Below are positions 1-64,000 of a DNA stretch of 64,000 nucleotides, one piece after another. A program made the translations under genes and the position numbers. The notes beneath the pieces are model-generated. The model made no database searches and had not been told where the DNA came from. It worked only from the letters and a program-made list of their open reading frames with translations. The number at the start of each line of letters is the position of its first letter. Positions within the stretch are counted from its first letter, which is position 1. This DNA comes from an uncultured virus (IMG/VR IMGVR_UViG_2585428069_000013) (lineage: Duplodnaviria; Heunggongvirae; Uroviricota; Caudoviricetes): IMG/VR virus record IMGVR_UViG_2585428069_000013; one strand, written 5' to 3'.

Positions 1-375
1 TTACTTACTTTCTTCTGAAATATGAATTAATCCCTGGTCAAATATTTGCTTTACATGTTCATCTTCAAGAGAGTAGAATACAATCTTTCCTTCTCTTCTG
101 CTCTTTACTAGTTCAGCCTGCTTTAAGACTCTTAGCTGATGTGAAATTGCTGATTGGGTCATATTTAATAAGAATGCAATATCGCAAACGCACATCTCTG
201 ATTCATCTAATGCCCAGAGTATCTTAATTCTTGTTGAATCTCCAAAAACTTTAAATAGTTCTGCTAGATCATATAGAGTTTCTTCTTGAGGCATTTTTTC
301 TCGCACTTTATTTACAATTTCCTCATGTATTACATCACAGTCGCATCTTTCAATTGGTTGAATTTTTTTTGCCAT
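1..375 (-). CDS. cadC: ArsR/SmtB-family metal-sensing repressor, CadC-like
   Basis: N-terminal CDCDVIH, ELFKVFGDSTRIKIL, EMCVCDIA, SAISHQLRVLK winged-HTH signature. Confidence 0.8.
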   Translation of the reverse strand: MAKKIQPIERCDCDVIHEEIVNKVREKMPQEETLYDLAELFKVFGDSTRIKILWALDESEMCVCDIAFLLNMTQSAISHQLRVLKQAELVKSRREGKIVFYSLEDEHVKQIFDQGLIHISEESK

Positions 376-405
376 ATTTATATCACCTCTTTATCATTCA
401 ATTGA

Positions 406-487
406 ACACTTAAATAAGCTTTCATATATAATATAAACCTCAATTCTCCGTTTGTCAATAAAAACATATGAGTAATTGTTCAAGTGT
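406..487 (-). promoter_or_regulatory. sigmaA promoter of cadC with two ArsR/SmtB-type operator-like sites
   Basis: On - strand TTGACA(458-453)-17 bp-TATATT(435-430); flanked by imperfect palindromes ATATGAGTAATTGTTCAAGTGT (466-487) and a related site at about 406-428. Confidence 0.65.
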
Positions 488-507
488 GTTTATCTTTTAG
501 CTTTACG

Positions 508-610
508 GTCAAGACCGCCACCTCTAAGCGCAGCGTAGGTGGGTTTTAATCAGGTGGAGTAGACTCTCCATCTGATTCCCCGATGTTTCAGCTTGCTGAA
601 ACGAGTTCAC
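508..610. mobile_element. ~100-bp palindromic non-autonomous element resembling IS200/IS605-family ends
   Basis: Three hairpins (CCACCT..AGGTGG; AATCAGGTGGAG..CTCCATCTGATT; GTTTCAGC..GCTGAAAC), ends in GAGTTCAC, GC-richer than flanks. Confidence 0.45.
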
Positions 611-637
611 TTATTAGATTATCCCCAAGTATAAATA

Positions 638-682
638 GAAAAGAACCGCCCATCAAGAAGTATTTCTCCTCAATCGGCGGTC
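638..682 (-). terminator. Intrinsic terminator after recombinase genes
   Basis: ACCGCC...GGCGGT stem followed by T-tract on - strand. Confidence 0.55.
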
Positions 683-691
683 AAGTTCATT

Positions 692-2263
692 TTAAATTAA
701 TACATCAATCTCAACACCAGACTTGAACTCAATAGTTAGATTATCATCGAAGACCGTTACTTTCTCAATAAGTTTCCTTACCAGCTGCTCATCATATACC
801 TTCAGCCGGTTGGACTGCTCACTCAAGAATTCTGTCATCTCAGCAATCCTCTGCCTTCTTCCTTCACGCTCTGCATTTTCAACCAGTGCATTTTGCCTTA
901 GTTCCCGTAAGCGATATATCTCATCAGCCACTTCGTTATAATCATTCTTGGATTTTGCTTGTTTAAGAAGCTCCTGCTGCAAGTCATTCAATTTTACATC
1001 AACGTCATCGGTAGCATTATCGCTTTCCGCATTAAGCACGGTAGCTATATTATCTTGCAACGACTGGAGGAAAGATTCTTTGTTGCCTAGAAGTTCATTG
1101 ATAGCTTTTATAACCGCAGTCTGCAAAGTTTCTTCATTTATTGTAGGGGAAGTGCAGTCAGATTCCTTTTCTTCCAGGCGGCTGACACATCGCCATACGA
1201 TAGACTTATAACCTCGATTGTTCCAATGTACCCTGCGATAAATGTCACCGCACTGTCCGCAGTAGACGGTGCTTGATAAAGCATACTTGCTGCTGTAGAC
1301 CCGTTTTTTACCACCCTTGCCGCTTTGGATGCTTGCCCTGCGTACCATTTCTTCCTGAACCTGCATATAAAGGTCACGGGGGATAATAGGCTCGTGGCTG
1401 TTTTCCACATAATATTGTGGAACTATTCCGTTATTCTTGACCCGCTTTTTGGAAAGGAAGTCCACTGTATAAGTCTTTTGTAAAAGGGCATCTCCGATGT
1501 ACTTTTCGTTCTGCAGTATCTTTTTTAGTGTTTCAGGTCTCCATTTTGCTTTGCTTGCCGCTGTAAGGATACCGTCTGACTCCAATCCTCTTGCTATCTG
1601 CAAAAGGCTTGCTCCCTCAAGGTACTCTCTGAAAATTCGTTTGACAATCTCTGCTCCCTCTGGGTCAATAACCAGTTGCTTGTTTTCATTTTTCGTGTAT
1701 CCGAGGAAACGGTTGTGGTTGACTTGGATTTCACCTTGTTGGTAACGGTACTGAATGCCCATCTTAACATTCTGGCTTAAGGATTGACTCTCCTGTTGGG
1801 CAAGGGATGCCATAATGGTCAGCATAACTTCACCCTTGGAATCCATCGTGTTGATGTTCTCTTTCTCAAAGAATACAGCGATGTTCTTATCCTTTAGCTG
1901 ACGGATATATTTTAGACAGTCCAGAGTGTTTCTGGCAAATCGACTGATGGACTTTGTAATGATCATGTCAACATTTCCATCCATGCACTCATCAATCATG
2001 CGGTTGAATTCTTCACGCTTTTTGGTGTTTGTACCCGTAATTCCATCATCCGCAAAAATACCTGCCAGTTCCCATTCTGGGTTCTTTTGAATAAAATTTG
2101 TATAGTGTTCAATCTGAATATCATAACTTGTGGCCTGCTCATCACTATCCGTTGAAACACGGCAGTAAGCAGCCACTCGTATTTTAGGTTTGCTTTCACC
2201 GTTTTTATTGTTTCCGACTCTCTTAATTGCCGGAATCACCGTTACATTCTTACTTACCGCCAT
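692..2263 (-). CDS. Large serine recombinase
   Basis: [10 protein letters not shown] catalytic motif, [10 protein letters not shown], recombinase domain, YCGQCG/WRC zinc ribbon, coiled coil. Confidence 0.95.
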
Positions 2264-2266
2264 CTG

Positions 2267-2680
2267 CTACACCTCACTTTCTATTAAGCTGTATGCATAT
2301 TCTGCCTGCTTGAATGGATTATCATATTTCTGCACCTGTGGCTTTGCTTTGAACTTCACCGCATAATCTATTTCCGGCATATCCTTAGGCTCCCGTATCC
2401 TCCCAAGCATTTCTGCTCGTCTTTGCTTTTCTGCACTAGCTTTCTCAAAGGTTTCCGCATCGACAATAGGAGGATAAAACTCATCACCAAGGTAATGCTT
2501 GTTCTGTAAGATCTTGCCTGCGGTAGCATGGTAGCAATTTATCCCGGCTTTTTTTGCCGCATCCTTCAAGGAAAGTCCAGATAAGTACCCGGTATATAAC
2601 TCCATTATTTGAACTGCTGCCGTTTCATCAACCACGGCCTTTCCGTTTTTAATTCTATATCCATAGGGTGTATGTCCCAT
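2267..2680 (-). CDS. Small recombinase-domain protein lacking the catalytic domain
   Basis: GHTPYGY...NKHYLGDEFYPPIVD..TF matches the LSR DNA-binding recombinase domain. Confidence 0.8.
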   Translation of the reverse strand: MGHTPYGYRIKNGKAVVDETAAVQIMELYTGYLSGLSLKDAAKKAGINCYHATAGKILQNKHYLGDEFYPPIVDAETFEKASAEKQRRAEMLGRIREPKDMPEIDYAVKFKAKPQVQKYDNPFKQAEYAYSLIESEV

Positions 2681-4246
2681 CTAATTCACCAGCCTTTCTC
2701 TCAGAGTAATTCCACATTTTAATTCAAAACCAATCTCATCCCGTGAATAAGCAATAATTCGTTCCACATAGTTTTCAAATAACTCGTCCTCATAAGCTGT
2801 CAGCATTTTAGACTTTGCCGTAAACTTTAATAGAAGGTTGACTTCCTCCACCTTTACAAGATTACCGTTTACCGAATGAGAAATCCGCTCCTTATCGGTT
2901 CGAAGTCTTGCATCCTCAGCTGCCAGTGAATTCTTTTCTTTATTAAATAGAGCAGGATCCAGATACCCCTTTGTCATTAGACCCATCAGCATCTGACTCT
3001 GCTCCACGTTGTTTTCAATCTTAGTTTCCAGTTCTTGTATTTTGTGAAAACTCTCTGTGTTGTTCTGACTGCGTAGCCCATCTAGCAAGGGTCTCAAAAT
3101 GAACTTTTGACCGAAAATCAGTTTATTCATCATCGTAACAAATGCCGTTTTTATATCATCGTCTCGTATAAACAGCATGGAACATTCCGTTACCTGCTTT
3201 AGGTGTTTATTGCAGCACCATGCAATGTATTTTCTTGTTCCATCTGAATGTATCCGCCTTTTAAAGGTACTACCACACTCCGAGCAGATGATTTTCCCAG
3301 AAAAAGAATAGCGGTTTTGATATTTTCCATTGCGTTTTTCGATGCCTTTTTCTTTTGCTCTCTGATTGATAATTGCATCAACGGCTTCAAAATCCTCATG
3401 GCTGACAATTGCCTCATGGTGGTTTTCTACCATATACATATCTTTTTCACCATAATTGGTATGCCTGTTAAAATGACTATCGGTATAGGTCTTTTGAAAA
3501 ATAATATCGCCCGTGTACTTCTCATTGGACAAAATTGCTCGGACGGTGGTTGCAGTCCATCGACCACCTTTTTTAGTAGGAACACTATGATTATTGAGAT
3601 CATCCGCAATTTTCTGAGTACCCTTACCCGATAACACTTCAGCAAAAATAAGCTTCACAACTTCTGCTTGCTTTGGATTCACCACCATTTGACCGCTTAT
3701 GTTTTCATAGCCGTATGGGGGATATGCAACCTTGAAGGTTCCATTTTGAAAGCGTCTTTGAATTGACCACTTGTTATTTTCTGAAATGGAAATCGACTCA
3801 CTTTCTGCAAGTCCGCTTAAAATGGAGAGCATCAACTCGCTTTCCATCGATTGTGTATTAATGTTTTCTTTTTCAAAATAGATGTAAACACCAAGGTCTA
3901 CCAGTTTGCGAACCATTTCCAGACAGTCTGTAGTATTTCTGGCAAATCGGCTGATGGACTTTGTGATAATCAAGTCAATTTTCCTATTTTCACTGTCCGA
4001 TATCATTCTAAGCAATTCGGTCCGGTTTTCCTTTTTCGTACCGCTGATACCCTCATCATAATATAATCCTGCATATTCCCATTCTGGGTTTGCCTTAATG
4101 TGGGTCTCGTAGTGAGTCTTTTGAGCCTGCAAGCTAACAAGCTGTTCATCACTGTCTGTAGAAACGCGGCAGTAGGCAGCTACTCGTAACTTTGGCTTCA
4201 TAAATGATTCGACCTTGTCATTTTCTATTTTCGTTATCTTTTTCAT
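2681..4246 (-). CDS. Large serine recombinase
   Basis: [29 protein letters not shown] zinc ribbon; start taken at ATG 4246 after GGAGGTG RBS. Confidence 0.95.
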   Translation of the reverse strand: MKKITKIENDKVESFMKPKLRVAAYCRVSTDSDEQLVSLQAQKTHYETHIKANPEWEYAGLYYDEGISGTKKENRTELLRMISDSENRKIDLIITKSISRFARNTTDCLEMVRKLVDLGVYIYFEKENINTQSMESELMLSILSGLAESESISISENNKWSIQRRFQNGTFKVAYPPYGYENISGQMVVNPKQAEVVKLIFAEVLSGKGTQKIADDLNNHSVPTKKGGRWTATTVRAILSNEKYTGDIIFQKTYTDSHFNRHTNYGEKDMYMVENHHEAIVSHEDFEAVDAIINQRAKEKGIEKRNGKYQNRYSFSGKIICSECGSTFKRRIHSDGTRKYIAWCCNKHLKQVTECSMLFIRDDDIKTAFVTMMNKLIFGQKFILRPLLDGLRSQNNTESFHKIQELETKIENNVEQSQMLMGLMTKGYLDPALFNKEKNSLAAEDARLRTDKERISHSVNGNLVKVEEVNLLLKFTAKSKMLTAYEDELFENYVERIIAYSRDEIGFELKCGITLRERLVN

Positions 4247-4260
4247 CCTCTCACCTCCTC

Positions 4261-4303
4261 TTCGGTAGGTCACATGTTACCTCTAAAACCTTTATATATC
4301 AAC
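4261..4303 (-). promoter_or_regulatory. Promoter motif class A, copy 1 (upstream of recombinases)
   Basis: TTGATA-17-TAACAT..TACCGAA; related copies at 24721-24763 and 25833-25874. Confidence 0.55.
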
Positions 4304-4307
4304 GATT

Positions 4308-4544
4308 TTAAGGCATTATCTCTGCCAAAACAGGAGAGAAAGTTTGACGATTTAGTGCGGTTATTTTGTCAAATTCAGCCACTGTAATTAAGCCTTTTTC
4401 AAGCATCTTTTTCAGCAGTTTTTCTGCCCGGATATAATCAAACTCACGCTGTATCTGCTCCTGTGATACTTTCTTTGGTTCAAGTCTGTTTTCTATGATT
4501 TCATCCGTAATCTTTGTAACTTTCTTATTCTCATAATGATTCAT
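4308..4544 (-). CDS. SHOCT-domain small protein (possible recombination directionality factor)
   Basis: LKKMLEKGLITVAEFDKI SHOCT-like motif directly upstream of the recombinases. Confidence 0.7.
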   Translation of the reverse strand: MNHYENKKVTKITDEIIENRLEPKKVSQEQIQREFDYIRAEKLLKKMLEKGLITVAEFDKITALNRQTFSPVLAEIMP

Positions 4545-4557
4545 ATCGCATAACCTC

Positions 4558-4593
4558 CTACCTATTAGCCGTGGGAACAGGCCGAAGTTGAGG
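4558..4593 (-). promoter_or_regulatory. Bipartite motif class B, copy 1
   Basis: CCTCAACTT-N9-CC-YANGGCTA-WW-AGGTAG; identical spacing at 39061-39096 and 43392-43427. Confidence 0.7.
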
Positions 4594-4623
4594 TTTTGTA
4601 AGAATTAATTTGAATCAGAGCAT

Positions 4624-4662
4624 AAAAAAAGAGCCTGTAGGAGCGATAAAACTCCCACAGGC
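4624..4662 (-). terminator. Intrinsic terminator after endolysin
   Basis: GCCTGT..GAG/CTC..ACAGGC stem plus T7 tract on - strand. Confidence 0.7.
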
Positions 4663-4675
4663 AATTTTCTATTCA

Positions 4676-5392
4676 TTAATCATATTTAATAAAAGCATCT
4701 TTAAATCCAGAGGCTTTTGCCCTTGCAAGCTGTGCCTCAGCATTGGCTTTAACTGAGAAAGCACCGATTTGCACATGATATAGTTTAGTTTGTGGTGTCA
4801 CAGAACTTGCGCTGTTTTCTTCCTCCAATTGCTTCTTTACATCGGTTCTAAGGGTATCCATCGACTTACCGTGCTTGGGGAACCAGTGCATAACATCAGC
4901 ATGGTTACTTGCGATGCCCAGTTTATGCCCCTCACTGTGACAGATGATATCCTTCTCACTTAATCCATAGAGTTTGCAAAGATATACACAAAGCTCGACA
5001 GCTTCCTTATAAACAGCAGAAAAATACGAGGTATCGGTCAGACCGTCCTCGCAGATTTCAAATCCGATATGGGTATCATTGACCGAGCCTTTCGAGCCGG
5101 AACCGCCATGCCAGCCACGATGGTTCCACGGTAGCGTCTGATAGGTGGCAATCGAGCCGTCAGCCAGTTTGCCAATAAAGCCGTGGACACAAACCTGTCT
5201 ACCGCCGGGCTTATCTTGATTCCAATGATTGTTGTACTGGTTCTTTCCGAGCAAGCCGTCATCCGGGCCAACATAGCGCTTCAGCCATGGGTTATTTGCC
5301 CCGGTGGAGTGTACCATTATGGCTTTAGGAATTATCGTTTTACCTGATTTGAAGCAGGCATTATTCGTTAGTATTAACTTGCGTAAGTTCAT
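4676..5392 (-). CDS. Endolysin, N-acetylmuramoyl-L-alanine amidase (Amidase_2) with C-terminal SPOR domain
   Basis: IMVHSTG, WHGG, IGFEICED, IICHSE; LYHVQIGAFSVKANAE SPOR motif. Confidence 0.9.
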   Translation of the reverse strand: MNLRKLILTNNACFKSGKTIIPKAIMVHSTGANNPWLKRYVGPDDGLLGKNQYNNHWNQDKPGGRQVCVHGFIGKLADGSIATYQTLPWNHRGWHGGSGSKGSVNDTHIGFEICEDGLTDTSYFSAVYKEAVELCVYLCKLYGLSEKDIICHSEGHKLGIASNHADVMHWFPKHGKSMDTLRTDVKKQLEEENSASSVTPQTKLYHVQIGAFSVKANAEAQLARAKASGFKDAFIKYD

Positions 5393-5408
5393 TATAATCA
5401 CCTCAAAT

Positions 5409-6779
5409 TCAAATATAGGTTGTCGCAAGATTGACAGGGTATAGGTGGTAGGTAAACTTCAAGTCGCAGTAAGCACTCGCCGATGTGCCATCACTTCCCA
5501 TACTGATATACAGCCCATAACCAGAAGGCACTCGGCTTTGACGCATTTGAATATGAACATGCAACCCAGCGTTTGAACTATCAGCACCGATAGGTGTGCT
5601 GCGTGAGATTCTGGTAAAGTTCACTTCATCGTTTGAGATATATAAGTCTAGTTCTTTTTCACTTGTATCCGATTGACGGCAAAGGGTAATCAAATGACAA
5701 TCATAAGCCGTCGGATAAAGCAATCCGCCCTGCCCGTCTATAACCACGCTATCAATGGGCAATAAGGTGTGAAAAGGTCCTCGAACACTATTAATACCGC
5801 CCCCGCCGGTAGCATTACCGCTCAAGACATATCTCAAATAGCTTGCTCTGGTGAATGCGTTGATAGTAGCTGTTGCGATCGAGGTAAGGGTCAATGTTGT
5901 TGTCGCATTTTCTGCTCTTTCCAATAAGAATAGACTCTCACCAGAAGGAATGGTAACATCACCAATGGAGAAAATTTGACTCGTCCAATAGGCTGTGCAA
6001 GCCGGGTTTGGTGATGTTCCTAACCCATAAGCAATGTTCATTTCATCTTCGATGCCTCTTATAGCTTCGGCAAGTTTCTTGACTGTATTGCGAAGCGTGT
6101 CTTGGATTAGCACCTGCACATTGCTTGAGGCTGGACTACCCAAAGATGTAACGAAGGTATATGCTACTGTGCCGATTACTACATTGTTGCCATTCGTTAT
6201 GCCACTAAATGTGATGGACGCTCTTCGGCTTATCATATCCGGCGCGGTAGCTGTTTCTATCGGATGCGAATGGTTCAGGAGAACCCCAGTCCGCATATAA
6301 AGATTGTCACGCGTATCCTCGACCAAGTCGTGTGTAGTGTTTAGCAAGTTATAAGTGAGATTTAGCAGATTATTTATCTCATCAATATCCAGTTCAGCTA
6401 AGGCAGAAAGCACTTGATTAAGCCATTCCTGAGCGGGCGGCTCGGGTGGTTCAGCTATACCATCTGCAAGAGCCTCCTCGACGATGGTTAGAATTTGAAC
6501 GCTTTTCCCGACAACGTCACCATAAGTAACCCTTATCTCCAGGCGACCGACACCGACGATCAGTGTGTCCGTTGCGCTGGGGGACCATGTAAGGACTTCA
6601 TCAGCGTAGGTTGTGATCACTGGATAGGCAATTCCATCAGGTCTTTTGTATATTGCATTTAAGGCGGCACCGGGATACGTGTCATCCAATAAACTAGAAA
6701 CGTCAAACTCAAGATGGCGAAAGTAGTGTTCGCCGCGTCTGCCGATGAACACCGTTGCTGCTTTTGTTAAATCAATCAT
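5409..6779 (-). CDS. Virion-associated protein with BppU-like N-terminus, inside the lysis cassette
   Basis: N-terminal YKRPDG..LTWSPSATDT...GRLEI..GKS..PPEP..W pattern typical of baseplate/fibre anchors; beta-rich C-terminus. Confidence 0.5.
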   Translation of the reverse strand: MIDLTKAATVFIGRRGEHYFRHLEFDVSSLLDDTYPGAALNAIYKRPDGIAYPVITTYADEVLTWSPSATDTLIVGVGRLEIRVTYGDVVGKSVQILTIVEEALADGIAEPPEPPAQEWLNQVLSALAELDIDEINNLLNLTYNLLNTTHDLVEDTRDNLYMRTGVLLNHSHPIETATAPDMISRRASITFSGITNGNNVVIGTVAYTFVTSLGSPASSNVQVLIQDTLRNTVKKLAEAIRGIEDEMNIAYGLGTSPNPACTAYWTSQIFSIGDVTIPSGESLFLLERAENATTTLTLTSIATATINAFTRASYLRYVLSGNATGGGGINSVRGPFHTLLPIDSVVIDGQGGLLYPTAYDCHLITLCRQSDTSEKELDLYISNDEVNFTRISRSTPIGADSSNAGLHVHIQMRQSRVPSGYGLYISMGSDGTSASAYCDLKFTYHLYPVNLATTYI

Positions 6780-7216
6780 ATTCCATCACCTGGCTTACGG
6801 GGATCATCATCACGCCCATGTAGCTGCTTTAAAACCTCCTCGAGTTTTTCAGGTATGGGCAGCCCGATATGGCTTGCATTTTCCAAAATGGAAATGCCTT
6901 CATTGCTCAAGTAGAAGAAAATTACTGCAGTCCGAAGGACACCACCAGTGTCCCCAACGTTACCCAGTATCTGCGTATCAAGAATATGGGCTACACCCAC
7001 CAAGGCAAAAATAAGCACCTTTTTGAAGATACCTCTCGCACCGATTTCGCTGGACAGCTTTTTATCAATAATGGCACAGAGCACTCCAGTCACATAATCA
7101 ATGGCCACAAATGCTATGAGTGCATAAAGAAATCCATCCAGCCCACCGAGAAACCATCCGAGAAATGCACCGATAGCTGCAAGCGCCAATTGTATCCAAT
7201 TCCAAATCTCTTTCAT
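6776..7216 (-). CDS. Holin (toxin secretion/phage lysis family)
   Basis: TM helices, IDYVTG, KKLSSEIG..GI.KK, FYLSNEGISILEN...GLPIP. Confidence 0.9.
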   Translation of the reverse strand: MKEIWNWIQLALAAIGAFLGWFLGGLDGFLYALIAFVAIDYVTGVLCAIIDKKLSSEIGARGIFKKVLIFALVGVAHILDTQILGNVGDTGGVLRTAVIFFYLSNEGISILENASHIGLPIPEKLEEVLKQLHGRDDDPRKPGDGI

Positions 7217-7290
7217 CTGATATACCTCCATAATTTTGTGTATAGAAAAGCGCTCCCGCATATTACGAGAGCGCTATGGTTGTATTGTGT

Positions 7291-9651
7291 CTAAAGCATC
7301 AATAACAGGTCTTGAATCTGTTGCATCACGTCCGCTTTTGGCCGCCCTGTTCCGATGGGCAGCCATGTTATAGGCGGGATATCAAAGGTCATCGAGGAAT
7401 CAAAGCTGTTGACTGTTGTGATGACCGGCTCGATAGCTTTTCGAAGCTCCGTGATATGGAACGGCCAGTTTTTAACTGTGGTCTTTCCAGCAACAATTTC
7501 CTCACTCCAAGTCACAGGTGACAGGTTGTAATAGCTTCGCACCTTGTTTACAGCGTTTCGGAGCGTTTGGATATGAGTTGCCTTGACATGCGTTTCGTTC
7601 ACAGTGATCGTTTCAAATGGTGGTGGAAGTACCGTAAAAGCACGTACAACCTCCGGGCTAGACGACTCGATATCGCTATCAAGGCAGCGTAGGGTTACAG
7701 TATGGTTTCCTGTAGCCAACGTTGCCGCTTGGTACACCGTTTTTGCGCCGTTGCTGAGATAACCACTTGTGGAAAACATCTCAGGATTGTCCACGCTGTT
7801 AATCCATACACCTGCGTCAATCTTCACTTCCATAATCTGCGTCTGACCGTCTGGTTCGACACCCGTTGTAATCATGAAACGCGGGGTGGTATTATAACTG
7901 GAACTGCTAGATATCGGGCAGACGATTACCGGGGCAGTTGGCGGACTGTTTTTCTTTACTGTGCCGCTGACTACATAGGCAGAGACTGCATCCAATGTAT
8001 CTGTTACGCTGATACGGTAACGGGTATACATTCCGGCTATCTGAGATGCGTTCGCTGTAAATGTCCCCGAAGGGGCACTTGAAACGATGATTGTCAGAGC
8101 CTCATACGCCGACCAGTTAGTCCCGTCCGTTGAAGTTGAGCGCTGAATGACATACTGCTTGATAGCGCTGGTTCCGGGTATCGTTCCGCTCCATGTAAGA
8201 GTTACAGTGCTTGATTCGTAAATAACAGGAGCGGCGTTAAAGGAAGAAGGTGGCGTAGGCAGTGTATTTCTGCGGACAGTGTTGCTGGAAACAGTCCAGT
8301 CGGAGTAGAAACTCTCCCCGGCGGCACCACGTGTTCTGATCCGGAATTGGCGATAATACCCGCGCGCACCTGAAGGACTCACGCTTAAGATACTGCTTGT
8401 TGCAGAAGTGATTACCGTGGTCAGTGCCGTCCACGCTCCCCAGTTACTGTCATCTGCCGAATCACTATACTGTATCTCATAGGATGTGATGGCATTGCCT
8501 GCACCGTCGGATGCACCACTCCATGAGAGAGAGATGTTTCCTTCAGCTAAGGTTACACTTACCGAGCAAGCCGTAGGTGCTCCACAAGCTGTGATGTTAC
8601 AATAGATACTGTTACTGATCTTCTCCACCGAGTAAACATCAAATGTATCAATTGTCCAGATGCCAAATTGAGTATATGTTCCAGGAGTTCTCGATACAGT
8701 TGGGTTATAACTGCCTCCGCTTGCCGCCAGTATTAGCGTGGTCAGCACGTTCCATGAACTCCATGTGCTGTTATCCGTGGATGTGCGTCTGGCAATCTGG
8801 TATCCCTTGACCGGGCTGGTACCGCTTGATGCTCCGCTCCAAGTCAGCGTAATGGTCTCATCGCTATATGCTGCGGGAGATGCAACAGCCGTCGTTGCTG
8901 GCTTTGGTGCTGTATTTCTTCGGACGGAGTTCGTTGATACTTTCCATCCGGAATAATAGCTTGCCCCTGCTGTACCACGTGTGCGCACTTGAAATCTTCG
9001 GTAATTGCCTCTTATGGACGGCGGCGATGTAGCCACACTGCCGCTGGTGGCTGTGGTTGAAACTGTAGTCAGTGCTGTCCATGCTCCCCAAGTGAAGTTG
9101 TCGGTAGATTCGCTGTATTGGATCTCATAGCTAGAAATCGTGTTACTTATACCGCCGGATGCTCCGCTCCATGAAAGGGTAATCCCGCCTTCTGAGAGAA
9201 TGGGATTGACCGAACAAGAGGTCGGCGCTCCGCAGACTGTGGTAAGAAGCGCTGAACTTAACACCGTGTAGCTTGAATTGTCGATTACGCCTGAAGAAAG
9301 CGTCAGCCTCCCATCCGACACCACTCGAAAGCGTACGCCCTGCGTAGTGTTCCCTGTAGTGGAAGGACAGGTCACCGAAACATATCTAAGTCTCGGTGTT
9401 GTTCCGTCCCAGTTATCGCCGTCTACCGTCTTAATACGCACCTGTGAGGAAGAGCCGTTTACGGTCATGGTACAAAGCAGGGCATAACCGTTGTGGATGA
9501 AGGAACCTGATGAACCTAATGCAGCGGATATGGTGAAGTTATAGGTCATCTGATTATTATTTGGCCGGCTTTTAGTATATGTGATAGTGTAAAAAACAGA
9601 CGGGCCAGTGCCCGCCTGCAGAGTTATACCACTAATATCCGCCATTGTCAT
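7291..9651 (-). CDS. Tail protein with tandem fibronectin-III/Ig-like repeats
   Basis: Four units with ITL(S/T)WSG...Y.I..S...W..W and S/T-rich composition, located after the baseplate genes. Confidence 0.75.
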   Translation of the reverse strand: MTMADISGITLQAGTGPSVFYTITYTKSRPNNNQMTYNFTISAALGSSGSFIHNGYALLCTMTVNGSSSQVRIKTVDGDNWDGTTPRLRYVSVTCPSTTGNTTQGVRFRVVSDGRLTLSSGVIDNSSYTVLSSALLTTVCGAPTSCSVNPILSEGGITLSWSGASGGISNTISSYEIQYSESTDNFTWGAWTALTTVSTTATSGSVATSPPSIRGNYRRFQVRTRGTAGASYYSGWKVSTNSVRRNTAPKPATTAVASPAAYSDETITLTWSGASSGTSPVKGYQIARRTSTDNSTWSSWNVLTTLILAASGGSYNPTVSRTPGTYTQFGIWTIDTFDVYSVEKISNSIYCNITACGAPTACSVSVTLAEGNISLSWSGASDGAGNAITSYEIQYSDSADDSNWGAWTALTTVITSATSSILSVSPSGARGYYRQFRIRTRGAAGESFYSDWTVSSNTVRRNTLPTPPSSFNAAPVIYESSTVTLTWSGTIPGTSAIKQYVIQRSTSTDGTNWSAYEALTIIVSSAPSGTFTANASQIAGMYTRYRISVTDTLDAVSAYVVSGTVKKNSPPTAPVIVCPISSSSSYNTTPRFMITTGVEPDGQTQIMEVKIDAGVWINSVDNPEMFSTSGYLSNGAKTVYQAATLATGNHTVTLRCLDSDIESSSPEVVRAFTVLPPPFETITVNETHVKATHIQTLRNAVNKVRSYYNLSPVTWSEEIVAGKTTVKNWPFHITELRKAIEPVITTVNSFDSSMTFDIPPITWLPIGTGRPKADVMQQIQDLLLML

Positions 9652-9658
9652 TCACCTC

Positions 9659-10162
9659 CTATTCGTAGACTGCCGATACCAACGAGTTCACCAAACCGCA
9701 AAGACTGGTATTCATACGGGTATCCATGATGTTATTTGAAACTATTGATGTGGCTGCCGTCGGTACAAGCACGTCTGCGATTCCGAGTTCATAGATGTCG
9801 CTGGTTCTTGTCAATGTCGGAGCCACAGGCGTTGCAGCGGGGGTTCCGTCAACAACGGCAATCTGAATGCTTCGGCTGATCTGACTTAATCGGACCACAA
9901 TCCGGTCAATACGGGGATTGCTTCCATTTGCCGTTGAAAGAGGCCTGTTTAAGGCATCCGTATTCTCATAACGGTATCCGTTAATCCACGCGCTTCCTGC
10001 CGCCACATTCACAGCCAAACCGATTGATGGTGATACTTGTAGGTTTGTGGCTGCCATATAAAATACTCCATTCGAGACAAGACTTCCGAAATATGCTGAG
10101 AAGTCAATCGCGTCATAGACTCTGTCTCCGTCCGAGGAGTTAAAAAAGCCGCTTTTCTCCAT
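9659..10162 (-). CDS. Phage baseplate/tail structural protein
   Basis: SGFFNS..GDRVYDA..F..YF, RIDRIVVRL, YELGIADV, DTR....CG.V conserved in Firmicutes siphophage tails. Confidence 0.75.
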   Translation of the reverse strand: MEKSGFFNSSDGDRVYDAIDFSAYFGSLVSNGVFYMAATNLQVSPSIGLAVNVAAGSAWINGYRYENTDALNRPLSTANGSNPRIDRIVVRLSQISRSIQIAVVDGTPAATPVAPTLTRTSDIYELGIADVLVPTAATSIVSNNIMDTRMNTSLCGLVNSLVSAVYE

Positions 10163-10177
10163 ATTGCTTTCCTCCCT

Positions 10178-12082
10178 TTAAGCTCTCGCGTAAGAGCAAG
10201 ATATAAGGTAAAAACCCGTAGGCAGTGTGGAACCAGCTGCGTTCGCCACCACACCGCTTGTGTTGATTGTAATCGGCATATTGGTACCGCTGCCCCCAAC
10301 CGCAATCGCCACAGAGCGTACCGTCGAGTACGGGTAAAAGTTCGCGTTTGTTATTGTTAGAATCGTGCCGCCAGAGGCGACTCCCGAAGCACCAACGTTG
10401 ACCTGCATTCCGATTGAAACGATGCCCTTATTCACAAATGACATATTCGCACCCATTGTCACGCCACTTCCAAGCGAGTAGGTGAGTGAGGTGTTGGCTT
10501 CCTGGGCGATCTTCGCAGTAGTCACAGCGCCATTTGCAATCCTCGCCGTGGTTATTGGTTCATTATTGATGTTGAGCCAGTTCGCTTGACCAGACGGATT
10601 ATTGAACACGAAAACTGAAATTACATAGAATGTCATAGTGTTACGGGATATAAAGAAACCCATCGCCCTCTGATAATCGTTTCCCGTGTTGTCTCCGCTG
10701 TGCTTTATCAGAAATACATGCCCATCGTCACTTGGTTGGTCACTGAACTTGCTACCGCTCCACGAGGTGAAGTAAAACGCATCTCCCGGCACCATGTTGT
10801 GTAAGGCGTATTGACCGATCGATATAGTGCCCGCACCTACAGTTATTTCAAGCGCTGGAAGTTTCCCGAACAGGTTGTTAATGGTATCCGCGACATTGTC
10901 ACCTTGAATATCCGGGTCTACCTCCGTCAAATCACCCAAGGTTTCCTCTACAGCACCCAGCGTTCCCTCCACGATGCCCAAGGCTTCTGCCACTTCGGAT
11001 ATGCCGGTCGGTGCCGATAATGCCGTTTTAACCTCGCTTATGTCGGAGCGAACTTTCTGCGCTATAGTTAGCTCAGCCTTTCCAAACACTACGCTGATGC
11101 TCTGCCCATCCGCGTCATATGTTTCCTCAATCTCGGTGATTCGCGTCGTCATGGATACGCCCCATGCCTTGGAGATGACTTTGACGGTCTGCCCAAGGTC
11201 GAAGTCAATCTTGTATGTCAAGTTGCCGTGAGGGTTGACCGAGGTGTCGAACGAATAACGTATTGCCTGCTCACTCAGCTTGCTCTGGCCCCGAAAAGTC
11301 AGCGCTCCAGTGTAATCCGCTCCGAAGTCCTCCGCCCGTAAGTCTTTGGCATCAACGAATACCTCACGGCGGGTCTCCCCAGAGCCGCTTGTAATGGCTA
11401 CAAATGTCCGGTCTGCGCCTTCACCCTCGCCGCCGATGAGTGCGGTATTGGCGTAATCCGCCGCACTCTCTGTGTATATCTGTTCAGTCAAGTTCTCGTA
11501 CTCCTTGGAGAATACCGCCTGGGAGTCAGCGCCGTTATACAGGGTCACTGTAAAGATGCCTGTAGCAGGATTGAGCACGGTCTTAATGCCAATACCCGAA
11601 GTGTTGCATAGTTCCGTCACTGTATCCATTAAGTTTCGGAACGATATCTGTGTGCTGATGGGCACACCTAAATTCGGAGAAAAGAAGGATATTCCGGTTA
11701 TTTGTCGAGCCACATCGGTAGGGTTTATGAGATTATTTTCTATAAGCTGCTCCACACAATCTGAAAGATCGCCGGATAACTTCTCTGTTCCCCACACAAT
11801 ACGCCGAGAGAGGAAGGAGGTAGCAAAGCGACCGCTCGCCGTGATGATTTCATGCTCGGTCTGAGACAATTCCAGATGTTCAATGATCCCGGCTTCCTCA
11901 TCATCGTTTTTCCAAATGATATTCCCTTCTTTTAAGAGTGCAGTGTTCTCCGGAGTTGCAATGGCTTTTAGCTCAAAAGAACCACATTGGGAGTAACGCC
12001 GAGTCCAGCGCAAGTACTCGAAAGACTCCACGATACCCGTGAGCTCTCGGTTTGAATTGTAGATATATAGTTGCATATTCAT
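10178..12082 (-). CDS. ReqiPepy6 Gp37-like tail protein with C-terminal putative receptor-binding extension
   Basis: LRWTRRY..CG.FEL, N.ALIGGEGEG..R, RREVFVDAKD, Y..DFDLG..V. Confidence 0.8.
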   Translation of the reverse strand: MNMQLYIYNSNRELTGIVESFEYLRWTRRYSQCGSFELKAIATPENTALLKEGNIIWKNDDEEAGIIEHLELSQTEHEIITASGRFATSFLSRRIVWGTEKLSGDLSDCVEQLIENNLINPTDVARQITGISFFSPNLGVPISTQISFRNLMDTVTELCNTSGIGIKTVLNPATGIFTVTLYNGADSQAVFSKEYENLTEQIYTESAADYANTALIGGEGEGADRTFVAITSGSGETRREVFVDAKDLRAEDFGADYTGALTFRGQSKLSEQAIRYSFDTSVNPHGNLTYKIDFDLGQTVKVISKAWGVSMTTRITEIEETYDADGQSISVVFGKAELTIAQKVRSDISEVKTALSAPTGISEVAEALGIVEGTLGAVEETLGDLTEVDPDIQGDNVADTINNLFGKLPALEITVGAGTISIGQYALHNMVPGDAFYFTSWSGSKFSDQPSDDGHVFLIKHSGDNTGNDYQRAMGFFISRNTMTFYVISVFVFNNPSGQANWLNINNEPITTARIANGAVTTAKIAQEANTSLTYSLGSGVTMGANMSFVNKGIVSIGMQVNVGASGVASGGTILTITNANFYPYSTVRSVAIAVGGSGTNMPITINTSGVVANAAGSTLPTGFYLISCSYARA

Positions 12083-12954
12083 ACCCCCAGAAACTGCGGT
12101 CGATAATAAATGCTGACCTCCAGTAGTTCCATATTGACTGAAGCATCGTAACGCAACGTGTTAATACCTGAGGCAAGCTGGAAAAACACTGAGTCGGTGT
12201 CCAGCAGGGAAAAAGCATTTGTTACCACCGTTCCGTTCACGCTAACTACGCGCTTACCAGCAAAATGGGTATATACACGAAGTTCATCCCCGGCATTCAT
12301 CGTCGTGAGAAGACGGATATATTCCCCAGTGTCTATGTTCAAGAGTTCCGGATTCGTAACTGTTCCCAGCGCTTGGAACACAATCTCGCAGCCGCAAGAA
12401 ACATCGCCAATATTTTCAACCGTGATGATCTGGCTGGGCTGACGCATTCCAAACTCCATGCCGCTTTCAGGTATCTCCAGTTCAAATTCGAGTAACGGTA
12501 TCCAAGATGCCAGTTCCTCACGAACTTCATCCAGTGTCTCGAAGAAGGGAGACGGGCAAAGCAAACTGACGAAGAAGTTAGGTATTCGCTGCCTGGTGGA
12601 AACGGTGAAACCCGCTTCCTCAACAACGCAGGCGATTTGCCGTTCACGGTATACGAGCATTCCATTTAGTTTAGGGCTAAATATTTGAAGGAAACGCTGT
12701 CTCCATACATAGGCATCGTCAGGTGTATTTGCTACGACCGTACCCTCCAGTATTATGTTTCGCATATCCAGTGTGGAGGAGATATAAAAAGCACCGTCTT
12801 GATCCGGTGCCTTGAAGGTGTTAACGGTCTGGCGAACATTGCCTGTGCCGTCTATCTTGGTAAGAAAATACGGGCGGCTTTGTTTAAGCGTGATGCTTCT
12901 GCCATCTTCATTAATATAAGTAAGTTCCATAGCCAGACCTCCTTTAATATTCAA
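12079..12954 (-). CDS. Distal tail protein (Dit)
   Basis: Follows the tape measure gene; LLCPSPFF, N.GDV, FFQL..G.N motifs. Confidence 0.8.
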   Translation of the reverse strand: MNIKGGLAMELTYINEDGRSITLKQSRPYFLTKIDGTGNVRQTVNTFKAPDQDGAFYISSTLDMRNIILEGTVVANTPDDAYVWRQRFLQIFSPKLNGMLVYRERQIACVVEEAGFTVSTRQRIPNFFVSLLCPSPFFETLDEVREELASWIPLLEFELEIPESGMEFGMRQPSQIITVENIGDVSCGCEIVFQALGTVTNPELLNIDTGEYIRLLTTMNAGDELRVYTHFAGKRVVSVNGTVVTNAFSLLDTDSVFFQLASGINTLRYDASVNMELLEVSIYYRPQFLGV

Positions 12955-15364
12955 GTGCCAGCTTACGCGAGAGATTCTTAAACTCCCGTGTAAGTTCTTT
13001 TTCAGACAAAGCTTTAGGTGTCACCACTGAGATATTTTGCGTGATGCTTGTACCGGTGGCGCTGCCCTGCCCGGATAAACCCTTGTAATTCAAATCAAAG
13101 TTTGTGGGTACTGCATTTTGCATGTCCCTCGATACTGCGGCCATTGCATCCTCAAAGCCTACGCCGATGCCTTCGCCCATGTTGTGGCCAAGTCCGGCAA
13201 ACAGGGTTGAGGGGGAATTGATGCCGAAGAAGTTTTTAATCTTCGATACCACATTTCCGAAAAATCCTGAGATCTTACTCCATAGCCATGCACCCGCATC
13301 CGAAATACCCTTCCATAGGCCTTTGATCAAGTTGCCGCCTACTTGGGCCATTGAGCTTATATAACCAGTAAAGGCTTTGACCAGTCCGGATATAATCTGC
13401 GGTACAGCCTTGACCACCTCAACGATGATTCTGGGTAAATTAGCAATGAGGGCAACGAACAGCTGAACACCCGCCAGAATGATCTTATCGATATTACCTA
13501 CAATAGCGTTTACCAGTGAGGTTATAATCTTTGGAATCGCTGCTACAACAGTAGTAATAATCTGCGGAAGTGCCTGAATTAGCGATATCAGAAGCCGGAT
13601 GCCTGCGTCAATAATCATGGGGATTGACTCTATGACAGCATTAATGATATTGTCAATAATTTGCGGAATCGCTTCTACAATTGCCGTAATGATGGTGGGC
13701 AATGCTGTAACCAATGAGGTCAGCAATTGAATGCCTGCTTCAATGATTTGTGGAATAGCTTCAATCAGAAAATCCACCAGTGCTTCAATGATGGCAGGCA
13801 AGGCAGAAACAAGTTGAGGTATTGCATCAACTAATCCCTGTGCTAACCCTATAATCAACTGCAAAGCCGCATCCAGCAGCATTGGTAGGTTCTCAATCAA
13901 ACCTTGGACAATCTGCGTGACCGCCGAAACCGCTGCGGGTATGAGTTGCGGTAAAGCTATTCCAATACCCTCCACAAGTGCTGTTACCAGTTCTATTGCC
14001 GCATTTATGAGTAACGGTAGATTATCAATCAATGCTCCGACAATTGTCATTAGGGCACTGACCGCCGCCGGAATAAGTTCAGGTAAGAGGTTCAAAATTG
14101 TTTCCAGTACCTGCGTAAATATACTTGTAACGGTTTCAAGCAGCATGGGAAGCAGGTCGGCGACCGCTGATAAAATTGCGCCTGTTGCTGTCGGCAATGC
14201 GGCTACGATATTCTCTAAAACCGGTACGATGTTAGAGACAACCGACTCGAAAGCATCTACAAGATTCTCCGTGAGGTTTGTCATGTCGGCATTGGCATTG
14301 CCCAGTCCGGCTGTAAAAGAGCCAAGCGCAGCTTGTAACAATCCAATAGAACCGGAAATTGTCTGAGTTGACTCTTTCGCAAAGTTGCCGGCATACTGCT
14401 CAGTGTTCTCGAAAAACATCTGCATCGCGACTTCAGCTTTTTCGGCGTTACTCGCACTTGCCCAGACGAAATCAAGACCCTTCGAGGCAGCATATGCCTG
14501 GATACTCGTCGCGTTCATTGCAACACCCAAGTTGTCCATCATGGTGAAATTACCTTTTGCCGCACCTGTGACCGCCTCCATCGCAGAGGACATATCTATC
14601 CCCATAACGGAAGCCATATCTGCAGCACGCTGCATGGCTTTTTCGGTTAGCTCAAGACTTTTCTGCTGCTGTATACCAGAGCCTTGGAACAACGCACCCA
14701 TTTTGTTGGCGGTGGAGAGGTAATCACTCTGTGACACACCGAGGTTTTTATAAGCTTCCTCACCGGTTTTCTGAATCGATGCAGCGTATGCGCCGAAAAC
14801 CGCCTCTGAGCCACCGAGATTCTGTTCCAACTCTCCGAATTGTTGAACAACCTCTTTCCCTAACTTTATAGCAGCAGCTCCAGCAGCAACAGCAACCGCG
14901 CCCATCGCTACACCGATGCCCGTAAGTATGCCACCGAGCTTATCAAACTTGCCGCCAGCATCGTCTGCACTTTTGCCCGAATTGTCCAATTCTTCACCGA
15001 GATTATCTGCTTCGACAGTGGACTGCTCAAGTTCACGCTCCATACCGTTAAGTTCCGCTTGCGCCTTGTTCAGCTGAATCTGCCAGTTTTGGGTGCGGCG
15101 GTCATTTTCACCGAAAGAAGAGGAGGCGTTATCAAGAGCAGCCTTAAGGGTTGAAATCTTGTCTTTCTGTGCGTCGATTTCTTTATTCAGAGTCGCATTA
15201 CGAGCGGTGACCGCCTGCACAGATTTATCGTTTTTATCAAACTGACTGGTCACAAGGGTCATTTCACTGCCCAGCACCTTGAAACTTTGATTGATATCGG
15301 AGAGAGCTTTCTTAAACTCACGCTCGCCCTCAACACCTATTTTCAAACCAAAATTGTCCGCCAT
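12944..15364 (-). CDS. Tail tape measure protein
   Basis: ADNFGLKIGVEGE N-terminus, ~11/22-aa amphipathic repeats, FGINSPS. Confidence 0.92.
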   Translation of the reverse strand: MADNFGLKIGVEGEREFKKALSDINQSFKVLGSEMTLVTSQFDKNDKSVQAVTARNATLNKEIDAQKDKISTLKAALDNASSSFGENDRRTQNWQIQLNKAQAELNGMERELEQSTVEADNLGEELDNSGKSADDAGGKFDKLGGILTGIGVAMGAVAVAAGAAAIKLGKEVVQQFGELEQNLGGSEAVFGAYAASIQKTGEEAYKNLGVSQSDYLSTANKMGALFQGSGIQQQKSLELTEKAMQRAADMASVMGIDMSSAMEAVTGAAKGNFTMMDNLGVAMNATSIQAYAASKGLDFVWASASNAEKAEVAMQMFFENTEQYAGNFAKESTQTISGSIGLLQAALGSFTAGLGNANADMTNLTENLVDAFESVVSNIVPVLENIVAALPTATGAILSAVADLLPMLLETVTSIFTQVLETILNLLPELIPAAVSALMTIVGALIDNLPLLINAAIELVTALVEGIGIALPQLIPAAVSAVTQIVQGLIENLPMLLDAALQLIIGLAQGLVDAIPQLVSALPAIIEALVDFLIEAIPQIIEAGIQLLTSLVTALPTIITAIVEAIPQIIDNIINAVIESIPMIIDAGIRLLISLIQALPQIITTVVAAIPKIITSLVNAIVGNIDKIILAGVQLFVALIANLPRIIVEVVKAVPQIISGLVKAFTGYISSMAQVGGNLIKGLWKGISDAGAWLWSKISGFFGNVVSKIKNFFGINSPSTLFAGLGHNMGEGIGVGFEDAMAAVSRDMQNAVPTNFDLNYKGLSGQGSATGTSITQNISVVTPKALSEKELTREFKNLSRKLALEY

Positions 15365-15378
15365 ACCTTCACCTCCCC

Positions 15379-15588
15379 CTAAATACCCGGCGGGATAATA
15401 TCGTCAATTGTCCGGGTTTTCTTTGGCTTTTCAATGCTATGCCATTGCTTGTGGCAAGCCCATAAATCGAAAAACAGTCCGATGGGCATGAGCCAGAATT
15501 CCTCTGCTTCCATACCCATCTGAACTGTTCCGTAATAAAGAAGCCGGGTAAAGACTTCAGCGTCCGTTACCCGACTTGCACGTTTTTT
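15379..15588 (-). CDS. Tail assembly chaperone extension (gpT-like), reached by -1 frameshift; absent from ORF track
   Basis: Slippery A-AAA-AAC at 15588-15582; -1 frame open to TAG 15379 (RLLYYGTVQMG...FWLMPIGLFFDLW...IDDIIPPGI). Confidence 0.8.
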   Translation of the reverse strand, partial: KKRASRVTDAEVFTRLLYYGTVQMGMEAEEFWLMPIGLFFDLWACHKQWHSIEKPKKTRTIDDIIPPGI

Positions 15589-15953
15589 GGAGTTTCTTCC
15601 TCACTTTCCACGTCGCGCTTTGTGCCTTTAAACATCGCTTCGGTAATTGCATTTTTATATGCTGCCAAGTCAAGCGGTGAAGTGAGTAGCTCGACCTCCT
15701 CCTCAGTGAGAAGTTCCTCCGGCGCGTTCTTATTCTTAAGGTTGCGAATCAAAATAGACTGGTTTGCAAGCAGCGTAATTAGCCAAACAATCTCGTCCAG
15801 AGCCATCTCGAAGTTTTCTGATTTCATCAGTTTTTCTCCGAGGTTTTCAAGCCCGCCATATCGACCGGCTATCGCTTTTGTAGCACGTGTGGTCAGAATT
15901 AATTCATACTCTTTGCCGCCGATGTTGATGGCGGCGCTTCTTTCATTATCCAT
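15567..15953 (-). CDS. Tail assembly chaperone (gpG-like)
   Basis: Position between major tail and tape measure genes; ends near a PKN slippery site. Confidence 0.8.
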   Translation of the reverse strand: MDNERSAAINIGGKEYELILTTRATKAIAGRYGGLENLGEKLMKSENFEMALDEIVWLITLLANQSILIRNLKNKNAPEELLTEEEVELLTSPLDLAAYKNAITEAMFKGTKRDVESEEETPKNVQVG

Positions 15954-15965
15954 GATTCAACCCTC

Positions 15966-16556
15966 CTAAGGTTCCGGCGTGTAGACCGGTTCGTAAACTT
16001 CAGTAAACCAGCCGGTGATGGTACCGGCAGATACACCCGCATCACCTTCAGTGACCTCCGCTTTCCATGGGTGCTTGCCCATGCCGTCCAGCTTGTTCCT
16101 GCGCATGACGGTTCCCTCAATGGTTGGTGTAGAGAAGGTGATGGAATCCGCCTTCGTCTGTAGGTTCGTTGCAGGTAGGCCAAATTTCGCTCGGTACAGC
16201 CAGAAATAGCGGTATGTGCCGTTAGCCTTTTGTGCACGGAAACCCACCGCTACTGGTGTACCTACATTCTCGCTGGCAGAGATCAGCACACCGTTGTCAT
16301 CGGTGGATGCTCCGGTTAGATCTGCCGCAACCGTTGGGCCGATGTCATCCACACCGAGGGTGAGTGTACCGCTGTTGAAGTCCTTCACGACCTCAGCGGC
16401 ACCATCGTCTGCGTAAAGTATTGCCTCTACCAGTTCCACCGAGAGCTCGGCGGTGATGGCTTTGGCAAGCACCGAAGGTACAGCGTAGGTTTCTTCGCCG
16501 TTGGAATCTTCGGTTATCTTTGAATAGTACAGTCTGTCAAGACCGATAGTTGCCAT
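15966..16556 (-). CDS. Major tail protein (phi13-like)
   Basis: ATIGLD.LYY, LYADDG, VAVGFRA.K.NG.YRY.WL. Confidence 0.88.
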   Translation of the reverse strand: MATIGLDRLYYSKITEDSNGEETYAVPSVLAKAITAELSVELVEAILYADDGAAEVVKDFNSGTLTLGVDDIGPTVAADLTGASTDDNGVLISASENVGTPVAVGFRAQKANGTYRYFWLYRAKFGLPATNLQTKADSITFSTPTIEGTVMRRNKLDGMGKHPWKAEVTEGDAGVSAGTITGWFTEVYEPVYTPEP

Positions 16557-16559
16557 GTG

Positions 16560-16901
16560 TTATTCCTCCAATCCATAATTTTCTGCCACATCAATGGCGT
16601 AATGGTGATATCCGGTATCGTCCTCGTGTCCGATATACCGTCGTTCGGTCACTGTGAAATCCTCATTCAGTAAAGCCGCAGTGATCTGCCTTTTACGCTG
16701 CTGGTAATTGCCTTTTGAGAACAGTGATATCCGCACTTCCTGCACATCAAAGCCGGGGCGGTTATCAGCATGTACTTCGAATATGTCCGTCAGAGGGATA
16801 AAGACCAGATATTCGTCAGGCGGCATACCGCTGAACACGCCGGCTTCAATAGGAATACCCAGCGGTTCCAGGACCTCGCTCAAATCCGAAAGTAGGCTCA
16901 T
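16560..16901 (-). CDS. Tail terminator/completion protein
   Basis: Position; PDEY, HEDDTGYHHYAIDV C-terminus. Confidence 0.7.
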   Translation of the reverse strand: MSLLSDLSEVLEPLGIPIEAGVFSGMPPDEYLVFIPLTDIFEVHADNRPGFDVQEVRISLFSKGNYQQRKRQITAALLNEDFTVTERRYIGHEDDTGYHHYAIDVAENYGLEE

Positions 16902-17329
16902 ATCTTATTTACCTCCTCGTCCAGCTTTGCTTTCATCGCTTCGATGCACGGCTTTCTGCTGGTGGTTCTCGCTGGCTTTAAGAATGGTTTTGCCGGTTGA
17001 CCCGATTTTCCGTATTCGATGATATTGGCTATTTTCGCATTGCTACTTCCGTCACGACGCGGTTCGGAAAAGCCGACTTTAACGTTGTGATTGCCATCCC
17101 TGTCCTGTAAAGCGGATGAAAGTCCTAATGCTGCCGCAAGCTCGCCCGTGGAACGCGAAGGATACTTTGTGTCACTACCAATCGCTGAATTCAGATTAGA
17201 TTTTACCTTGTCAAGCACAACCTCACCGCCAGCCTTAAGCACACGAGGGACGATTTCATCAGTTTTATCGTTTAACCGTGAAACCTTTAGGAGAAAGTCC
17301 TCCGGCATTTTCATAGTTACTTTAGCCAC
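16898..17329 (-). CDS. HK97 gp10-like neck protein
   Basis: STGEL, IIEYG...QPAKPFLKPA. Confidence 0.85.
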   Translation of the reverse strand: MAKVTMKMPEDFLLKVSRLNDKTDEIVPRVLKAGGEVVLDKVKSNLNSAIGSDTKYPSRSTGELAAALGLSSALQDRDGNHNVKVGFSEPRRDGSSNAKIANIIEYGKSGQPAKPFLKPARTTSRKPCIEAMKAKLDEEVNKI

Positions 17330-17678
17330 TGGGCTTCACCTCCTTGGCGAGTACTTCAATGTACATTCCACGACCTTTGACATCCTCCACCGAGGTAATT
17401 TCAAATCGCCCGTCTTCACAAGCAATAAGCATTGCGGTCGTAACGGTGACACCCGGAATACAGCGGAAACGGAAAAGATCGGTGGCTTCCGAAAATACGG
17501 CTCTGTTGGCCCATATTTCGGTACCGTGCCGACCTTCCCGATATGCTCTTATAGAAGCAACAATGCTGTCAATCTCAGTGCTGAATCCCTCCGAGTCTTT
17601 TATAGTTACTCTCTCAATAACGTCAATAAAGGTGTTTATTTTCCCAAAACTCATGTCACACCTTCCAATCTCGGTCAA
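17322..17678 (-). CDS. Head closure / head-tail adaptor
   Basis: SFGKIN, DSEGF, FRFR, I.SVEDVKGRGMY.EV. Confidence 0.8.
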   Translation of the reverse strand: MTEIGRCDMSFGKINTFIDVIERVTIKDSEGFSTEIDSIVASIRAYREGRHGTEIWANRAVFSEATDLFRFRCIPGVTVTTAMLIACEDGRFEITSVEDVKGRGMYIEVLAKEVKPSG

Positions 17679-17973
17679 GCCGTAGAAGTAGGTTTACTGT
17701 ATTCCACACTTGTTGACCAGCTTGTACGCTGTCGGCGAAGAAACCAGCCGTCGAGCCATCTCTGCTTTCGTAGAAATGACCCGATAGCATGATTACTGCT
17801 TGTTCCGTGGTGGGCGGCATAGAGTTTTCAATGTAATAGCCCTCAGTGACATGTTGGTAGCTCTCCGCGTAGGAGACGGCGGCTTTGATGTAGTGTAGCA
17901 GAAGGCCGTCGTCTGCATCATGCGCCAAGATTAGGTTTGCTTTTACTTTGGGGAGAAGATTATCTGTTGTCAT
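17656..17973 (-). CDS. Head-tail connector (HK97 gp6-like)
   Basis: VKANL....DD.LL..YI.AA..YAE.Y, QAVIML..HFYE.R. Confidence 0.85.
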   Translation of the reverse strand: MTTDNLLPKVKANLILAHDADDGLLLHYIKAAVSYAESYQHVTEGYYIENSMPPTTEQAVIMLSGHFYESRDGSTAGFFADSVQAGQQVWNTVNLLLRLDRDWKV

Positions 17974-17992
17974 GCCATCCGCCTCCTTCCGG

Positions 17993-18211
17993 TTATACTT
18001 CGTCTGCGACCATCAAACCCGCCGCTTTTAGCTTCGCGAGAAGGGCATTAAAATCCGTTACCAGACCAGCGGCATCGGTAGCGGTGCTGTCTGCCTGATT
18101 CGCAGCGGTAGGAAGCCCCGTTACCGAGGCTCCCTCCTTGATTTCCAGAGTACCGCCGATGACGGTTTTCTCACCGCCTTGTTCGGTGTAGTTCTTTGTG
18201 TTATAACCCAT
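17993..18211 (-). CDS. Head fibre/decoration protein
   Basis: YNTKNY.EQGG, DFNALLAKLKAAGLM, directly after capsid gene. Confidence 0.7.
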   Translation of the reverse strand: MGYNTKNYTEQGGEKTVIGGTLEIKEGASVTGLPTAANQADSTATDAAGLVTDFNALLAKLKAAGLMVADEV

Positions 18212-18223
18212 GTCGCACCTCCG

Positions 18224-19423
18224 TTACGCTTTCTGCTGGAGAACCTTGATAGCCTCCGGCAGAATCAGTTTGCCGTCCACACGCTGAGTGGCCATAAAGC
18301 CGACCTGACCTGTAGTAGCGAAAAGTTCGTTCAAACGCTTGAAGGCGCGCCCCTGCCTGTCAGCGATCCAGTAATAACCGAAATCACCGAACGCGATGGA
18401 CTTCGCCCCCGCCTCAATTGCAGGTATATACGCCGAGGTGTATACGGGTCGATTCAGAATCATATCCGGCGTTCCCGCGGTCAGCGAAGGTTGCCACAGA
18501 TACTGGCCCTGACCGTCCTTTAGCTTACGGATTGTTTTTACGGTCGCATCGTTCATAACGAACACAGCTTTCTTACGATACGGAGATTTCAAACTGTAGA
18601 AAAGGTCGATAACCTCATCCACTGTAATAGCGGTTGCGCCTGCGGTAGTAACTCCAAGCTGTGCACCGCCTGTTGCGGCAAAAATACCCGTGGGCTTACC
18701 AGAACCATCGCCTACGAAGAAAGCTTCTTCCTCCTTGGAACCAATACGACGAGCAAACTCGGTGCTGATGTAGTTTTGCAGATCGAACACGGAGTCACTC
18801 AGCAATTCGTCGGAGACTTTGATGAAAGTGCCGAGTTTATATGCGCCAATAGAGGTCTGACCGAATACTTCATCACTATCGGGATAGAGTTCTTCCTCAT
18901 CGAGCCACGAAGCGGAGCCGTGGGTTGTAACAACGGGAATTTTACGGTCACCACTGGAAGTTTGAATGATTTTTGCCAGCTTACGGAAAATGTTTTCTTC
19001 CTCCAAAGATTGAACGAGCGTACGTTCAAACTCATCTGGAACAAGATAACCGCCTTCGCTGTCGGTCCCTACCTGCAGAGCGTTTACAACATCGTAATGC
19101 GGATTTTTAGAGCGCATTACATTCCAGAACGCTTTTTTGTACTCATCGGATGCCTTTCCTGTCTTGGTGTCCATACCAGGAACAGCGGGTTTGGTGGTGA
19201 GCGGAGCGTTCAGCGGTTTTGAAAGTTCACGGTCGAGGGCTTCCTGCTTTTCGAGTCTGTCGATTTCCTTGCCGAGAGCGACCACATCGTTCTCCATTTT
19301 TTCGTAGGTGGCGGTATCCTCGGCAGAGACGATCCCGTCCGTACCGCGCTTGGTATCTAGGAAAGCCTTAGCCGTTTCCCATGCCTTTGTGCGCTTTTCG
19401 CGCAATTCAAGAATTTTACTCAT
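18224..19423 (-). CDS. HK97-fold major capsid protein
   Basis: Delta-domain coiled coil, GTDSEGGYLVPDEF, GDGSGKPTG, FGDF, RVDGK. Confidence 0.95.
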   Translation of the reverse strand: MSKILELREKRTKAWETAKAFLDTKRGTDGIVSAEDTATYEKMENDVVALGKEIDRLEKQEALDRELSKPLNAPLTTKPAVPGMDTKTGKASDEYKKAFWNVMRSKNPHYDVVNALQVGTDSEGGYLVPDEFERTLVQSLEEENIFRKLAKIIQTSSGDRKIPVVTTHGSASWLDEEELYPDSDEVFGQTSIGAYKLGTFIKVSDELLSDSVFDLQNYISTEFARRIGSKEEEAFFVGDGSGKPTGIFAATGGAQLGVTTAGATAITVDEVIDLFYSLKSPYRKKAVFVMNDATVKTIRKLKDGQGQYLWQPSLTAGTPDMILNRPVYTSAYIPAIEAGAKSIAFGDFGYYWIADRQGRAFKRLNELFATTGQVGFMATQRVDGKLILPEAIKVLQQKA

Positions 19424-19442
19424 TGTTTTTCCTCCTAATAAT

Positions 19443-20141
19443 TTAGTGTTGAATGATAGATATCCGCTTATCAAGTTGCTCGATGGGTGTGCCCGTTTTT
19501 ACAGGCAGATTCTTTGGGCATACCTTGTTTAACAGTGAATTTGTTACGGCCCGGCGGCTGAAAGCATAAGTGACACTATCTTTTTGCACACGCTTTTTCT
19601 CATCTTCCAAAATACCGTCCACAAAGCCGAGTTCGATTGCCTTGTTGGCATTCAGCCATGTTTCAGCATCCATAAGGTGGGATAGCTTCGCTCTCGACTG
19701 CCCGGTCTTGATTTCGTAAGCGTTGATGATGCTTTCCTTGACCTCCGAGAGCATGGAGATGGCCTTCCGCATTTCCTCGCTGTCACCGATTGCCACGGTC
19801 AGCGGATTATGCACCATCATCAAAGCAGTTGGAGCCATGAGCACAGTCGTTCCCGCCATTGCAATCACACTTGCGGCAGATGCTGCGATGCCATCAATCT
19901 TGACGGTTATTTTGCCTTTGTAGTCCATCAGCATCGCATAAATCTGACTTGCCGCAATACAGTCGCCGCCAGGAGAGTTGAGCCAAATAACAATGTCACC
20001 CTCGCCTGCGGTCAAATCAACTTTGAACGCCTGTGGGGTGACATCATCGTCAAACCAACTTTCTTCAGCAATTACGCCATCAAGGTAGAGTGTTCGGGTG
20101 TCGGATTCTTCGTCCTTTACCCAGTTCCAAAATTTCTTCAT
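19443..20141 (-). CDS. ClpP-type head maturation protease
   Basis: NSPGGD, IDGIAASAASVIAMAG, MMVHNP, ETWL. Confidence 0.93.
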   Translation of the reverse strand: MKKFWNWVKDEESDTRTLYLDGVIAEESWFDDDVTPQAFKVDLTAGEGDIVIWLNSPGGDCIAASQIYAMLMDYKGKITVKIDGIAASAASVIAMAGTTVLMAPTALMMVHNPLTVAIGDSEEMRKAISMLSEVKESIINAYEIKTGQSRAKLSHLMDAETWLNANKAIELGFVDGILEDEKKRVQKDSVTYAFSRRAVTNSLLNKVCPKNLPVKTGTPIEQLDKRISIIQH

Positions 20142-21403
20142 TCGGTTTCCTCCAATCTTGTAGTATTTGCGAACGCACCTGCGTCCTGTAATTTGGTCAT
20201 CGCACCGTTGATAAGATAGAGATCTCCGCCAAGCTCCGCAGGGATACGGTCGAGATTTTCAAGCTCACGGATATCGTTGGCGCTCATCCAGCCGTTCTGT
20301 CGTGCGGTTGCATAACCGCTCATGCGGGATACATAGTCGCCACGAAGCAAACCGTCCACATTAAACTTAATAAATACGGTCGGCTTTTCGCTTCCCATAA
20401 GCAATGCACGGCACATAGCCTGCTCCCAGCGCACTACCCATGGGTCAAGGGTGTATTTCACAAATTCCAGCGACTGCTGCTCGATGTTGCTGAACGAGGA
20501 TTTCTCCAAGTCGGCGAGCATATGCGGCGGCACCCTGAAAATGCGGGCGATTTCGTTAATCTGAAACTTCCGTGTTTCGAGAAACTGTGCCTGTTCGGGT
20601 GAAATGCCGATGGCTTGGTACTTCATGCCTTCTTCAAGCACAGCCACACGATGCGCGTTTTGCGAGCCTTGGTAGGCGGCATTCCAGCTCTCCTTGACCT
20701 TTTGCGGATCTTTTATTGTGCCAGGATGTTCAAGCACACCGCCTGGTGCAGCGCCATTGGCGAAGAATTTCGCTCCGTATTCCTCGGTGGCAATTGCCAA
20801 TCCCACGGCATTCTTTGCCATTGCAATGGGGGAATAACCGACCAGACCGTCAAAACCTAAACCTGGAATATGCAGCACATCCGAGGGTGCAAGGTAGACC
20901 TGACTGTCTTTTCCGAGCATGGGCGCATCATCGGTGCTTCTCTGATACAAATAGAAAATCCGGCCGTTTGAATCACGATCGACCGTCATTTTGTTCGGCA
21001 TCAGAGGGTAAAGGGCGATAACCTCACCGCGAGCATTCCGAATAATCTGTGCATATGCGTTGCCCCATAATAAAAGATGACTCATCAGCGTTTCTCTAAA
21101 CGCAAATGAAGTCATCTCAGGGTTTGGCTCATCATGGAGCAGCTTATATAACGGGTGGGTGATATCTTTCTCTTTGCCTCCGCTATCATTATAGCGGTAT
21201 ACATGGAGCGGAAGCCCCGCCACCGTTTCAGATAATATCCTCACGCAAGAGTACACCGCCGTCATTTGCATGGCGGTTTGCTCGTTGACTGGTTTTCCGG
21301 CACTTGTACCGCCGAAAAGAAAACTGTAACGACTGCCACCTAAGCTGTCCTTAGGCTTGTCGCGCGCCTTGAATATACCTTGTAGGATTCCCATAGACAT
21401 CAC
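20138..21403 (-). CDS. HK97-family portal protein
   Basis: VYSCV.IL, L...PN, LLLWGNAY, G.SP, QFLETRKF...EIARIF. Confidence 0.95.
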   Translation of the reverse strand: MMSMGILQGIFKARDKPKDSLGGSRYSFLFGGTSAGKPVNEQTAMQMTAVYSCVRILSETVAGLPLHVYRYNDSGGKEKDITHPLYKLLHDEPNPEMTSFAFRETLMSHLLLWGNAYAQIIRNARGEVIALYPLMPNKMTVDRDSNGRIFYLYQRSTDDAPMLGKDSQVYLAPSDVLHIPGLGFDGLVGYSPIAMAKNAVGLAIATEEYGAKFFANGAAPGGVLEHPGTIKDPQKVKESWNAAYQGSQNAHRVAVLEEGMKYQAIGISPEQAQFLETRKFQINEIARIFRVPPHMLADLEKSSFSNIEQQSLEFVKYTLDPWVVRWEQAMCRALLMGSEKPTVFIKFNVDGLLRGDYVSRMSGYATARQNGWMSANDIRELENLDRIPAELGGDLYLINGAMTKLQDAGAFANTTRLEETE

Positions 21404-21412
21404 TCTCCTTAT

Positions 21413-23020
21413 TTAAAATACGAGAAGTCCACGATTGTCGTATACGCTCTCGCCGTTGTCATTTCCACACCGTATTGCGCGGTCAAGTGCCATAATCGTT
21501 GCCACTGCACCGTCGATTTTCTCAGTGGACTTTTCCTTATCTGCTTTTATATTTCCGGCAGGATCTGTACGAACAAAAATATTATCCATCATCCATCGAA
21601 GTACCGGATGCCCACCGTGGGCAATTTTCTGCTCCAGGGTCAGTTTCATCAGTTCTTTGGTGGGTGGACTCATATCCTTGAAGCCCTGTCCGAACGGCAC
21701 GACCGTAAATCCCATGCCTTCAAGGTTCTGTGTCATTTGCACAGCGCCCCAGCGGTCAAAGGCGATTTCTCGGATATTGTATTTCGTACTGAGTTCCTCT
21801 ATAAAACTCTCAATGAAACCGTAATGCACCACGTTACCTTCGGTAGTTTTCAGAAAGTCCTGCTTTTTCCAAACATCATAATTCACATGGTCGCGTCGGA
21901 CTCGGAGGTCGATGTTGTCCTCCGGTATCCAGAAGAAGGGCATTACGTTGTATTTATCTTCTTCATCCAGTGGGGGGAACACAAGCACGAATGCCGTAAT
22001 ATCTGTGGAGGACGAGAGGTCAAGTCCGCCGTAGCAGACGCGCCCTTCAAGCGCGGTAGGGTCAACCGCGAATGCACATTTATCCCATTTGTCCATTGGC
22101 ATCCAGCGCACTGCCTGTTTGACCCATTGGTTCAAGCGAAGCTGACGAAAACTGTTCTCCTCGGCAGGATTCTGCTTTGCACTCTCACAGGCTGCTCTGA
22201 CTTTATCGATTCCGACCGTGATACCAAGGGAAGGGTTCGCTTTCTTCCACACCTTCGGATCAGTCCAATCCTCCTCGGGAGCGGCACCGTATATCACTGG
22301 GTAGAAGGTCGGGTCATGCTTTCTGCCGTTTATGATATCTAGCGCCTTCTGATGTACCTCCCAGCAGATACTGTTCTGGTTGTCTCCGGCGGTGGTTATA
22401 AGGAAATACAGCGGTTGCATTCGTGCGTCACCACTGCCTTTGGTCATAACGTCGTAGAGTTTTCGGTTCGGCTGAGTGTGTAGTTCATCGAACACCACAC
22501 CGTGGGTATTGAATCCGTGCTTGTTGCCGACATCAGCGGAAAGCACCTGATAAATACTGCCTGTCGGCTGATAGATGAGCCGCTTCATTGAATCAAGGAT
22601 TTTTACCCGTTTTGACAGCGCCGGACACATCCGCACCATATCCGCTGCCACGTTAAAAACGATGGATGCTTGGTTGCGGTCAGCGGCACAGCCATAGACC
22701 TCGGCGCGCTCCTCGTTATCTCCGCATGTGAGCAACAGGGCAACAGCTGCCGCAAGCTCACTTTTTCCCATCTTTTTTGGTATTTCCACATACGCTGTGT
22801 TGAACTGACGGTAACCGTTCGGCTTCAGAGTTCCGAATACATCGCGGATAATCCGCTCTTGCCAGTCAATCAGATCAAAGGGCTTTCCCGCCCATGTACC
22901 TTTGGTATGTGAGAGGGCTTCGACAAAAGCTACGGCATAATCGGCGGCGGCTTTGTCATAAACTGAATCCGCAGCTTTGAACTGTGTCGGAGTGTATTTC
23001 TTGAGTTTTCGGATATCCAC
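21413..23020 (-). CDS. terL: Terminase large subunit
   Basis: WQ, PKKMGKS Walker A, VVFDELH Walker B, ITTAG, GGLDLS, KIDGAVA; start probably GTG 23020 after AAGGAGG. Confidence 0.95.
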   Translation of the reverse strand: MDIRKLKKYTPTQFKAADSVYDKAAADYAVAFVEALSHTKGTWAGKPFDLIDWQERIIRDVFGTLKPNGYRQFNTAYVEIPKKMGKSELAAAVALLLTCGDNEERAEVYGCAADRNQASIVFNVAADMVRMCPALSKRVKILDSMKRLIYQPTGSIYQVLSADVGNKHGFNTHGVVFDELHTQPNRKLYDVMTKGSGDARMQPLYFLITTAGDNQNSICWEVHQKALDIINGRKHDPTFYPVIYGAAPEEDWTDPKVWKKANPSLGITVGIDKVRAACESAKQNPAEENSFRQLRLNQWVKQAVRWMPMDKWDKCAFAVDPTALEGRVCYGGLDLSSSTDITAFVLVFPPLDEEDKYNVMPFFWIPEDNIDLRVRRDHVNYDVWKKQDFLKTTEGNVVHYGFIESFIEELSTKYNIREIAFDRWGAVQMTQNLEGMGFTVVPFGQGFKDMSPPTKELMKLTLEQKIAHGGHPVLRWMMDNIFVRTDPAGNIKADKEKSTEKIDGAVATIMALDRAIRCGNDNGESVYDNRGLLVF

Positions 23021-23132
23021 CGCCTCCTTCCGAGCATAAAAATAGACCCGCAATAAGCAAGCCTTCAAATCTATTTGTACGAGAAACAGAGCCGTTTTTG
23101 GCACTGTTCTCTAGTTGGTGTTTAGTTATTTA

Positions 23133-23309
23133 TTACTCTTCACCAGTCAGAATGAAACGGGCATAGGCACCAGTGTTCTCAGTAAGGAATGTAAGTAACT
23201 CGGCGTACCCCTCACGCAAAGCTATTTCCTGCACCTTTGGCACATCAAACATATTTGTTTCACCTGTGGCGCGAATGAAAAGTATCTGTTCCTTAATTTT
23301 TTTATCCAT
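23133..23309 (-). CDS. Small DUF5049-like protein (58 aa); absent from ORF track
   Basis: Manual translation MDKKIKEQILFIRATGETNMFDVPKVQEIA...FILTGEE with GGAGG RBS. Confidence 0.7.
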   Translation of the reverse strand: MDKKIKEQILFIRATGETNMFDVPKVQEIALREGYAELLTFLTENTGAYARFILTGEE

Positions 23310-23751
23310 TTCCGTCCTCCTTAGAATCCTCGACAGCCTGTTTCAGAATTCCGATGTCGAAGTCCGCGCTTTTATAGCCATCCAAGATAACGCTGTAATA
23401 ATAACAGCTTGGAGCACCGAGCGGTCGACCTTCGTTCATGATGTACACCATAGTTTCCACGTTCTTTTTGCCGAGTTTGACTTTGACCATTTCCTTTCGG
23501 TAGAGGAATGGAAAACCCTCGTAACGGTCAAGTGCCACTTCGTCAGCCGGGGTAATCTCCCATAGCAGACACGGCACTGTCTTGCCCTTAAAAGGTTCTA
23601 TGGTCGCCACAGAGCCGCCGTGTCCACCTCGAAACAATAACTGGTAGTCCTTCAAAAGCGCCGGCCCGACAGGCTTCGCTGTGGGGCAGCGGTGCACCAT
23701 TTGCTCAAGGTTGAGATTTGAGCCGTAGGCAAGGTATAACGTCTTATTCAT
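23302..23751 (-). CDS. Gamma-glutamylcyclotransferase (AIG2-like)
   Basis: YLAYGSNL...RCP, LDRYEG.P..Y. Confidence 0.9.
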   Translation of the reverse strand: MNKTLYLAYGSNLNLEQMVHRCPTAKPVGPALLKDYQLLFRGGHGGSVATIEPFKGKTVPCLLWEITPADEVALDRYEGFPFLYRKEMVKVKLGKKNVETMVYIMNEGRPLGAPSCYYYSVILDGYKSADFDIGILKQAVEDSKEDGNG

Positions 23752-23787
23752 TGATTTGTATCCTCCTTGTTTTTACGGGGCAATTGT

Positions 23788-24687
23788 TCAGGCGGCCCGA
23801 AATCGCCAAGCTGCTGACCCGCCAAGATTTGCGGTCAAATGCTCTCTGCAGTTTGCGAACTCCTCGCCGATGAAACCGATGCGGTTGAGGTAGGTTCTCA
23901 TAGCAAATTTCTCATTCTCGATCTGCGGTTTCTTTGCCGATGCACATTTCTGTGTGAGGGCCTGGTGGTTAAGGGCAAGGGCAAGAACAATGTAGCTTCT
24001 TATCTTGCCTGCATGAAGCTCGCTGTTGAAGCCCCGAAGCTCTACCGTTTGGTTACCTGTGAAAAAACTGTGTAGGTTGAGAAAATGGTATCGGCTTGAA
24101 TGGTAATGGCGGCTGGTGCTTTCGCTGTAGCCTTCATACCAAAGGTTCTCAATAGCTTCCATCGTTTTCGGTTTGCGACGGTTTATTTTCTCTACCAGAA
24201 GACTATCCATCTTTTTGCAGTAACTCATCCGCTCCGGCGCAATTTGCAAAGCCTTATAAAAAAGGTCATTTTTACTTGCGATGATGTTGATGTAGTTTCG
24301 GATACTTCTCGGTGTGTGGTCTGCCCCGTCCAGATGAATGTGAATCCCGCAAGAGGCATTGGTGAAGGCTTGCGCTTTGCGCAACCGTCTAACCAGTTCC
24401 TGCAGGTCTTTGATGTCTTCCTGGTAGGTCAGTATCGGACTGACCAGTTCCACGCTGTATTCACGGGTGGCTGAAACCACTCTGCCATATTCCTTGCGGC
24501 GACAGTCAATCGAAGCATCACTCATCAGCTTCCAAGTTCGTCCGTCGGGTGCGCTAATCTTATAGGTGTCGTAGTAATCGTGGGTACTTTCAACTGTTCC
24601 GTTTAGAAAAGCTGCGGTAACCTCTGCCGCTTTTGCTCTGGTGATTCCTGTAAATTCAATCTCAATTCCAAACCTCTTTGTAAACAT
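23788..24687 (-). CDS. Putative amidoligase (COOH-NH2 ligase, Amidoligase_2)
   Basis: FGIEIE, W....DAS, ELVSP, SCGIHIH, RY..LN, TVELR.F. Confidence 0.9.
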   Translation of the reverse strand: MFTKRFGIEIEFTGITRAKAAEVTAAFLNGTVESTHDYYDTYKISAPDGRTWKLMSDASIDCRRKEYGRVVSATREYSVELVSPILTYQEDIKDLQELVRRLRKAQAFTNASCGIHIHLDGADHTPRSIRNYINIIASKNDLFYKALQIAPERMSYCKKMDSLLVEKINRRKPKTMEAIENLWYEGYSESTSRHYHSSRYHFLNLHSFFTGNQTVELRGFNSELHAGKIRSYIVLALALNHQALTQKCASAKKPQIENEKFAMRTYLNRIGFIGEEFANCREHLTANLGGSAAWRFRAA

Positions 24688-24834
24688 TGTTTTTCTCTCC
24701 TTTGAAGGTGTGTTTTCCCTTTCGGTAGTCACATATTACCGTCATAAGAGAGGTATATCCAGACAATTTCGAGATATAAATTGATGTAATTTACACAAGT
24801 TTTCTATACTTTATTAAGTCATAATATGTTTATA

Positions 24835-25062
24835 TTACTCCTCGATTTTCTTGCAAGAATCCTCGCCGTATGCCACACCAAGGGAGCTGCCGGAATCCCA
24901 ACTCACATGGATGGTTCCCATGTCATCAACACCAGTGACCGTACCTTTTGCACCAGGCTGAAGTTTAGTATAAGGGTCATTCATCATCACAAGCACAACT
25001 CTCGTTCCTGGAGTGTAATAGTTTTTAAGTGACTTTAATATTTCGGGATGAATAATATTCAT
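24835..25062 (-). CDS. DUF4314-like protein
   Basis: Y.PGTRV.L..M.DPY..L.PG..GTV..VDD.GTIHV.WD.GS.LG...GED. Confidence 0.8.
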   Translation of the reverse strand: MNIIHPEILKSLKNYYTPGTRVVLVMMNDPYTKLQPGAKGTVTGVDDMGTIHVSWDSGSSLGVAYGEDSCKKIEE

Positions 25063-25811
25063 TGCTCATTCACCTCCTCATGCTTGGCAGTTCCACTTTT
25101 GAAAGCAGAACTTCCTGTCAGTTTGGAGAGGAGAATCTTTCGCTCAGTTTTATGTTCCGAGCCGATAAAACCGAGTCGGAGAAGGAAACAGCGAAAAGCA
25201 TACTTCTCGTTGTCCACGGGTTTTTCGGTGGAATTGACCCTTGTCTGTTTTTTCGCTATTTCGCAGAGTGCCGTGATAAAGTGGGTGTAAGCCTTGACTT
25301 CATCCGAAGAACACTCACCTTGAAACCAAGGGAAGGTAACAATTTCTTCATTTTCAATGATGGGAATGGAATCCGTACCCAGCGCTTTCTTTATGAGGGA
25401 CGCTTTGCTTTCCACCAATCCCTTGAGGTTCTCAAGTGCCGTGTTGGTAAAAGCTGACCTCGGCATTTGTATAATCAGTCGGGAGGATTCGGCTGTCTCA
25501 TATATCTCGGTTTCATCGTATGCGGTAGGCTCCTCATAATCGTGAAAACCATCCGGAATAGGCTCTGCTTCCAGGAGCGGTGTGTCGTATTTTTCCGTGA
25601 CCGCCTTGAAGTCGTGCAATCCCTGCAGGTCAGCAACCAGACCGTAATTATCCTCGCCATCAAGCATCCCGTTTTTATCGATGTGGTAGCCAGCCACCTC
25701 GTAAGCGAAGGTAGGTGCGCCAAGGTATTTTATCGTAGCATTCAGTTCCTGGCTGATTGCACTAACCAGTGATTTTCTTTTTGGACCTGTAACATTATAG
25801 ATAATCTGCAT
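25059..25811 (-). CDS. Conserved phage protein (often annotated virulence-related)
   Basis: RK.LV.AI, YLGAPTFAY, FPWF, NEKYAFRCFLLRLGFIG. Confidence 0.7.
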   Translation of the reverse strand: MQIIYNVTGPKRKSLVSAISQELNATIKYLGAPTFAYEVAGYHIDKNGMLDGEDNYGLVADLQGLHDFKAVTEKYDTPLLEAEPIPDGFHDYEEPTAYDETEIYETAESSRLIIQMPRSAFTNTALENLKGLVESKASLIKKALGTDSIPIIENEEIVTFPWFQGECSSDEVKAYTHFITALCEIAKKQTRVNSTEKPVDNEKYAFRCFLLRLGFIGSEHKTERKILLSKLTGSSAFKSGTAKHEEVNEQ

Positions 25812-25911
25812 TTTTCATACCGCCTTTCGTTTTTCGGTACTACATATATCACTCTAAACGCTGTAAATATCAAGTCATTTAGAGCATCTTTCTGTAGAAA
25901 ATACTGTCCGA

Positions 25912-28167
25912 TTAATCAGCGGTATTTTGTGTTGATAAATTAATGCCAGTCAGTACGAAACAGACGCACGGTAGTGCCACACCGTTGCCCCACATCTTAT
26001 ATTCGGCTGCATCGGAATGTGGATTTTGCAACCACTTGATAATCTGCTTTTGGCTTTTGGGTTTTTTACTCACACCCATGATTTTGCGGTGGGTTTCCCA
26101 AACCTCAGTCCAGAACGCAATCTCATCTTCGGTGAGGTTTTCCGTACCTAGTTCGGCGCACCACCAATCAGGGAAGCCTTGAAGCCGGGCGCATTCCGTT
26201 GGTGTGAGTCTACGGACGATATAATCCGGCTCAACCAGACCGTTTTGAAAACCTGGATTTGTACCGTTGACAAGCGTATTTGAAGTGCCGTCCTGCCTAA
26301 AGCATTGACTTTCAGCTTTCATCTGCGGATAGAAAGAGGCCGGCTGCGCCACAACTCCAGGACCTTTTGCCGTGAGTGTGGGTTGCTGTTCTTCCTCAAT
26401 ACTTGGTTTATATAGAGCGTTCTGCCCTTGATTGAAAGCCGCTCGGTCAATGCCATAAGATGGGTGCGAAACTATTGGAGCATCCTTATAATCTCTTGAT
26501 AAAAGCGTAGGTGATTTATCTTTTTCAACCTGTGCATAGCCTCCGGTAGTCATAGCATAGGCAACGGCATGACGGTCAATGGTATTCAGTGTAAATGAAA
26601 CTTCTTCATCAATACCGCTTCCTTGGGGACCGTTTTTATCATCTCTTCCAATCATCGAGCCTTGCAGGGCAACCACTGCAATACCGCCTTGATTGCATCC
26701 CGGATTTCCACCATTAGCATCAATGGTACGAGATGTATCCGCTTCATAGATACCGCTGTGTGGATTGCTTGACTGCATAGAGTTGCTCTTATCAGAACAG
26801 ATGCCGTATGCAGTAGGTACAAAAACAGTCTGATCATTATTGCAACCAAGGGTCGCAGACTTATCATCCTGTATCAATGCACCCTTACCGCCACCATCAC
26901 AGCCAGAGCGGATCTTCAGTGTTTTAGGAGTTGGCTCAAATACACACTGCGTTCCTTTATAATCTGTACCTGTCAGTGTATTTGCTACATCTTTACCTAT
27001 CGTCAGAGCATACTGACGCTCGTTCATAACAAGGGGTACATTGCCTCCGCCTGTTCCCATACGAGAGGTCAGCGTCTGTACTTTATTATCCTCGGCGAGT
27101 TTTACACGGCTGTCTGTGGGATGATTCTCTATCGCAACAGCTATTTGATTATCTCCCATGTTTGCACGAAGCGATCCGCTAAGGTTCTCATCTGTATGTC
27201 CGCCAATGCGTGAAACCGCACCAGGTTCAAAGGACATGACTGCACCCGGAACAACACCTGCTCGAAGTGTCGGGGAGCGTTCATCCTCATAACCGACACT
27301 TCTGCTCTTGGCACTGTGTTCGGTGCAAAAACCACTTGATTGCATTACACAAGGCTGATGTCCATGTTCCTCTGCTCGAAGCGTTGCGGAAACATCCTCC
27401 GATACAGACATCACTCTTCCGCCTTGGTCATTTAGGCAAGTTATGCCACTGCCTGTTTTTCTAGAGCTGTTTTCAGCATTTCCGGCAGTTCTTTGCCACG
27501 GGCTGCCGCTCGGCGTAAAATCCCTTGACATGCCTTCGCGCTCAAATAGTATTTCTCCGGCACATCCGCCTGCAAAATCTGCGACAAGGTAGATTCTGCG
27601 GCGGCGTTGGGGCACTCCGAAATATTGCGCGTCGATAGTTCTATAAGCCACGCTCCATCCGTTTCCCATGTAGACGTCAGCGTATGGCCACCGTCCGTTA
27701 TCAGGCACAGGCATCTCAGCGGTCGGTTCGAGGATCCCGATGACCGCTTCGAGGACGGCCTTGAAGTCGGCTCCTTTGTTTGATGAGAACGCTCCGGGGA
27801 CATTTTCCCAGATTGCATACCTTGGATATCGTCCATTGGTTTTACACCTCATTTCCTTTATGATTCGTATCGCTTCATAAAAAAGGACGGATTGCTCTCC
27901 GTCCAAACCGGCTCTTTTGCCCGCTACACTCATATCGGTGCATGGCGAGCCGAAAGATATAATATCAACCGGCGGTAATTTCGCTCCGTTCAGCGTGGAA
28001 ATGTCGCCGTAATGCTTCATCTGCGGGATTCTCTTTGTAGTGACCCGGATGGGAAACGGCTCAATCTCCGAAGCCCACAGCGGTTCAATCCCACAGAGCA
28101 TACCACCCAGAGGAAAACCACCGCTACCGTCAAATAGTGAGCCGAGTGTCAATTTAATCATCTGCAT
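25912..28167 (-). CDS. Large C5-cytosine DNA methyltransferase with multi-repeat variable region
   Basis: Motif I LFDGSGG, IV GSPC, VI ENVP, VIII PQRRRR, IX RRLTPTECARLQGFP, X WGNGV. Confidence 0.93.
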   Translation of the reverse strand: MQMIKLTLGSLFDGSGGFPLGGMLCGIEPLWASEIEPFPIRVTTKRIPQMKHYGDISTLNGAKLPPVDIISFGSPCTDMSVAGKRAGLDGEQSVLFYEAIRIIKEMRCKTNGRYPRYAIWENVPGAFSSNKGADFKAVLEAVIGILEPTAEMPVPDNGRWPYADVYMGNGWSVAYRTIDAQYFGVPQRRRRIYLVADFAGGCAGEILFEREGMSRDFTPSGSPWQRTAGNAENSSRKTGSGITCLNDQGGRVMSVSEDVSATLRAEEHGHQPCVMQSSGFCTEHSAKSRSVGYEDERSPTLRAGVVPGAVMSFEPGAVSRIGGHTDENLSGSLRANMGDNQIAVAIENHPTDSRVKLAEDNKVQTLTSRMGTGGGNVPLVMNERQYALTIGKDVANTLTGTDYKGTQCVFEPTPKTLKIRSGCDGGGKGALIQDDKSATLGCNNDQTVFVPTAYGICSDKSNSMQSSNPHSGIYEADTSRTIDANGGNPGCNQGGIAVVALQGSMIGRDDKNGPQGSGIDEEVSFTLNTIDRHAVAYAMTTGGYAQVEKDKSPTLLSRDYKDAPIVSHPSYGIDRAAFNQGQNALYKPSIEEEQQPTLTAKGPGVVAQPASFYPQMKAESQCFRQDGTSNTLVNGTNPGFQNGLVEPDYIVRRLTPTECARLQGFPDWWCAELGTENLTEDEIAFWTEVWETHRKIMGVSKKPKSQKQIIKWLQNPHSDAAEYKMWGNGVALPCVCFVLTGINLSTQNTAD
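27441..27836 (-). CDS. Nested alternative-frame ORF resembling M.EcoHK31I beta polypeptide
   Basis: ESTLSQILQADVPEKYYLSAKACQGILRRAAARGKELP resembles recalled EcoHK31I beta and the LKDLLE..VDEKYYL segment of Bacillus phage MTases. Confidence 0.65.
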   Translation of the reverse strand: MDDIQGMQSGKMSPERSHQTKEPTSRPSSKRSSGSSNRPLRCLCLITDGGHTLTSTWETDGAWLIELSTRNISECPNAAAESTLSQILQADVPEKYYLSAKACQGILRRAAARGKELPEMLKTALEKQAVA

Positions 28168-29395
28168 TCACCTCTGGCAAATCACAGTATCTGTGTTCCA
28201 TGCCATCCCTTAAAAGAAGTACTCCATCAGAGTTTCCGACTTGCTCAATATACCTCTTCACAATGACGTCGCAATATTTCTCGTCAAGCTCAATGGTGTA
28301 GCAGATACGCTCCGTTTGCTCACAGGCAATGAGTGTACTTCCAGAGCCACCGAAAGGATCGAGCACGATACAGTTGGTAAGGCTTGAGTTCATAATGGGG
28401 TATGCCACAAGTGCTACTGGCTTCATAGTTGGATGGTCTCCGCTTTTCTTCGGTTTCTCAAACTCCCAGATGGTGGTTTGCTTGCGGTCTGAATACCACA
28501 GATGCTTTCCTTTCTTTTTCCAACCAAATAGTATCGGTTCATGCTGCCACTGATAAGGTGAGCGGCCAAGAACGAGAGACTGCTTCTTCCAAATACAAGT
28601 GCCGGAAAGATAAAACCCCGCACCCACAAAGGCTTTTCTGAAATTGAATCCTTCGGTGTCGGCATGGAATATATAAATAGAAGCGTCCTTCGCCATTGCT
28701 GCTTCGGTGTTCGTAAATGCCGCAAGCAGAAAATCGTAAAACGCTTCATTATCCATATTGTCATTTTTTATTTTGCCAGCCGTTCCCTCGTAGTTGACGT
28801 TGTACGGGGGATCCGTTACTACAAGATTAGCGGCTTTCCCGTTCATTAAGACATCAAAGGTGTCTTTCTTTGTGCTGTCTCCGCAGACCAGTCGATGTTG
28901 TCCTAGAATCCAAACATCCCCTAAACGAGAAACAGCGGGCTTTTTCAGCTCGCTGTCTACATCGAAATCATCTTCTTTTATCTTATCTTTAAGCGAATCT
29001 TTGAAAAGATCGTCTAGCTCTCCGGGATCAAAACCTGTCAGAGATACATCGAAGTCTGAAGCATTCAAATCCGTGATGAGAAGTGCTAGTTTTTCCTTAT
29101 CCCAATCACCGCCTATTTTATTCAGTGCGATATTAAGCGCTTTTTCCTTTTCCTCATCCATTTCAACAACCACGCATTCTATCTCATCCATGCCCATGCT
29201 CAGCAGGATTTTCAAACGCTGGTGGCCACCGATGACTCTGCCAGTGGTCTTATTCCAAATAACGGGTTCTACATATCCAAACTCCTCAAGAGAGCGCTTT
29301 AGTTTTTCGTACTCGGGGTCGCCTGGTTTTAAATCCTTCCTCGGATTATAATCAGCGGGAATAAGTAGTTTCGTTTTAATCTTCTCTATCAGCAT
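28154..29395 (-). CDS. ParB-like domain + N6-adenine/N4-cytosine DNA methyltransferase
   Basis: YNPRK, IGGHQRL (ParB); TDPPY, HPTMKP, VLDPFGGSGST. Confidence 0.92.
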   Translation of the reverse strand: MLIEKIKTKLLIPADYNPRKDLKPGDPEYEKLKRSLEEFGYVEPVIWNKTTGRVIGGHQRLKILLSMGMDEIECVVVEMDEEKEKALNIALNKIGGDWDKEKLALLITDLNASDFDVSLTGFDPGELDDLFKDSLKDKIKEDDFDVDSELKKPAVSRLGDVWILGQHRLVCGDSTKKDTFDVLMNGKAANLVVTDPPYNVNYEGTAGKIKNDNMDNEAFYDFLLAAFTNTEAAMAKDASIYIFHADTEGFNFRKAFVGAGFYLSGTCIWKKQSLVLGRSPYQWQHEPILFGWKKKGKHLWYSDRKQTTIWEFEKPKKSGDHPTMKPVALVAYPIMNSSLTNCIVLDPFGGSGSTLIACEQTERICYTIELDEKYCDVIVKRYIEQVGNSDGVLLLRDGMEHRYCDLPEVNADD

Positions 29396-30548
29396 ACTTT
29401 TCCACCGCCTTTCTAAATTCACTAAATTTATTTACATCCTCCCAAGGGAACAGGCAGCTATTAAAGTGCCCATAAACCGCTGTATCAGAGTAGATGACAT
29501 TTCGCAGTCGTAGCTTTTCAATGATTGCCGCAGGTCTAAGGTTGAAAACCTCCTGTGCTGCAATAGCCAATATTTCATCAGCAACAGTACTTGTGCCAAG
29601 TGTATTTATAGAAAAGGCTACCGGATTTGCCTTTCCAATGGCATATGAAATACTTACTTCACATTTTTTGGCATAACCACACCATACGATGTGCTTGGCA
29701 ATATGCCGAGCCATGTAAGCACCGCTACGATCAACTTTTGTTGGGTCCTTACCACAAAGAGCTCCGCCACCATGGGATGCAAGGCCGCCATAGGTATCCA
29801 CCATCAGTTTTCTACCAGTCAAGCCTGTATCAGCAGCCGGTCCTCCAAGGATAAATTTGCCGGAAGGATTGATGAGAATTTCTGTTTCATCATCAAAAGG
29901 GAAGTCTTCAAAGCACTGCCACAAGACATTATTTAGAATGTCCGTCCTAAGTTGCGCCTGGGTTTTCTCCTTATCATGCTGTACCGATACTACAATGGTC
30001 TTCACTCGCACCGGAGTATCATCTTTGTATTCCACAGTTACCTGTGCTTTTCCATCAGGAAGAATGCCTTTTATTAGTTTTCCTTTACGACAATCATCAA
30101 GTCTCTTTACGATTCTGTGGGAAAGTACAAGGGGTAAGGGGAGCATCTCTCGTGTTTCCTTTGTAGCATATCCATACGTGGTACCTTGATCACCGGCACC
30201 AACAGAACCATATTGCTCATTTACACCATTTCGAGTTTCAAGCGCACTGTCAACACCCGCGGCAATATCTGCACTCTGGTTGTGTACATATACATAAATC
30301 AAAAACTTCAGGGAATTGTATCCCACTTCTTTCAACACGTTTCTGACAATGTAACGAATATCAATTTTTTCGCTGCAGGTGATCTCGCCCGCCACGATAA
30401 TTTTTCCTTTGGTCGCCATAACCTCGCAAGCCACGCGTGAAGCCTTATCTTTGCGCAGGCAGGCTTCCAAAATGCTATCTGCAATGATATCGCATAGTTT
30501 ATCTGGATGTCCGGCACATACACTTTCTGCTGTTTTATAAGTAGTCAT
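29376..30548 (-). CDS. metK: S-adenosylmethionine synthetase
   Basis: ESV..GHPDK, GAGDQG, PDGK.QV, DTGLTGRK..VDTYGG, GGGA..GKD.TKVDRS. Confidence 0.95.
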   Translation of the reverse strand: MTTYKTAESVCAGHPDKLCDIIADSILEACLRKDKASRVACEVMATKGKIIVAGEITCSEKIDIRYIVRNVLKEVGYNSLKFLIYVYVHNQSADIAAGVDSALETRNGVNEQYGSVGAGDQGTTYGYATKETREMLPLPLVLSHRIVKRLDDCRKGKLIKGILPDGKAQVTVEYKDDTPVRVKTIVVSVQHDKEKTQAQLRTDILNNVLWQCFEDFPFDDETEILINPSGKFILGGPAADTGLTGRKLMVDTYGGLASHGGGALCGKDPTKVDRSGAYMARHIAKHIVWCGYAKKCEVSISYAIGKANPVAFSINTLGTSTVADEILAIAAQEVFNLRPAAIIEKLRLRNVIYSDTAVYGHFNSCLFPWEDVNKFSEFRKAVEKYADRED

Positions 30549-30552
30549 ATTT

Positions 30553-31107
30553 TTATTTTCCTTTCCGAGCGGATAAAAGCCGCTCCATCACATCGTCCTG
30601 CGGGTTTGCACCACTGTATTCACCAGTGCAGTTTTCCTTGACGATCTGGAAAACCTCAATCCACAGGCGGTTAGTCTGATTCATATAGTTCTGACCCATT
30701 GCAACATATGGACTTTGAATGGCATTTCCCGTGGTGGGATGCTTTGCCAGAAATCCGTATTCAGTAACCGCTTCCTCGCACTGAATCCACCGTGCCACGC
30801 TCATGGCGTATCGTTCCAGAAGCTGGGGAGAAATGAGAGCAGCACATCCACGTTCGTTCAGCCACTGCCATGTGGACTTGTAAATTTCACTCGCAACAAG
30901 CGTCTTTCCGTCTTTCTGGACGGCTTCAAGCATCTTGTTCGGTTCGGGCATCGCCTGACCTTTGAGATCTGCGGTATCCGAAAACTCCATAACGGTCAAC
31001 TTTCTGCCGCCGGGATTGCCCTCGGCTATTTTGTCGGTGAGTGGTTTCTTTTTTGCACCCGCACCGACACGAGCACCACCTCGGTTTGTACCGTCTTTGG
31101 CCATCAA
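30553..31107 (-). CDS. terS: Terminase small subunit (P27 family)
   Basis: RGGAR.GAG.KKK, GNPGGR, W, QSPYV, DDVMERLL. Confidence 0.85.
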   Translation of the reverse strand: MMAKDGTNRGGARVGAGAKKKPLTDKIAEGNPGGRKLTVMEFSDTADLKGQAMPEPNKMLEAVQKDGKTLVASEIYKSTWQWLNERGCAALISPQLLERYAMSVARWIQCEEAVTEYGFLAKHPTTGNAIQSPYVAMGQNYMNQTNRLWIEVFQIVKENCTGEYSGANPQDDVMERLLSARKGK

Positions 31108-31143
31108 AACACCTCCTCATAAAATTTTTATAAAAAATTTTTG

Positions 31144-31336
31144 TGAAGCATTGCTTCAAACAGATTTCTTACATAGGCAGAAACCTGTCACATTTTTCTA
31201 TTCAGGCAATCTGTCTTTGTACTTAATGGACATCTCGTAAGCCTAAAAACACAGGAATCAATCGTTTTATTGAAGCTAAGCTTCAAATACTTCAAATCTG
31301 CAAAAACTTGACATATTACTTCAATTAGGATAATCT
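31144..31336. promoter_or_regulatory. Two TGAAGC-N3-GCTTCA palindromes and a + strand sigmaA promoter
   Basis: Palindromes at 31144-31158 and 31271-31285; TTGACA(31308-31313)-17-TAATCT(31331-31336). Confidence 0.6.
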
Positions 31337-31354
31337 ACAATCAGAACACAGGGG

Positions 31355-32155
31355 GTGAGCGTCATGGAACACAAACAGCAGCAGATAATAATGAAAAACA
31401 TCGACAGGCTTCTCAAAAAGAGGAACATCAAACGTAGTTCTCTTGAGGACGAGGTCGAGGTCAGCCGCGGGTATCTATCCCGCTTGAAAAAAGCAAATCC
31501 GGATGACAACGGTCTTAACATGAGTTATGAACTACTTAAAAAAATCGCAGATGGACTAAAGGTATCCATGGATTACCTGATGCTTGATGGGATGGATAAC
31601 ACCACAGACGAAAATGCTCTCATCGAATTTATCGAATCCCTCTATACCATGTCGGTGGATGGCACGCAGTTCTGGAATGTCTTTACCCACAAGCAGATTG
31701 ACAGTATTAATGATCCGGATGATTTTGATAAACTCGGACCAATTTCAAAAAGAGTATTTGAGACTGGCGAGTATGACCCAGAGAGCCGTTCGTATAAATA
31801 TGCGTGGATTGGATGGTTATCATTGGGTAACGGTCGAAAAATTGGAGAAACCATTTATTCCAAGGAATACATCACGGATGATTTTTTCTATGCCAATATA
31901 GAAAAAATCAACAGCACTTTATATCTGTATAGGGTAGATTACACCGATACAGACGGACAGCACAAACTAACCGACATAATTGAGGCATACCTGGTCAATG
32001 CTGATGAAGCACATTTCCTTTGCAACTCTGTCGATTGGAATGAATACATATCCTCCAAGCTAAGAGATCTGTATCAAATCGCCAGGGACAATTCCTCCGT
32101 CACAAGGTTGGGCGAAGATGCCCGAAAACTTCTGAACCTGTTTAATAACGATTAA
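31355..32155 (+). CDS. XRE-family HTH protein with an uncharacterised C-terminal domain (moron)
   Basis: NIDRLLKKRNI..SSLEDEVEVSRGYLSRL...LKKIADGLKVSMDYL; opposite strand to phage late genes. Confidence 0.75.
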   Translation: MSVMEHKQQQIIMKNIDRLLKKRNIKRSSLEDEVEVSRGYLSRLKKANPDDNGLNMSYELLKKIADGLKVSMDYLMLDGMDNTTDENALIEFIESLYTMSVDGTQFWNVFTHKQIDSINDPDDFDKLGPISKRVFETGEYDPESRSYKYAWIGWLSLGNGRKIGETIYSKEYITDDFFYANIEKINSTLYLYRVDYTDTDGQHKLTDIIEAYLVNADEAHFLCNSVDWNEYISSKLRDLYQIARDNSSVTRLGEDARKLLNLFNND

Positions 32156-32179
32156 ATTTAAAAGAAAGGATGTCGTAGC

Positions 32180-32365
32180 ATGAACAACAACAAACTTACT
32201 TATAAGAACAGCCATATTATAATCAACCCTATGGATATAATGGCAAAAGTTAAAGCCTTTCAAATCAACCCTGAACATTCCTGCGTTAGTTTACAAATAG
32301 TCAATGGAATAGTTCTCTCCTTTAACTGGGCAAGTGGGAAATTTGATTTTTCACGTGTTTCTTAA
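32180..32365 (+). CDS. Small hypothetical protein of the moron operon
   Basis: AAGGA RBS, follows the HTH gene, followed by hairpin + T-tract at about 32380-32412. Confidence 0.5.
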   Translation: MNNNKLTYKNSHIIINPMDIMAKVKAFQINPEHSCVSLQIVNGIVLSFNWASGKFDFSRVS

Positions 32366-32416
32366 TATTCTACTTTCAGAAGCCTCTTGCCTATATGGTG
32401 AGGGGTTTTTCTATGT

Positions 32417-32515
32417 TGGGTCTATTACCTCGTTTGAAACTGCGTTTTTTAACACGAAGCCCTACGCCGCTGTCCGATAATTTTAGTTTTAGAGATTTGA
32501 CTACCCCCACCGGTC
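32417..32515 (-). other. Putative cos packaging region
   Basis: GGGG..TCAAATCTCT...CAGCGGCGTAGGGC..AAAAAACGC layout directly after HNH, typical of HNH/P27-terS cos phages. Confidence 0.5.
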
Positions 32516-32857
32516 GCCGCTCTCAGCAGTAATACGCGAGTGGCATGACTTACAAAGAGCCATAAGGTTGCTCTTCTCATTGCCTCCGCCCTTGGAGAGC
32601 GGGAGGATGTGGTGTATCTCTTCGGCAGGGGTGAGCGCTCCTTGCTTCTGACACTCTTCGCAAAGAGGATGCGACTTGATGTAGCGGTCGCGGATGCGCT
32701 TCCAAGCACGGCCGTATCGTTTATTGGAAGCGGGGTCACGTTCGTATTGGTTGTATTGTTTGTCCATTGCTTTTTGATGCTCGACACAGTATTGCTCGCG
32801 TTCAGCAAGCCGACCGCAGCCGGGGTAAGCACAGGGACGCTTGGGTTTGTAGGGCAT
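32501..32857 (-). CDS. HNH endonuclease (packaging-associated)
   Basis: PLCEEC, HHI.PL..GG....NL..LCKSCH. Confidence 0.92.
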   Translation of the reverse strand: MPYKPKRPCAYPGCGRLAEREQYCVEHQKAMDKQYNQYERDPASNKRYGRAWKRIRDRYIKSHPLCEECQKQGALTPAEEIHHILPLSKGGGNEKSNLMALCKSCHSRITAESGDRWG

Positions 32858-32941
32858 CGATTCATCTCCTTTGGGGCATAAGAAAAGCCCTCGCAGGAGA
32901 AGTACTCCCATGAAGGCTTTTTGATAGTTTTCTATACTATC

Positions 32942-32996
32942 ATTATACTGCTTTCACAGTGGACAAACAGTGACATACTGTGCCATCGTGTGCCAA
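32942..32996 (-). promoter_or_regulatory. Late promoter with 10-bp-phased activator repeats
   Basis: TGGCAC/TGGCAC/TGTCAC/TGTCCAC at ~10-bp period, then TATAAT (32947-32942). Confidence 0.7.
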
Positions 32997-33001
32997 CTTT
33001 T

Positions 33002-33412
33002 TTATTGCGGTACTTTTAAGTGCTGTAGAGCTGACGAATGAAGTCTGTGTACAGTACGTATGGACACATTAAGGTTCACACAGATTTCTTCCCAGTTAAG
33101 GAAGTTGATGTAGCGATAACGGAGCAGTAGCTTTTCATCAACGTTCTGCATCTGATTAATTGCCTCACGAATGTCACTCTTCAGCTTTACCAAACGGTCA
33201 ACCTCTTGTTGTATCTGTTTTTCCAGGTCTATAATCTTTCCCACATACCTTACAAAAGGCGGGTCAGTACTCTTTGTTCCACTGATTTTTTCCTCAAACA
33301 CCGGAGATGAAATACTTCTTGATAACTCCCTTAAATTTTGCAGTTCCTCAAGGTCGGAATTTATCAGTTCATTCAGACGGTATGCCTGTCTCAAAAACTC
33401 CTTTGCCATCAT
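33002..33412 (-). CDS. ArpU/RinA-like late transcriptional activator
   Basis: AKEFL.Q, LL..RYI....WE.I...LN.S.R.V.RLH..AL. Confidence 0.82.
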   Translation of the reverse strand: MMAKEFLRQAYRLNELINSDLEELQNLRELSRSISSPVFEEKISGTKSTDPPFVRYVGKIIDLEKQIQQEVDRLVKLKSDIREAINQMQNVDEKLLLRYRYINFLNWEEICVNLNVSIRTVHRLHSSALQHLKVPQ

Positions 33413-33633
33413 CGTCGCACCACCTCCTCATTCAGTTTTTTGATTAACATTTCAGGATCAATGGCGGTCAGCATAGAGAATAACCCGGAACGAAAGAAAC
33501 TCTCAACCTCTCGTTTCGTATACAAGGCTGAATCTGTATGTGGATGTTTCACCAACCTTTTCAGTGCAAACCGGTAATCTTTGACCGCCTGCAGAACAAT
33601 GGCATTTGCCAGTTTTTCATAAGCATCCATCAT
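33409..33633 (-). CDS. Conserved phage hypothetical protein
   Basis: YE.LANAIVLQAVKDYR, FF.S; translationally coupled. Confidence 0.7.
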   Translation of the reverse strand: MMDAYEKLANAIVLQAVKDYRFALKRLVKHPHTDSALYTKREVESFFRSGLFSMLTAIDPEMLIKKLNEEVVRR

Positions 33634-34991
33634 ACGTTATCCCTCGCTTTCCTTAAGTTTACCTTGACCGCATTGATAAGGTCGGACTGTGTCTTTTCCT
33701 TTCGTTTCAAAGCCCTCATGACATCCTCGTCAATTGTACTTTTTGCAATGATGTGGTGGATTACCACCGTTTCATTTTGACCTTGTCTCCAAAGTCTTGC
33801 ATTCGTCTGCTGATATAGTTCCAGACTCCAAGTGAGTCCAAACCAAATCAGCGTAGAACCGCCACTTTGTAAGTTAAGACCGTGTCCTGCTGATGCCGGA
33901 TGGATAACTGCCACAGGAATATCTCCGTTGTTCCAATCCTCGATATCCTTGGAAGTCTTAATTTCACGGACTTTTAATTTTGCCTTGATACGCACCAAAT
34001 CGTGATTATACCAGTAGGCAATGAGGACAGGTTTGCCGTTTGCGCCTTCGATTAAATCCTCAAGGGCATCAAGCTTACGGTCATGAATGAAATGAGCCTT
34101 TTTCTCTTCATCATAGATAGCACCATTTGCCATCTGCAGGAGCTTGTTTGAAAGGACAGCTGCGTTCATGGCATCAATTTCCTCACCAGCAAGCTCAAGA
34201 ACCATCTCCTCACGAAAACCTTCATACACCGACTGCTCTTTTTCACTCAAATACACAGGCACTTCATTTATCACGCATTCCGGCATTTTTAGAAAATCAA
34301 CTGACTTCATGGAAATCGTAATATCCGAAATAAGCCTATATATTGCATTTTCTGCACCTGGCAGGGGTTTATATGAAAACACCATTTGCTGATTACGTTT
34401 ATCTGGAGTAAAGAGGGAACTGCGGTAGTGAGTTATGTACCTGCCGAGTCTTACACCCATGTCGAGGATACGAAACTCTGCCCACAAATCCATCAAGCTG
34501 TTACTGGATGGTGTACCCGTAAGACCTATAATACGTTTTGCCAAGGGTCTGACTTTAAGTAAGCTTTTGAACCTCTTTGCACCATAGGACTTAAAGGATG
34601 AGAGTTCATCAATGACCACCATGTCGAAAATGAAAGGAACACCGCTTTTGTTTACCAACCAGTCCACATTTTCTCTGTTGATAAGATAAATGCTGGCGGG
34701 TTTCTTAAGTGCTGCTAAACGCTCCTGCTCCGTACCGATTGCCATCGAATAGTTAAGGCCTTTTAAATGTTCCCACTTATTTATCTCAGCAGGCCAAGTA
34801 TCTCTTGCTACCCTTAGAGGGGCAATGACCAGAACCTTTCCAATTTCAAAGCTGTCAAGGCACAAGTCGAAGATGGCAGTTAGTGTAATCACGCTCTTGC
34901 CAAGACCCATCTCCAAAAATACTGCAGCTATGGGATGCTCTAAAATGAAGTTGGTCGCATAGGTCTGATATTTATGAGGACTGTATTTCAT
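33630..34991 (-). CDS. SNF2-family helicase
   Basis: MGLGKS, VVIDELS, GLTGTP, SAGHGLNLQ, RLWRQGQ. Confidence 0.92.
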   Translation of the reverse strand: MKYSPHKYQTYATNFILEHPIAAVFLEMGLGKSVITLTAIFDLCLDSFEIGKVLVIAPLRVARDTWPAEINKWEHLKGLNYSMAIGTEQERLAALKKPASIYLINRENVDWLVNKSGVPFIFDMVVIDELSSFKSYGAKRFKSLLKVRPLAKRIIGLTGTPSSNSLMDLWAEFRILDMGVRLGRYITHYRSSLFTPDKRNQQMVFSYKPLPGAENAIYRLISDITISMKSVDFLKMPECVINEVPVYLSEKEQSVYEGFREEMVLELAGEEIDAMNAAVLSNKLLQMANGAIYDEEKKAHFIHDRKLDALEDLIEGANGKPVLIAYWYNHDLVRIKAKLKVREIKTSKDIEDWNNGDIPVAVIHPASAGHGLNLQSGGSTLIWFGLTWSLELYQQTNARLWRQGQNETVVIHHIIAKSTIDEDVMRALKRKEKTQSDLINAVKVNLRKARDNV

Positions 34992-35253
34992 CGAGTATCC
35001 CTCCAATCTGTTCAGTGCTGTCAATTACATAGCAGGCAAAGCCTAACTTCTGTAACTGCTTTATTCTTCTAATCTGTATCGGGCGGGGTTTCTTACCGGG
35101 AGCCTTTAATTCGATAAATGCCATCTTCCCATTAGGTAAAAGCACCAAACGGTCCGGCATCCCATCTAAACCTGGACTTACGAACTTCACCGCAATGCCT
35201 CCCATCTTTTTTACCGTCGCCACTAGCTTCTTTTCGATATATTTCTCAAGCAT
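34972..35253 (-). CDS. VRR-NUC nuclease
   Basis: E..IE, G.PDR, FIELKAPG. Confidence 0.9.
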   Translation of the reverse strand: MLEKYIEKKLVATVKKMGGIAVKFVSPGLDGMPDRLVLLPNGKMAFIELKAPGKKPRPIQIRRIKQLQKLGFACYVIDSTEQIGGILDEIQSS

Positions 35254-35276
35254 AATTGCCTCCTATAGAAAGGCTC

Positions 35277-35562
35277 GGAACAGGAAAACAACTTTAACCC
35301 ATTTTTCCTATACGCGCGTGTACGTGTGTATGCACAGGCTAAATTTCTTCTTTTTTATGATTTATAAATAAATAGATTACATCTTGTTCCACCTGTTCCG
35401 AACCGCTGATTTTAACTGGAATTACTGGCTTTTTTATAGGAACCAGTTTTGGAACAAAGTATGGAACAACTTACCCTTGTTCCTCGCTTCGGGAATAAGC
35501 TCGCTGCTTTCCATAGATAGGAAAGTGGCTTGTTCCGTTCTTGTTCCCGGTGTACTTGTTCC
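35277..35562. repeat. GGAACA/TGTTCC iteron cluster, putative replication origin
   Basis: About 10 copies in both orientations around an AT-rich stretch at the 3' end of the VirE gene. Confidence 0.6.
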
Positions 35563-37837
35563 ATTCACTGATCTTTCTCATAATGGCACCGATAGCATAG
35601 GAATCAGATGTTCTCATAGAGGATGCATCCTTACCGAAACACTCACACCAAATCTCCATATTGCAGACAAGGGTTCTTATTACCGTCCCAACACGGGCAC
35701 CACCGCCAAATTCGCTACCGCCGAGAAAATTTCTACGCTCGTACAAAGACATGGATTCCCAGTCATCTGGCAACAACGTGTCCAGATAAGTTCTAACCAA
35801 ACCTTCTCGCTCATCGGTTTCCATTGCATCTGCCTGTTCCCCGGTTGCAAGGGATACATCATCGCCTTCAAGGTAGAGTCTTTCGCCCTTCTCATGAAGC
35901 ACAAGTGTCTCTGCCCAAATCTGCTGCACTTCATCTTTAGTAATTTGCCAGGCTTTCTTCTTGCCGTTACCACTTATCCGCACAGGCCAGAACCTGCGGT
36001 TTCCCGTAATATCACGAAGGAAACCACTCTCTGCATTGGTAGAACCTACAATTACACACTGACGGGGATGGCTTTCTACGTTGACACCGTAGCTTGCTCT
36101 GTACTTATCATCTGAACGGGAGATAAAGGACTTTACAACCTCCACATCGGTCTTACGCATTCCGGCAAGTTCGCCAAGTTCCAGCAACCAATAGCCTTGC
36201 AGCTTTTCAGGACCGGCTTTGTCTTTCATGTCCGTAATAGTCAAACTATCTGAAAACCAATCCCCAGCGAGTTTTGCAAAGAAGGTTGACTTACCAATGC
36301 CCTGTGGACCATTTAATATAAGGACACTGTCAAACTTTGTACCCGGTCTAAAAATACGTGCTACCGACGCAACCATCGTTTTGCGAATGACTGCTTTGGT
36401 ATAGGAGTTATCCGTTGCTCCGAAATAATCAATCAGAAGATTTTCCACACGGCTTATACCATCCCATTCCGGCAGCGAGTTCAGATACTCTTGGATTGGA
36501 TGGTAGGCTCTTTCTGAAGCTACCGCTAACACGGCATCCTTGGTCTTGGTCGGAGAATACAGTCCATACACACTGCTTAAGTACACCTTCAAAAGTGCAT
36601 TGTCCGAGTCATTCCAACCACCCTTAATCTGATCCCAAGGCAGACCGCCTTTGGCATCAATACCGTCACGGTGGCAGTTGAAGGCAATGTGCTGCAAATC
36701 TTCATCGTGCCGCAGAATGAGTACAATGTTATCCAGTGTGTCCTTCACATGGCCTTGCTTATCTAGTACCAAAGCAGTCTGCCAATCATCACCGCCAAAC
36801 TCATCCTCAGCCTGTTCCTGTCTTTCCTTAGCAAACTCCGCTTTCACGGCTTCATCCTTTATAGCAAACTCACACATTGCTACATAAGACGGCATCTTAC
36901 CTGGAGCCGTAGCCCTCGACACCTTATCATCTAGGGAACCGAATTTATGGATACGCACAAGGTCAAAGGCATTGAGGAGCAGACCGCTTGCAGGGTCGGT
37001 GGCATGATGGCTATATGTGAACTTATCATCATAAGTAATTACACCCGCACTGCTGTCAGCCGGGATATAGTCATAGCGCCCTTCCATTGCGGATGGGGAA
37101 TAAACAGCACCTAAGAATTTCTCAATTGCCTCACGAATCGTGTAGGTACGGCAGAACGTTCCTACTACACCTTCCTTGGAAAGCGGATCTGCCTGTTCTT
37201 TCAGATTCCGATTAATGATCTCTGATTGCCGAGAAGATGCAGGCCAAGTACTGGTATCATGCCAGTTTTCATATTTAGAAAGATAAACATCCGGGTCAAG
37301 AAGAGTACCATCGGTTTCTTCATAGACAAATACACCGTTTGAGGATGTGGACGGCCAATACATAAGGCGATGAGCCTCATAGGTCGTATCATCGAAAAGG
37401 TCAATACCAATTTCCTTTGCCACCATACGGCCAACGGCCGCATACTCTTCTTCGCTAATTTCACGGGCAAGGGGAATGATCAGACGGAGCCTCGGCTGTT
37501 CCGGAGTGTGCTTATGTGTAGAGTAGACACAACATTTGGAATCAAAAAGCATGGTAATCTGATCCCAGATATCAGCTGTACCATAATCCATATCAAGAGA
37601 CAGTAAAGAACGGCATAAAACATTGCCTTTCTTTCTCCTACCTTCTTTCAGATGCCCTCCGACAAAGCCACCCACGTCTTTGATATCATCCTGTTGACCT
37701 CTTATTAATTTGCGATATTCTTCCACCGTTTCCGTGGTACGTTGCGTGGTCTTCACACGGGAACAGAAAGCCTCCCATGAGATGTCACTGTTTTTCCACT
37801 TTCTATCCATTCGACTGTTGCCGACTGCAATTTTCAT
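35471..37837 (-). CDS. VirE/VapE-family primase-helicase
   Basis: N-terminal primase-like (LDMD, STHKH), YSHHATDP, GPQGIGKST, ELGEL, GSTN, D.TGNRRFWP. Confidence 0.9.
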   Translation of the reverse strand: MKIAVGNSRMDRKWKNSDISWEAFCSRVKTTQRTTETVEEYRKLIRGQQDDIKDVGGFVGGHLKEGRRKKGNVLCRSLLSLDMDYGTADIWDQITMLFDSKCCVYSTHKHTPEQPRLRLIIPLAREISEEEYAAVGRMVAKEIGIDLFDDTTYEAHRLMYWPSTSSNGVFVYEETDGTLLDPDVYLSKYENWHDTSTWPASSRQSEIINRNLKEQADPLSKEGVVGTFCRTYTIREAIEKFLGAVYSPSAMEGRYDYIPADSSAGVITYDDKFTYSHHATDPASGLLLNAFDLVRIHKFGSLDDKVSRATAPGKMPSYVAMCEFAIKDEAVKAEFAKERQEQAEDEFGGDDWQTALVLDKQGHVKDTLDNIVLILRHDEDLQHIAFNCHRDGIDAKGGLPWDQIKGGWNDSDNALLKVYLSSVYGLYSPTKTKDAVLAVASERAYHPIQEYLNSLPEWDGISRVENLLIDYFGATDNSYTKAVIRKTMVASVARIFRPGTKFDSVLILNGPQGIGKSTFFAKLAGDWFSDSLTITDMKDKAGPEKLQGYWLLELGELAGMRKTDVEVVKSFISRSDDKYRASYGVNVESHPRQCVIVGSTNAESGFLRDITGNRRFWPVRISGNGKKKAWQITKDEVQQIWAETLVLHEKGERLYLEGDDVSLATGEQADAMETDEREGLVRTYLDTLLPDDWESMSLYERRNFLGGSEFGGGARVGTVIRTLVCNMEIWCECFGKDASSMRTSDSYAIGAIMRKISEWNKYTGNKNGTSHFPIYGKQRAYSRSEEQG

Positions 37838-38271
37838 AAGTCTTCGACCTCCTCATACCCTGCGTTGAAATATCTGACCGTCTGCCTGCGTTTCTTGGCT
37901 TTTTCAATCTCCGTGGTCATACCGTTTGAGATGGAATTACCAAGCACCCATACCTCAGAGCATTTGCCCATCAGCACGATATCCATAAATAAGGCAAGTT
38001 CCCGTTCCTTTGGGTTTGCATCATCCATAAACTGCGGAAACATAAGGTGGGGAGCAATAGGGATACAGTTTTGCCCCAAGGCAAATCTGCAGAACGCACG
38101 AGCCTTTTTCACATTTTCATCCACATCCCCGGAATATGGGGAGCAGATATACACAAGAGGCTTGAAGGCAGATTTCTTTTCTGCCTTCTCCTCTCTGATA
38201 ATATTGGACAGTGCTTCATGGGGAGTCGGGTCATAATAACCTTCTGAATTGTATTTGTTGATTCCCATCAC
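37834..38271 (-). CDS. Nucleoside 2-deoxyribosyltransferase-like (DUF4406-type) protein
   Basis: VYICSPYSG, PIAPHL.FPQ, C.EVWV.G..IS.GM..E. Confidence 0.75.
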   Translation of the reverse strand: MMGINKYNSEGYYDPTPHEALSNIIREEKAEKKSAFKPLVYICSPYSGDVDENVKKARAFCRFALGQNCIPIAPHLMFPQFMDDANPKERELALFMDIVLMGKCSEVWVLGNSISNGMTTEIEKAKKRRQTVRYFNAGYEEVEDL

Positions 38272-39020
38272 AAAGCCTCCATTTCAATCTTAGGCAAGAT
38301 ACCGTCTGCCTTCATCAACTCGTAAATGAAGAGTCTGCCTTTTTGGGTCCAGTAGGTATGAACCTTTGTGTGTTGTTCACCGTTACTGCCCAGGTAGCTG
38401 TGTGTCTTGGTGCTGGTATAACCCTTTTCAGCATGCTTCTGATATAGAAGCCAGATGTCTCCTTGCTTAAATTGAATTCCCTTTTCATGAAGATAACGGT
38501 TCATCCAGATAGCAGACTTGCCATAGTCCTTGGCAATTGCCGATGTAGAAATAAGGTCTTTGCAATTTAGCACCACATCGTAATAAGATACCTTCGGTTT
38601 CATTTCTGTAATTTGTTGGTTCTGAACGGCAATCGTACCCTCAAGCAATTTATTTTGATGTCTTACTTGAGTTAGCTTCTGGTTAGCAAACTGTAATGCC
38701 CTCGCCATAATTGCCTCTGGGGAATTCCAAGCCTTCTCAATTTCAAGAAAGTATTGGCGGCACTGCTTTCCTTTTGGAGTACGCTGAATCATGCATAACT
38801 CTTTTGCCATGTCGATGGTAAGCTGATGATCCATGCTCGGTCTGCCACCGGTACTTTCGCTCAAAAATGAGCTAAAGTCTGTACCTTCCACAAATCCATA
38901 CTCACACATTCTTGGAAACCAGTCTTTATACGCTGTTTTTACTTCCAAGACCTCATGTAAATCACGACCAAGCACTGTGGGGCGGTCATTTTCATATTTA
39001 ATTCTTACTAATTCGTCCAT
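38268..39020 (-). CDS. Antirepressor (AntA/AntB + KilAC/ANT domains)
   Basis: GRDLHE.LEV...Y.DWF, MAKELCMIQR, KPKV.YYD, IAKDYG, WTQKGR. Confidence 0.9.
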   Translation of the reverse strand: MDELVRIKYENDRPTVLGRDLHEVLEVKTAYKDWFPRMCEYGFVEGTDFSSFLSESTGGRPSMDHQLTIDMAKELCMIQRTPKGKQCRQYFLEIEKAWNSPEAIMARALQFANQKLTQVRHQNKLLEGTIAVQNQQITEMKPKVSYYDVVLNCKDLISTSAIAKDYGKSAIWMNRYLHEKGIQFKQGDIWLLYQKHAEKGYTSTKTHSYLGSNGEQHTKVHTYWTQKGRLFIYELMKADGILPKIEMEAL

Positions 39021-39060
39021 ACGAATTACCTCCTGTAATATAGTCAGAGAGGAAACCCCT

Positions 39061-39096
39061 CTACCTAATAGCCATAGGAGGTAATGAAAGTTGAGG
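39061..39096 (-). promoter_or_regulatory. Bipartite motif class B, copy 2
   Basis: CCTCAACTTTCATTACCTCCTATGGCTATTAGGTAG upstream of the antirepressor. Confidence 0.7.
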
Positions 39097-39112
39097 ATTT
39101 TCAAAAATGAAT

Positions 39113-41053
39113 TTAATCTTTTTTATAAAACTGACACTCATAGCCATCGGCACTAAGTAACAGCCCTTTTGCCCAGGTTGGTGTTCTAGCCATCTGTTCA
39201 CAGACTGCAGAAAGCGACATCCTCATATCGGTCTCGATGATAATTTCATCGTGTACATGAGCTACAATGAAACAATTCTTTAAAGTCTGCATGGCATAAC
39301 ATAAAATGTCACGGCTGATTGCCTGAACAATATTCTCTACAAACTTGGGACCATAGCTTTCGATTCTTTCCCATTTCTTCATACCGCCGACACCCTCGTA
39401 AGTAACCGACTCACCGCCGAAAATATTCTCTCCCATACGAGGTTTCACATAGGAAAGCTGTCTACCGGAAAGAAGGGTAATAAAGAGCATTCCACTTTGA
39501 TAGGTGAATTTAATACCGTGTGTTTCTGTAGGAGTTTTTTGCTTAACACAGGTTTTTACGGCACGGTCGACATCCCACCAGAGTTCTGTGATATTGGGAT
39601 TGGTCTGTCTCCAAGCCGTTACAAGAGGCTGAAGTTCATCTTCTTCAATTCCCATCTCCAAAGCACCCATTGATTTTAATGCTCCAACAGATCCACCGTA
39701 GCCAAGGGCAAGTTCTGAAATTTTTCCTTTCTGACGGAGATGCCCGTTCACGCCGTGTTTTTCTACGGGTACATGGAACATCTGGGAAGCACTGGCACAG
39801 TAAATGTCACCGCCGTTTTGGAATACTTCCATTCTCCATTTTTCGCCTGCAAGCCAAGCAATGACACGAGCCTCAATTGCCGAAAAGTCCGCAACAATAA
39901 ACTTCTTACCATCACGGGGAATAAAGGCAGTACGGATAAGTTCCGATAGCACCTCTGGTATAGAATCATATAGGAATGTAAGTGCATCAAAGTTTCCGCT
40001 TCGAACTAAGTCACGAGCCTGTTCTAAATCAGGCATATGGTTTTGAGGGAGATTTTGTAATTGAATCAGTCTGCCGGAAAATCTGCCTGTTCTATTAGCT
40101 CCGTAAAATTGAAACATTCCTCTGGCACGACCGTCATGACATACCGCATTCTCCATCGCTGTATATTTTTTGACCGAGGACTTGGCAAGCTGCTGACGAA
40201 GTTCCAACACTTCACTTAGCGGTTCGGGAGCTGTCTTTAACATTTCGACAACCGCTTTTTTCCCAAGGGTATCTGTTTCCATCCCGTTATCAGCAAGCCA
40301 ACCTTTCATCTGCTGCACCGAATTTGGATTCTCTAGATTGGTCATATCTTGCATAAGAGCAGTCAGCTTTTCACGAGAATTTTCATCGATTGCAACAGCT
40401 TGTTTCACAAATGTCATATCAATGGAAATACCACGGTCATTGATTTCTTGGTCGAGACGATACTCCTCCCAGACATTCTCCGGCATAGGGAATTTACTCA
40501 GTCTCTGCTTTATCGCCATCTCGGTTTCCACATCGCGGAGGTTATATGCTTTGAAACACTCCCATTTATCCGTATCGTGTTCTGGCAGATTACGATTACG
40601 ACCTCCGTTTGATTTCGTAGGAGAACAAGGTGTACAGAAATATCTGATGAGATCTTTGCCTCCCGTTAGCTTTTGTTTTTCCAATCCTAAAACAGTACCG
40701 ACTCCCTCAAGGGAAAGAGGAAGTCCCATATATGCCGACCATATCATGGAACATTTCCAAGATGCGGGGTCAAGATATTCTCCAAGAGGAAGGTTAAGCC
40801 ATTTTGATAAACAAACACGTTCAAACATTGCATTGAAGGCCCATTTGGTAACAGAATCGTCTATAAGAGCATCGATAATTTCATCAGGGACTTCCTCGCC
40901 ACAGGCAAGGTCAACCACCTGCGCTTCGCCACCATCTACCGAATAGCCAAATAATGAAATTTCAAAATCACGGCTTTCAGCATAACGGTAAACCCCAGAC
41001 TTCTGAAGATTTTCACTTGAAAATGTTTCTATATCAATAGAAATAGATTTCAT
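39113..41053 (-). CDS. Family A DNA polymerase (phage)
   Basis: DIET exonuclease motif, RTGRFSG, ADFSAIEAR, K..EL.LGYG, HVHDE. Confidence 0.93.
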   Translation of the reverse strand: MKSISIDIETFSSENLQKSGVYRYAESRDFEISLFGYSVDGGEAQVVDLACGEEVPDEIIDALIDDSVTKWAFNAMFERVCLSKWLNLPLGEYLDPASWKCSMIWSAYMGLPLSLEGVGTVLGLEKQKLTGGKDLIRYFCTPCSPTKSNGGRNRNLPEHDTDKWECFKAYNLRDVETEMAIKQRLSKFPMPENVWEEYRLDQEINDRGISIDMTFVKQAVAIDENSREKLTALMQDMTNLENPNSVQQMKGWLADNGMETDTLGKKAVVEMLKTAPEPLSEVLELRQQLAKSSVKKYTAMENAVCHDGRARGMFQFYGANRTGRFSGRLIQLQNLPQNHMPDLEQARDLVRSGNFDALTFLYDSIPEVLSELIRTAFIPRDGKKFIVADFSAIEARVIAWLAGEKWRMEVFQNGGDIYCASASQMFHVPVEKHGVNGHLRQKGKISELALGYGGSVGALKSMGALEMGIEEDELQPLVTAWRQTNPNITELWWDVDRAVKTCVKQKTPTETHGIKFTYQSGMLFITLLSGRQLSYVKPRMGENIFGGESVTYEGVGGMKKWERIESYGPKFVENIVQAISRDILCYAMQTLKNCFIVAHVHDEIIIETDMRMSLSAVCEQMARTPTWAKGLLLSADGYECQFYKKD

Positions 41054-41135
41054 TTATTAAATACCATCCTTTCCAATGCAAACAAGGTGGCAGAGGAACA
41101 TCCTCCGCCACCTCGCCCGATTAGTTATTCTACTG

Positions 41136-41735
41136 CTATGCCAAGAAATCATCATCTGCAACAGTGTTGAAATCATCTACAGCATTGGTTCTGTTACCCA
41201 AAGACTCGCCATCCTTAATCTTCTGTATATTGCCGAGTCCGCAGGCTACACCCTTGTTGCCATTAGAGTTAAAAGCATAGAAATTTAAGGATACTCTTGC
41301 ATAGCAACCGCTGTATACCTCGTTACGGTCAAGGATAGGTCTGACTGCTTTGTCTACAATCTGAGGTGCAGTATTGCTGTTGGCATTTACAAAATAATGC
41401 CCCTTGTAAGCCTCATCGTCACGTTCTACATCACCATCACGAAGTGGAATCTTGATGGAAGCCTTATTCGGTTTCTTACCGCCAAACTTTGCAATACCTT
41501 CTTCGATAGCTGCATCTATTGCAACGTTGATTGCATTAATGGTTTCCTTATCTGTCTTGGGAATCAACACCGATACGCTGTACTTTTCCGCTCCACCATT
41601 GATGGATACTGGTTCCCAACCGTGGAAGTAACTGAGACGGGTGTTTACGCTTGTAATTACCTTAGTGCTATTCTGATTATTCATAATCTTTTTCCTCCAA
41701 TATTTCGTTAAATTCGTTATATACGTTTGATACAT
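41136..41735 (-). CDS. DUF2815 / gp2.5-like single-strand DNA-binding protein
   Basis: RLSY, KYS...LIPK, PLRDGD, YSGCY, GNKGVACGL.NIQK..DGE, acidic C-terminus. Confidence 0.85.
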   Translation of the reverse strand: MYQTYITNLTKYWRKKIMNNQNSTKVITSVNTRLSYFHGWEPVSINGGAEKYSVSVLIPKTDKETINAINVAIDAAIEEGIAKFGGKKPNKASIKIPLRDGDVERDDEAYKGHYFVNANSNTAPQIVDKAVRPILDRNEVYSGCYARVSLNFYAFNSNGNKGVACGLGNIQKIKDGESLGNRTNAVDDFNTVADDDFLA

Positions 41736-42843
41736 TCATAGCCAGACGCTTATCCGATGTTGGAACCAGAGTCGGCTTGCCCGACGGTTTATAAATGAGG
41801 CCACCGAGAATTTCCTGGAATTTTGTCTTGCCCATCAGCTTCTGCATTTCCGTGAGGGTAATGAGGCTCTGACGGAAGATATCCTTGTAGCCATTTGCCT
41901 TGGCTGCTTCTGCAACAGCATCTTCATCCTTATATTTGCGGACAGATCGGCCCTCGACTACCTTAAACCCGTGCCACTCCTTACCATGATTGATAGTGGC
42001 ATCCGTGGCATAAGCTATGATTTCATTTGCCCACTTTGTAAGGTCAGATAGTTTGGACAGAACTCCCTCAATTTCGTAGTCCGTAAGTAGTGGTGGCATC
42101 TTAAACTCTGACTCTGCCAGTTTCAGCTTTTCTTCCGCCCTTGCACGGCATTTTACCGCTGCTCGGCAGAAGGTACACCACTCTCCAGGGAGATATTCAC
42201 CATCACCGTCATATGCTTTCTGCGCCTTCGGTTTCAGCTCGTTTTCTGCCCAATCATTTAATTCATCTACCGAGATAGTCCACGTACTGACATTCTCCCT
42301 GCGTGGTTGGAAGATGGTCATGGAAACCTCCTCGATGTCATACAGACTATCGTAGATTTCCAAAGCACCAAGGGAATATAATTTCATCTGCGGATTTTCC
42401 ACCACATCCACTAACACACCCATTCCATACTTGAAATCGATGATATGAAGTTTTTTATCCGCAATGATGATGCAGTCACCGGTTCCAAAGCCCTGTGGTA
42501 CATAGCAGGAAAAATCTAGGCGCTGTTCGATAAGTACCAATGGGTCCTTACAGCTTTGCTTTGCCGCTTCAAGCTGCTCCATTATGAATTGAACATAAGC
42601 ATCGCTGTGTTCTTCCATCTCATCGGTGTTATAATCCGAAACAGGACGCTTGCTCCTCATGTGAAGTGCTTTGCGAAGTTTATGCTCACAAAGAGCATGG
42701 GCGGCAGTGCCTTCGGCTGCTGCATTGGATTCCTTATTTTCAAACTCCAGTTCCAATCGTGCAGATGGAAGACAGTGCAACCACCTATGCGACCCGGATG
42801 CAGAAAGCACTGCGTGATTACTCATTGCTAAGTACCTCCGCAT
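41677..42843 (-). CDS. DUF2800 Cas4-like PD-(D/E)XK nuclease
   Basis: HA.LSAS...RW..C, GT.AH, FGTGD, IIDFKYG, WC.FC. Confidence 0.85.
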   Translation of the reverse strand: MRRYLAMSNHAVLSASGSHRWLHCLPSARLELEFENKESNAAAEGTAAHALCEHKLRKALHMRSKRPVSDYNTDEMEEHSDAYVQFIMEQLEAAKQSCKDPLVLIEQRLDFSCYVPQGFGTGDCIIIADKKLHIIDFKYGMGVLVDVVENPQMKLYSLGALEIYDSLYDIEEVSMTIFQPRRENVSTWTISVDELNDWAENELKPKAQKAYDGDGEYLPGEWCTFCRAAVKCRARAEEKLKLAESEFKMPPLLTDYEIEGVLSKLSDLTKWANEIIAYATDATINHGKEWHGFKVVEGRSVRKYKDEDAVAEAAKANGYKDIFRQSLITLTEMQKLMGKTKFQEILGGLIYKPSGKPTLVPTSDKRLAMNVSNVYNEFNEILEEKDYE

Positions 42844-43222
42844 CTTTCAAGATGTCTACGTAATTCTCCGGGGCAATTTCGCTCAGTTTAGAACCACCGT
42901 ATTTTTTGATGATTTCTCTCACTTCAGCGGTAAGTCCGGCTTGACTCTTTTCTGCAAGTTTTGCTCTTACTTCCTCCAGAGTGATTTCCTTCATCTTGGG
43001 TTTTTCTGATTTCTTCGGCACCGGCTCTTTTTTAGCTGTGGTTGGTACTGCTGTTTCGGTAGGTTCATTTTCCATCATCACATCTGCAACCGCCTGCAAG
43101 CTGTCTGCCAAAGAACGAATATCAGAAACCACATCAAGGAGCAACTTGATTTTACTCATGGCTTTTTCCTCCTTCCTGAGTCTCGCAGATGGCAAGTTCC
43201 TGTACGGTATCACCTGGAACAA
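42818..43222 (-). CDS. Conserved phage protein (often labelled rrp5-like)
   Basis: TLEEVRAKLA.KS..G.T..V..II.KYG..KLS. Confidence 0.7.
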   Translation of the reverse strand: MFQVIPYRNLPSARLRKEEKAMSKIKLLLDVVSDIRSLADSLQAVADVMMENEPTETAVPTTAKKEPVPKKSEKPKMKEITLEEVRAKLAEKSQAGLTAEVREIIKKYGGSKLSEIAPENYVDILKDAEVLSNE

Positions 43223-43361
43223 GGATGGTCAGTTTCTGAATATCCCCAAGGAAGAAACGAAGGAAACGCTCCCTTATGGTGACATTGCGACAGGATACAA
43301 TCCCGCCAGACTGCGGATGTTTTGAAACACTGATTCGCAAATTATGTTTCATGTTGTTCAC
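43152..43361 (-). CDS. Small conserved phage protein
   Basis: KH.L.ISVSK, LT.LVPGD.V; co-oriented. Confidence 0.6.
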   Translation of the reverse strand: MNNMKHNLRISVSKHPQSGGIVSCRNVTIRERFLRFFLGDIQKLTILVPGDTVQELAICETQEGGKSHE

Positions 43362-43391
43362 CTCTTTCTGAGAGCGTTTATTTGCTGCCCT

Positions 43392-43427
43392 CTACCTTTT
43401 AGCCTTGGGAAGAGGGGAAAGTTGAGG
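43392..43427 (-). promoter_or_regulatory. Bipartite motif class B, copy 3
   Basis: CCTCAACTTTCCCCTCTTCCCAAGGCTAAAAGGTAG overlapping the sigma gene stop codon. Confidence 0.7.
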
Positions 43428-43932
43428 ATTTCGGAAAAACTTTTTTGAAATTCTTAATTGCTGTTTCCATACGGTGTGAAATGGCACTGACTGAGACACC
43501 TTCACGCTTTGCATAATCTGTTACAGAAACTCCATCCATGACGATAGCTATCAGTAGCTCTGCCTGTTTTTCCTTGAGAGCCTTACGAATAATTTCACAG
43601 ACATATTCATACTCTGCCTGTTTCTCCCAGGTCTCTTCATCTGAGTTGTCAGGAAAAGAATCCATTGCATCGGATTTATCCTCAGCCTCATCGTCTTTGC
43701 GGAACTTTTTCTTTGGTTCACCGTAGTGGCGGTTGAATTTATGCCAGTTGTTGTACTCAGGTTTGTTGAAACGCTCCTCCATAATCTCTTGCACAGAACG
43801 GCGAGCCACAGTTTCCTTGTCTTCGGCAGATGAGAGGCGCTCTTCATAATCTGAGTCAATCATTACGGTGCAGTCCTTGTCCGGTACCTCCAGATAGGTG
43901 GGTTTGTTGTCGTACAGAATTCTAATCCTCAT
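43399..43932 (-). CDS. Sigma-70 region 4 / ECF-like factor
   Basis: L.EKQ.ELL.A...DG.S..DYA...GVS.SAISHR; start at ATG 43932. Confidence 0.78.
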   Translation of the reverse strand: MRIRILYDNKPTYLEVPDKDCTVMIDSDYEERLSSAEDKETVARRSVQEIMEERFNKPEYNNWHKFNRHYGEPKKKFRKDDEAEDKSDAMDSFPDNSDEETWEKQAEYEYVCEIIRKALKEKQAELLIAIVMDGVSVTDYAKREGVSVSAISHRMETAIKNFKKVFPKSSTFPSSQG

Positions 43933-44224
43933 TTTTTGCGTCCTTTCCGCCGGACTGCATTGGCGGCAAAGGATACACACAAAAAGGTCTGTGCTTTGAA
44001 GTACACAGACCCTTTTATCCTGAAAATGAGCGCAACAAGGGAAGGTACTTCTATTGCAACGCCACAGTCCTTGCGGACTTGAGCGAAACAATATGTATCC
44101 TTTGCCTTATTGCAAATCAGGCATTTTGATATTTTTTTATAGACGAGGAGCGGTCGTATTTTCTACTTACAAAGAACTTGTCCTCCGTCTATTTTTATTG
44201 TAAGTTAAAAAAGGACAGCCTGGT

Positions 44225-44383
44225 CGGACACCTCATGTCCGTTATAATTGAGGTTAGAAAGATGCCTTTTTCGTATAAAAACATACAAAACAACAAAAAA
44301 AGAGCCATACACAAACCCCTTAATAGGATTCATGTATGGCTCATATAGATTTTCAGATGCAAAAAGCGGACATCCCGTGTCCG
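44225..44383. promoter_or_regulatory. Two CGGACA-N5-TGTCCG palindromic operators flanking a terminator hairpin
   Basis: 44225-44241 and 44367-44383; GAGCCATAC..GTATGGCTC hairpin at about 44301-44342. Confidence 0.6.
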
Positions 44384-44407
44384 CTTCTCAAAAAGTATTT
44401 TTAATTT

Positions 44408-46276
44408 TTATAATGCCTCTGCACCGTGTTCTTGTAAAAAGGCTCTGATTTCGTCCATCGACTTTGTATAAAGGTGAGTCAATACAAAATTATACCAAAG
44501 ATGACTCTGATTGCTGAAGCTCAATGAGAACGGTGATTTATCAATAATGTGCTTACTGATTTCAGGAGGCAGATGAAGTCCTAGACAAATCAAAATTATG
44601 GAATTAATTGACCCTTGGTTTTCTCCGTTGACAATGCGACTTACCGTTTTTGAACTCAGCATTGTTCTTTTTTCTATTTCTACAAAGGTAACATTCTTCC
44701 AGTTAAATACCATTTGAAGGGACTTTGTAAAACTTGTTGGAAGTTCATTGTAGACTCGCATTTCGTCCGCCAATGTATCAGCCAGTATTTTGGCTTTCCT
44801 TTCTGGAGTTGCATACTCAAAACCATTACAATATTTTATGTCGAAATCAATATCCGATGCCTTGTCACGATTGAGAAAACACTCACTATGGTATCTTTCC
44901 TTGCAACCAGACTTGACCGATAAATCGAAAACCAAACAGCACTCTTCCATATTGTTTCGTGCAAAATTGGTTAATATGGTAACTCCATTCTCATCCTGCG
45001 TTAAATACCTCGGATGATTTAAAACGAAGTGAGAATCAACATATTGATAGCTACCATCTCTTATCAGAGCACTCATTGCAGGGTTGGTTATGCTTTGGAT
45101 CGCAGCATCCTGCGCTCCAATCGAAAATGTCTGATTTCTTTGCAAGGTACCCTTTTTAGATTTATGCGGCTTGACATAGCGACCGTCTATATATGTAAAG
45201 GTTCCGATAGCTTCCTCAAATCCGGCATCAATCATCCGGATTTTTGCTGAGGCACGAGATACAGTAAAGAACGTCGCCAAGGCATCAATAACTGGCTCCA
45301 TTATATCTATAAGTTCAAACGTTCCAAGTTCTGCACGAAACTGCTTGATAAATTCAAACGCTTTGGTCTTGAACGTTGAAAGTGGCATTTGAATCCTTGG
45401 TGCGAGAGCATTTGCCTGCCATTCCATCCAGTCAGTCGCATCCCTGCTATTGTCTTTAATACCGCCGACTACTTGACACTTGATTCGTGTGGCACTACTG
45501 TTATATAGCCGCTCCAGCTCAAATGCTTTTCTGTGTTGATCCCAATGAACGCACTCGTGCACAATGGTATTGTTGACTGAGCCGAGATTACGAAGGAAGT
45601 ATGCTTTTGGGTCCACAAAAATAGTACGTGCATCCACATGGGCCTGGACCATTTCATCGCTGTCTTCATCATAAAATTCAGTATCACAGTCATGAAAATA
45701 TATCTGTCCGAAGACAGAAAAATCCTTAGTTATTTCTCGCATTTGTATTTCGAGACCCATTTTCTCTGCAAGCTTCTGTGGCTCTACTGCCATCGGTGTT
45801 TGCAATGCTTCAGGATAATTCCTTCGAAGGATATCTGTAGCAACAGATTCTAATTGTTCTCTATTAATGATAGGAACCAGAGAGTCTGACATAGGCTTTG
45901 GCTGCCTATTTTTGCTAGTATATTCAGTTACACTGGAGATTGTAAAGTCATCTAAATTGCAATCCAAATTACCGGAACATTTCAGCATAAACCATTGCTT
46001 GCACGTTTCCGATTCATCGTAGTGATAATCCGACTCCCTGGCTTCCAGTTCAGCTTCTACCGCAACATCAAATTCTATTTTCATATCCGGCAAGTCATTA
46101 ATAGATATAAATTTTACATCTATATCTGACAATTCTATGCCACCGATTGTTCGAACTCTGTATAGCCGTAAGTCTAGATTATCGTAGTTATCTGCAGTAT
46201 AGCTTTGTATGGCAGCAAACAACTCATTATAAAATCTATCTGCCACATAATCTTTAAATGAACGATTGCCTGCCAT
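44408..46276 (-). CDS. ImmA/IrrE-family metallopeptidase with C-terminal HTH
   Basis: TIVHECVH (HExxH), MEWQANALA..I.MP, F.VSR..A.IR; C-terminal LSSKTVSRI..G HTH. Confidence 0.85.
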   Translation of the reverse strand: MAGNRSFKDYVADRFYNELFAAIQSYTADNYDNLDLRLYRVRTIGGIELSDIDVKFISINDLPDMKIEFDVAVEAELEARESDYHYDESETCKQWFMLKCSGNLDCNLDDFTISSVTEYTSKNRQPKPMSDSLVPIINREQLESVATDILRRNYPEALQTPMAVEPQKLAEKMGLEIQMREITKDFSVFGQIYFHDCDTEFYDEDSDEMVQAHVDARTIFVDPKAYFLRNLGSVNNTIVHECVHWDQHRKAFELERLYNSSATRIKCQVVGGIKDNSRDATDWMEWQANALAPRIQMPLSTFKTKAFEFIKQFRAELGTFELIDIMEPVIDALATFFTVSRASAKIRMIDAGFEEAIGTFTYIDGRYVKPHKSKKGTLQRNQTFSIGAQDAAIQSITNPAMSALIRDGSYQYVDSHFVLNHPRYLTQDENGVTILTNFARNNMEECCLVFDLSVKSGCKERYHSECFLNRDKASDIDFDIKYCNGFEYATPERKAKILADTLADEMRVYNELPTSFTKSLQMVFNWKNVTFVEIEKRTMLSSKTVSRIVNGENQGSINSIILICLGLHLPPEISKHIIDKSPFSLSFSNQSHLWYNFVLTHLYTKSMDEIRAFLQEHGAEAL

Positions 46277-46441
46277 AATAACCCCTCCAATAAGTAGCGT
46301 AATAAATCATATTATGCTTTTTTAAAGTATCTTGCGTTTTTCATTTAACCCCTTGGATAATATTGTAACATCCAAAGAAAGAACTTTCAATCAATTCAAC
46401 AGAATATTCTTGCTATCGCATGATTTTTCATTCATTAAGCA

Positions 46442-46493
46442 TTGTTTTTTACATTTTGAGATGTTATACTTTAAAAAGTGCACTTTAAAAAGT
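46442..46493 (+). promoter_or_regulatory. Promoter with tandem operator for the HTH-MTase-REase operon
   Basis: TTGTTT-17-TATACT (extended -10) overlapped by ACTTTAAAAAGT-GC-ACTTTAAAAAGT (46468-46493). Confidence 0.55.
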
Positions 46494-46549
46494 GGTCTTT
46501 ATCTAAGCCACTTCACTTGTTTTAATGTAAAAGTTGAGAGGTGAAATCA

Positions 46550-46753
46550 ATGTCCATAAGTTATAAAAAATTATGGAAATTACTTATTGACAAAGATATG
46601 AAAAAGAAGGATTTACAGATTGCCGCTGGAATAAGCTCTTCTTCCATTACTAAAATGTCAAAAAATGAAAATATAAGTACCGAAACGTTAACTAAAGTTT
46701 GCAAGGCACTTGACTGTGATATTTCTGATATTGTTGAAATGATAAAAGACTGA
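46550..46753 (+). CDS. Small Cro/C1 HTH regulator (repressor or R-M controller)
   Basis: SYKKLWKLLID..MKK.DL...AGISS..I.K..KNE.I....L.K.C.AL.C.I.DI. Confidence 0.88.
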   Translation: MSISYKKLWKLLIDKDMKKKDLQIAAGISSSSITKMSKNENISTETLTKVCKALDCDISDIVEMIKD

Positions 46754-46791
46754 TATTGAGCAAATATCTTTAAATACATCGGGGGGTAATA

Positions 46792-47760
46792 ATGAAGATA
46801 AATACATTTTTCGACTTTTGCTCTGGTATAGGAGCCGGAAGGCTAGGCTTAGAGCAGAGTGGATTAAAATGTGTCGGTTATTCCGATACAAGTAGACTAT
46901 CGGTTGAAACATACAAACAGATGTTTAACACTGAAAATGAAAAGAACTTTGGGAATTTAAAAAAAATTAAATGTGAAGCCCTGCCATCATTTGATCTTTT
47001 AATTGCGGGTTTTCCCTGCCAATCATTCTCTGTCATAGGTAGAAAAGCAGGTTTTGATGATGATAGAGGACAAATAATTTTCCATCTTATAAAAATTCTT
47101 AATGAAACTCGCCCAAAATGCTTCATATTAGAAAACGTACGTGGGCTTGTGAGCCATGATAAAGGTACAACTATAAAAAAAATTATGAGTGAGTATGATG
47201 ATATCGGATACTCAGTTGTTTACAAGGTACTAACCAGCCTTGATTATGGAGTCCCTCAAATGCGGCAACGAGTATATTTCATTGGATTTGATAAGAAATC
47301 CAATCTATCTGCTGATGGCTTCGAGTGGCCAACAGTTGAACCTGTTCTTGATTTAGAAAACTATTTAATTGATTCAAACAATGATATATCAGAGATTAAT
47401 CTTGAAAAATTTACATACTACCTAAAAAATCCAACAAATCAAGGAAAACATGTACCAACCGATTTCCTGGATGAAGAAAAACTTATAATTGACACAAGAA
47501 TGTCCGATTTAAGGTTATACCGTGGAAAGGTGCCAACATTACGCTCGCAGAGAGACGGCATTTTTTACATAAAAAATCATTCAATTAAGGAACTAACAGG
47601 TTTTGAAGCACTACTTTTACAAGGTTTTCCTGTTGAATACGCAGAAAAGGTAAAAGACAGTGTTACAAATAGACACTTACTTATGCAGGCTGGAAATGCG
47701 ATGACAGTTAATGTCATTAAAAAATTAGGTGATTGCATCATCAATCATCTTGAAAAATAG
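46792..47760 (+). CDS. C5 DNA methyltransferase, M.Hpy99III-like (predicted GCGC)
   Basis: DFCSGIG.GRLGLE, GFPCQ, ENV, DTR.SDLRLY....PTLR, LLLQGFP, QAGNAM match the recalled H. pylori GCGC methylase. Confidence 0.85.
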   Translation: MKINTFFDFCSGIGAGRLGLEQSGLKCVGYSDTSRLSVETYKQMFNTENEKNFGNLKKIKCEALPSFDLLIAGFPCQSFSVIGRKAGFDDDRGQIIFHLIKILNETRPKCFILENVRGLVSHDKGTTIKKIMSEYDDIGYSVVYKVLTSLDYGVPQMRQRVYFIGFDKKSNLSADGFEWPTVEPVLDLENYLIDSNNDISEINLEKFTYYLKNPTNQGKHVPTDFLDEEKLIIDTRMSDLRLYRGKVPTLRSQRDGIFYIKNHSIKELTGFEALLLQGFPVEYAEKVKDSVTNRHLLMQAGNAMTVNVIKKLGDCIINHLEK

Positions 47761-47773
47761 GAGGATAATTATT

Positions 47774-48568
47774 ATGTCATCAATATGGGAAGATTTTGAA
47801 ATTGACTGTACCGAATACTTAAATAGAAAATTCGGTGAATATGCAAGCTTTAAACATGAAGGTGGATCTGATTCTACCGTTCCAGACATTAAAGTAAAAA
47901 CTAAATCTGGCAGTACTTTTTACATTGATGCAAAACACTCTCCAGCACAATGCGGTCAGTTTGTTTTGCTTCCGGATATTGCATCCGGCACATTCAATTA
48001 TAGTCAGCAAAATTCCAATCGAATCAATGCTTACGCAGTAAAAATCATGGAACATATGAATGCTCAATTTGACGAGTTTAAAGAGGCTGGAACAGCCGGC
48101 AAAGAAATAATAATGAATAATGGCTCTGACATATTTACAAACTGGATTATTGATACCTATAGAAACAAGGGAACCCGCTATTTTATAACAAATAACTATA
48201 CTATTTTACCTATTGAGAGATTTAGTGAGTACTTCTATGTTACTGCTAAATATAGAATTAAACGCAGCGGATCTAGTGATTGTGGGAAAAGTAATATATC
48301 CAATGTTCTAAGCTACATTAGATCCCATAACTATGTTATTAAAAGTACAAGAGAAGAAGGTGGTAAACTTTTTGTAGCTTCAACTCAATCTCTTCATAAT
48401 CAGCGTTTTATATTACGTGGATATGAGTATATGTTCTCTTTGCGTGATTCCGAATATGAAATTAGAAAGCTTTCTAACACTTTTAATGCAAATGTAATTT
48501 TTTCAATTAATTTAAAAAATACTAAAAAAGGAATAGACTCAAATGAGTTCACACAGGCTTTGAAGTAA
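47774..48568 (+). CDS. Type II restriction endonuclease, R.HhaI-like (predicted GCGC)
   Basis: W..FE..C..YLN, SDST..DI, FYIDAK...QCGQFVL.P, YRIK.SGS, LSNTFNANVIFSI match recalled R.HhaI. Confidence 0.8.
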   Translation: MSSIWEDFEIDCTEYLNRKFGEYASFKHEGGSDSTVPDIKVKTKSGSTFYIDAKHSPAQCGQFVLLPDIASGTFNYSQQNSNRINAYAVKIMEHMNAQFDEFKEAGTAGKEIIMNNGSDIFTNWIIDTYRNKGTRYFITNNYTILPIERFSEYFYVTAKYRIKRSGSSDCGKSNISNVLSYIRSHNYVIKSTREEGGKLFVASTQSLHNQRFILRGYEYMFSLRDSEYEIRKLSNTFNANVIFSINLKNTKKGIDSNEFTQALK

Positions 48569-48878
48569 GCCCTTCCTCAAGGAACTGTTTGTACTTATTT
48601 AGTGCATGCTTAAATGTACTAAACTGGTATTTTCCTATTGGTAAATCAACATTTTTATATTTCTTCATGTTGTCATTTATCCCTTTGTTTTGAAAAAGCG
48701 AAAACAAATATTGATATTTATCACTGCGATATTGCTCATCAATATCGCAGTTTTCTATTGCCCTCTCAAAACGTTTCAATCTTGATACAAAATCACTTTG
48801 TATCTTCTTCGGCACATCATTTTCAGATAGCCATTGTCTGAATTCCATCTCGTTCATTTGCTGCTCCCTCCATGGCAC
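48549..48878 (-). CDS. Hypothetical protein coupled to the methylase
   Basis: F..WL....K..SD.VSRLKR.E; overlaps the MTase end and the REase end. Confidence 0.6.
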   Translation of the reverse strand: MPWREQQMNEMEFRQWLSENDVPKKIQSDFVSRLKRFERAIENCDIDEQYRSDKYQYLFSLFQNKGINDNMKKYKNVDLPIGKYQFSTFKHALNKYKQFLEEGLTSKPV

Positions 48879-49839
48879 TTCCTATCTCTTGACCAATCAG
48901 TTGCAAAACATCAATAACTACAGAATTACCAAATTGCTTATATGCTTGATTTGAACTTTTACAAATTTTATAGCTATCAGGATATCCCATTATTCTTGCA
49001 CATTCTCTGGGATGTAGTTTTCTGGTCTTTCCATTAATTAGGTATCCACCAGTCTTAGCAAATATTCCTCCTCCGTAAGCCGAAAGCGTAATTGCTATCC
49101 CTTTTGTACTGTATATTCTTTCACCTTGACCACCTTTGTTTACTATACCTAGTCTAATTGGTTTGTTACTGTACTGATTATCTTCAACCCCATTAAAATA
49201 AGTATCTGGACGTTCTATGTATAAATCCTTTACCTGATTTTCATCCTCTAATAAAAAATCTTCAACGTGCCTTTTTAATGGGAATGACTTTGGAAAACTG
49301 AAATCTTCAATGTTTATGTCATTTCTAAAACAAACCATGTAGATACGTTCTCTCTTTTGAGGAATTCCATAGTTAACAGCATTCAAAACTTTCTGATGAA
49401 ATCTATACCCCAATTCCTCCATTATGGCTTTCACAACCGAAACAGTTTTACCATCGTCATGAGAAGCAAAATTCTTAACATTTTCCATAAAAACAATCTT
49501 TGGCTTCTTAGCTTTTATAATTCTTGCTACATCGAAGAATAACGTACCTCTACTGTCGTCAAATCCACGCTGTTTTCCACTTATTGAGAAAGCCTGACAC
49601 GGAAATCCAGCACATAAAATATCATGTTCTGGAATAGAATTTTCATCTACTTGTGTGATGTCCCCTTCTGGAATATCTCCAAAATTATCTGCATAAACTT
49701 CTCGTACGGGTTCATCCCATTCATTTGAATATACACATTTAGCACCCAGTGATTCCAATGCAATTCTAAAACCACCTAATCCAGCAAATAAATCAATAAA
49801 TGTAAAATCAGTAAGTGACTTTTTCTTTATATCAATCAT
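48823..49839 (-). CDS. hhaIM: C5 DNA methyltransferase, M.HhaI orthologue (GCGC)
   Basis: Near-colinear with M.HhaI including the TRD KGGQGERIYST.GIAITLSAYGGGIFAKTGGY. Confidence 0.92.
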   Translation of the reverse strand: MIDIKKKSLTDFTFIDLFAGLGGFRIALESLGAKCVYSNEWDEPVREVYADNFGDIPEGDITQVDENSIPEHDILCAGFPCQAFSISGKQRGFDDSRGTLFFDVARIIKAKKPKIVFMENVKNFASHDDGKTVSVVKAIMEELGYRFHQKVLNAVNYGIPQKRERIYMVCFRNDINIEDFSFPKSFPLKRHVEDFLLEDENQVKDLYIERPDTYFNGVEDNQYSNKPIRLGIVNKGGQGERIYSTKGIAITLSAYGGGIFAKTGGYLINGKTRKLHPRECARIMGYPDSYKICKSSNQAYKQFGNSVVIDVLQLIGQEIGSAMEGAANERDGIQTMAI

Positions 49840-49873
49840 AAGTAATCTCCTTTTTAAAGTTTAAGTATTCCTC

Positions 49874-49905
49874 ATTATTATAGCGCAATGCGCTATAATA
49901 ATCAA
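49874..49905 (-). promoter_or_regulatory. Methylase promoter containing a 14-bp-arm palindrome with two GCGC sites
   Basis: TTGATT-17-TATAAT; ATTATTATAGCGCA-A-TGCGCTATAATAAT. Confidence 0.85.
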
Positions 49906-50164
49906 GCACTTCATCTCTATATCACTAAGTTTTTTCTCAATCAAAATCTGTATTTCTTGTTCCTATATTATACATCTATCCTATCTCCACAACCCTAAGA
50001 AATTATCCATTCTATCTCCTCGACCCTACGCACATTTTTACAGTGGATTTGTTTCCTCAAAACATAAAAATAAGGATTTCTGAGGTTAAAAGGTACTGCC
50101 GAATAACAGGCAGAATATCTTCCAATCTCGGAAACCCTTTATTTATCAGTGTTTTGAGTAGTCC

Positions 50165-50227
50165 TTATTTCTAAACCCTTGACATCAAGACAACACACTC
50201 AACGTGCTTCGTCACTGGAAACATATC
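50165..50227 (-). other. att junction: rumA/rlmD 3'-end-like fragment
   Basis: Encodes DMFPVTKHVECVVLMSRV*, the TrmA/RumA C-terminal motif. Confidence 0.8.
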
Positions 50228-50535
50228 CTACAATGAAGATGCGACAACGTGAGTTGAAAGAACTATCGCTAGTCCCTTTTCAATTAAGCTTCCATTTATT
50301 AAAATATGTTTAAAATATATAGGCTTCAAGCCTTCCTTATTTCCCTAACTCTGGAGAATATTTATTTTCATAGTATTAAATCCCCCAAATTTCCACCTGT
50401 TTTCGCTTTTAAGAGACTCCATGGCTTTGTCATTCAGTTCAATAGGAATACAAATTCCTAATAAACGAACCACTTCAAGCTGATCTCCTACCTTTACTTC
50501 AACAATACTTCCATTAATAACTTTTTCTACAGTTC
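50228..50535 (-). pseudogene. Thermonuclease (SNase) pseudogene, paralogue of 58168-58893
   Basis: TVEKVINGSIVEVKVGDQLEVVRLLGICIPIELNDKAME / YYENKYSPEL / LINGSLIEKGLAIV align to the intact copy, with stops and frameshifts. Confidence 0.75.
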
Positions 50536-50741
50536 ATCCTTTATTATCCTAAATTTAATTCAATATTTAGGAACCTTTTTCTGACTACATCAATTGCCTA
50601 TTATTAACTTAATAGGTATAAACGCTTTAGTCTACTTATATAAATTTTTCTTTTTCAGATTTTACTTCAAATAAATCTTGATGCATTATCTTATCGAACA
50701 CACAATAGCCTTAACACAGCACTATCGTTATTTGTTTACCA

Positions 50742-51344
50742 CTAAATTTTTTCGGCCTTTTTAATTGCTTCGAATAGTCTGCTTAAATTGATTCTCAACA
50801 AATCTGTATCTATAATCGGTCCAGAGTAAAAATGTTCATTATGAAAAGCAACAACAAAATCATAATAACATTTTATTACTTCACCATTACATGCACTTTT
50901 TACTGCATTATAAAAACCACTATTTATAAACTCTTCAATGTTTGAATTAGCTTTATTCCAGTATTCTATATACTTTTTGTGTCGCTCTATTTTATATTCT
51001 AATAATTCATTTGTTCTCTCATCATCATTCAAATACTTTTCTAAAATAGAAAGTCTTCCTTCTACAGTCACAGATCCACCTAACAAATTATCTTCTTCAT
51101 CCAAATAATCAGATTGCGTCATAATACTGTCATAGCTTGGTAGTGACTTTTTTAACGCGTCATGATATGGTCTAATTGATTTTATACTTTGCTGTTTTAT
51201 TTGCTTATTGTTCATCCTTATAGCTATTAATATAGATATTACTGTAGCAACAGCTCCAATCATAGATCCTATAAAAGATAACCAACCATCTGACGAAATT
51301 TTATTAATATCCATAATATCTCCTATACTTTCTATAGATTTCAA
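50742..51344 (-). CDS. Hypothetical protein with a single N-terminal TM helix
   Basis: SSDGWLSFIGSMIGAVATVISILIAI; open 200-aa frame in AT-rich DNA. Confidence 0.6.
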   Translation of the reverse strand: MKSIESIGDIMDINKISSDGWLSFIGSMIGAVATVISILIAIRMNNKQIKQQSIKSIRPYHDALKKSLPSYDSIMTQSDYLDEEDNLLGGSVTVEGRLSILEKYLNDDERTNELLEYKIERHKKYIEYWNKANSNIEEFINSGFYNAVKSACNGEVIKCYYDFVVAFHNEHFYSGPIIDTDLLRINLSRLFEAIKKAEKI

Positions 51345-51641
51345 TTTACAAAATTACTATTTACATTGACGATACTTCATAAATAAAATGTTTATATACT
51401 TTAACTTTCTGTTATTATCAGAATGACAACAGCACACGTCCAATTATATGAATAATGTGAAGTTCAACTGTACGCAAAAAACTCATATTACCTATGATTC
51501 AACCTGCAAACAATATTGCTAATATCTGCAATATAAATTATTAACTAGTTAAACTTTAATTTGTAAATATGTTTCTTTAACTTACGTTATATGCTAGTTG
51601 TTCCAATAACTATCAAATACTAAACTATTTAATAAACCTTT

Positions 51642-53330
51642 TTATTGATTATTTCGTAATGTTTTTAAATTACAAACCTTTTTATAATGTATTCCATCAT
51701 TTCTATTATAATTATAAGTATATGTATCAGGATACATACTCTCTCTTATTATTCTTCCAATCTCTATGCACATTCCTGCAGGTGCTGCAATAAATAAATG
51801 AATCTCTTCATATTTGCTATATATACTATCTAATTTGTTTTTAATAATATTTTTTACTCTTAATACATCATTTCTATAATTCAAGTATCCTAATCTTGGA
51901 CTATCAACTTTAAATGATAATAAATCATATTCTTTTTCTATAACTTGATTAATATCTTCTTGTTTTACTTCTGAACTTACTTCTAGCGCTACAGCTAGAA
52001 TATCATTACTACCATTAATAAAATTCTCTTTTACTGATATATTATCATCTTTTTCATCAAATACCCAACTTTCCTCATTTTCACTATATTGATATATCTT
52101 TATATTGGGTGAATCATTTTGCATTAAATAGCCTAATGAAACTAGTAATGGTATCTGTGCTATAGGAAATATATGAACATTATCAGTTTTTATTTCAGCT
52201 ATTATTGAATCATAAAAAATCACTAAATCTTTTAAATATTTGTTCCAATCATAATCTGATTTTGGATAAATATTTTTATGTCCAAATTTATAATCAGATG
52301 TATTTTTAAGATTATATCTCCTGTTTATTTCTTCATAATCTAAAGGTATACCCATCAACTTAAAGTCAATAATTGTATCTATTTTCTTTGATTTTTCCTT
52401 GTTATACTTCTCTCCCTTTAAATAATACTTACCATGCTTGGCTGCCTCTACTGAATAATCATACATCCATTTTGCAAATGATGTACTCCAATTATAAAAC
52501 ATATAATAACTTTGATTATTATCAACATCAATGTTACCTAAAATAAACCCTGCTGGATAATCATCAAATTCTGCTCTTGCTTGTTTACAAAAGCATAACT
52601 CCATATCTGCATTTCTATCGTGCTCTATAATAGCTTGATGGCAATGCCCTCCTAGATACATATCAATCCCCTTAGCTCTAAATATAGATTTCAGGTTATT
52701 TCTTTCTTGTGGATTTAAATCTTCTAATCTATGATGACCTATTACAATATTAAAATCTTCATTATTTATTGTTTCTAAACACTTATATACATTATTTAGT
52801 CCAACGTGAATTCTGCCATCCTCTACGTTTGAATCATAGCACATCCATGATGTATTTAAGTGGATAATATTTACTCCTTCAATTACTTTCTCAACAAAAT
52901 GTATATTTTCTTTTGGATAATCTCTACCCAAAAGATTTTTGTATGTTATAAAAAAATTATTTTGAGCATCTATCAATAAGCTTATATTATTACTTTCACT
53001 TTCTTCATCTAGTATACCACTTCCCCATAGTTCTTTTACTATATCCTCTCTATTATCTGGAATATTTCTACTTAAATCGTGGTTACCTGGTACTATAAAT
53101 ACTCTTTCTTTAGCTATATCAAGTTTATAAATTAAATCTAATATAAATTCTTCCGCTAAATCATATCCAGAATCTTTATCACTTATATCCCCAGTTATAA
53201 TAATAAAATCAAATTTTTCTTCATTATTTAATTCTTCTACTTCATTAATAAGAGCATCTCTCATTACCTTAGTTTTTATCCCACTACAATATGAGTGTAA
53301 ATCTGATAAGTGTAACCATCTATGTTTCAT
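51642..53330 (-). CDS. CBASS effector: calcineurin-like metallophosphoesterase fused to SAVED
   Basis: HLSDLH, TGD, PGNHD, GHH, GHCH; C-terminal VHIFPIAQIPLLVSLGY, IYQY..W, IHLFIAAPAG....IGR SAVED motifs. Confidence 0.85.
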   Translation of the reverse strand: MKHRWLHLSDLHSYCSGIKTKVMRDALINEVEELNNEEKFDFIIITGDISDKDSGYDLAEEFILDLIYKLDIAKERVFIVPGNHDLSRNIPDNREDIVKELWGSGILDEESESNNISLLIDAQNNFFITYKNLLGRDYPKENIHFVEKVIEGVNIIHLNTSWMCYDSNVEDGRIHVGLNNVYKCLETINNEDFNIVIGHHRLEDLNPQERNNLKSIFRAKGIDMYLGGHCHQAIIEHDRNADMELCFCKQARAEFDDYPAGFILGNIDVDNNQSYYMFYNWSTSFAKWMYDYSVEAAKHGKYYLKGEKYNKEKSKKIDTIIDFKLMGIPLDYEEINRRYNLKNTSDYKFGHKNIYPKSDYDWNKYLKDLVIFYDSIIAEIKTDNVHIFPIAQIPLLVSLGYLMQNDSPNIKIYQYSENEESWVFDEKDDNISVKENFINGSNDILAVALEVSSEVKQEDINQVIEKEYDLLSFKVDSPRLGYLNYRNDVLRVKNIIKNKLDSIYSKYEEIHLFIAAPAGMCIEIGRIIRESMYPDTYTYNYNRNDGIHYKKVCNLKTLRNNQ

Positions 53331-53649
53331 ATCTTTTTCTCCTCGTAAAATTTTATTAAGTCAGCTTTACTTCTTTTGTATTAATATCCCCACTCCATAC
53401 CCTAATTTCTATTATTCCAATTATAATAAAAAAAGCATATCGACTTTCTCCGGATTTACAATTTATCAAAGCTTTTTTCCATGACATTATATCTATCCAA
53501 GAAGGATCTGGTATATCAACTGGATGAGTATACCAATTCCCTTCCTAAACCATAAATTCTACATAAAATCATAAAGAATATTTTTATACTAAGTATTAAC
53601 GTTACAATATTTATAAAAGAACCTATAATAGCCCCCATTTAGTTTGTAC

Positions 53650-54168
53650 TTATATTTTTTTATATAAATCACCATCTTTCTCACATTCAAATATTTCCAC
53701 AATGTGTTTTGTCTCAAAATCACCAACCCATATTCTAATACTTTTTGTACCAGCTATAAGAAAAAACATATATTTACTAGCAGTTCTATCTTTTATCAAT
53801 GTGTCATTCCAATCATCCCAATCTACTATCGATGGGTTAGGAATAGTTTGTGGGTGAGTATGCCACACCCCCATATAAAAGCTTTTTCTGACTCGTGCCT
53901 TTAATAGAAATAGCTTATGGATAGGATCTTTTATTTTAAAATGAATTCTGCTACAAATATCCAATGGCTGAGGATATGTTACATATTCCAAGGAAATGTT
54001 CCCAGTTCTTTCATGCTTGTATCCTAATATAAAACCTCCACCTTCAGGTGCATAATCATCATTTTGAATCCATTTGCTTATTTCCTGAAATACTTCTGGC
54101 AATATATCTACTACTTTTCCATTTGGAAGTTTCATTTTTATACATCTATTAGCTATCTCTATCGCCAC
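53650..54168 (-). CDS. cap3: CBASS Cap3 JAB/MPN isopeptidase
   Basis: EGGG.ILG, YMGVWHTHP...P.PS..D. Confidence 0.9.
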   Translation of the reverse strand: MAIEIANRCIKMKLPNGKVVDILPEVFQEISKWIQNDDYAPEGGGFILGYKHERTGNISLEYVTYPQPLDICSRIHFKIKDPIHKLFLLKARVRKSFYMGVWHTHPQTIPNPSIVDWDDWNDTLIKDRTASKYMFFLIAGTKSIRIWVGDFETKHIVEIFECEKDGDLYKKI

Positions 54169-55792
54169 AGCATTGACACTTCCCTTCTTTAAAAGTATTT
54201 CCTTGATTAATTACAGAAGTAGGCTCTATATCTATTAAACAATTATCTTCAAATTCACCCCTAAAGGTTCTCTTAACCGTATCTAATATAACACTCGTCG
54301 TTCTTAATAGAATTTCAGTACCATAAGCAACTCTTGTAGCTCCGCAGCCATTTCTAATAGTGTTTTGTGTTACTAATTCATCTGGTAATTTATTTGCGCT
54401 ATTATTTACTAAATCGCCTTCTTTATTGGTATATAAACATTCAAAACATCCTTTCTTTGAATAGTCAACTTTCAAAATATGGCTATTTGTTCCTCCTGCT
54501 TCAAGCCAAGAATATATTACTGGTTTATCATAGTTAAACTCTTTAAAAACAGTATTAGCCATAAGTTGGACATCACTGTTCCCTACCGTAAAAATTATCA
54601 TATCAAAACCATGCATATCTTTTTTTAGAATTTCTTGAGTGAGGTATTCATCTTTTTCATTTACAATAATTTCCGGATGCATTAATTCCAAATCATATTT
54701 CATAGCTATCACTTTACTGATATTACTCCATGAAAGCCTTGCTCTGTGGCGCATTATATTTGCTTCTTCTAATGTGTCTTCATCATATAAAGTTAAATTC
54801 TTTATTCCTAACTTCACCAACTCTGTTGCCAAATAGCTTCCAAGGGATCCAACACCAACTATGGCAACCTTTTTATCAACTATTGATGTATCATTTCCGA
54901 TTTGTTCATTTAAAAATAAATAATCGCAACGTTTTGTTTCTACTAGTTCAATTTTTTCAATTGCATTTCCCAATTTATCCATAAGTGTTTCTGTTTTTAA
55001 ATTTTTAAAATATACCAGGCAGCAAAAGTTAATTCTATGATTTAAAACCATCATTTCAAATATAAGAAACGCTCTATTAGATTTTACCTTTACTTTTTTT
55101 ATAGATTCATATGTCTCATGGCCTATTCGTGCTACATCTCTTCCTTTAACAATTTTCAAAATCTCATCAATTTTCCAAAGCTTATCTTTTACTGGTGGCA
55201 ATATCCTTCTATTATCTGTAATTGGAATATAGAATGCACATATATTATGTACAAAGCTCCATGCATCTTTGTCATTCAGCTTAATTCCATTTGTTACGGC
55301 TCTAAACATCTTATTTTTATTTTGGTAAACATTCATACTTTGAAACACTCTATCCGAAGCAACATATAATCTCAAAGGAATATCATAATTTACTAGTTGA
55401 TTCCAATAGTACAAAAATTCTTTTTGAAATTCTTCCTCTATTTCCAATGGTGATAAAGATAATAGATGAATAAGACGGTCTATGGTATCAATTATTTTTT
55501 CTTCGTATGACATTAAGTAATTAATTATATCTCCTGATTCATGAAGACATACTAAACGATATTTCTGCTTATCTTTATCTATTGGAATTTCAAATTGCAT
55601 TATATGCGGATAATCATATTGACTATCATTCTTTACTAAAATAAATGGTTTGCTAGTCCTTTTTTCTTCTTTTGAATACCAAATGCCATATTCCTTATCC
55701 TTGAGTTTGAAAAATACAATATCATCTTCTTCGCATAAAATTTGTATTTCATCATATGTAGATAGTATCTCTTTAATAATTTGATTCTCCAC
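54149..55792 (-). CDS. cap2: CBASS Cap2 E2-E1 (ThiF) fusion
   Basis: N-terminal YPHI..LVCL..EF..EF..YW E2-like; VAIVGVGSLGS, N..RH, GCFECL, GCG, CQCC; start probably GTG 55792. Confidence 0.88.
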   Translation of the reverse strand: MENQIIKEILSTYDEIQILCEEDDIVFFKLKDKEYGIWYSKEEKRTSKPFILVKNDSQYDYPHIMQFEIPIDKDKQKYRLVCLHESGDIINYLMSYEEKIIDTIDRLIHLLSLSPLEIEEEFQKEFLYYWNQLVNYDIPLRLYVASDRVFQSMNVYQNKNKMFRAVTNGIKLNDKDAWSFVHNICAFYIPITDNRRILPPVKDKLWKIDEILKIVKGRDVARIGHETYESIKKVKVKSNRAFLIFEMMVLNHRINFCCLVYFKNLKTETLMDKLGNAIEKIELVETKRCDYLFLNEQIGNDTSIVDKKVAIVGVGSLGSYLATELVKLGIKNLTLYDEDTLEEANIMRHRARLSWSNISKVIAMKYDLELMHPEIIVNEKDEYLTQEILKKDMHGFDMIIFTVGNSDVQLMANTVFKEFNYDKPVIYSWLEAGGTNSHILKVDYSKKGCFECLYTNKEGDLVNNSANKLPDELVTQNTIRNGCGATRVAYGTEILLRTTSVILDTVKRTFRGEFEDNCLIDIEPTSVINQGNTFKEGKCQCCGDRDS

Positions 55793-56831
55793 CAAAATTA
55801 TGCTCCTTTTTACTAGATGCGTTTGATGATGTTGATACATTTACTTGTTTTACCGGCACTTTAAATTCATCGCCAAAAACTTTTTGTACACTTAACCCTG
55901 CATCGTGTTCAGATTCTTCATTACATGCATCAGTTAAATTTTGTAATGCCGTATTTAATTTATCATAAAATTTAACTCCATATGTATCACTGCTATCTTT
56001 CATCTTCTTAAAAACATCTGTCCACGGTGTTACAGGTAAAGATCTTGAAATATTTGCTTTTACAAGCACTCCATTTTCATATGTTAAAGAAAATTTGTTA
56101 ATAATACCTTGAATTGTTTTTTGTAAGGATGATAAATCATCATCTCCTTCGGAGCTTGTACTTGCAATAAAGCAATCGCATGCAAGAAGAGTAAGTCCTA
56201 TACTTGGTGGCACTTCATGATCCAAAGTTGAATTATAATATTTCTCTAATTTCCACTTCTTAATATAGCGGATGATTCTTCTTAGTTGATTATTACCATT
56301 GATCTTACCTATAAGATAGTCATTTAGTCCTTTAGGATCTGCTGGTTCCCATGAATAATTACCTTCAGTTGCAAATTCCCTACCTCTGGCAAGATATATA
56401 TTCCCATTATGCTTTGCATACAATGGTAGATCTATATGCATCCATTCAGTTCCATTTTCAACATAGGATACATTTAAACATGGTTCTTTAATAGTAACAG
56501 ATCTATTCCATAAATTTATCGCATCCCTACCATATCCTTTAATTTTTCTTGGATCACTATTTTGATCGATATCAAGTGGAAACATAACTGCAACATCTCT
56601 ATCAATACTTCCACCATGATTATTCTTAATTGTAGTATGCAACTTATAACTTCCCTGATCAAATATTTCAATATCACTCTTTTTTACTTCAATATCATGT
56701 TTTTCGCATTCCGATGGAAAATTACTCTTAAAATTATTCTCCAAAGTTTCCCTTTTTTCTATAAGGTCTTCAACCTCTGTGTCGATTGTAATTTCTTTGT
56801 AGAAATCTTCAAACTGCTTTTTTAATTTCAT
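55773..56831 (-). CDS. CD-NTase (cGAS/DncV-like cyclic oligonucleotide synthase)
   Basis: QGSY...T.IK, DRD acidic pair, KEPC, HIDLPLY, W..ADPK, LRRIIRYIK.W, VFG..F. Confidence 0.9.
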   Translation of the reverse strand: MKLKKQFEDFYKEITIDTEVEDLIEKRETLENNFKSNFPSECEKHDIEVKKSDIEIFDQGSYKLHTTIKNNHGGSIDRDVAVMFPLDIDQNSDPRKIKGYGRDAINLWNRSVTIKEPCLNVSYVENGTEWMHIDLPLYAKHNGNIYLARGREFATEGNYSWEPADPKGLNDYLIGKINGNNQLRRIIRYIKKWKLEKYYNSTLDHEVPPSIGLTLLACDCFIASTSSEGDDDLSSLQKTIQGIINKFSLTYENGVLVKANISRSLPVTPWTDVFKKMKDSSDTYGVKFYDKLNTALQNLTDACNEESEHDAGLSVQKVFGDEFKVPVKQVNVSTSSNASSKKEHNFGGESNY

Positions 56832-57363
56832 AATGTAACTCCTCCTAACTTTTTATTACCAGTCATTTTTGTGAACGATTATTTGAATAGATAAAACAGC
56901 TACACCTATACTTGAGAAAAATGTTTCATTTCAGATCTGGTATTCAAACTTTCACTTAATATAGAACTTATAAGTATTCTTGGCCTAAAATCATTAAAAC
57001 ACGACCTTTCATAATTGAATTAAATAAAATTTTCAAGTTACACAGATAATGAACTGTTATCAATAATTTAATACCTTCTTAAACTTCCGGTTATAGACAT
57101 TAGATATATTACATAATTCATTGATTAATTTGCATATAATACAAATTCTACAAATTAACCTAAATTCCTCCATACACAGCTAAATTTGTACTATTTTAAT
57201 ACCAAACTTAAAAAAGGTAGCCCCCTCGCTACCTTATATAAATATTCAGTCTATTATTCTTATAATCTTATACTGGTGACACAAGATAAGAATGCTTCGT
57301 CATATTTGATTAATAGATATGCTTAAAATTCTTCTTTATAGTATGTTGAAAATGCGGTGGTAA

Positions 57364-57660
57364 TTAATACTTTTTGATATGTTGAAAATTATTTACTTCA
57401 ACATCCCCTTCTCCATGCACTGCAATTTTAAACAAACAACACCTAATCCAAGATTGTTGTCCGACATATGGTTTTATCCGTATTTTAAGTACAAAAATGA
57501 ATGAACGATAAGCATTAGGTTTCTCCACTCTTAAAATATCAATGTTCCAAGGGGCAACTGTCGGTACATCAGTTAGAAATTTTGTAAAATAATCCTCTAC
57601 TGATTTCTGTATAAATGGCATAAGTAGAGAGCAGAAAATATCTTGATATAGTTCTTACTT
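57364..57660 (-). pseudogene. Degenerate DUF3888-like gene
   Basis: ELYQDIFCSLLMPFIQKSV.DY..PTVAP..IDIL.VE...RSF.F...PYVG preceded by an in-frame TAA. Confidence 0.5.
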
Positions 57661-57878
57661 TGAAATTTCGACAGACTTTTAAATAATATTATTGATACTC
57701 CTTGTCTTTTCTTTATCAGTAATCTTTCTGTATTCTTAAAAACTTTTGTAGATTTTGCTCATGGTGCTTCAGTACCTCATCTATTTTCTTTTTTATATCA
57801 CGTTTTTCTCAAAAAAAATATGCTAATATGGAATAATCGAAAAATAAAACACTCAAAAGTACACATTTCTCTCCGTTC

Positions 57879-58046
57879 CCATTACTTACTACTTAAAAAG
57901 GACAAATATATATGATATAATACAATTAAGCGAAAAGTAAACGATACCAATATGATAGCGTTTATTAAGCAAGGGATAATGAGAGGTCTCCTTGCTCTTT
58001 TTTTATTTCCTATATTATACCTACCCTACTTCCATTACTTACTACT
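57879..58046 (+). repeat. 15-bp direct repeat CCATTACTTACTACT x2
   Basis: 57879-57893 and 58032-58046. Confidence 0.8.
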
Positions 58047-58167
58047 GAAAACGAATGCAGTGATATGGTATATATTATTAGAAAAAACATTTCTACACAT
58101 TTTTAAACACTCTTAAAACAAGGCATACTATGGGGGTAGGATGCCTTGTTTTTTTGTTTTCCTTTAG

Positions 58168-58893
58168 TTATTTTACTATATTATTAATAGCATCTTTCAT
58201 TGAACTTACACCACTACTAATGCCTTTTTTCAGTTCATCAGCAGCAGTTTCAGTTGCTTTAGGCACTTCGCTTTTTATCACATCTGAAACCTTCTTGGTA
58301 GTTGGGCTTACAGTATCTTGTATTGTTATGCTTCCCTTATCCTTAACATACTGCCAAATCCCCGCTCCTTCTTCCTTTGCATTATTTTCAACTGATAGAT
58401 AATACTGGCTAGTTTGAGGATTCTGTTTTAAATCATGAGCTGTGATAGCAACAGCAAGTCCAGTACGTAACAAGCCACCACCAAATAAAATGTGTTTTAT
58501 ATAAATATAAGCTGCTATTTTGCCATACTCCCTTATCTGAGGACTATATTTCTCTTCATAGTAATAGAGTTCTACCACCTGCCCCTGTAATTCAGCTTTA
58601 GTTAATTCCATAGCCTTATCCTTCATTTCTACAGGTATATATAACCCTAATAAACTAACAGTTTCAACCTTATCCCCTGTTCTCACTATAAGAGTGCTGC
58701 CATCCAAGACCTTCTCTACTGTTCCACTTATAGATGCCATTCCTTCTGTTCCTTTAATATCAGATATAAGATTATTGGGAGGCTTGGGAGTTCTGCTTAT
58801 GAAATAATAACAACTGGATATAAAAACACAAAAAATTAAGTATACTAATACATTTATCTTCTTTTGCGTCTTAGTTATCTTATGCTTTATCAT
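58168..58893 (-). CDS. Membrane-anchored thermonuclease (SNase) family protein
   Basis: N-terminal TM, V.KVLDG.T, V.LLG, YG...AY, LL..GLA, E..AK..G.GIW; several catalytic residues diverged. Confidence 0.75.
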   Translation of the reverse strand: MIKHKITKTQKKINVLVYLIFCVFISSCYYFISRTPKPPNNLISDIKGTEGMASISGTVEKVLDGSTLIVRTGDKVETVSLLGLYIPVEMKDKAMELTKAELQGQVVELYYYEEKYSPQIREYGKIAAYIYIKHILFGGGLLRTGLAVAITAHDLKQNPQTSQYYLSVENNAKEEGAGIWQYVKDKGSITIQDTVSPTTKKVSDVIKSEVPKATETAADELKKGISSGVSSMKDAINNIVK

Positions 58894-58990
58894 TATTTAC
58901 CTCACATCAATAATTTTAAATCTAGAAATTAGTTGAATCTCCTCCACCACCAAAACTATCACAACTACTATAGCTAAAATATGAATAGTG

Positions 58991-60406
58991 TTACTTTCTC
59001 CTTATTTCTTTATTCAATGCTTGATAAATGTACTCATAAGCCTCTAATTTTAGGTCACTTAGGTTATCTACATTAAAGTATTTTAATATCAAGCCCTCAT
59101 ACATTCCTCTATCTCCCTTGCCTTTAATGTCAAGTTCATCTATTAAAGCTCTTAAAGAGATTATTTCAAGATGACTAACCTTTCTGCTCTCCTTATCATC
59201 AGATGAATACTTTTCAAAACAGGAAATCAACCGGTCATTACCTATAAAAACAGCCTGCTGCAATATCTTCTCTAAGTTCACCTGTTTATCTATGCAATCA
59301 AAGTATCTTAACTTGTTATAAACTTCCATATAATTTTGAATTATTTTATCAGCACATAACTTTACTGGATATGGCTTAGCTCCTTGGTTATGTGCATTTA
59401 AAATATTTTCAATTACTCCCCAATACTTTTCATCAATCCTGGTATCAGTTTTGAAGGTAGATATATGATGATAAATATTACTTAATCTCAACACTGGCAC
59501 ATCAGATTGGTTGTCTATCTTTATGGCCGGATTAACAAATACAATAATAGGGTTGATGTTGATATAAGGTAAATTCACACCTTGCCTTTTCAATTCTTCA
59601 TTTAATAATCTTTGTGTTAAGCCTATATGCCTGTAAGTCTGACTTGTAACATCATTTACCTCCATTACATCTCCTTCAGCACTAAGTCGGCTCCAAAGAC
59701 CATCCTTGCTAACCTTAATCTTGCCTCTACGCCCTACTCCAAAATTTTTGACCTCTATGCAAAAGATTCCTCTTTCACTTATAACTAAATTATCAGATTC
59801 AACAGTATTACTCTCTACAATTAGCCTTATATTACTTAGATTTAATAATTTATCCCTATATAGGTCCAGCTCTCTATCTACAGAGTTTTCTCCGTAAATT
59901 CCTACTTTAGCATTATAGGATTGCTTGGCAGCCCCTTTTACTGCCCTCTCATATTCATTTATGAGTATCCCTAAGTCATTCTTTAAAACAGGAATTGTGG
60001 CATTTAGTTGAAGTCCTCTAAGGTGAGGCAATTTATTGTAATCAGCACTTTTCGCAAGGGGAGCAATCTTACTAATCTTGTTATAATATTGCTTATAAAC
60101 ATTGATGTTATCAGATATTCTTAATAATTTTTCTTTTTCTTCTCTGTAGAAATCCCTCTGCTCATATAAGGTTAGTCTTACTTCTTTATATTTATAATCT
60201 GCTATTGGAGTTCTCATATAGTATAAATCTGCAGTAACTTTTACAGTAGGGGCACTTTGAATTACTTGTTTGGGAACTTCTTTATCAGAAGGAGATGTAT
60301 TCGGTTTTTCCGCTTCTTCTTTGTATATATTTATCTGCAGAGCTGATGGCACGTTTTTAACTTCCCTCTTGAACGCTTTGAATAAATCCTTAAAGCCCAA
60401 ACTCAT
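58991..60406 (-). CDS. NERD-domain nuclease-related protein
   Basis: G..GE..V...L, ESDNLVI...GIFCIEVKN, Q..RH. Confidence 0.82.
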   Translation of the reverse strand: MSLGFKDLFKAFKREVKNVPSALQINIYKEEAEKPNTSPSDKEVPKQVIQSAPTVKVTADLYYMRTPIADYKYKEVRLTLYEQRDFYREEKEKLLRISDNINVYKQYYNKISKIAPLAKSADYNKLPHLRGLQLNATIPVLKNDLGILINEYERAVKGAAKQSYNAKVGIYGENSVDRELDLYRDKLLNLSNIRLIVESNTVESDNLVISERGIFCIEVKNFGVGRRGKIKVSKDGLWSRLSAEGDVMEVNDVTSQTYRHIGLTQRLLNEELKRQGVNLPYININPIIVFVNPAIKIDNQSDVPVLRLSNIYHHISTFKTDTRIDEKYWGVIENILNAHNQGAKPYPVKLCADKIIQNYMEVYNKLRYFDCIDKQVNLEKILQQAVFIGNDRLISCFEKYSSDDKESRKVSHLEIISLRALIDELDIKGKGDRGMYEGLILKYFNVDNLSDLKLEAYEYIYQALNKEIRRK

Positions 60407-60459
60407 ATCCTCCCTCTTATATAAAATTCAAGCCTCCCATTTGAGAGAGGCTGATATTA

Positions 60460-60729
60460 TTATTGCTTATTCTGATTTTTCATAGATTCCATTATTTCTG
60501 GATGTATCTGCAACATCTGATATGTCCACTCCATTGTCTTTCTGCTTTTCTTAATCATTATAGTATCTGTAATAGCTCCTAAAACAAGACAACCCAAAAT
60601 TATTAGAGTATAAGTTGGGTATTCCATTCTTAACTTATAGGCAACAAAAGCAATGATACAATAGCATATATCCATAACAAAAACGCTTAAACTTATTTTA
60701 AATTTATTTGGCATGATTTGCCCTCCCAT
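60460..60729 (-). CDS. Small 2-TM membrane protein
   Basis: Two hydrophobic segments, GGAGG RBS. Confidence 0.6.
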   Translation of the reverse strand: MGGQIMPNKFKISLSVFVMDICYCIIAFVAYKLRMEYPTYTLIILGCLVLGAITDTIMIKKSRKTMEWTYQMLQIHPEIMESMKNQNKQ

Positions 60730-60738
60730 TAATTAAAA

Positions 60739-60984
60739 TTAAAATCCTCCATTGTGGGGATCATTGAAGCTATTTCCGTTATGCATGTCATACCCACCAC
60801 TTTCAAAAGGAGTTACACTTTTCCTTGATTTCTCCATAGACCAATCTACAAACTGTTGATGTTGTTGCCTTTCCATTTCTTCTTTAACTTGAATATCATT
60901 AATACAATTATTTGAGGAATGATTGCCCTTTCTTGCATTTGATATAAACCCAAATATAACCACTCCACAAACTACAAAAAACAT
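60739..60984 (-). CDS. Small membrane-anchored hypothetical protein
   Basis: Hydrophobic N-terminus; start may lie slightly upstream (~61015, GGAGG RBS). Confidence 0.55.
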   Translation of the reverse strand: MFFVVCGVVIFGFISNARKGNHSSNNCINDIQVKEEMERQQHQQFVDWSMEKSRKSVTPFESGGYDMHNGNSFNDPHNGGF

Positions 60985-61024
60985 ACATCAAATTAGTACA
61001 AACATAGAAAACATAGCTTCCCTC

Positions 61025-61684
61025 CTAAAATTTAATTATATTTGATAAAAATTGATTTACAGTAATCGTTGATTTTAATGATACTGAAAGCACTCCTAGA
61101 ACATATACTGCTAAAAGTCCATATTCCATAAAATCATTTCCGCTCTTATATGTTATAAGAGGTATTCTAATCCTTTTGCCACCTAGAAGATAAAGAGCTA
61201 ATCCGTTGCTTGTACACATATCTAAAAGATAGTGTGAAGCTAATCCACATGCATAAGGTATAATGTATTCTTTAGGTAAACTTAAAAGATATAATGGAAC
61301 TGTTAATAATAGTCCTCCTAGTATTGGATCATGGAATATTGTTCTGTGATAACTGAACATATGAAGTCCACTCCATATGCTAAATTTATAATTAACTTTA
61401 CATGAAAGAATTGACATTACTAGGATAATCCCTATGTATTTCAATACTGCTATTGGCGAAGATATTAAAATGGCTCCGGCTAATCCCTTAACAATATTTC
61501 TTTGCTTTGCACTAACGGGGAACAACCACTTATTTATTTTTGAATGTTCTTCATCTATATCTGGAATCATAGCCCCTACCAAAGCTGCTGCCACTACTAT
61601 TATTGGATTGATGTTTAAGTGCATTGAATGTGTTAAAGCTACTCCTGTAACTACTCCAGCTATTGCATGGCTTTGTCCCTTCAT
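61025..61684 (-). CDS. YdjM-like membrane metal-dependent hydrolase
   Basis: M.G.SH, GA.IPDID..HS, HR..FH, G.ASH.LLD..T..G. Confidence 0.85.
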   Translation of the reverse strand: MKGQSHAIAGVVTGVALTHSMHLNINPIIVVAAALVGAMIPDIDEEHSKINKWLFPVSAKQRNIVKGLAGAILISSPIAVLKYIGIILVMSILSCKVNYKFSIWSGLHMFSYHRTIFHDPILGGLLLTVPLYLLSLPKEYIIPYACGLASHYLLDMCTSNGLALYLLGGKRIRIPLITYKSGNDFMEYGLLAVYVLGVLSVSLKSTITVNQFLSNIIKF

Positions 61685-61910
61685 TGTAGTTCCACCTTCT
61701 TTCGTAAAATTTATTTATTTTCTTTTATATCATATATATAATTATAACACAATAAATTTGTTTATTCAAATACATCTTTGTTATTTAAATAGTGACTATA
61801 AAAAACCGAAGTGGTTGTACTCCCTCCCCGGTTTAAAATAAATTCATCTTACTGATATAGTTTAAAAATAGTTACTGCCTTGATGAATCACACTTGGACT
61901 TATTCTCAAA

Positions 61911-62762
61911 CTAATAAATTAAATTTGTATACTTAATTATTTTATTTTTTTCTACTGTTTCTATAAACTCATTAATAGTGTTGTAAAAATCTATTGTTTC
62001 ATTAAGAAATTGCAAATAATAAAGACCTATATATTTTCTAAAAATAATTAGATTCTCTTTTTCTTCGGAATCATCGTATTTGAGACAATCAATATACCCT
62101 ATTAAATCATCACAATAAAAATCAGAAGTCACTGTATCAATTATATCCTTACCTCCTTTAAGTTGATAAAAAGAAGATAGGTTATTAATACCGTAACTTG
62201 AAATGCAAGCACATAAATCATCAATAGGTTTATTAAACTGCTCAATGCTATGTATTAGATTGCTTTGATTTACTTGTAAAAGATATTCTCCAACAGCCTG
62301 CTCATACTTATATTTAATTTCATAATCACTTTGACTTTCAGCATCTTTATCGTAAACATATCCATCATCAACCTCTAAGCTTTTATCAATAATGCTGAGC
62401 AATACAATAAAGTCTGGCCATAAGAACTGAGTTTTATCACCTAGTTCCTTAAAATAATCTACATTTTTTAGAATGTCCATATGATGATAAAGTATAAATA
62501 GTATATTTTTTCGCAAATCATAGTAGAGCGCCATGTTTAACTTTGTATTATAAAATGAATTTAGATAGTAAAAGATAATTGCTCCAGCCACTCCTATTGC
62601 AAGCTGATTAATAACATATAATATGGATTCTGCTATATGATATGTTATATCCCCATAAAGAAACATAGGAGGTAATGTATCTAATAACATAATTATTTTA
62701 TACAATGCTATTATTACAATACAGAATATAAATATTTTTTTAAACGACATTACTTTTTTCAT
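61911..62762 (-). CDS. Hypothetical protein with 2 N-terminal TM helices
   Basis: Open 283-aa frame in AT-rich DNA. Confidence 0.6.
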   Translation of the reverse strand: MKKVMSFKKIFIFCIVIIALYKIIMLLDTLPPMFLYGDITYHIAESILYVINQLAIGVAGAIIFYYLNSFYNTKLNMALYYDLRKNILFILYHHMDILKNVDYFKELGDKTQFLWPDFIVLLSIIDKSLEVDDGYVYDKDAESQSDYEIKYKYEQAVGEYLLQVNQSNLIHSIEQFNKPIDDLCACISSYGINNLSSFYQLKGGKDIIDTVTSDFYCDDLIGYIDCLKYDDSEEKENLIIFRKYIGLYYLQFLNETIDFYNTINEFIETVEKNKIIKYTNLIY

Positions 62763-63118
62763 TGTATACCCCTTTACTCACATTTTTTATATGAAAATCA
62801 TACCATACTTTTAATACCATACCATTAACATTATCCAGTAATAATAATCTAATAGCCTAATATTTATATTGGAATTCCTATATAATAAAAAAACCTTCCC
62901 ACCAAGGAAAGGTTCCCAAATTAGCATATTTAATTTATCTAATTATCAGTGAAAAGAAGCCTTGTTTCTGATAGATTATCTATCTCAAGCTACTTTGTTA
63001 TATTACGTTTAGTATCATTTTAACTTGTCCAGTAATATTCAAATAGTTCGTTACTTGACTTTTTAGTACATTTTTGGTAAAATAATTATATTAATTAGTC
63101 ATAGGAGGAACAACGCTT

Positions 63119-63883
63119 ATGAATGCCATTCAAATTGAAAAACAAATTGAATCCGAACTAGGTATAGATGAAAAGAACATTAATGAAATTTTTAAATGTA
63201 TTGTAAAGGGTTCTACTGAAGATGTACGTGCGAAACGTAACCTTTTTCCATCACCTACCTATAATGCTAGATATAATGATATATGGGATTCTATTAATGC
63301 TAAATGTGCTGCAACATTTAATGATGGATACATTGTTACAATGCACCATAGAGGAATTTATGAATTTATTACTATCTTAAATACATCATCATCTTGTGTA
63401 TATATCTTGATGAAGGATAACAATTTTAATAAGGTTATTTCAGGAGGTTCTGTAAGTGATACTCATTATATGAAGTGTCTAACACTTATCAACAATGACT
63501 TGAAATCATATCCTCAAGTGTATGGACAGATAAGTTTTGATTTACCACAAAGTGATAAATTAAAAGATAAAAAAGACTCTATTAAGGGCACAATAATACA
63601 GAAGATAAATGGATCTGCTAACCGTTTCGTTGTTATAACTTTTGAACCTGATATTAATACAGGTATTAAGTCTATTTATGTAAATGTTGTTGCAGACAAT
63701 ACTTCTACTAAGTATCGTAAAGATTGGACTTCTTCAATTAAAGCAATTGAGGTTCCTGAATATGATGAATCTACATATGATAAGAGGAATTTGGATACTG
63801 ACGTTGATAATGTTTCTACTTTTGATGCTCCTGCTGAGGTTAAAATCAAGAGGAGGATACAAGATGTGAGGTCCAAAAAATAA
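63119..63883 (+). CDS. DUF5986-like protein
   Basis: YN..Y..IWD.IN, RG.Y, YILM, HY...L..IN, DW; AGGAGG RBS; precedes an XRE gene. Confidence 0.55.
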   Translation: MNAIQIEKQIESELGIDEKNINEIFKCIVKGSTEDVRAKRNLFPSPTYNARYNDIWDSINAKCAATFNDGYIVTMHHRGIYEFITILNTSSSCVYILMKDNNFNKVISGGSVSDTHYMKCLTLINNDLKSYPQVYGQISFDLPQSDKLKDKKDSIKGTIIQKINGSANRFVVITFEPDINTGIKSIYVNVVADNTSTKYRKDWTSSIKAIEVPEYDESTYDKRNLDTDVDNVSTFDAPAEVKIKRRIQDVRSKK

Positions 63884-63904
63884 AGTTAACCGAGGTACAA
63901 GATT

Positions 63905-64000
63905 ATGTCTATAGAAAATTTTAATGGAGAACGCTTAAAAGCAGCTCGAACAATTAGATGTCTTTCTAGCACTGAGCTCGCTAAACTAATAGGTGTTTCT
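63905..64000 (+). CDS. XRE HTH protein (possibly XRE-ImmA fusion), 5' part only
   Basis: MSIENFNGERLKAARTIRCLSSTELAKLIGVS, truncated by the window edge. Confidence 0.7.
   Translation, partial: MSIENFNGERLKAARTIRCLSSTELAKLIGVS

Follow-up and report, generated by a model that had tools for sequence, protein, structure and literature searches.

A type II CBASS operon whose only recognisable effector joins a metallophosphoesterase to a SAVED sensor

The window, a 64,000-nucleotide stretch of DNA from an uncultured virus, carries an intact type II CBASS operon consisting of a CdnB-like CD-NTase, Cap2, Cap3 and one effector. This effector combines an N-terminal binuclear metallophosphoesterase (MPE) with a C-terminal SAVED sensor (Table 1). 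It is predicted from sequence, with a probability of about 0.5, to respond to a cyclic dinucleotide as its activating signal and to deplete nucleotides or cofactors. A four-gene type II CBASS had been proposed at this site by a sequence-only reading, and the open reading frames were found exactly at 51642..56831 on the minus strand, with agreement between profile, fold and context. The PADLOC search suggested there was run and all four genes matched CBASS models. The order CD-NTase-Cap2-Cap3-effector was kept in 9/9 related loci encoding a full-length relative. The view that the MPE-SAVED protein is the sole effector also held, as neither the window nor these nine operons showed another recognisable effector. 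The next open reading frame (50742-51344, 200 aa), whose hydrophobic N-terminal segment was judged transmembrane-like by eye, obtained no family assignment in Pfam, PADLOC and NCBIfam searches and was missing from all nine related loci.

Table 1. Features of the CBASS locus in the window.
Feature	Position	Strand	Basis
Entire mobile module: four genes with promoter region and ~90 nt downstream	51551..57100	-	blastn against L089
CD-NTase, CdnB-like, 352 aa	55773..56831	-	PADLOC, Pfam, motifs
Cap2, E1/E2 fusion, 563-aa ORF	54149..55840	-	PADLOC, Pfam ThiF
Cap3, JAB/JAMM isopeptidase, 172 aa	53650..54168	-	PADLOC JAB, NCBIfam, motif
Spacer between cap3 and remnant	53557..53649	-	Stops in frame, homology limits
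3' end left over from a second, foreign cap3 (62 codons + stop); recombination scar	53356..53544	-	Identity to Cap3 proteins
MPE-SAVED effector, 562 aa	51642..53330	-	PADLOC, Pfam, fold
Effector residues 1-305, calcineurin-like MPE domain, YydB / DS-8 / DS-9 clade (predicted)	52416..53330	-	Motifs, model, Foldseek, NCBIfam
Effector residues ~315-556, SAVED sensor domain	51663..52388	-	Pfam, NCBIfam, Foldseek
Terminator-like hairpin closing the upstream gene; bounds the operon's transcription unit upstream	57214..57235	-	Sole such site in 50600-57400

The CD-NTase was identified by the PADLOC cyclase model PDLC00795 (9.2e-98) and Pfam PF21654 (DncV-like NTase, 3.5e-9) and retained the GS, DxD (D77, D79) and D134 motifs. 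Its nearest solved homologues were 8ysn, 8ysc and 8ysd (E 4e-31 to 6e-30) and 7ljo. The latter is called CdnB in a paper that also mentions a solved structure for a CdnB of Deinococcus wulumuqiensis (PMC12804361). The 8ys entries are probably this enzyme, since 8ysq is Cap5 of D. wulumuqiensis. Cap2 matched the PADLOC E1-E2 model PDLC00830 (1.2e-271, residues 17-562) and Pfam ThiF (6.2e-21); its true start may lie near 55819, and the orthologue in genome L089 begins at the equivalent of residue 8. Cap3 matched PADLOC JAB PDLC00902 (4.7e-45), Pfam Prok-JAB (7.2e-9) and NCBIfam Cap3 (5.5e-17, under the curated cut-off), and its HxH-x7-S-x2-D motif was retained.

The effector matched the PADLOC effector model PDLC00736, labelled "Endonuclease", over positions 1-560 of 561 (2.6e-303). 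Since this full-length CBASS effector model already exists, the family is not new, and the fusion has been listed in a review. No mechanism paper on an MPE-SAVED CBASS effector was found in a literature search that was thin on subscription journals, in agreement with the sequence-only reading, which had described the fusion as predicted bioinformatically but of undescribed mechanism. New here are the conserved operon, the kinship of the MPE warhead, the fold ranking and the chimeric operon. Pfam placed Metallophos at residues 5-232 (6.3e-16) and SAVED at 376-554 (1.7e-32). All five calcineurin-like metal motifs noticed earlier were invariant in 58/58 aligned family members (D10/H12, G47-D48, G82-N83-H84-D85, H199-H200 and G228-H229-x-H231), and the MPE is thus predicted to be catalytically competent. 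The full effector was modelled with a pLDDT of 92.1 and a pTM of 0.87. Its C-terminal half modelled as SAVED, as had been expected: Foldseek matched it to the Cap5 SAVED domain 8ysq (E 2.8e-15, TM 0.78) and, at probability 1.0, to SAVED domains from Cap5, Cap14, CalpL and SAVED-CHAT, and NCBIfam SAVED covered residues 345-556 (1.3e-30).

Profile searches and a separate domain model (pLDDT 94) place the MPE domain in the YydB / DS-8 / DS-9 clade of anti-phage phosphoesterases. The best fold match was B. subtilis YydB (9a6c_B; Foldseek E 2.7e-30, TM 0.89, 30% identity). NCBIfam DS9_1, an 'anti-phage phosphoesterase', was matched by 41/41 members of the MPE domain alignment and DS8 by 25/41. The window's own domain matched DS8 (NF053861) with 4.1e-24, residues 7-284 corresponding to profile positions 1-284, and DS9_1 with 1.7e-13. 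As these scores were far under the curated cut-offs, with 84 against 790 bits for DS8 and 50 against 420 bits for DS9_1, it is a related domain outside those families, and the DS9_1 score sets it in a subfamily different from DS-9A, MisA and PUA-Cal. According to the available text of PMC13092281, metallophosphatase catalytic mutants of DS-8 and DS-9 lose defence. For DS-9-type systems of MPE plus HAD, the accessible part of the Metis preprint describes that NAD+ is split into NMN plus AMP, with NAD+ depletion in vivo, and that of the PUA-Cal-HAD preprint describes how dNDP is turned into dNMP and the dNTP pool collapses. DS-9 is probably the same system as both, judged from the common MPE and HAD genes. 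The PUA-Cal-HAD preprint, as far as accessible, assigns substrate recognition in PUA-Cal to an Asn 112 residues past the motif II Asp (D255 to N367). Effector N159, invariant in 58/58 sequences, lies 111 residues past D48, and from spacing and profile coordinates only it may be the equivalent of N367.

In the proposed mechanism, phage infection would activate the CD-NTase, which Cap2 and Cap3 would tune through conjugation and deconjugation at its C-terminus. The product would be a cyclic oligonucleotide and, with the greatest likelihood, a cyclic dinucleotide. This is supported by the SAVED domain, which was nearest to those of Cap5 and Cap14, known to bind cyclic dinucleotides, and by the CD-NTase, whose nearest solved enzymes were taken as clade B. 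Signal binding by SAVED would lead to self-association, like in other SAVED effectors, and switch on the MPE. The active domain would hydrolyse abundant nucleotide metabolites, namely NAD+, giving NMN plus AMP, and/or (d)NDP/(d)NTP, so that metabolism would collapse and the infection be aborted. The effector has no HAD partner, and therefore the dNTP route given in the accessible text on PUA-Cal-HAD may not apply. If the depletion reading is true, NAD+ loss would be triggered by a nucleotide signal, as with TIR-SAVED.

The main alternative, tentative and less probable, is a signal-activated nuclease, in which the MPE cuts DNA or RNA like Mre11/SbcD or the P. putida MPE and kills like Cap4 and Cap5, the best-studied CBASS SAVED effectors, which are DNases. 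NCBIfam SbcD was partially matched by 28/41 relatives of the domain (best E 5.9e-10), but in the window's protein the match covered only residues 4-99 with motifs I-III, just the common metal motifs. Mre11 and SbcD have the same fold (Z 14.4-16.6); however, eleven small-molecule enzymes stood above every nuclease in the fold search. In the VIA-align ranking, Rv0805 (Z 21.7), Lmo2642 (Z 20.9), GpdQ, PAP, ASM/SMPDL3 and ADPRibase-Mn reached Z 18-21.7, compared with 16.6 for Mre11. The modelled fold thus appears nearer to small-molecule phosphodiesterases than to Mre11/SbcD, with a gap of about 5 Z units that is suggestive but not decisive. The partner of YydB-like MPEs is a DUF2326 ATPase matching PDC-M68B (3.2e-44) and weakly LmuB (7.9e-9), an arrangement resembling Rad50-Mre11 or Lamassu and consistent with a nuclease. 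Against it, among named profiles the domain is most closely related to DS-8 and DS-9, whose substrates, where known, are NAD+ and nucleotides, and neither a nuclease capping domain nor a DNA-binding domain was detected in the effector by Pfam and Foldseek. The MPE domain was also acidic family-wide (median net charge -13, range -22 to -2; window -21), which is weak evidence on the substrate. The PADLOC label of the effector family was counted in favour of a nuclease and against depletion. The resemblance of YydD, the Bacillus partner of the MPE domain, to the SMC-like LmuB of Lamassu was likewise counted against depletion. Lamassu effectors are often DNases.

Killing through loss of a housekeeping cyclic nucleotide, with the MPE as the phosphodiesterase, was considered improbable. 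One such nucleotide is c-di-AMP, essential in many Firmicutes. Many effector family members are from Clostridia, and the top fold neighbours Rv0805 and Lmo2642, together with SMPDL3A, fit this explanation, but the family is also found in Bacteroidales, Fibrobacteres and other groups, and the sequence match to CpdA was marginal (2.6e-4). In the available text of PMC13092281, the DS-8 authors prefer a cyclic-nucleotide substrate, drawing an analogy to SMPDL3A, a proposal also counted against depletion; the DS-9-type relatives with measured activity, as far as their accessible descriptions go, use NAD+ and (d)NDP.

The sequence-only reading had inferred a phosphoesterase that kills by depletion or nucleic-acid cleavage, or alternatively a signal-degrading regulator. 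Depletion gained support from the homology of the MPE to the effectors of DS-8 and DS-9/Metis/PUA-Cal. For the regulator, SAVED would capture the CBASS messenger and the MPE hydrolyse it, with another factor doing the killing. The fold resembles enzymes cleaving cyclic nucleotides and cGAMP, and stand-alone SAVED proteins can be ring nucleases (9r8s). This role is nevertheless very unlikely because none of the 9/9 related loci holds another effector. Moreover, the MPE-SAVED protein follows cap3 immediately, in the effector position, in 9/9 loci and is modelled as an effector by PADLOC, and an effectorless CBASS is not expected under purifying selection (effector dN/dS 0.16).

Between cap3 and the effector lie about 320 nt with the remnant of a second cap3, a feature absent from the earlier reading. 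The adjoining spacer has a frame full of stops, lies beyond the reach of homology to loci L090/L091 and contains the first part of a 40-codon ORF (53516-53638), whose product was hydrophobic by eye and had no homologue in the search. The operon is probably an evolutionary chimera, in which an effector with a foreign cap3 tail became attached to another CD-NTase-Cap2-Cap3 backbone. The effector was 77% identical to those of L090/L091, compared with 41% for CD-NTase, 31% for Cap2 and 35-41% for Cap3, and the backbone was closest to L005 (60%, 44% and 58%, respectively). The nucleotide match to L090/L091 (80.6%) was confined to 51639-53556, the remnant being contiguous with the effector. With a Y replacing the first JAMM histidine, the remnant showed 45% identity to residues 100-156 of the resident Cap3 (E 4e-16) and 62-67% to Cap3 of L090/L091. 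Effector and remnant thus appear to come from another CBASS lineage.

Between the module and L089, a genome of another genus, blastn gave one continuous alignment, 5563 nt long with 92.6% identity. Homology ended on both sides, and the flanks were unrelated, with a prophage-adjacent island here and housekeeping genes at L089, suggesting movement between genera as a 5.6-kb unit. Relative to that copy, dN/dS was 0.12 for CD-NTase, 0.22 for Cap2, 0.19 for Cap3 and 0.16 for the effector, values indicative of purifying selection and of retention since the chimera formed. A non-functional relic, whose swapped-in SAVED is blind to the resident CD-NTase product, is accordingly hardly probable, since intact copies of the four ORFs occur in both genera. 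The leftover cap3 fragment, the long gap and a 5-residue C-terminal extension of the CD-NTase past the usual terminal F-G of the closest backbones would fit such a mismatch, but no terminator-like site was found between cap3 and the effector in the scan of 50600-57400. The signal is plausibly compatible with the effector because the closest backbone relatives, L005-L007, also use MPE-SAVED effectors.

Compared with known systems, the effector shares the build of Cap5 (HNH-SAVED) and Cap4 (endonuclease-SAVED), with an N-terminal enzymatic warhead, a C-terminal SAVED domain and an adjacent CD-NTase. In sequence and fold its SAVED is closest to the Cap5 domains 8ysq, 7rwk and 7rws, whereas the warhead is a binuclear MPE instead of an HNH or restriction-endonuclease-like domain, and its substrate is probably not DNA. 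DS-9A, MisA of Metis and PUA-Cal have a homologous MPE effector domain with similar spacing of metal motifs and conserved Asn. There, ligand binding to a fused sensor activates Metis and PUA-Cal and abortive infection follows, which probably applies to the window's effector as well. The PUA-like sensor of PUA-Cal reads m6-dAMP, whereas SAVED would read the CD-NTase product, and the HAD partner gene of PUA-Cal-HAD is lacking in the window's operon. DS-8, a single-protein metallophosphatase-NACHT defence from DefensePredictor, is the best named profile match of the MPE. In both proteins the MPE is N-terminal and the effector part, with catalytic residues essential for defence in DS-8 according to the available text; the regulatory module is a NACHT/STAND NTPase in DS-8 and SAVED with the CD-NTase pathway here. 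YydB of Bacillus subtilis, encoded with YydD, is the closest structure-level relative, and YydB-like proteins also match PDLC00736 (3.6e-66). YydB lacks a SAVED domain and is partnered by a DUF2326 / PDC-M68B / LmuB-like ATPase; no function was reported for it in the searched literature. TIR-SAVED and other NAD+-depleting CBASS and Thoeris effectors would reach the same outcome if the depletion reading holds. Their folds differ, and the bond proposed to be cut here is the pyrophosphate, yielding NMN and AMP, whereas TIR acts on the glycosidic bond and releases nicotinamide and ADPR.

The four minus-strand open reading frames named in the sequence-only reading were found exactly where it had placed them. 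Their identities as CD-NTase, Cap2 (E1/E2), Cap3 (JAB) and a protein combining Metallophos and SAVED domains were borne out by Pfam and PADLOC, and the PADLOC check which that reading had proposed returned Cyclase (9.2e-98), E1-E2 (1.2e-271) and JAB (4.7e-45). The active site of the CD-NTase, read in translation, was intact (G60-S61, D77xD79, D134), and Cap3 held a JAMM motif. The gene of the metallophosphoesterase (MPE)-SAVED protein was located directly downstream in the operon. The order CD-NTase-Cap2-Cap3-effector recurred in 9/9 related loci with full-length relatives (four and five from two relative searches), with the effector start at most ~35 nt from the cap3 stop. No terminator was found between cap3 and the effector gene; a terminator-like hairpin closed the gene upstream of the operon. 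The 200-aa ORF downstream had no family match and was present in none of the related loci examined. MPE-SAVED was thus the only candidate effector, which agrees with the earlier statement that no second one is recognisable. Judged from its genes, the locus is a genuine, intact and standard type II CBASS that is already catalogued.

Table. Coordinates of the operon, the cap3 remnant and the neighbouring features
Feature	Coordinates	Strand	Remarks
Siphovirus-like, complete-looking prophage	~693-46276	-	
Prophage recombinase genes	692-4273		Two large serine recombinases (integrases) and a 137-aa recombinase fragment in tandem
Computed provirus record	~693-53330		
Methyltransferase region	46792-49839		Between prophage and CBASS
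Stretch between methylase and 200-aa ORF	49840-50741		~900 nt
Downstream ORF	50742-51344		200 aa
MPE-SAVED effector	53330-51642	-	562 aa
Second-cap3 remnant	53356-53544	-	62 codons, C-terminal third of Cap3, directly upstream of effector
ORF after cap3	53516-53638		40 codons
Cap3	54168-53650	-	
Cap2	55840-54149	-	
CD-NTase	56831-55773	-	
CD-NTase C-terminus	55773-55790	-	...NFGGESNY
Terminator-like hairpin	57235-57214	-	Closes upstream gene
DUF3888, nuclease-like and NERD genes	57364-60406	-	Upstream of CBASS

The prophage that occupies most of the window carried genes for an amidase lysin, tape measure, major tail and head proteins, portal and terminase, as well as several methyltransferases and a replication module; a primase-helicase, a DNA polymerase, an exonuclease and SSB were also among its genes. 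The computed provirus record ended where the effector gene starts, so this boundary is artefactual and stems from gene-edge trimming. Between prophage and CBASS, convergent C5 cytosine methyltransferases (322 and 338 aa) flanked ORFs of 279 aa and 109 aa without a family, and this stretch is probably a type II restriction-modification module with an unrecognised nuclease. The interval from the methylase to the 200-aa ORF held no ORF >60 aa and no Rfam match; across the entire window, Rfam returned 0 matches. The N-terminus of the 200-aa ORF appeared hydrophobic by eye. Genes for a DUF3888 protein, a staphylococcal-nuclease-like protein (241 aa) and a NERD-domain protein (471 aa), situated upstream of CBASS, may add to the defence content of the same island. 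In a comparison with 11 congeneric species, the right flank (56832-64000) and the adjoining 20 kb were unconserved, with repeats alone matching; the left flank matched one genome only. The 20 kb past position 64000 (L095) contained multi-copy elements: another contig carried a 100% identical copy of one 1.9-kb stretch, and two others, of ~2.0 kb and ~1.5 kb, were each repeated at least 5 times at ~81% identity. The phage collection contained no megablast match to 44000-64000.

The whole effector was modelled with AlphaFold from a 58-sequence alignment (pLDDT 92.1, pTM 0.87). In the predicted model, residues ~1-305 folded into the MPE sandwich, whose motifs III and IV were separated by a long helical insert, and residues ~315-556 formed a complete SAVED domain. 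The assignment of the C-terminus as SAVED held, both by Pfam (1.7e-32) and by the Foldseek match of the model to the SAVED domain of Cap5 (8ysq; E 2.8e-15, TM 0.78, rmsd 3.6 over 264 columns), two fused CARF-like lobes serving as the criterion for the fold. Matches with a probability of 1.0 comprised Cap5 (8ysq, 7rwk, 7rwm, 8fm*), Cap14 (9om7, 9wq3), CalpL and SAVED-CHAT. All five metal motifs seen earlier in the effector (DxH, GD, GNH[D/E], H, GHxH) were present and invariant in 58/58 aligned family members. No solved structure of the MPE-SAVED fusion was found by sequence search, and a dedicated full-length PADLOC model exists for the effector. The fusion was reportedly first noted by Burroughs et al. 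in 2015 and is said to have been classified by Millman et al. in 2020. In an excerpt of a review, calcineurin-like phosphoesterase appears in a list of SAVED fusion partners of Cap effectors (PMC10419184). No paper on mechanism or activity turned up in the literature searched, which leaves out most subscription journals, so that MPE-SAVED is one CBASS effector class without a published activity in that literature. The earlier view of a fusion foreseen bioinformatically and lacking a mechanism is therefore upheld.

The nearest solved CD-NTases were the 8ys* entries and 7LJO. Excerpts of PMC12804361 name 7LJO as CdnB and mention a solved CdnB of D. wulumuqiensis. The 8ys* CD-NTases are presumably this enzyme, since the sibling entry 8ysq is Cap5 of that species. 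By Foldseek, the nearest matches to the SAVED domain of the effector were sensors with structures solved in the presence of cyclic dinucleotides. Together, the affinity of the CD-NTase to CdnB structures and that of SAVED to dinucleotide sensors make a cyclic dinucleotide the likeliest messenger. The C-terminus of the CD-NTase (...NFGGESNY in the window) read ...NFGRESNY in L089, from another genus. In L005-L007, the loci with the closest backbones, it ended in ...SFG, and others ended in A, AK or GA. In view of work on Cap2 and Cap3, the CD-NTase may be a pro-form that needs C-terminal trimming before conjugation by Cap2.

A word-indexed protein search returned 270 relatives of the effector, and the figures on domain content refer to the 120 of these that were listed. 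Metallophos and SAVED occurred together in 95, including 12 with an extra C-terminal S24 (LexA-like) peptidase; MPE without SAVED was found in 24, and one further relative was a 338-aa fragment. Named relatives originated from several Clostridium species, Romboutsia, Anaerospora, Bacteroidales and others. Within the taxonomic family of the window, 7/381 scored genomes matched at E <= 1e-30 (20 genomes unscored), with full length at 5/8 matching places. Such a patchy distribution is as expected for defence genes. On viral contigs, 0/11 relatives among the matches listed covered the SAVED half. A sister clade (P0085-P0096, loci L005, L006 and L007) comprised effectors of ~700 aa with a C-terminal S24 (LexA/UmuD-like) autopeptidase after MPE-SAVED, which hints at regulation tied to RecA or DNA damage. 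The nearest genome contained a second YydB-like MPE gene without SAVED elsewhere on the chromosome (L088, G001:C3:664365-665255), whose 468-aa frame showed 31% identity across residues 2-296.

The gap between cap3 and the effector gene in the window measured ~320 nt and held the remnant of a second cap3. The remnant matched the resident Cap3 with an E value of 4e-16 and 45% identity, the frame upstream of it was full of stops, and its first JAMM histidine was replaced by Y. With 62-67% identity, it was closer to Cap3 of the loci L090 and L091 than to the resident Cap3. The effectors of these two loci shared 77% identity with that of the window, compared with 41% for CD-NTase, 31% for Cap2 and 35-41% for Cap3, and the nucleotide match was confined to 51639-53556 (80.6%). 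The backbone of CD-NTase, Cap2 and Cap3 was closest to L005 (60%, 44% and 58%, respectively), whose effector is of the S24-fused type. The kinship of remnant and effector with L090/L091 and of the backbone with L005 indicates that an effector cassette with its own cap3 tail was joined to another backbone, and on these alignments the remnant is the scar of that exchange. The same chimera, gap included, was present among housekeeping genes in a genome of another genus (92.6% identity, 5563 nt), with dN/dS between the two copies of 0.12-0.22 in all four genes. Both observations point to a functional chimera that is mobile as one piece. Direct traces of effectors passing between CBASS operons are rare, and the remnant is one; the chimera has since been kept by selection. 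An origin of the 40-codon ORF after cap3 from the 5' end of a replaced membrane-effector gene was considered but was unsupported, with no homologue found.

The MPE domain had its closest structural match in YydB of B. subtilis, a chain in an integrative model of YydD-YydB (E 2.7e-30, TM 0.89). In the literature searched, no functional study of YydB/YydD was apparent from titles or abstract openings. Two Bacillus loci (L003 8001-11446, L004 7995-11423) carried a YydB-like MPE gene followed by a DUF2326 ATPase gene, whose product had a PADLOC match to PDC-M68B at 3.2e-44 and a weak one to LmuB of Lamassu at 7.9e-9. The CBASS warhead is therefore common to an SMC-like candidate defence pair. Other fusions of the domain were with SEFIR/TIR (P0113) and a P-loop NTPase (P0115). 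In a fold search, the MPE domain retrieved 59 chains with Z >= 8, of which the best 50 (Z >= 10) all had the metallophosphoesterase fold. Rv0805 was the top match (rmsd 2.9 over 228 residues) in a group at Z 18.9-21.7 that also contained Lmo2642, GpdQ, purple acid phosphatase, ASM/SMPDL3 and ADPRibase-Mn. For the class III cyclic-nucleotide phosphodiesterases (CpdA/Rv0805), the best fold match (Rv0805, Z 21.7) stood beside a CpdA profile score of 20.6 bits, the cut-off being 225. Among NCBIfam profiles, DS9_1 ('anti-phage phosphoesterase') matched 41/41 sequences of the domain alignment, SbcD 28/41 and DS8 25/41. A DNA substrate would be in line with the SbcD matches. In the effector of the window, the SbcD profile TIGR00619 covered residues 4-99 only (31 bits, cut-off 77.65), and neither a full-length Mre11/SbcD profile match nor a nuclease capping domain was found in the effector. 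Mre11 and SbcD (Z 14.4-16.6) ranked below 11 non-nuclease families in the fold search, and no SbcC/Rad50-like gene was detected within the operon by Pfam and PADLOC.

The match of this effector to DS9_1 (NF053862) reached 50.2 bits (E 1.7e-13) over the MPE part only, with a curated cut-off of 420 bits. Because its scores were far below the cut-offs of DS8 and DS9_1, the protein was not filed in those families; by profile comparison, its MPE is a domain homologous to DS-9A/MisA/PUA-Cal outside that equivalog. No genome exceeded the DS-9A/MisA cut-off among 401 in the phylum of the window and 400 in the class of G803 (1 unscored), and 0/2 further entries tried yielded a genuine DS-9A/MisA. The invariant N159 is located 111 residues past D48, the Asp of motif II. 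According to excerpts of the PUA-Cal-HAD preprint, the substrate-recognition Asn N367 of PUA-Cal lies 112 residues past D255; a conserved Asn of this kind was looked for between motifs III and IV. The two proteins were compared by spacing and profile coordinates. The view that the MPE motif spacing is unlike Calcineurin-CE, with N367 as the Asn of motif III, was dropped, since the NCBIfam coordinates (4-231 vs 195-441) point to N159 as the better counterpart. The MPE domain was acidic throughout the family. Profiles, N159 spacing, fold ranking and charge favour a small nucleotide over DNA as the substrate, none of them being decisive.

Excerpts of PMC13092281 report that DS-8 (metallophosphatase-NACHT) and DS-9 (metallophosphatase and HAD) protect E. 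coli and need the catalytic residues of the metallophosphatase. Two systems composed of MPE and HAD are described in preprints, again seen as excerpts: in Metis, NAD+ is cleaved to NMN+AMP and depleted; in PUA-Cal-HAD, dNDP is converted to dNMP, with dNTP collapse and filament formation. For the effector in the window, signal-gated hydrolysis of a nucleotide or cofactor is the best-supported proposal. With a probability of roughly 0.45, somewhat short of even odds, MPE-SAVED would represent a CBASS killing chemistry not yet described, in which an MPE gated by a cyclic dinucleotide cleaves NAD+ (to NMN+AMP) and/or nucleoside di-/triphosphates at the pyrophosphate bond, the same warhead clade is mounted on PUA sensors (Metis/DS-9), NACHT (DS-8) and an SMC-like ATPase (YydBD), and the scar records the swapping of warhead-sensor cassettes between CBASS backbones via recombination inside cap3. 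The link to the DS-8, DS-9, Metis and PUA-Cal-HAD phosphoesterases predicts NMN+AMP or NMPs as products of the activated enzyme. Neither this link nor the effector swap changes the classification as a standard, catalogued type II CBASS.

The DS-9A/MisA/PUA-Cal systems have an N-terminal PUA-like sensor and a partner HAD gene, whereas the operon in the window is without both, and neither a PUA nor a HAD match was found in the operon or its neighbours. If the proposed chemistry is true, a single warhead would serve four or more different sensors, and CBASS would gain a route of NAD+/nucleotide depletion that is chemically unlike that of TIR. In excerpts of the Metis preprint, its authors argue that cleavage of the NMN+AMP type withstands phage NAD+ reconstitution by NARP1.
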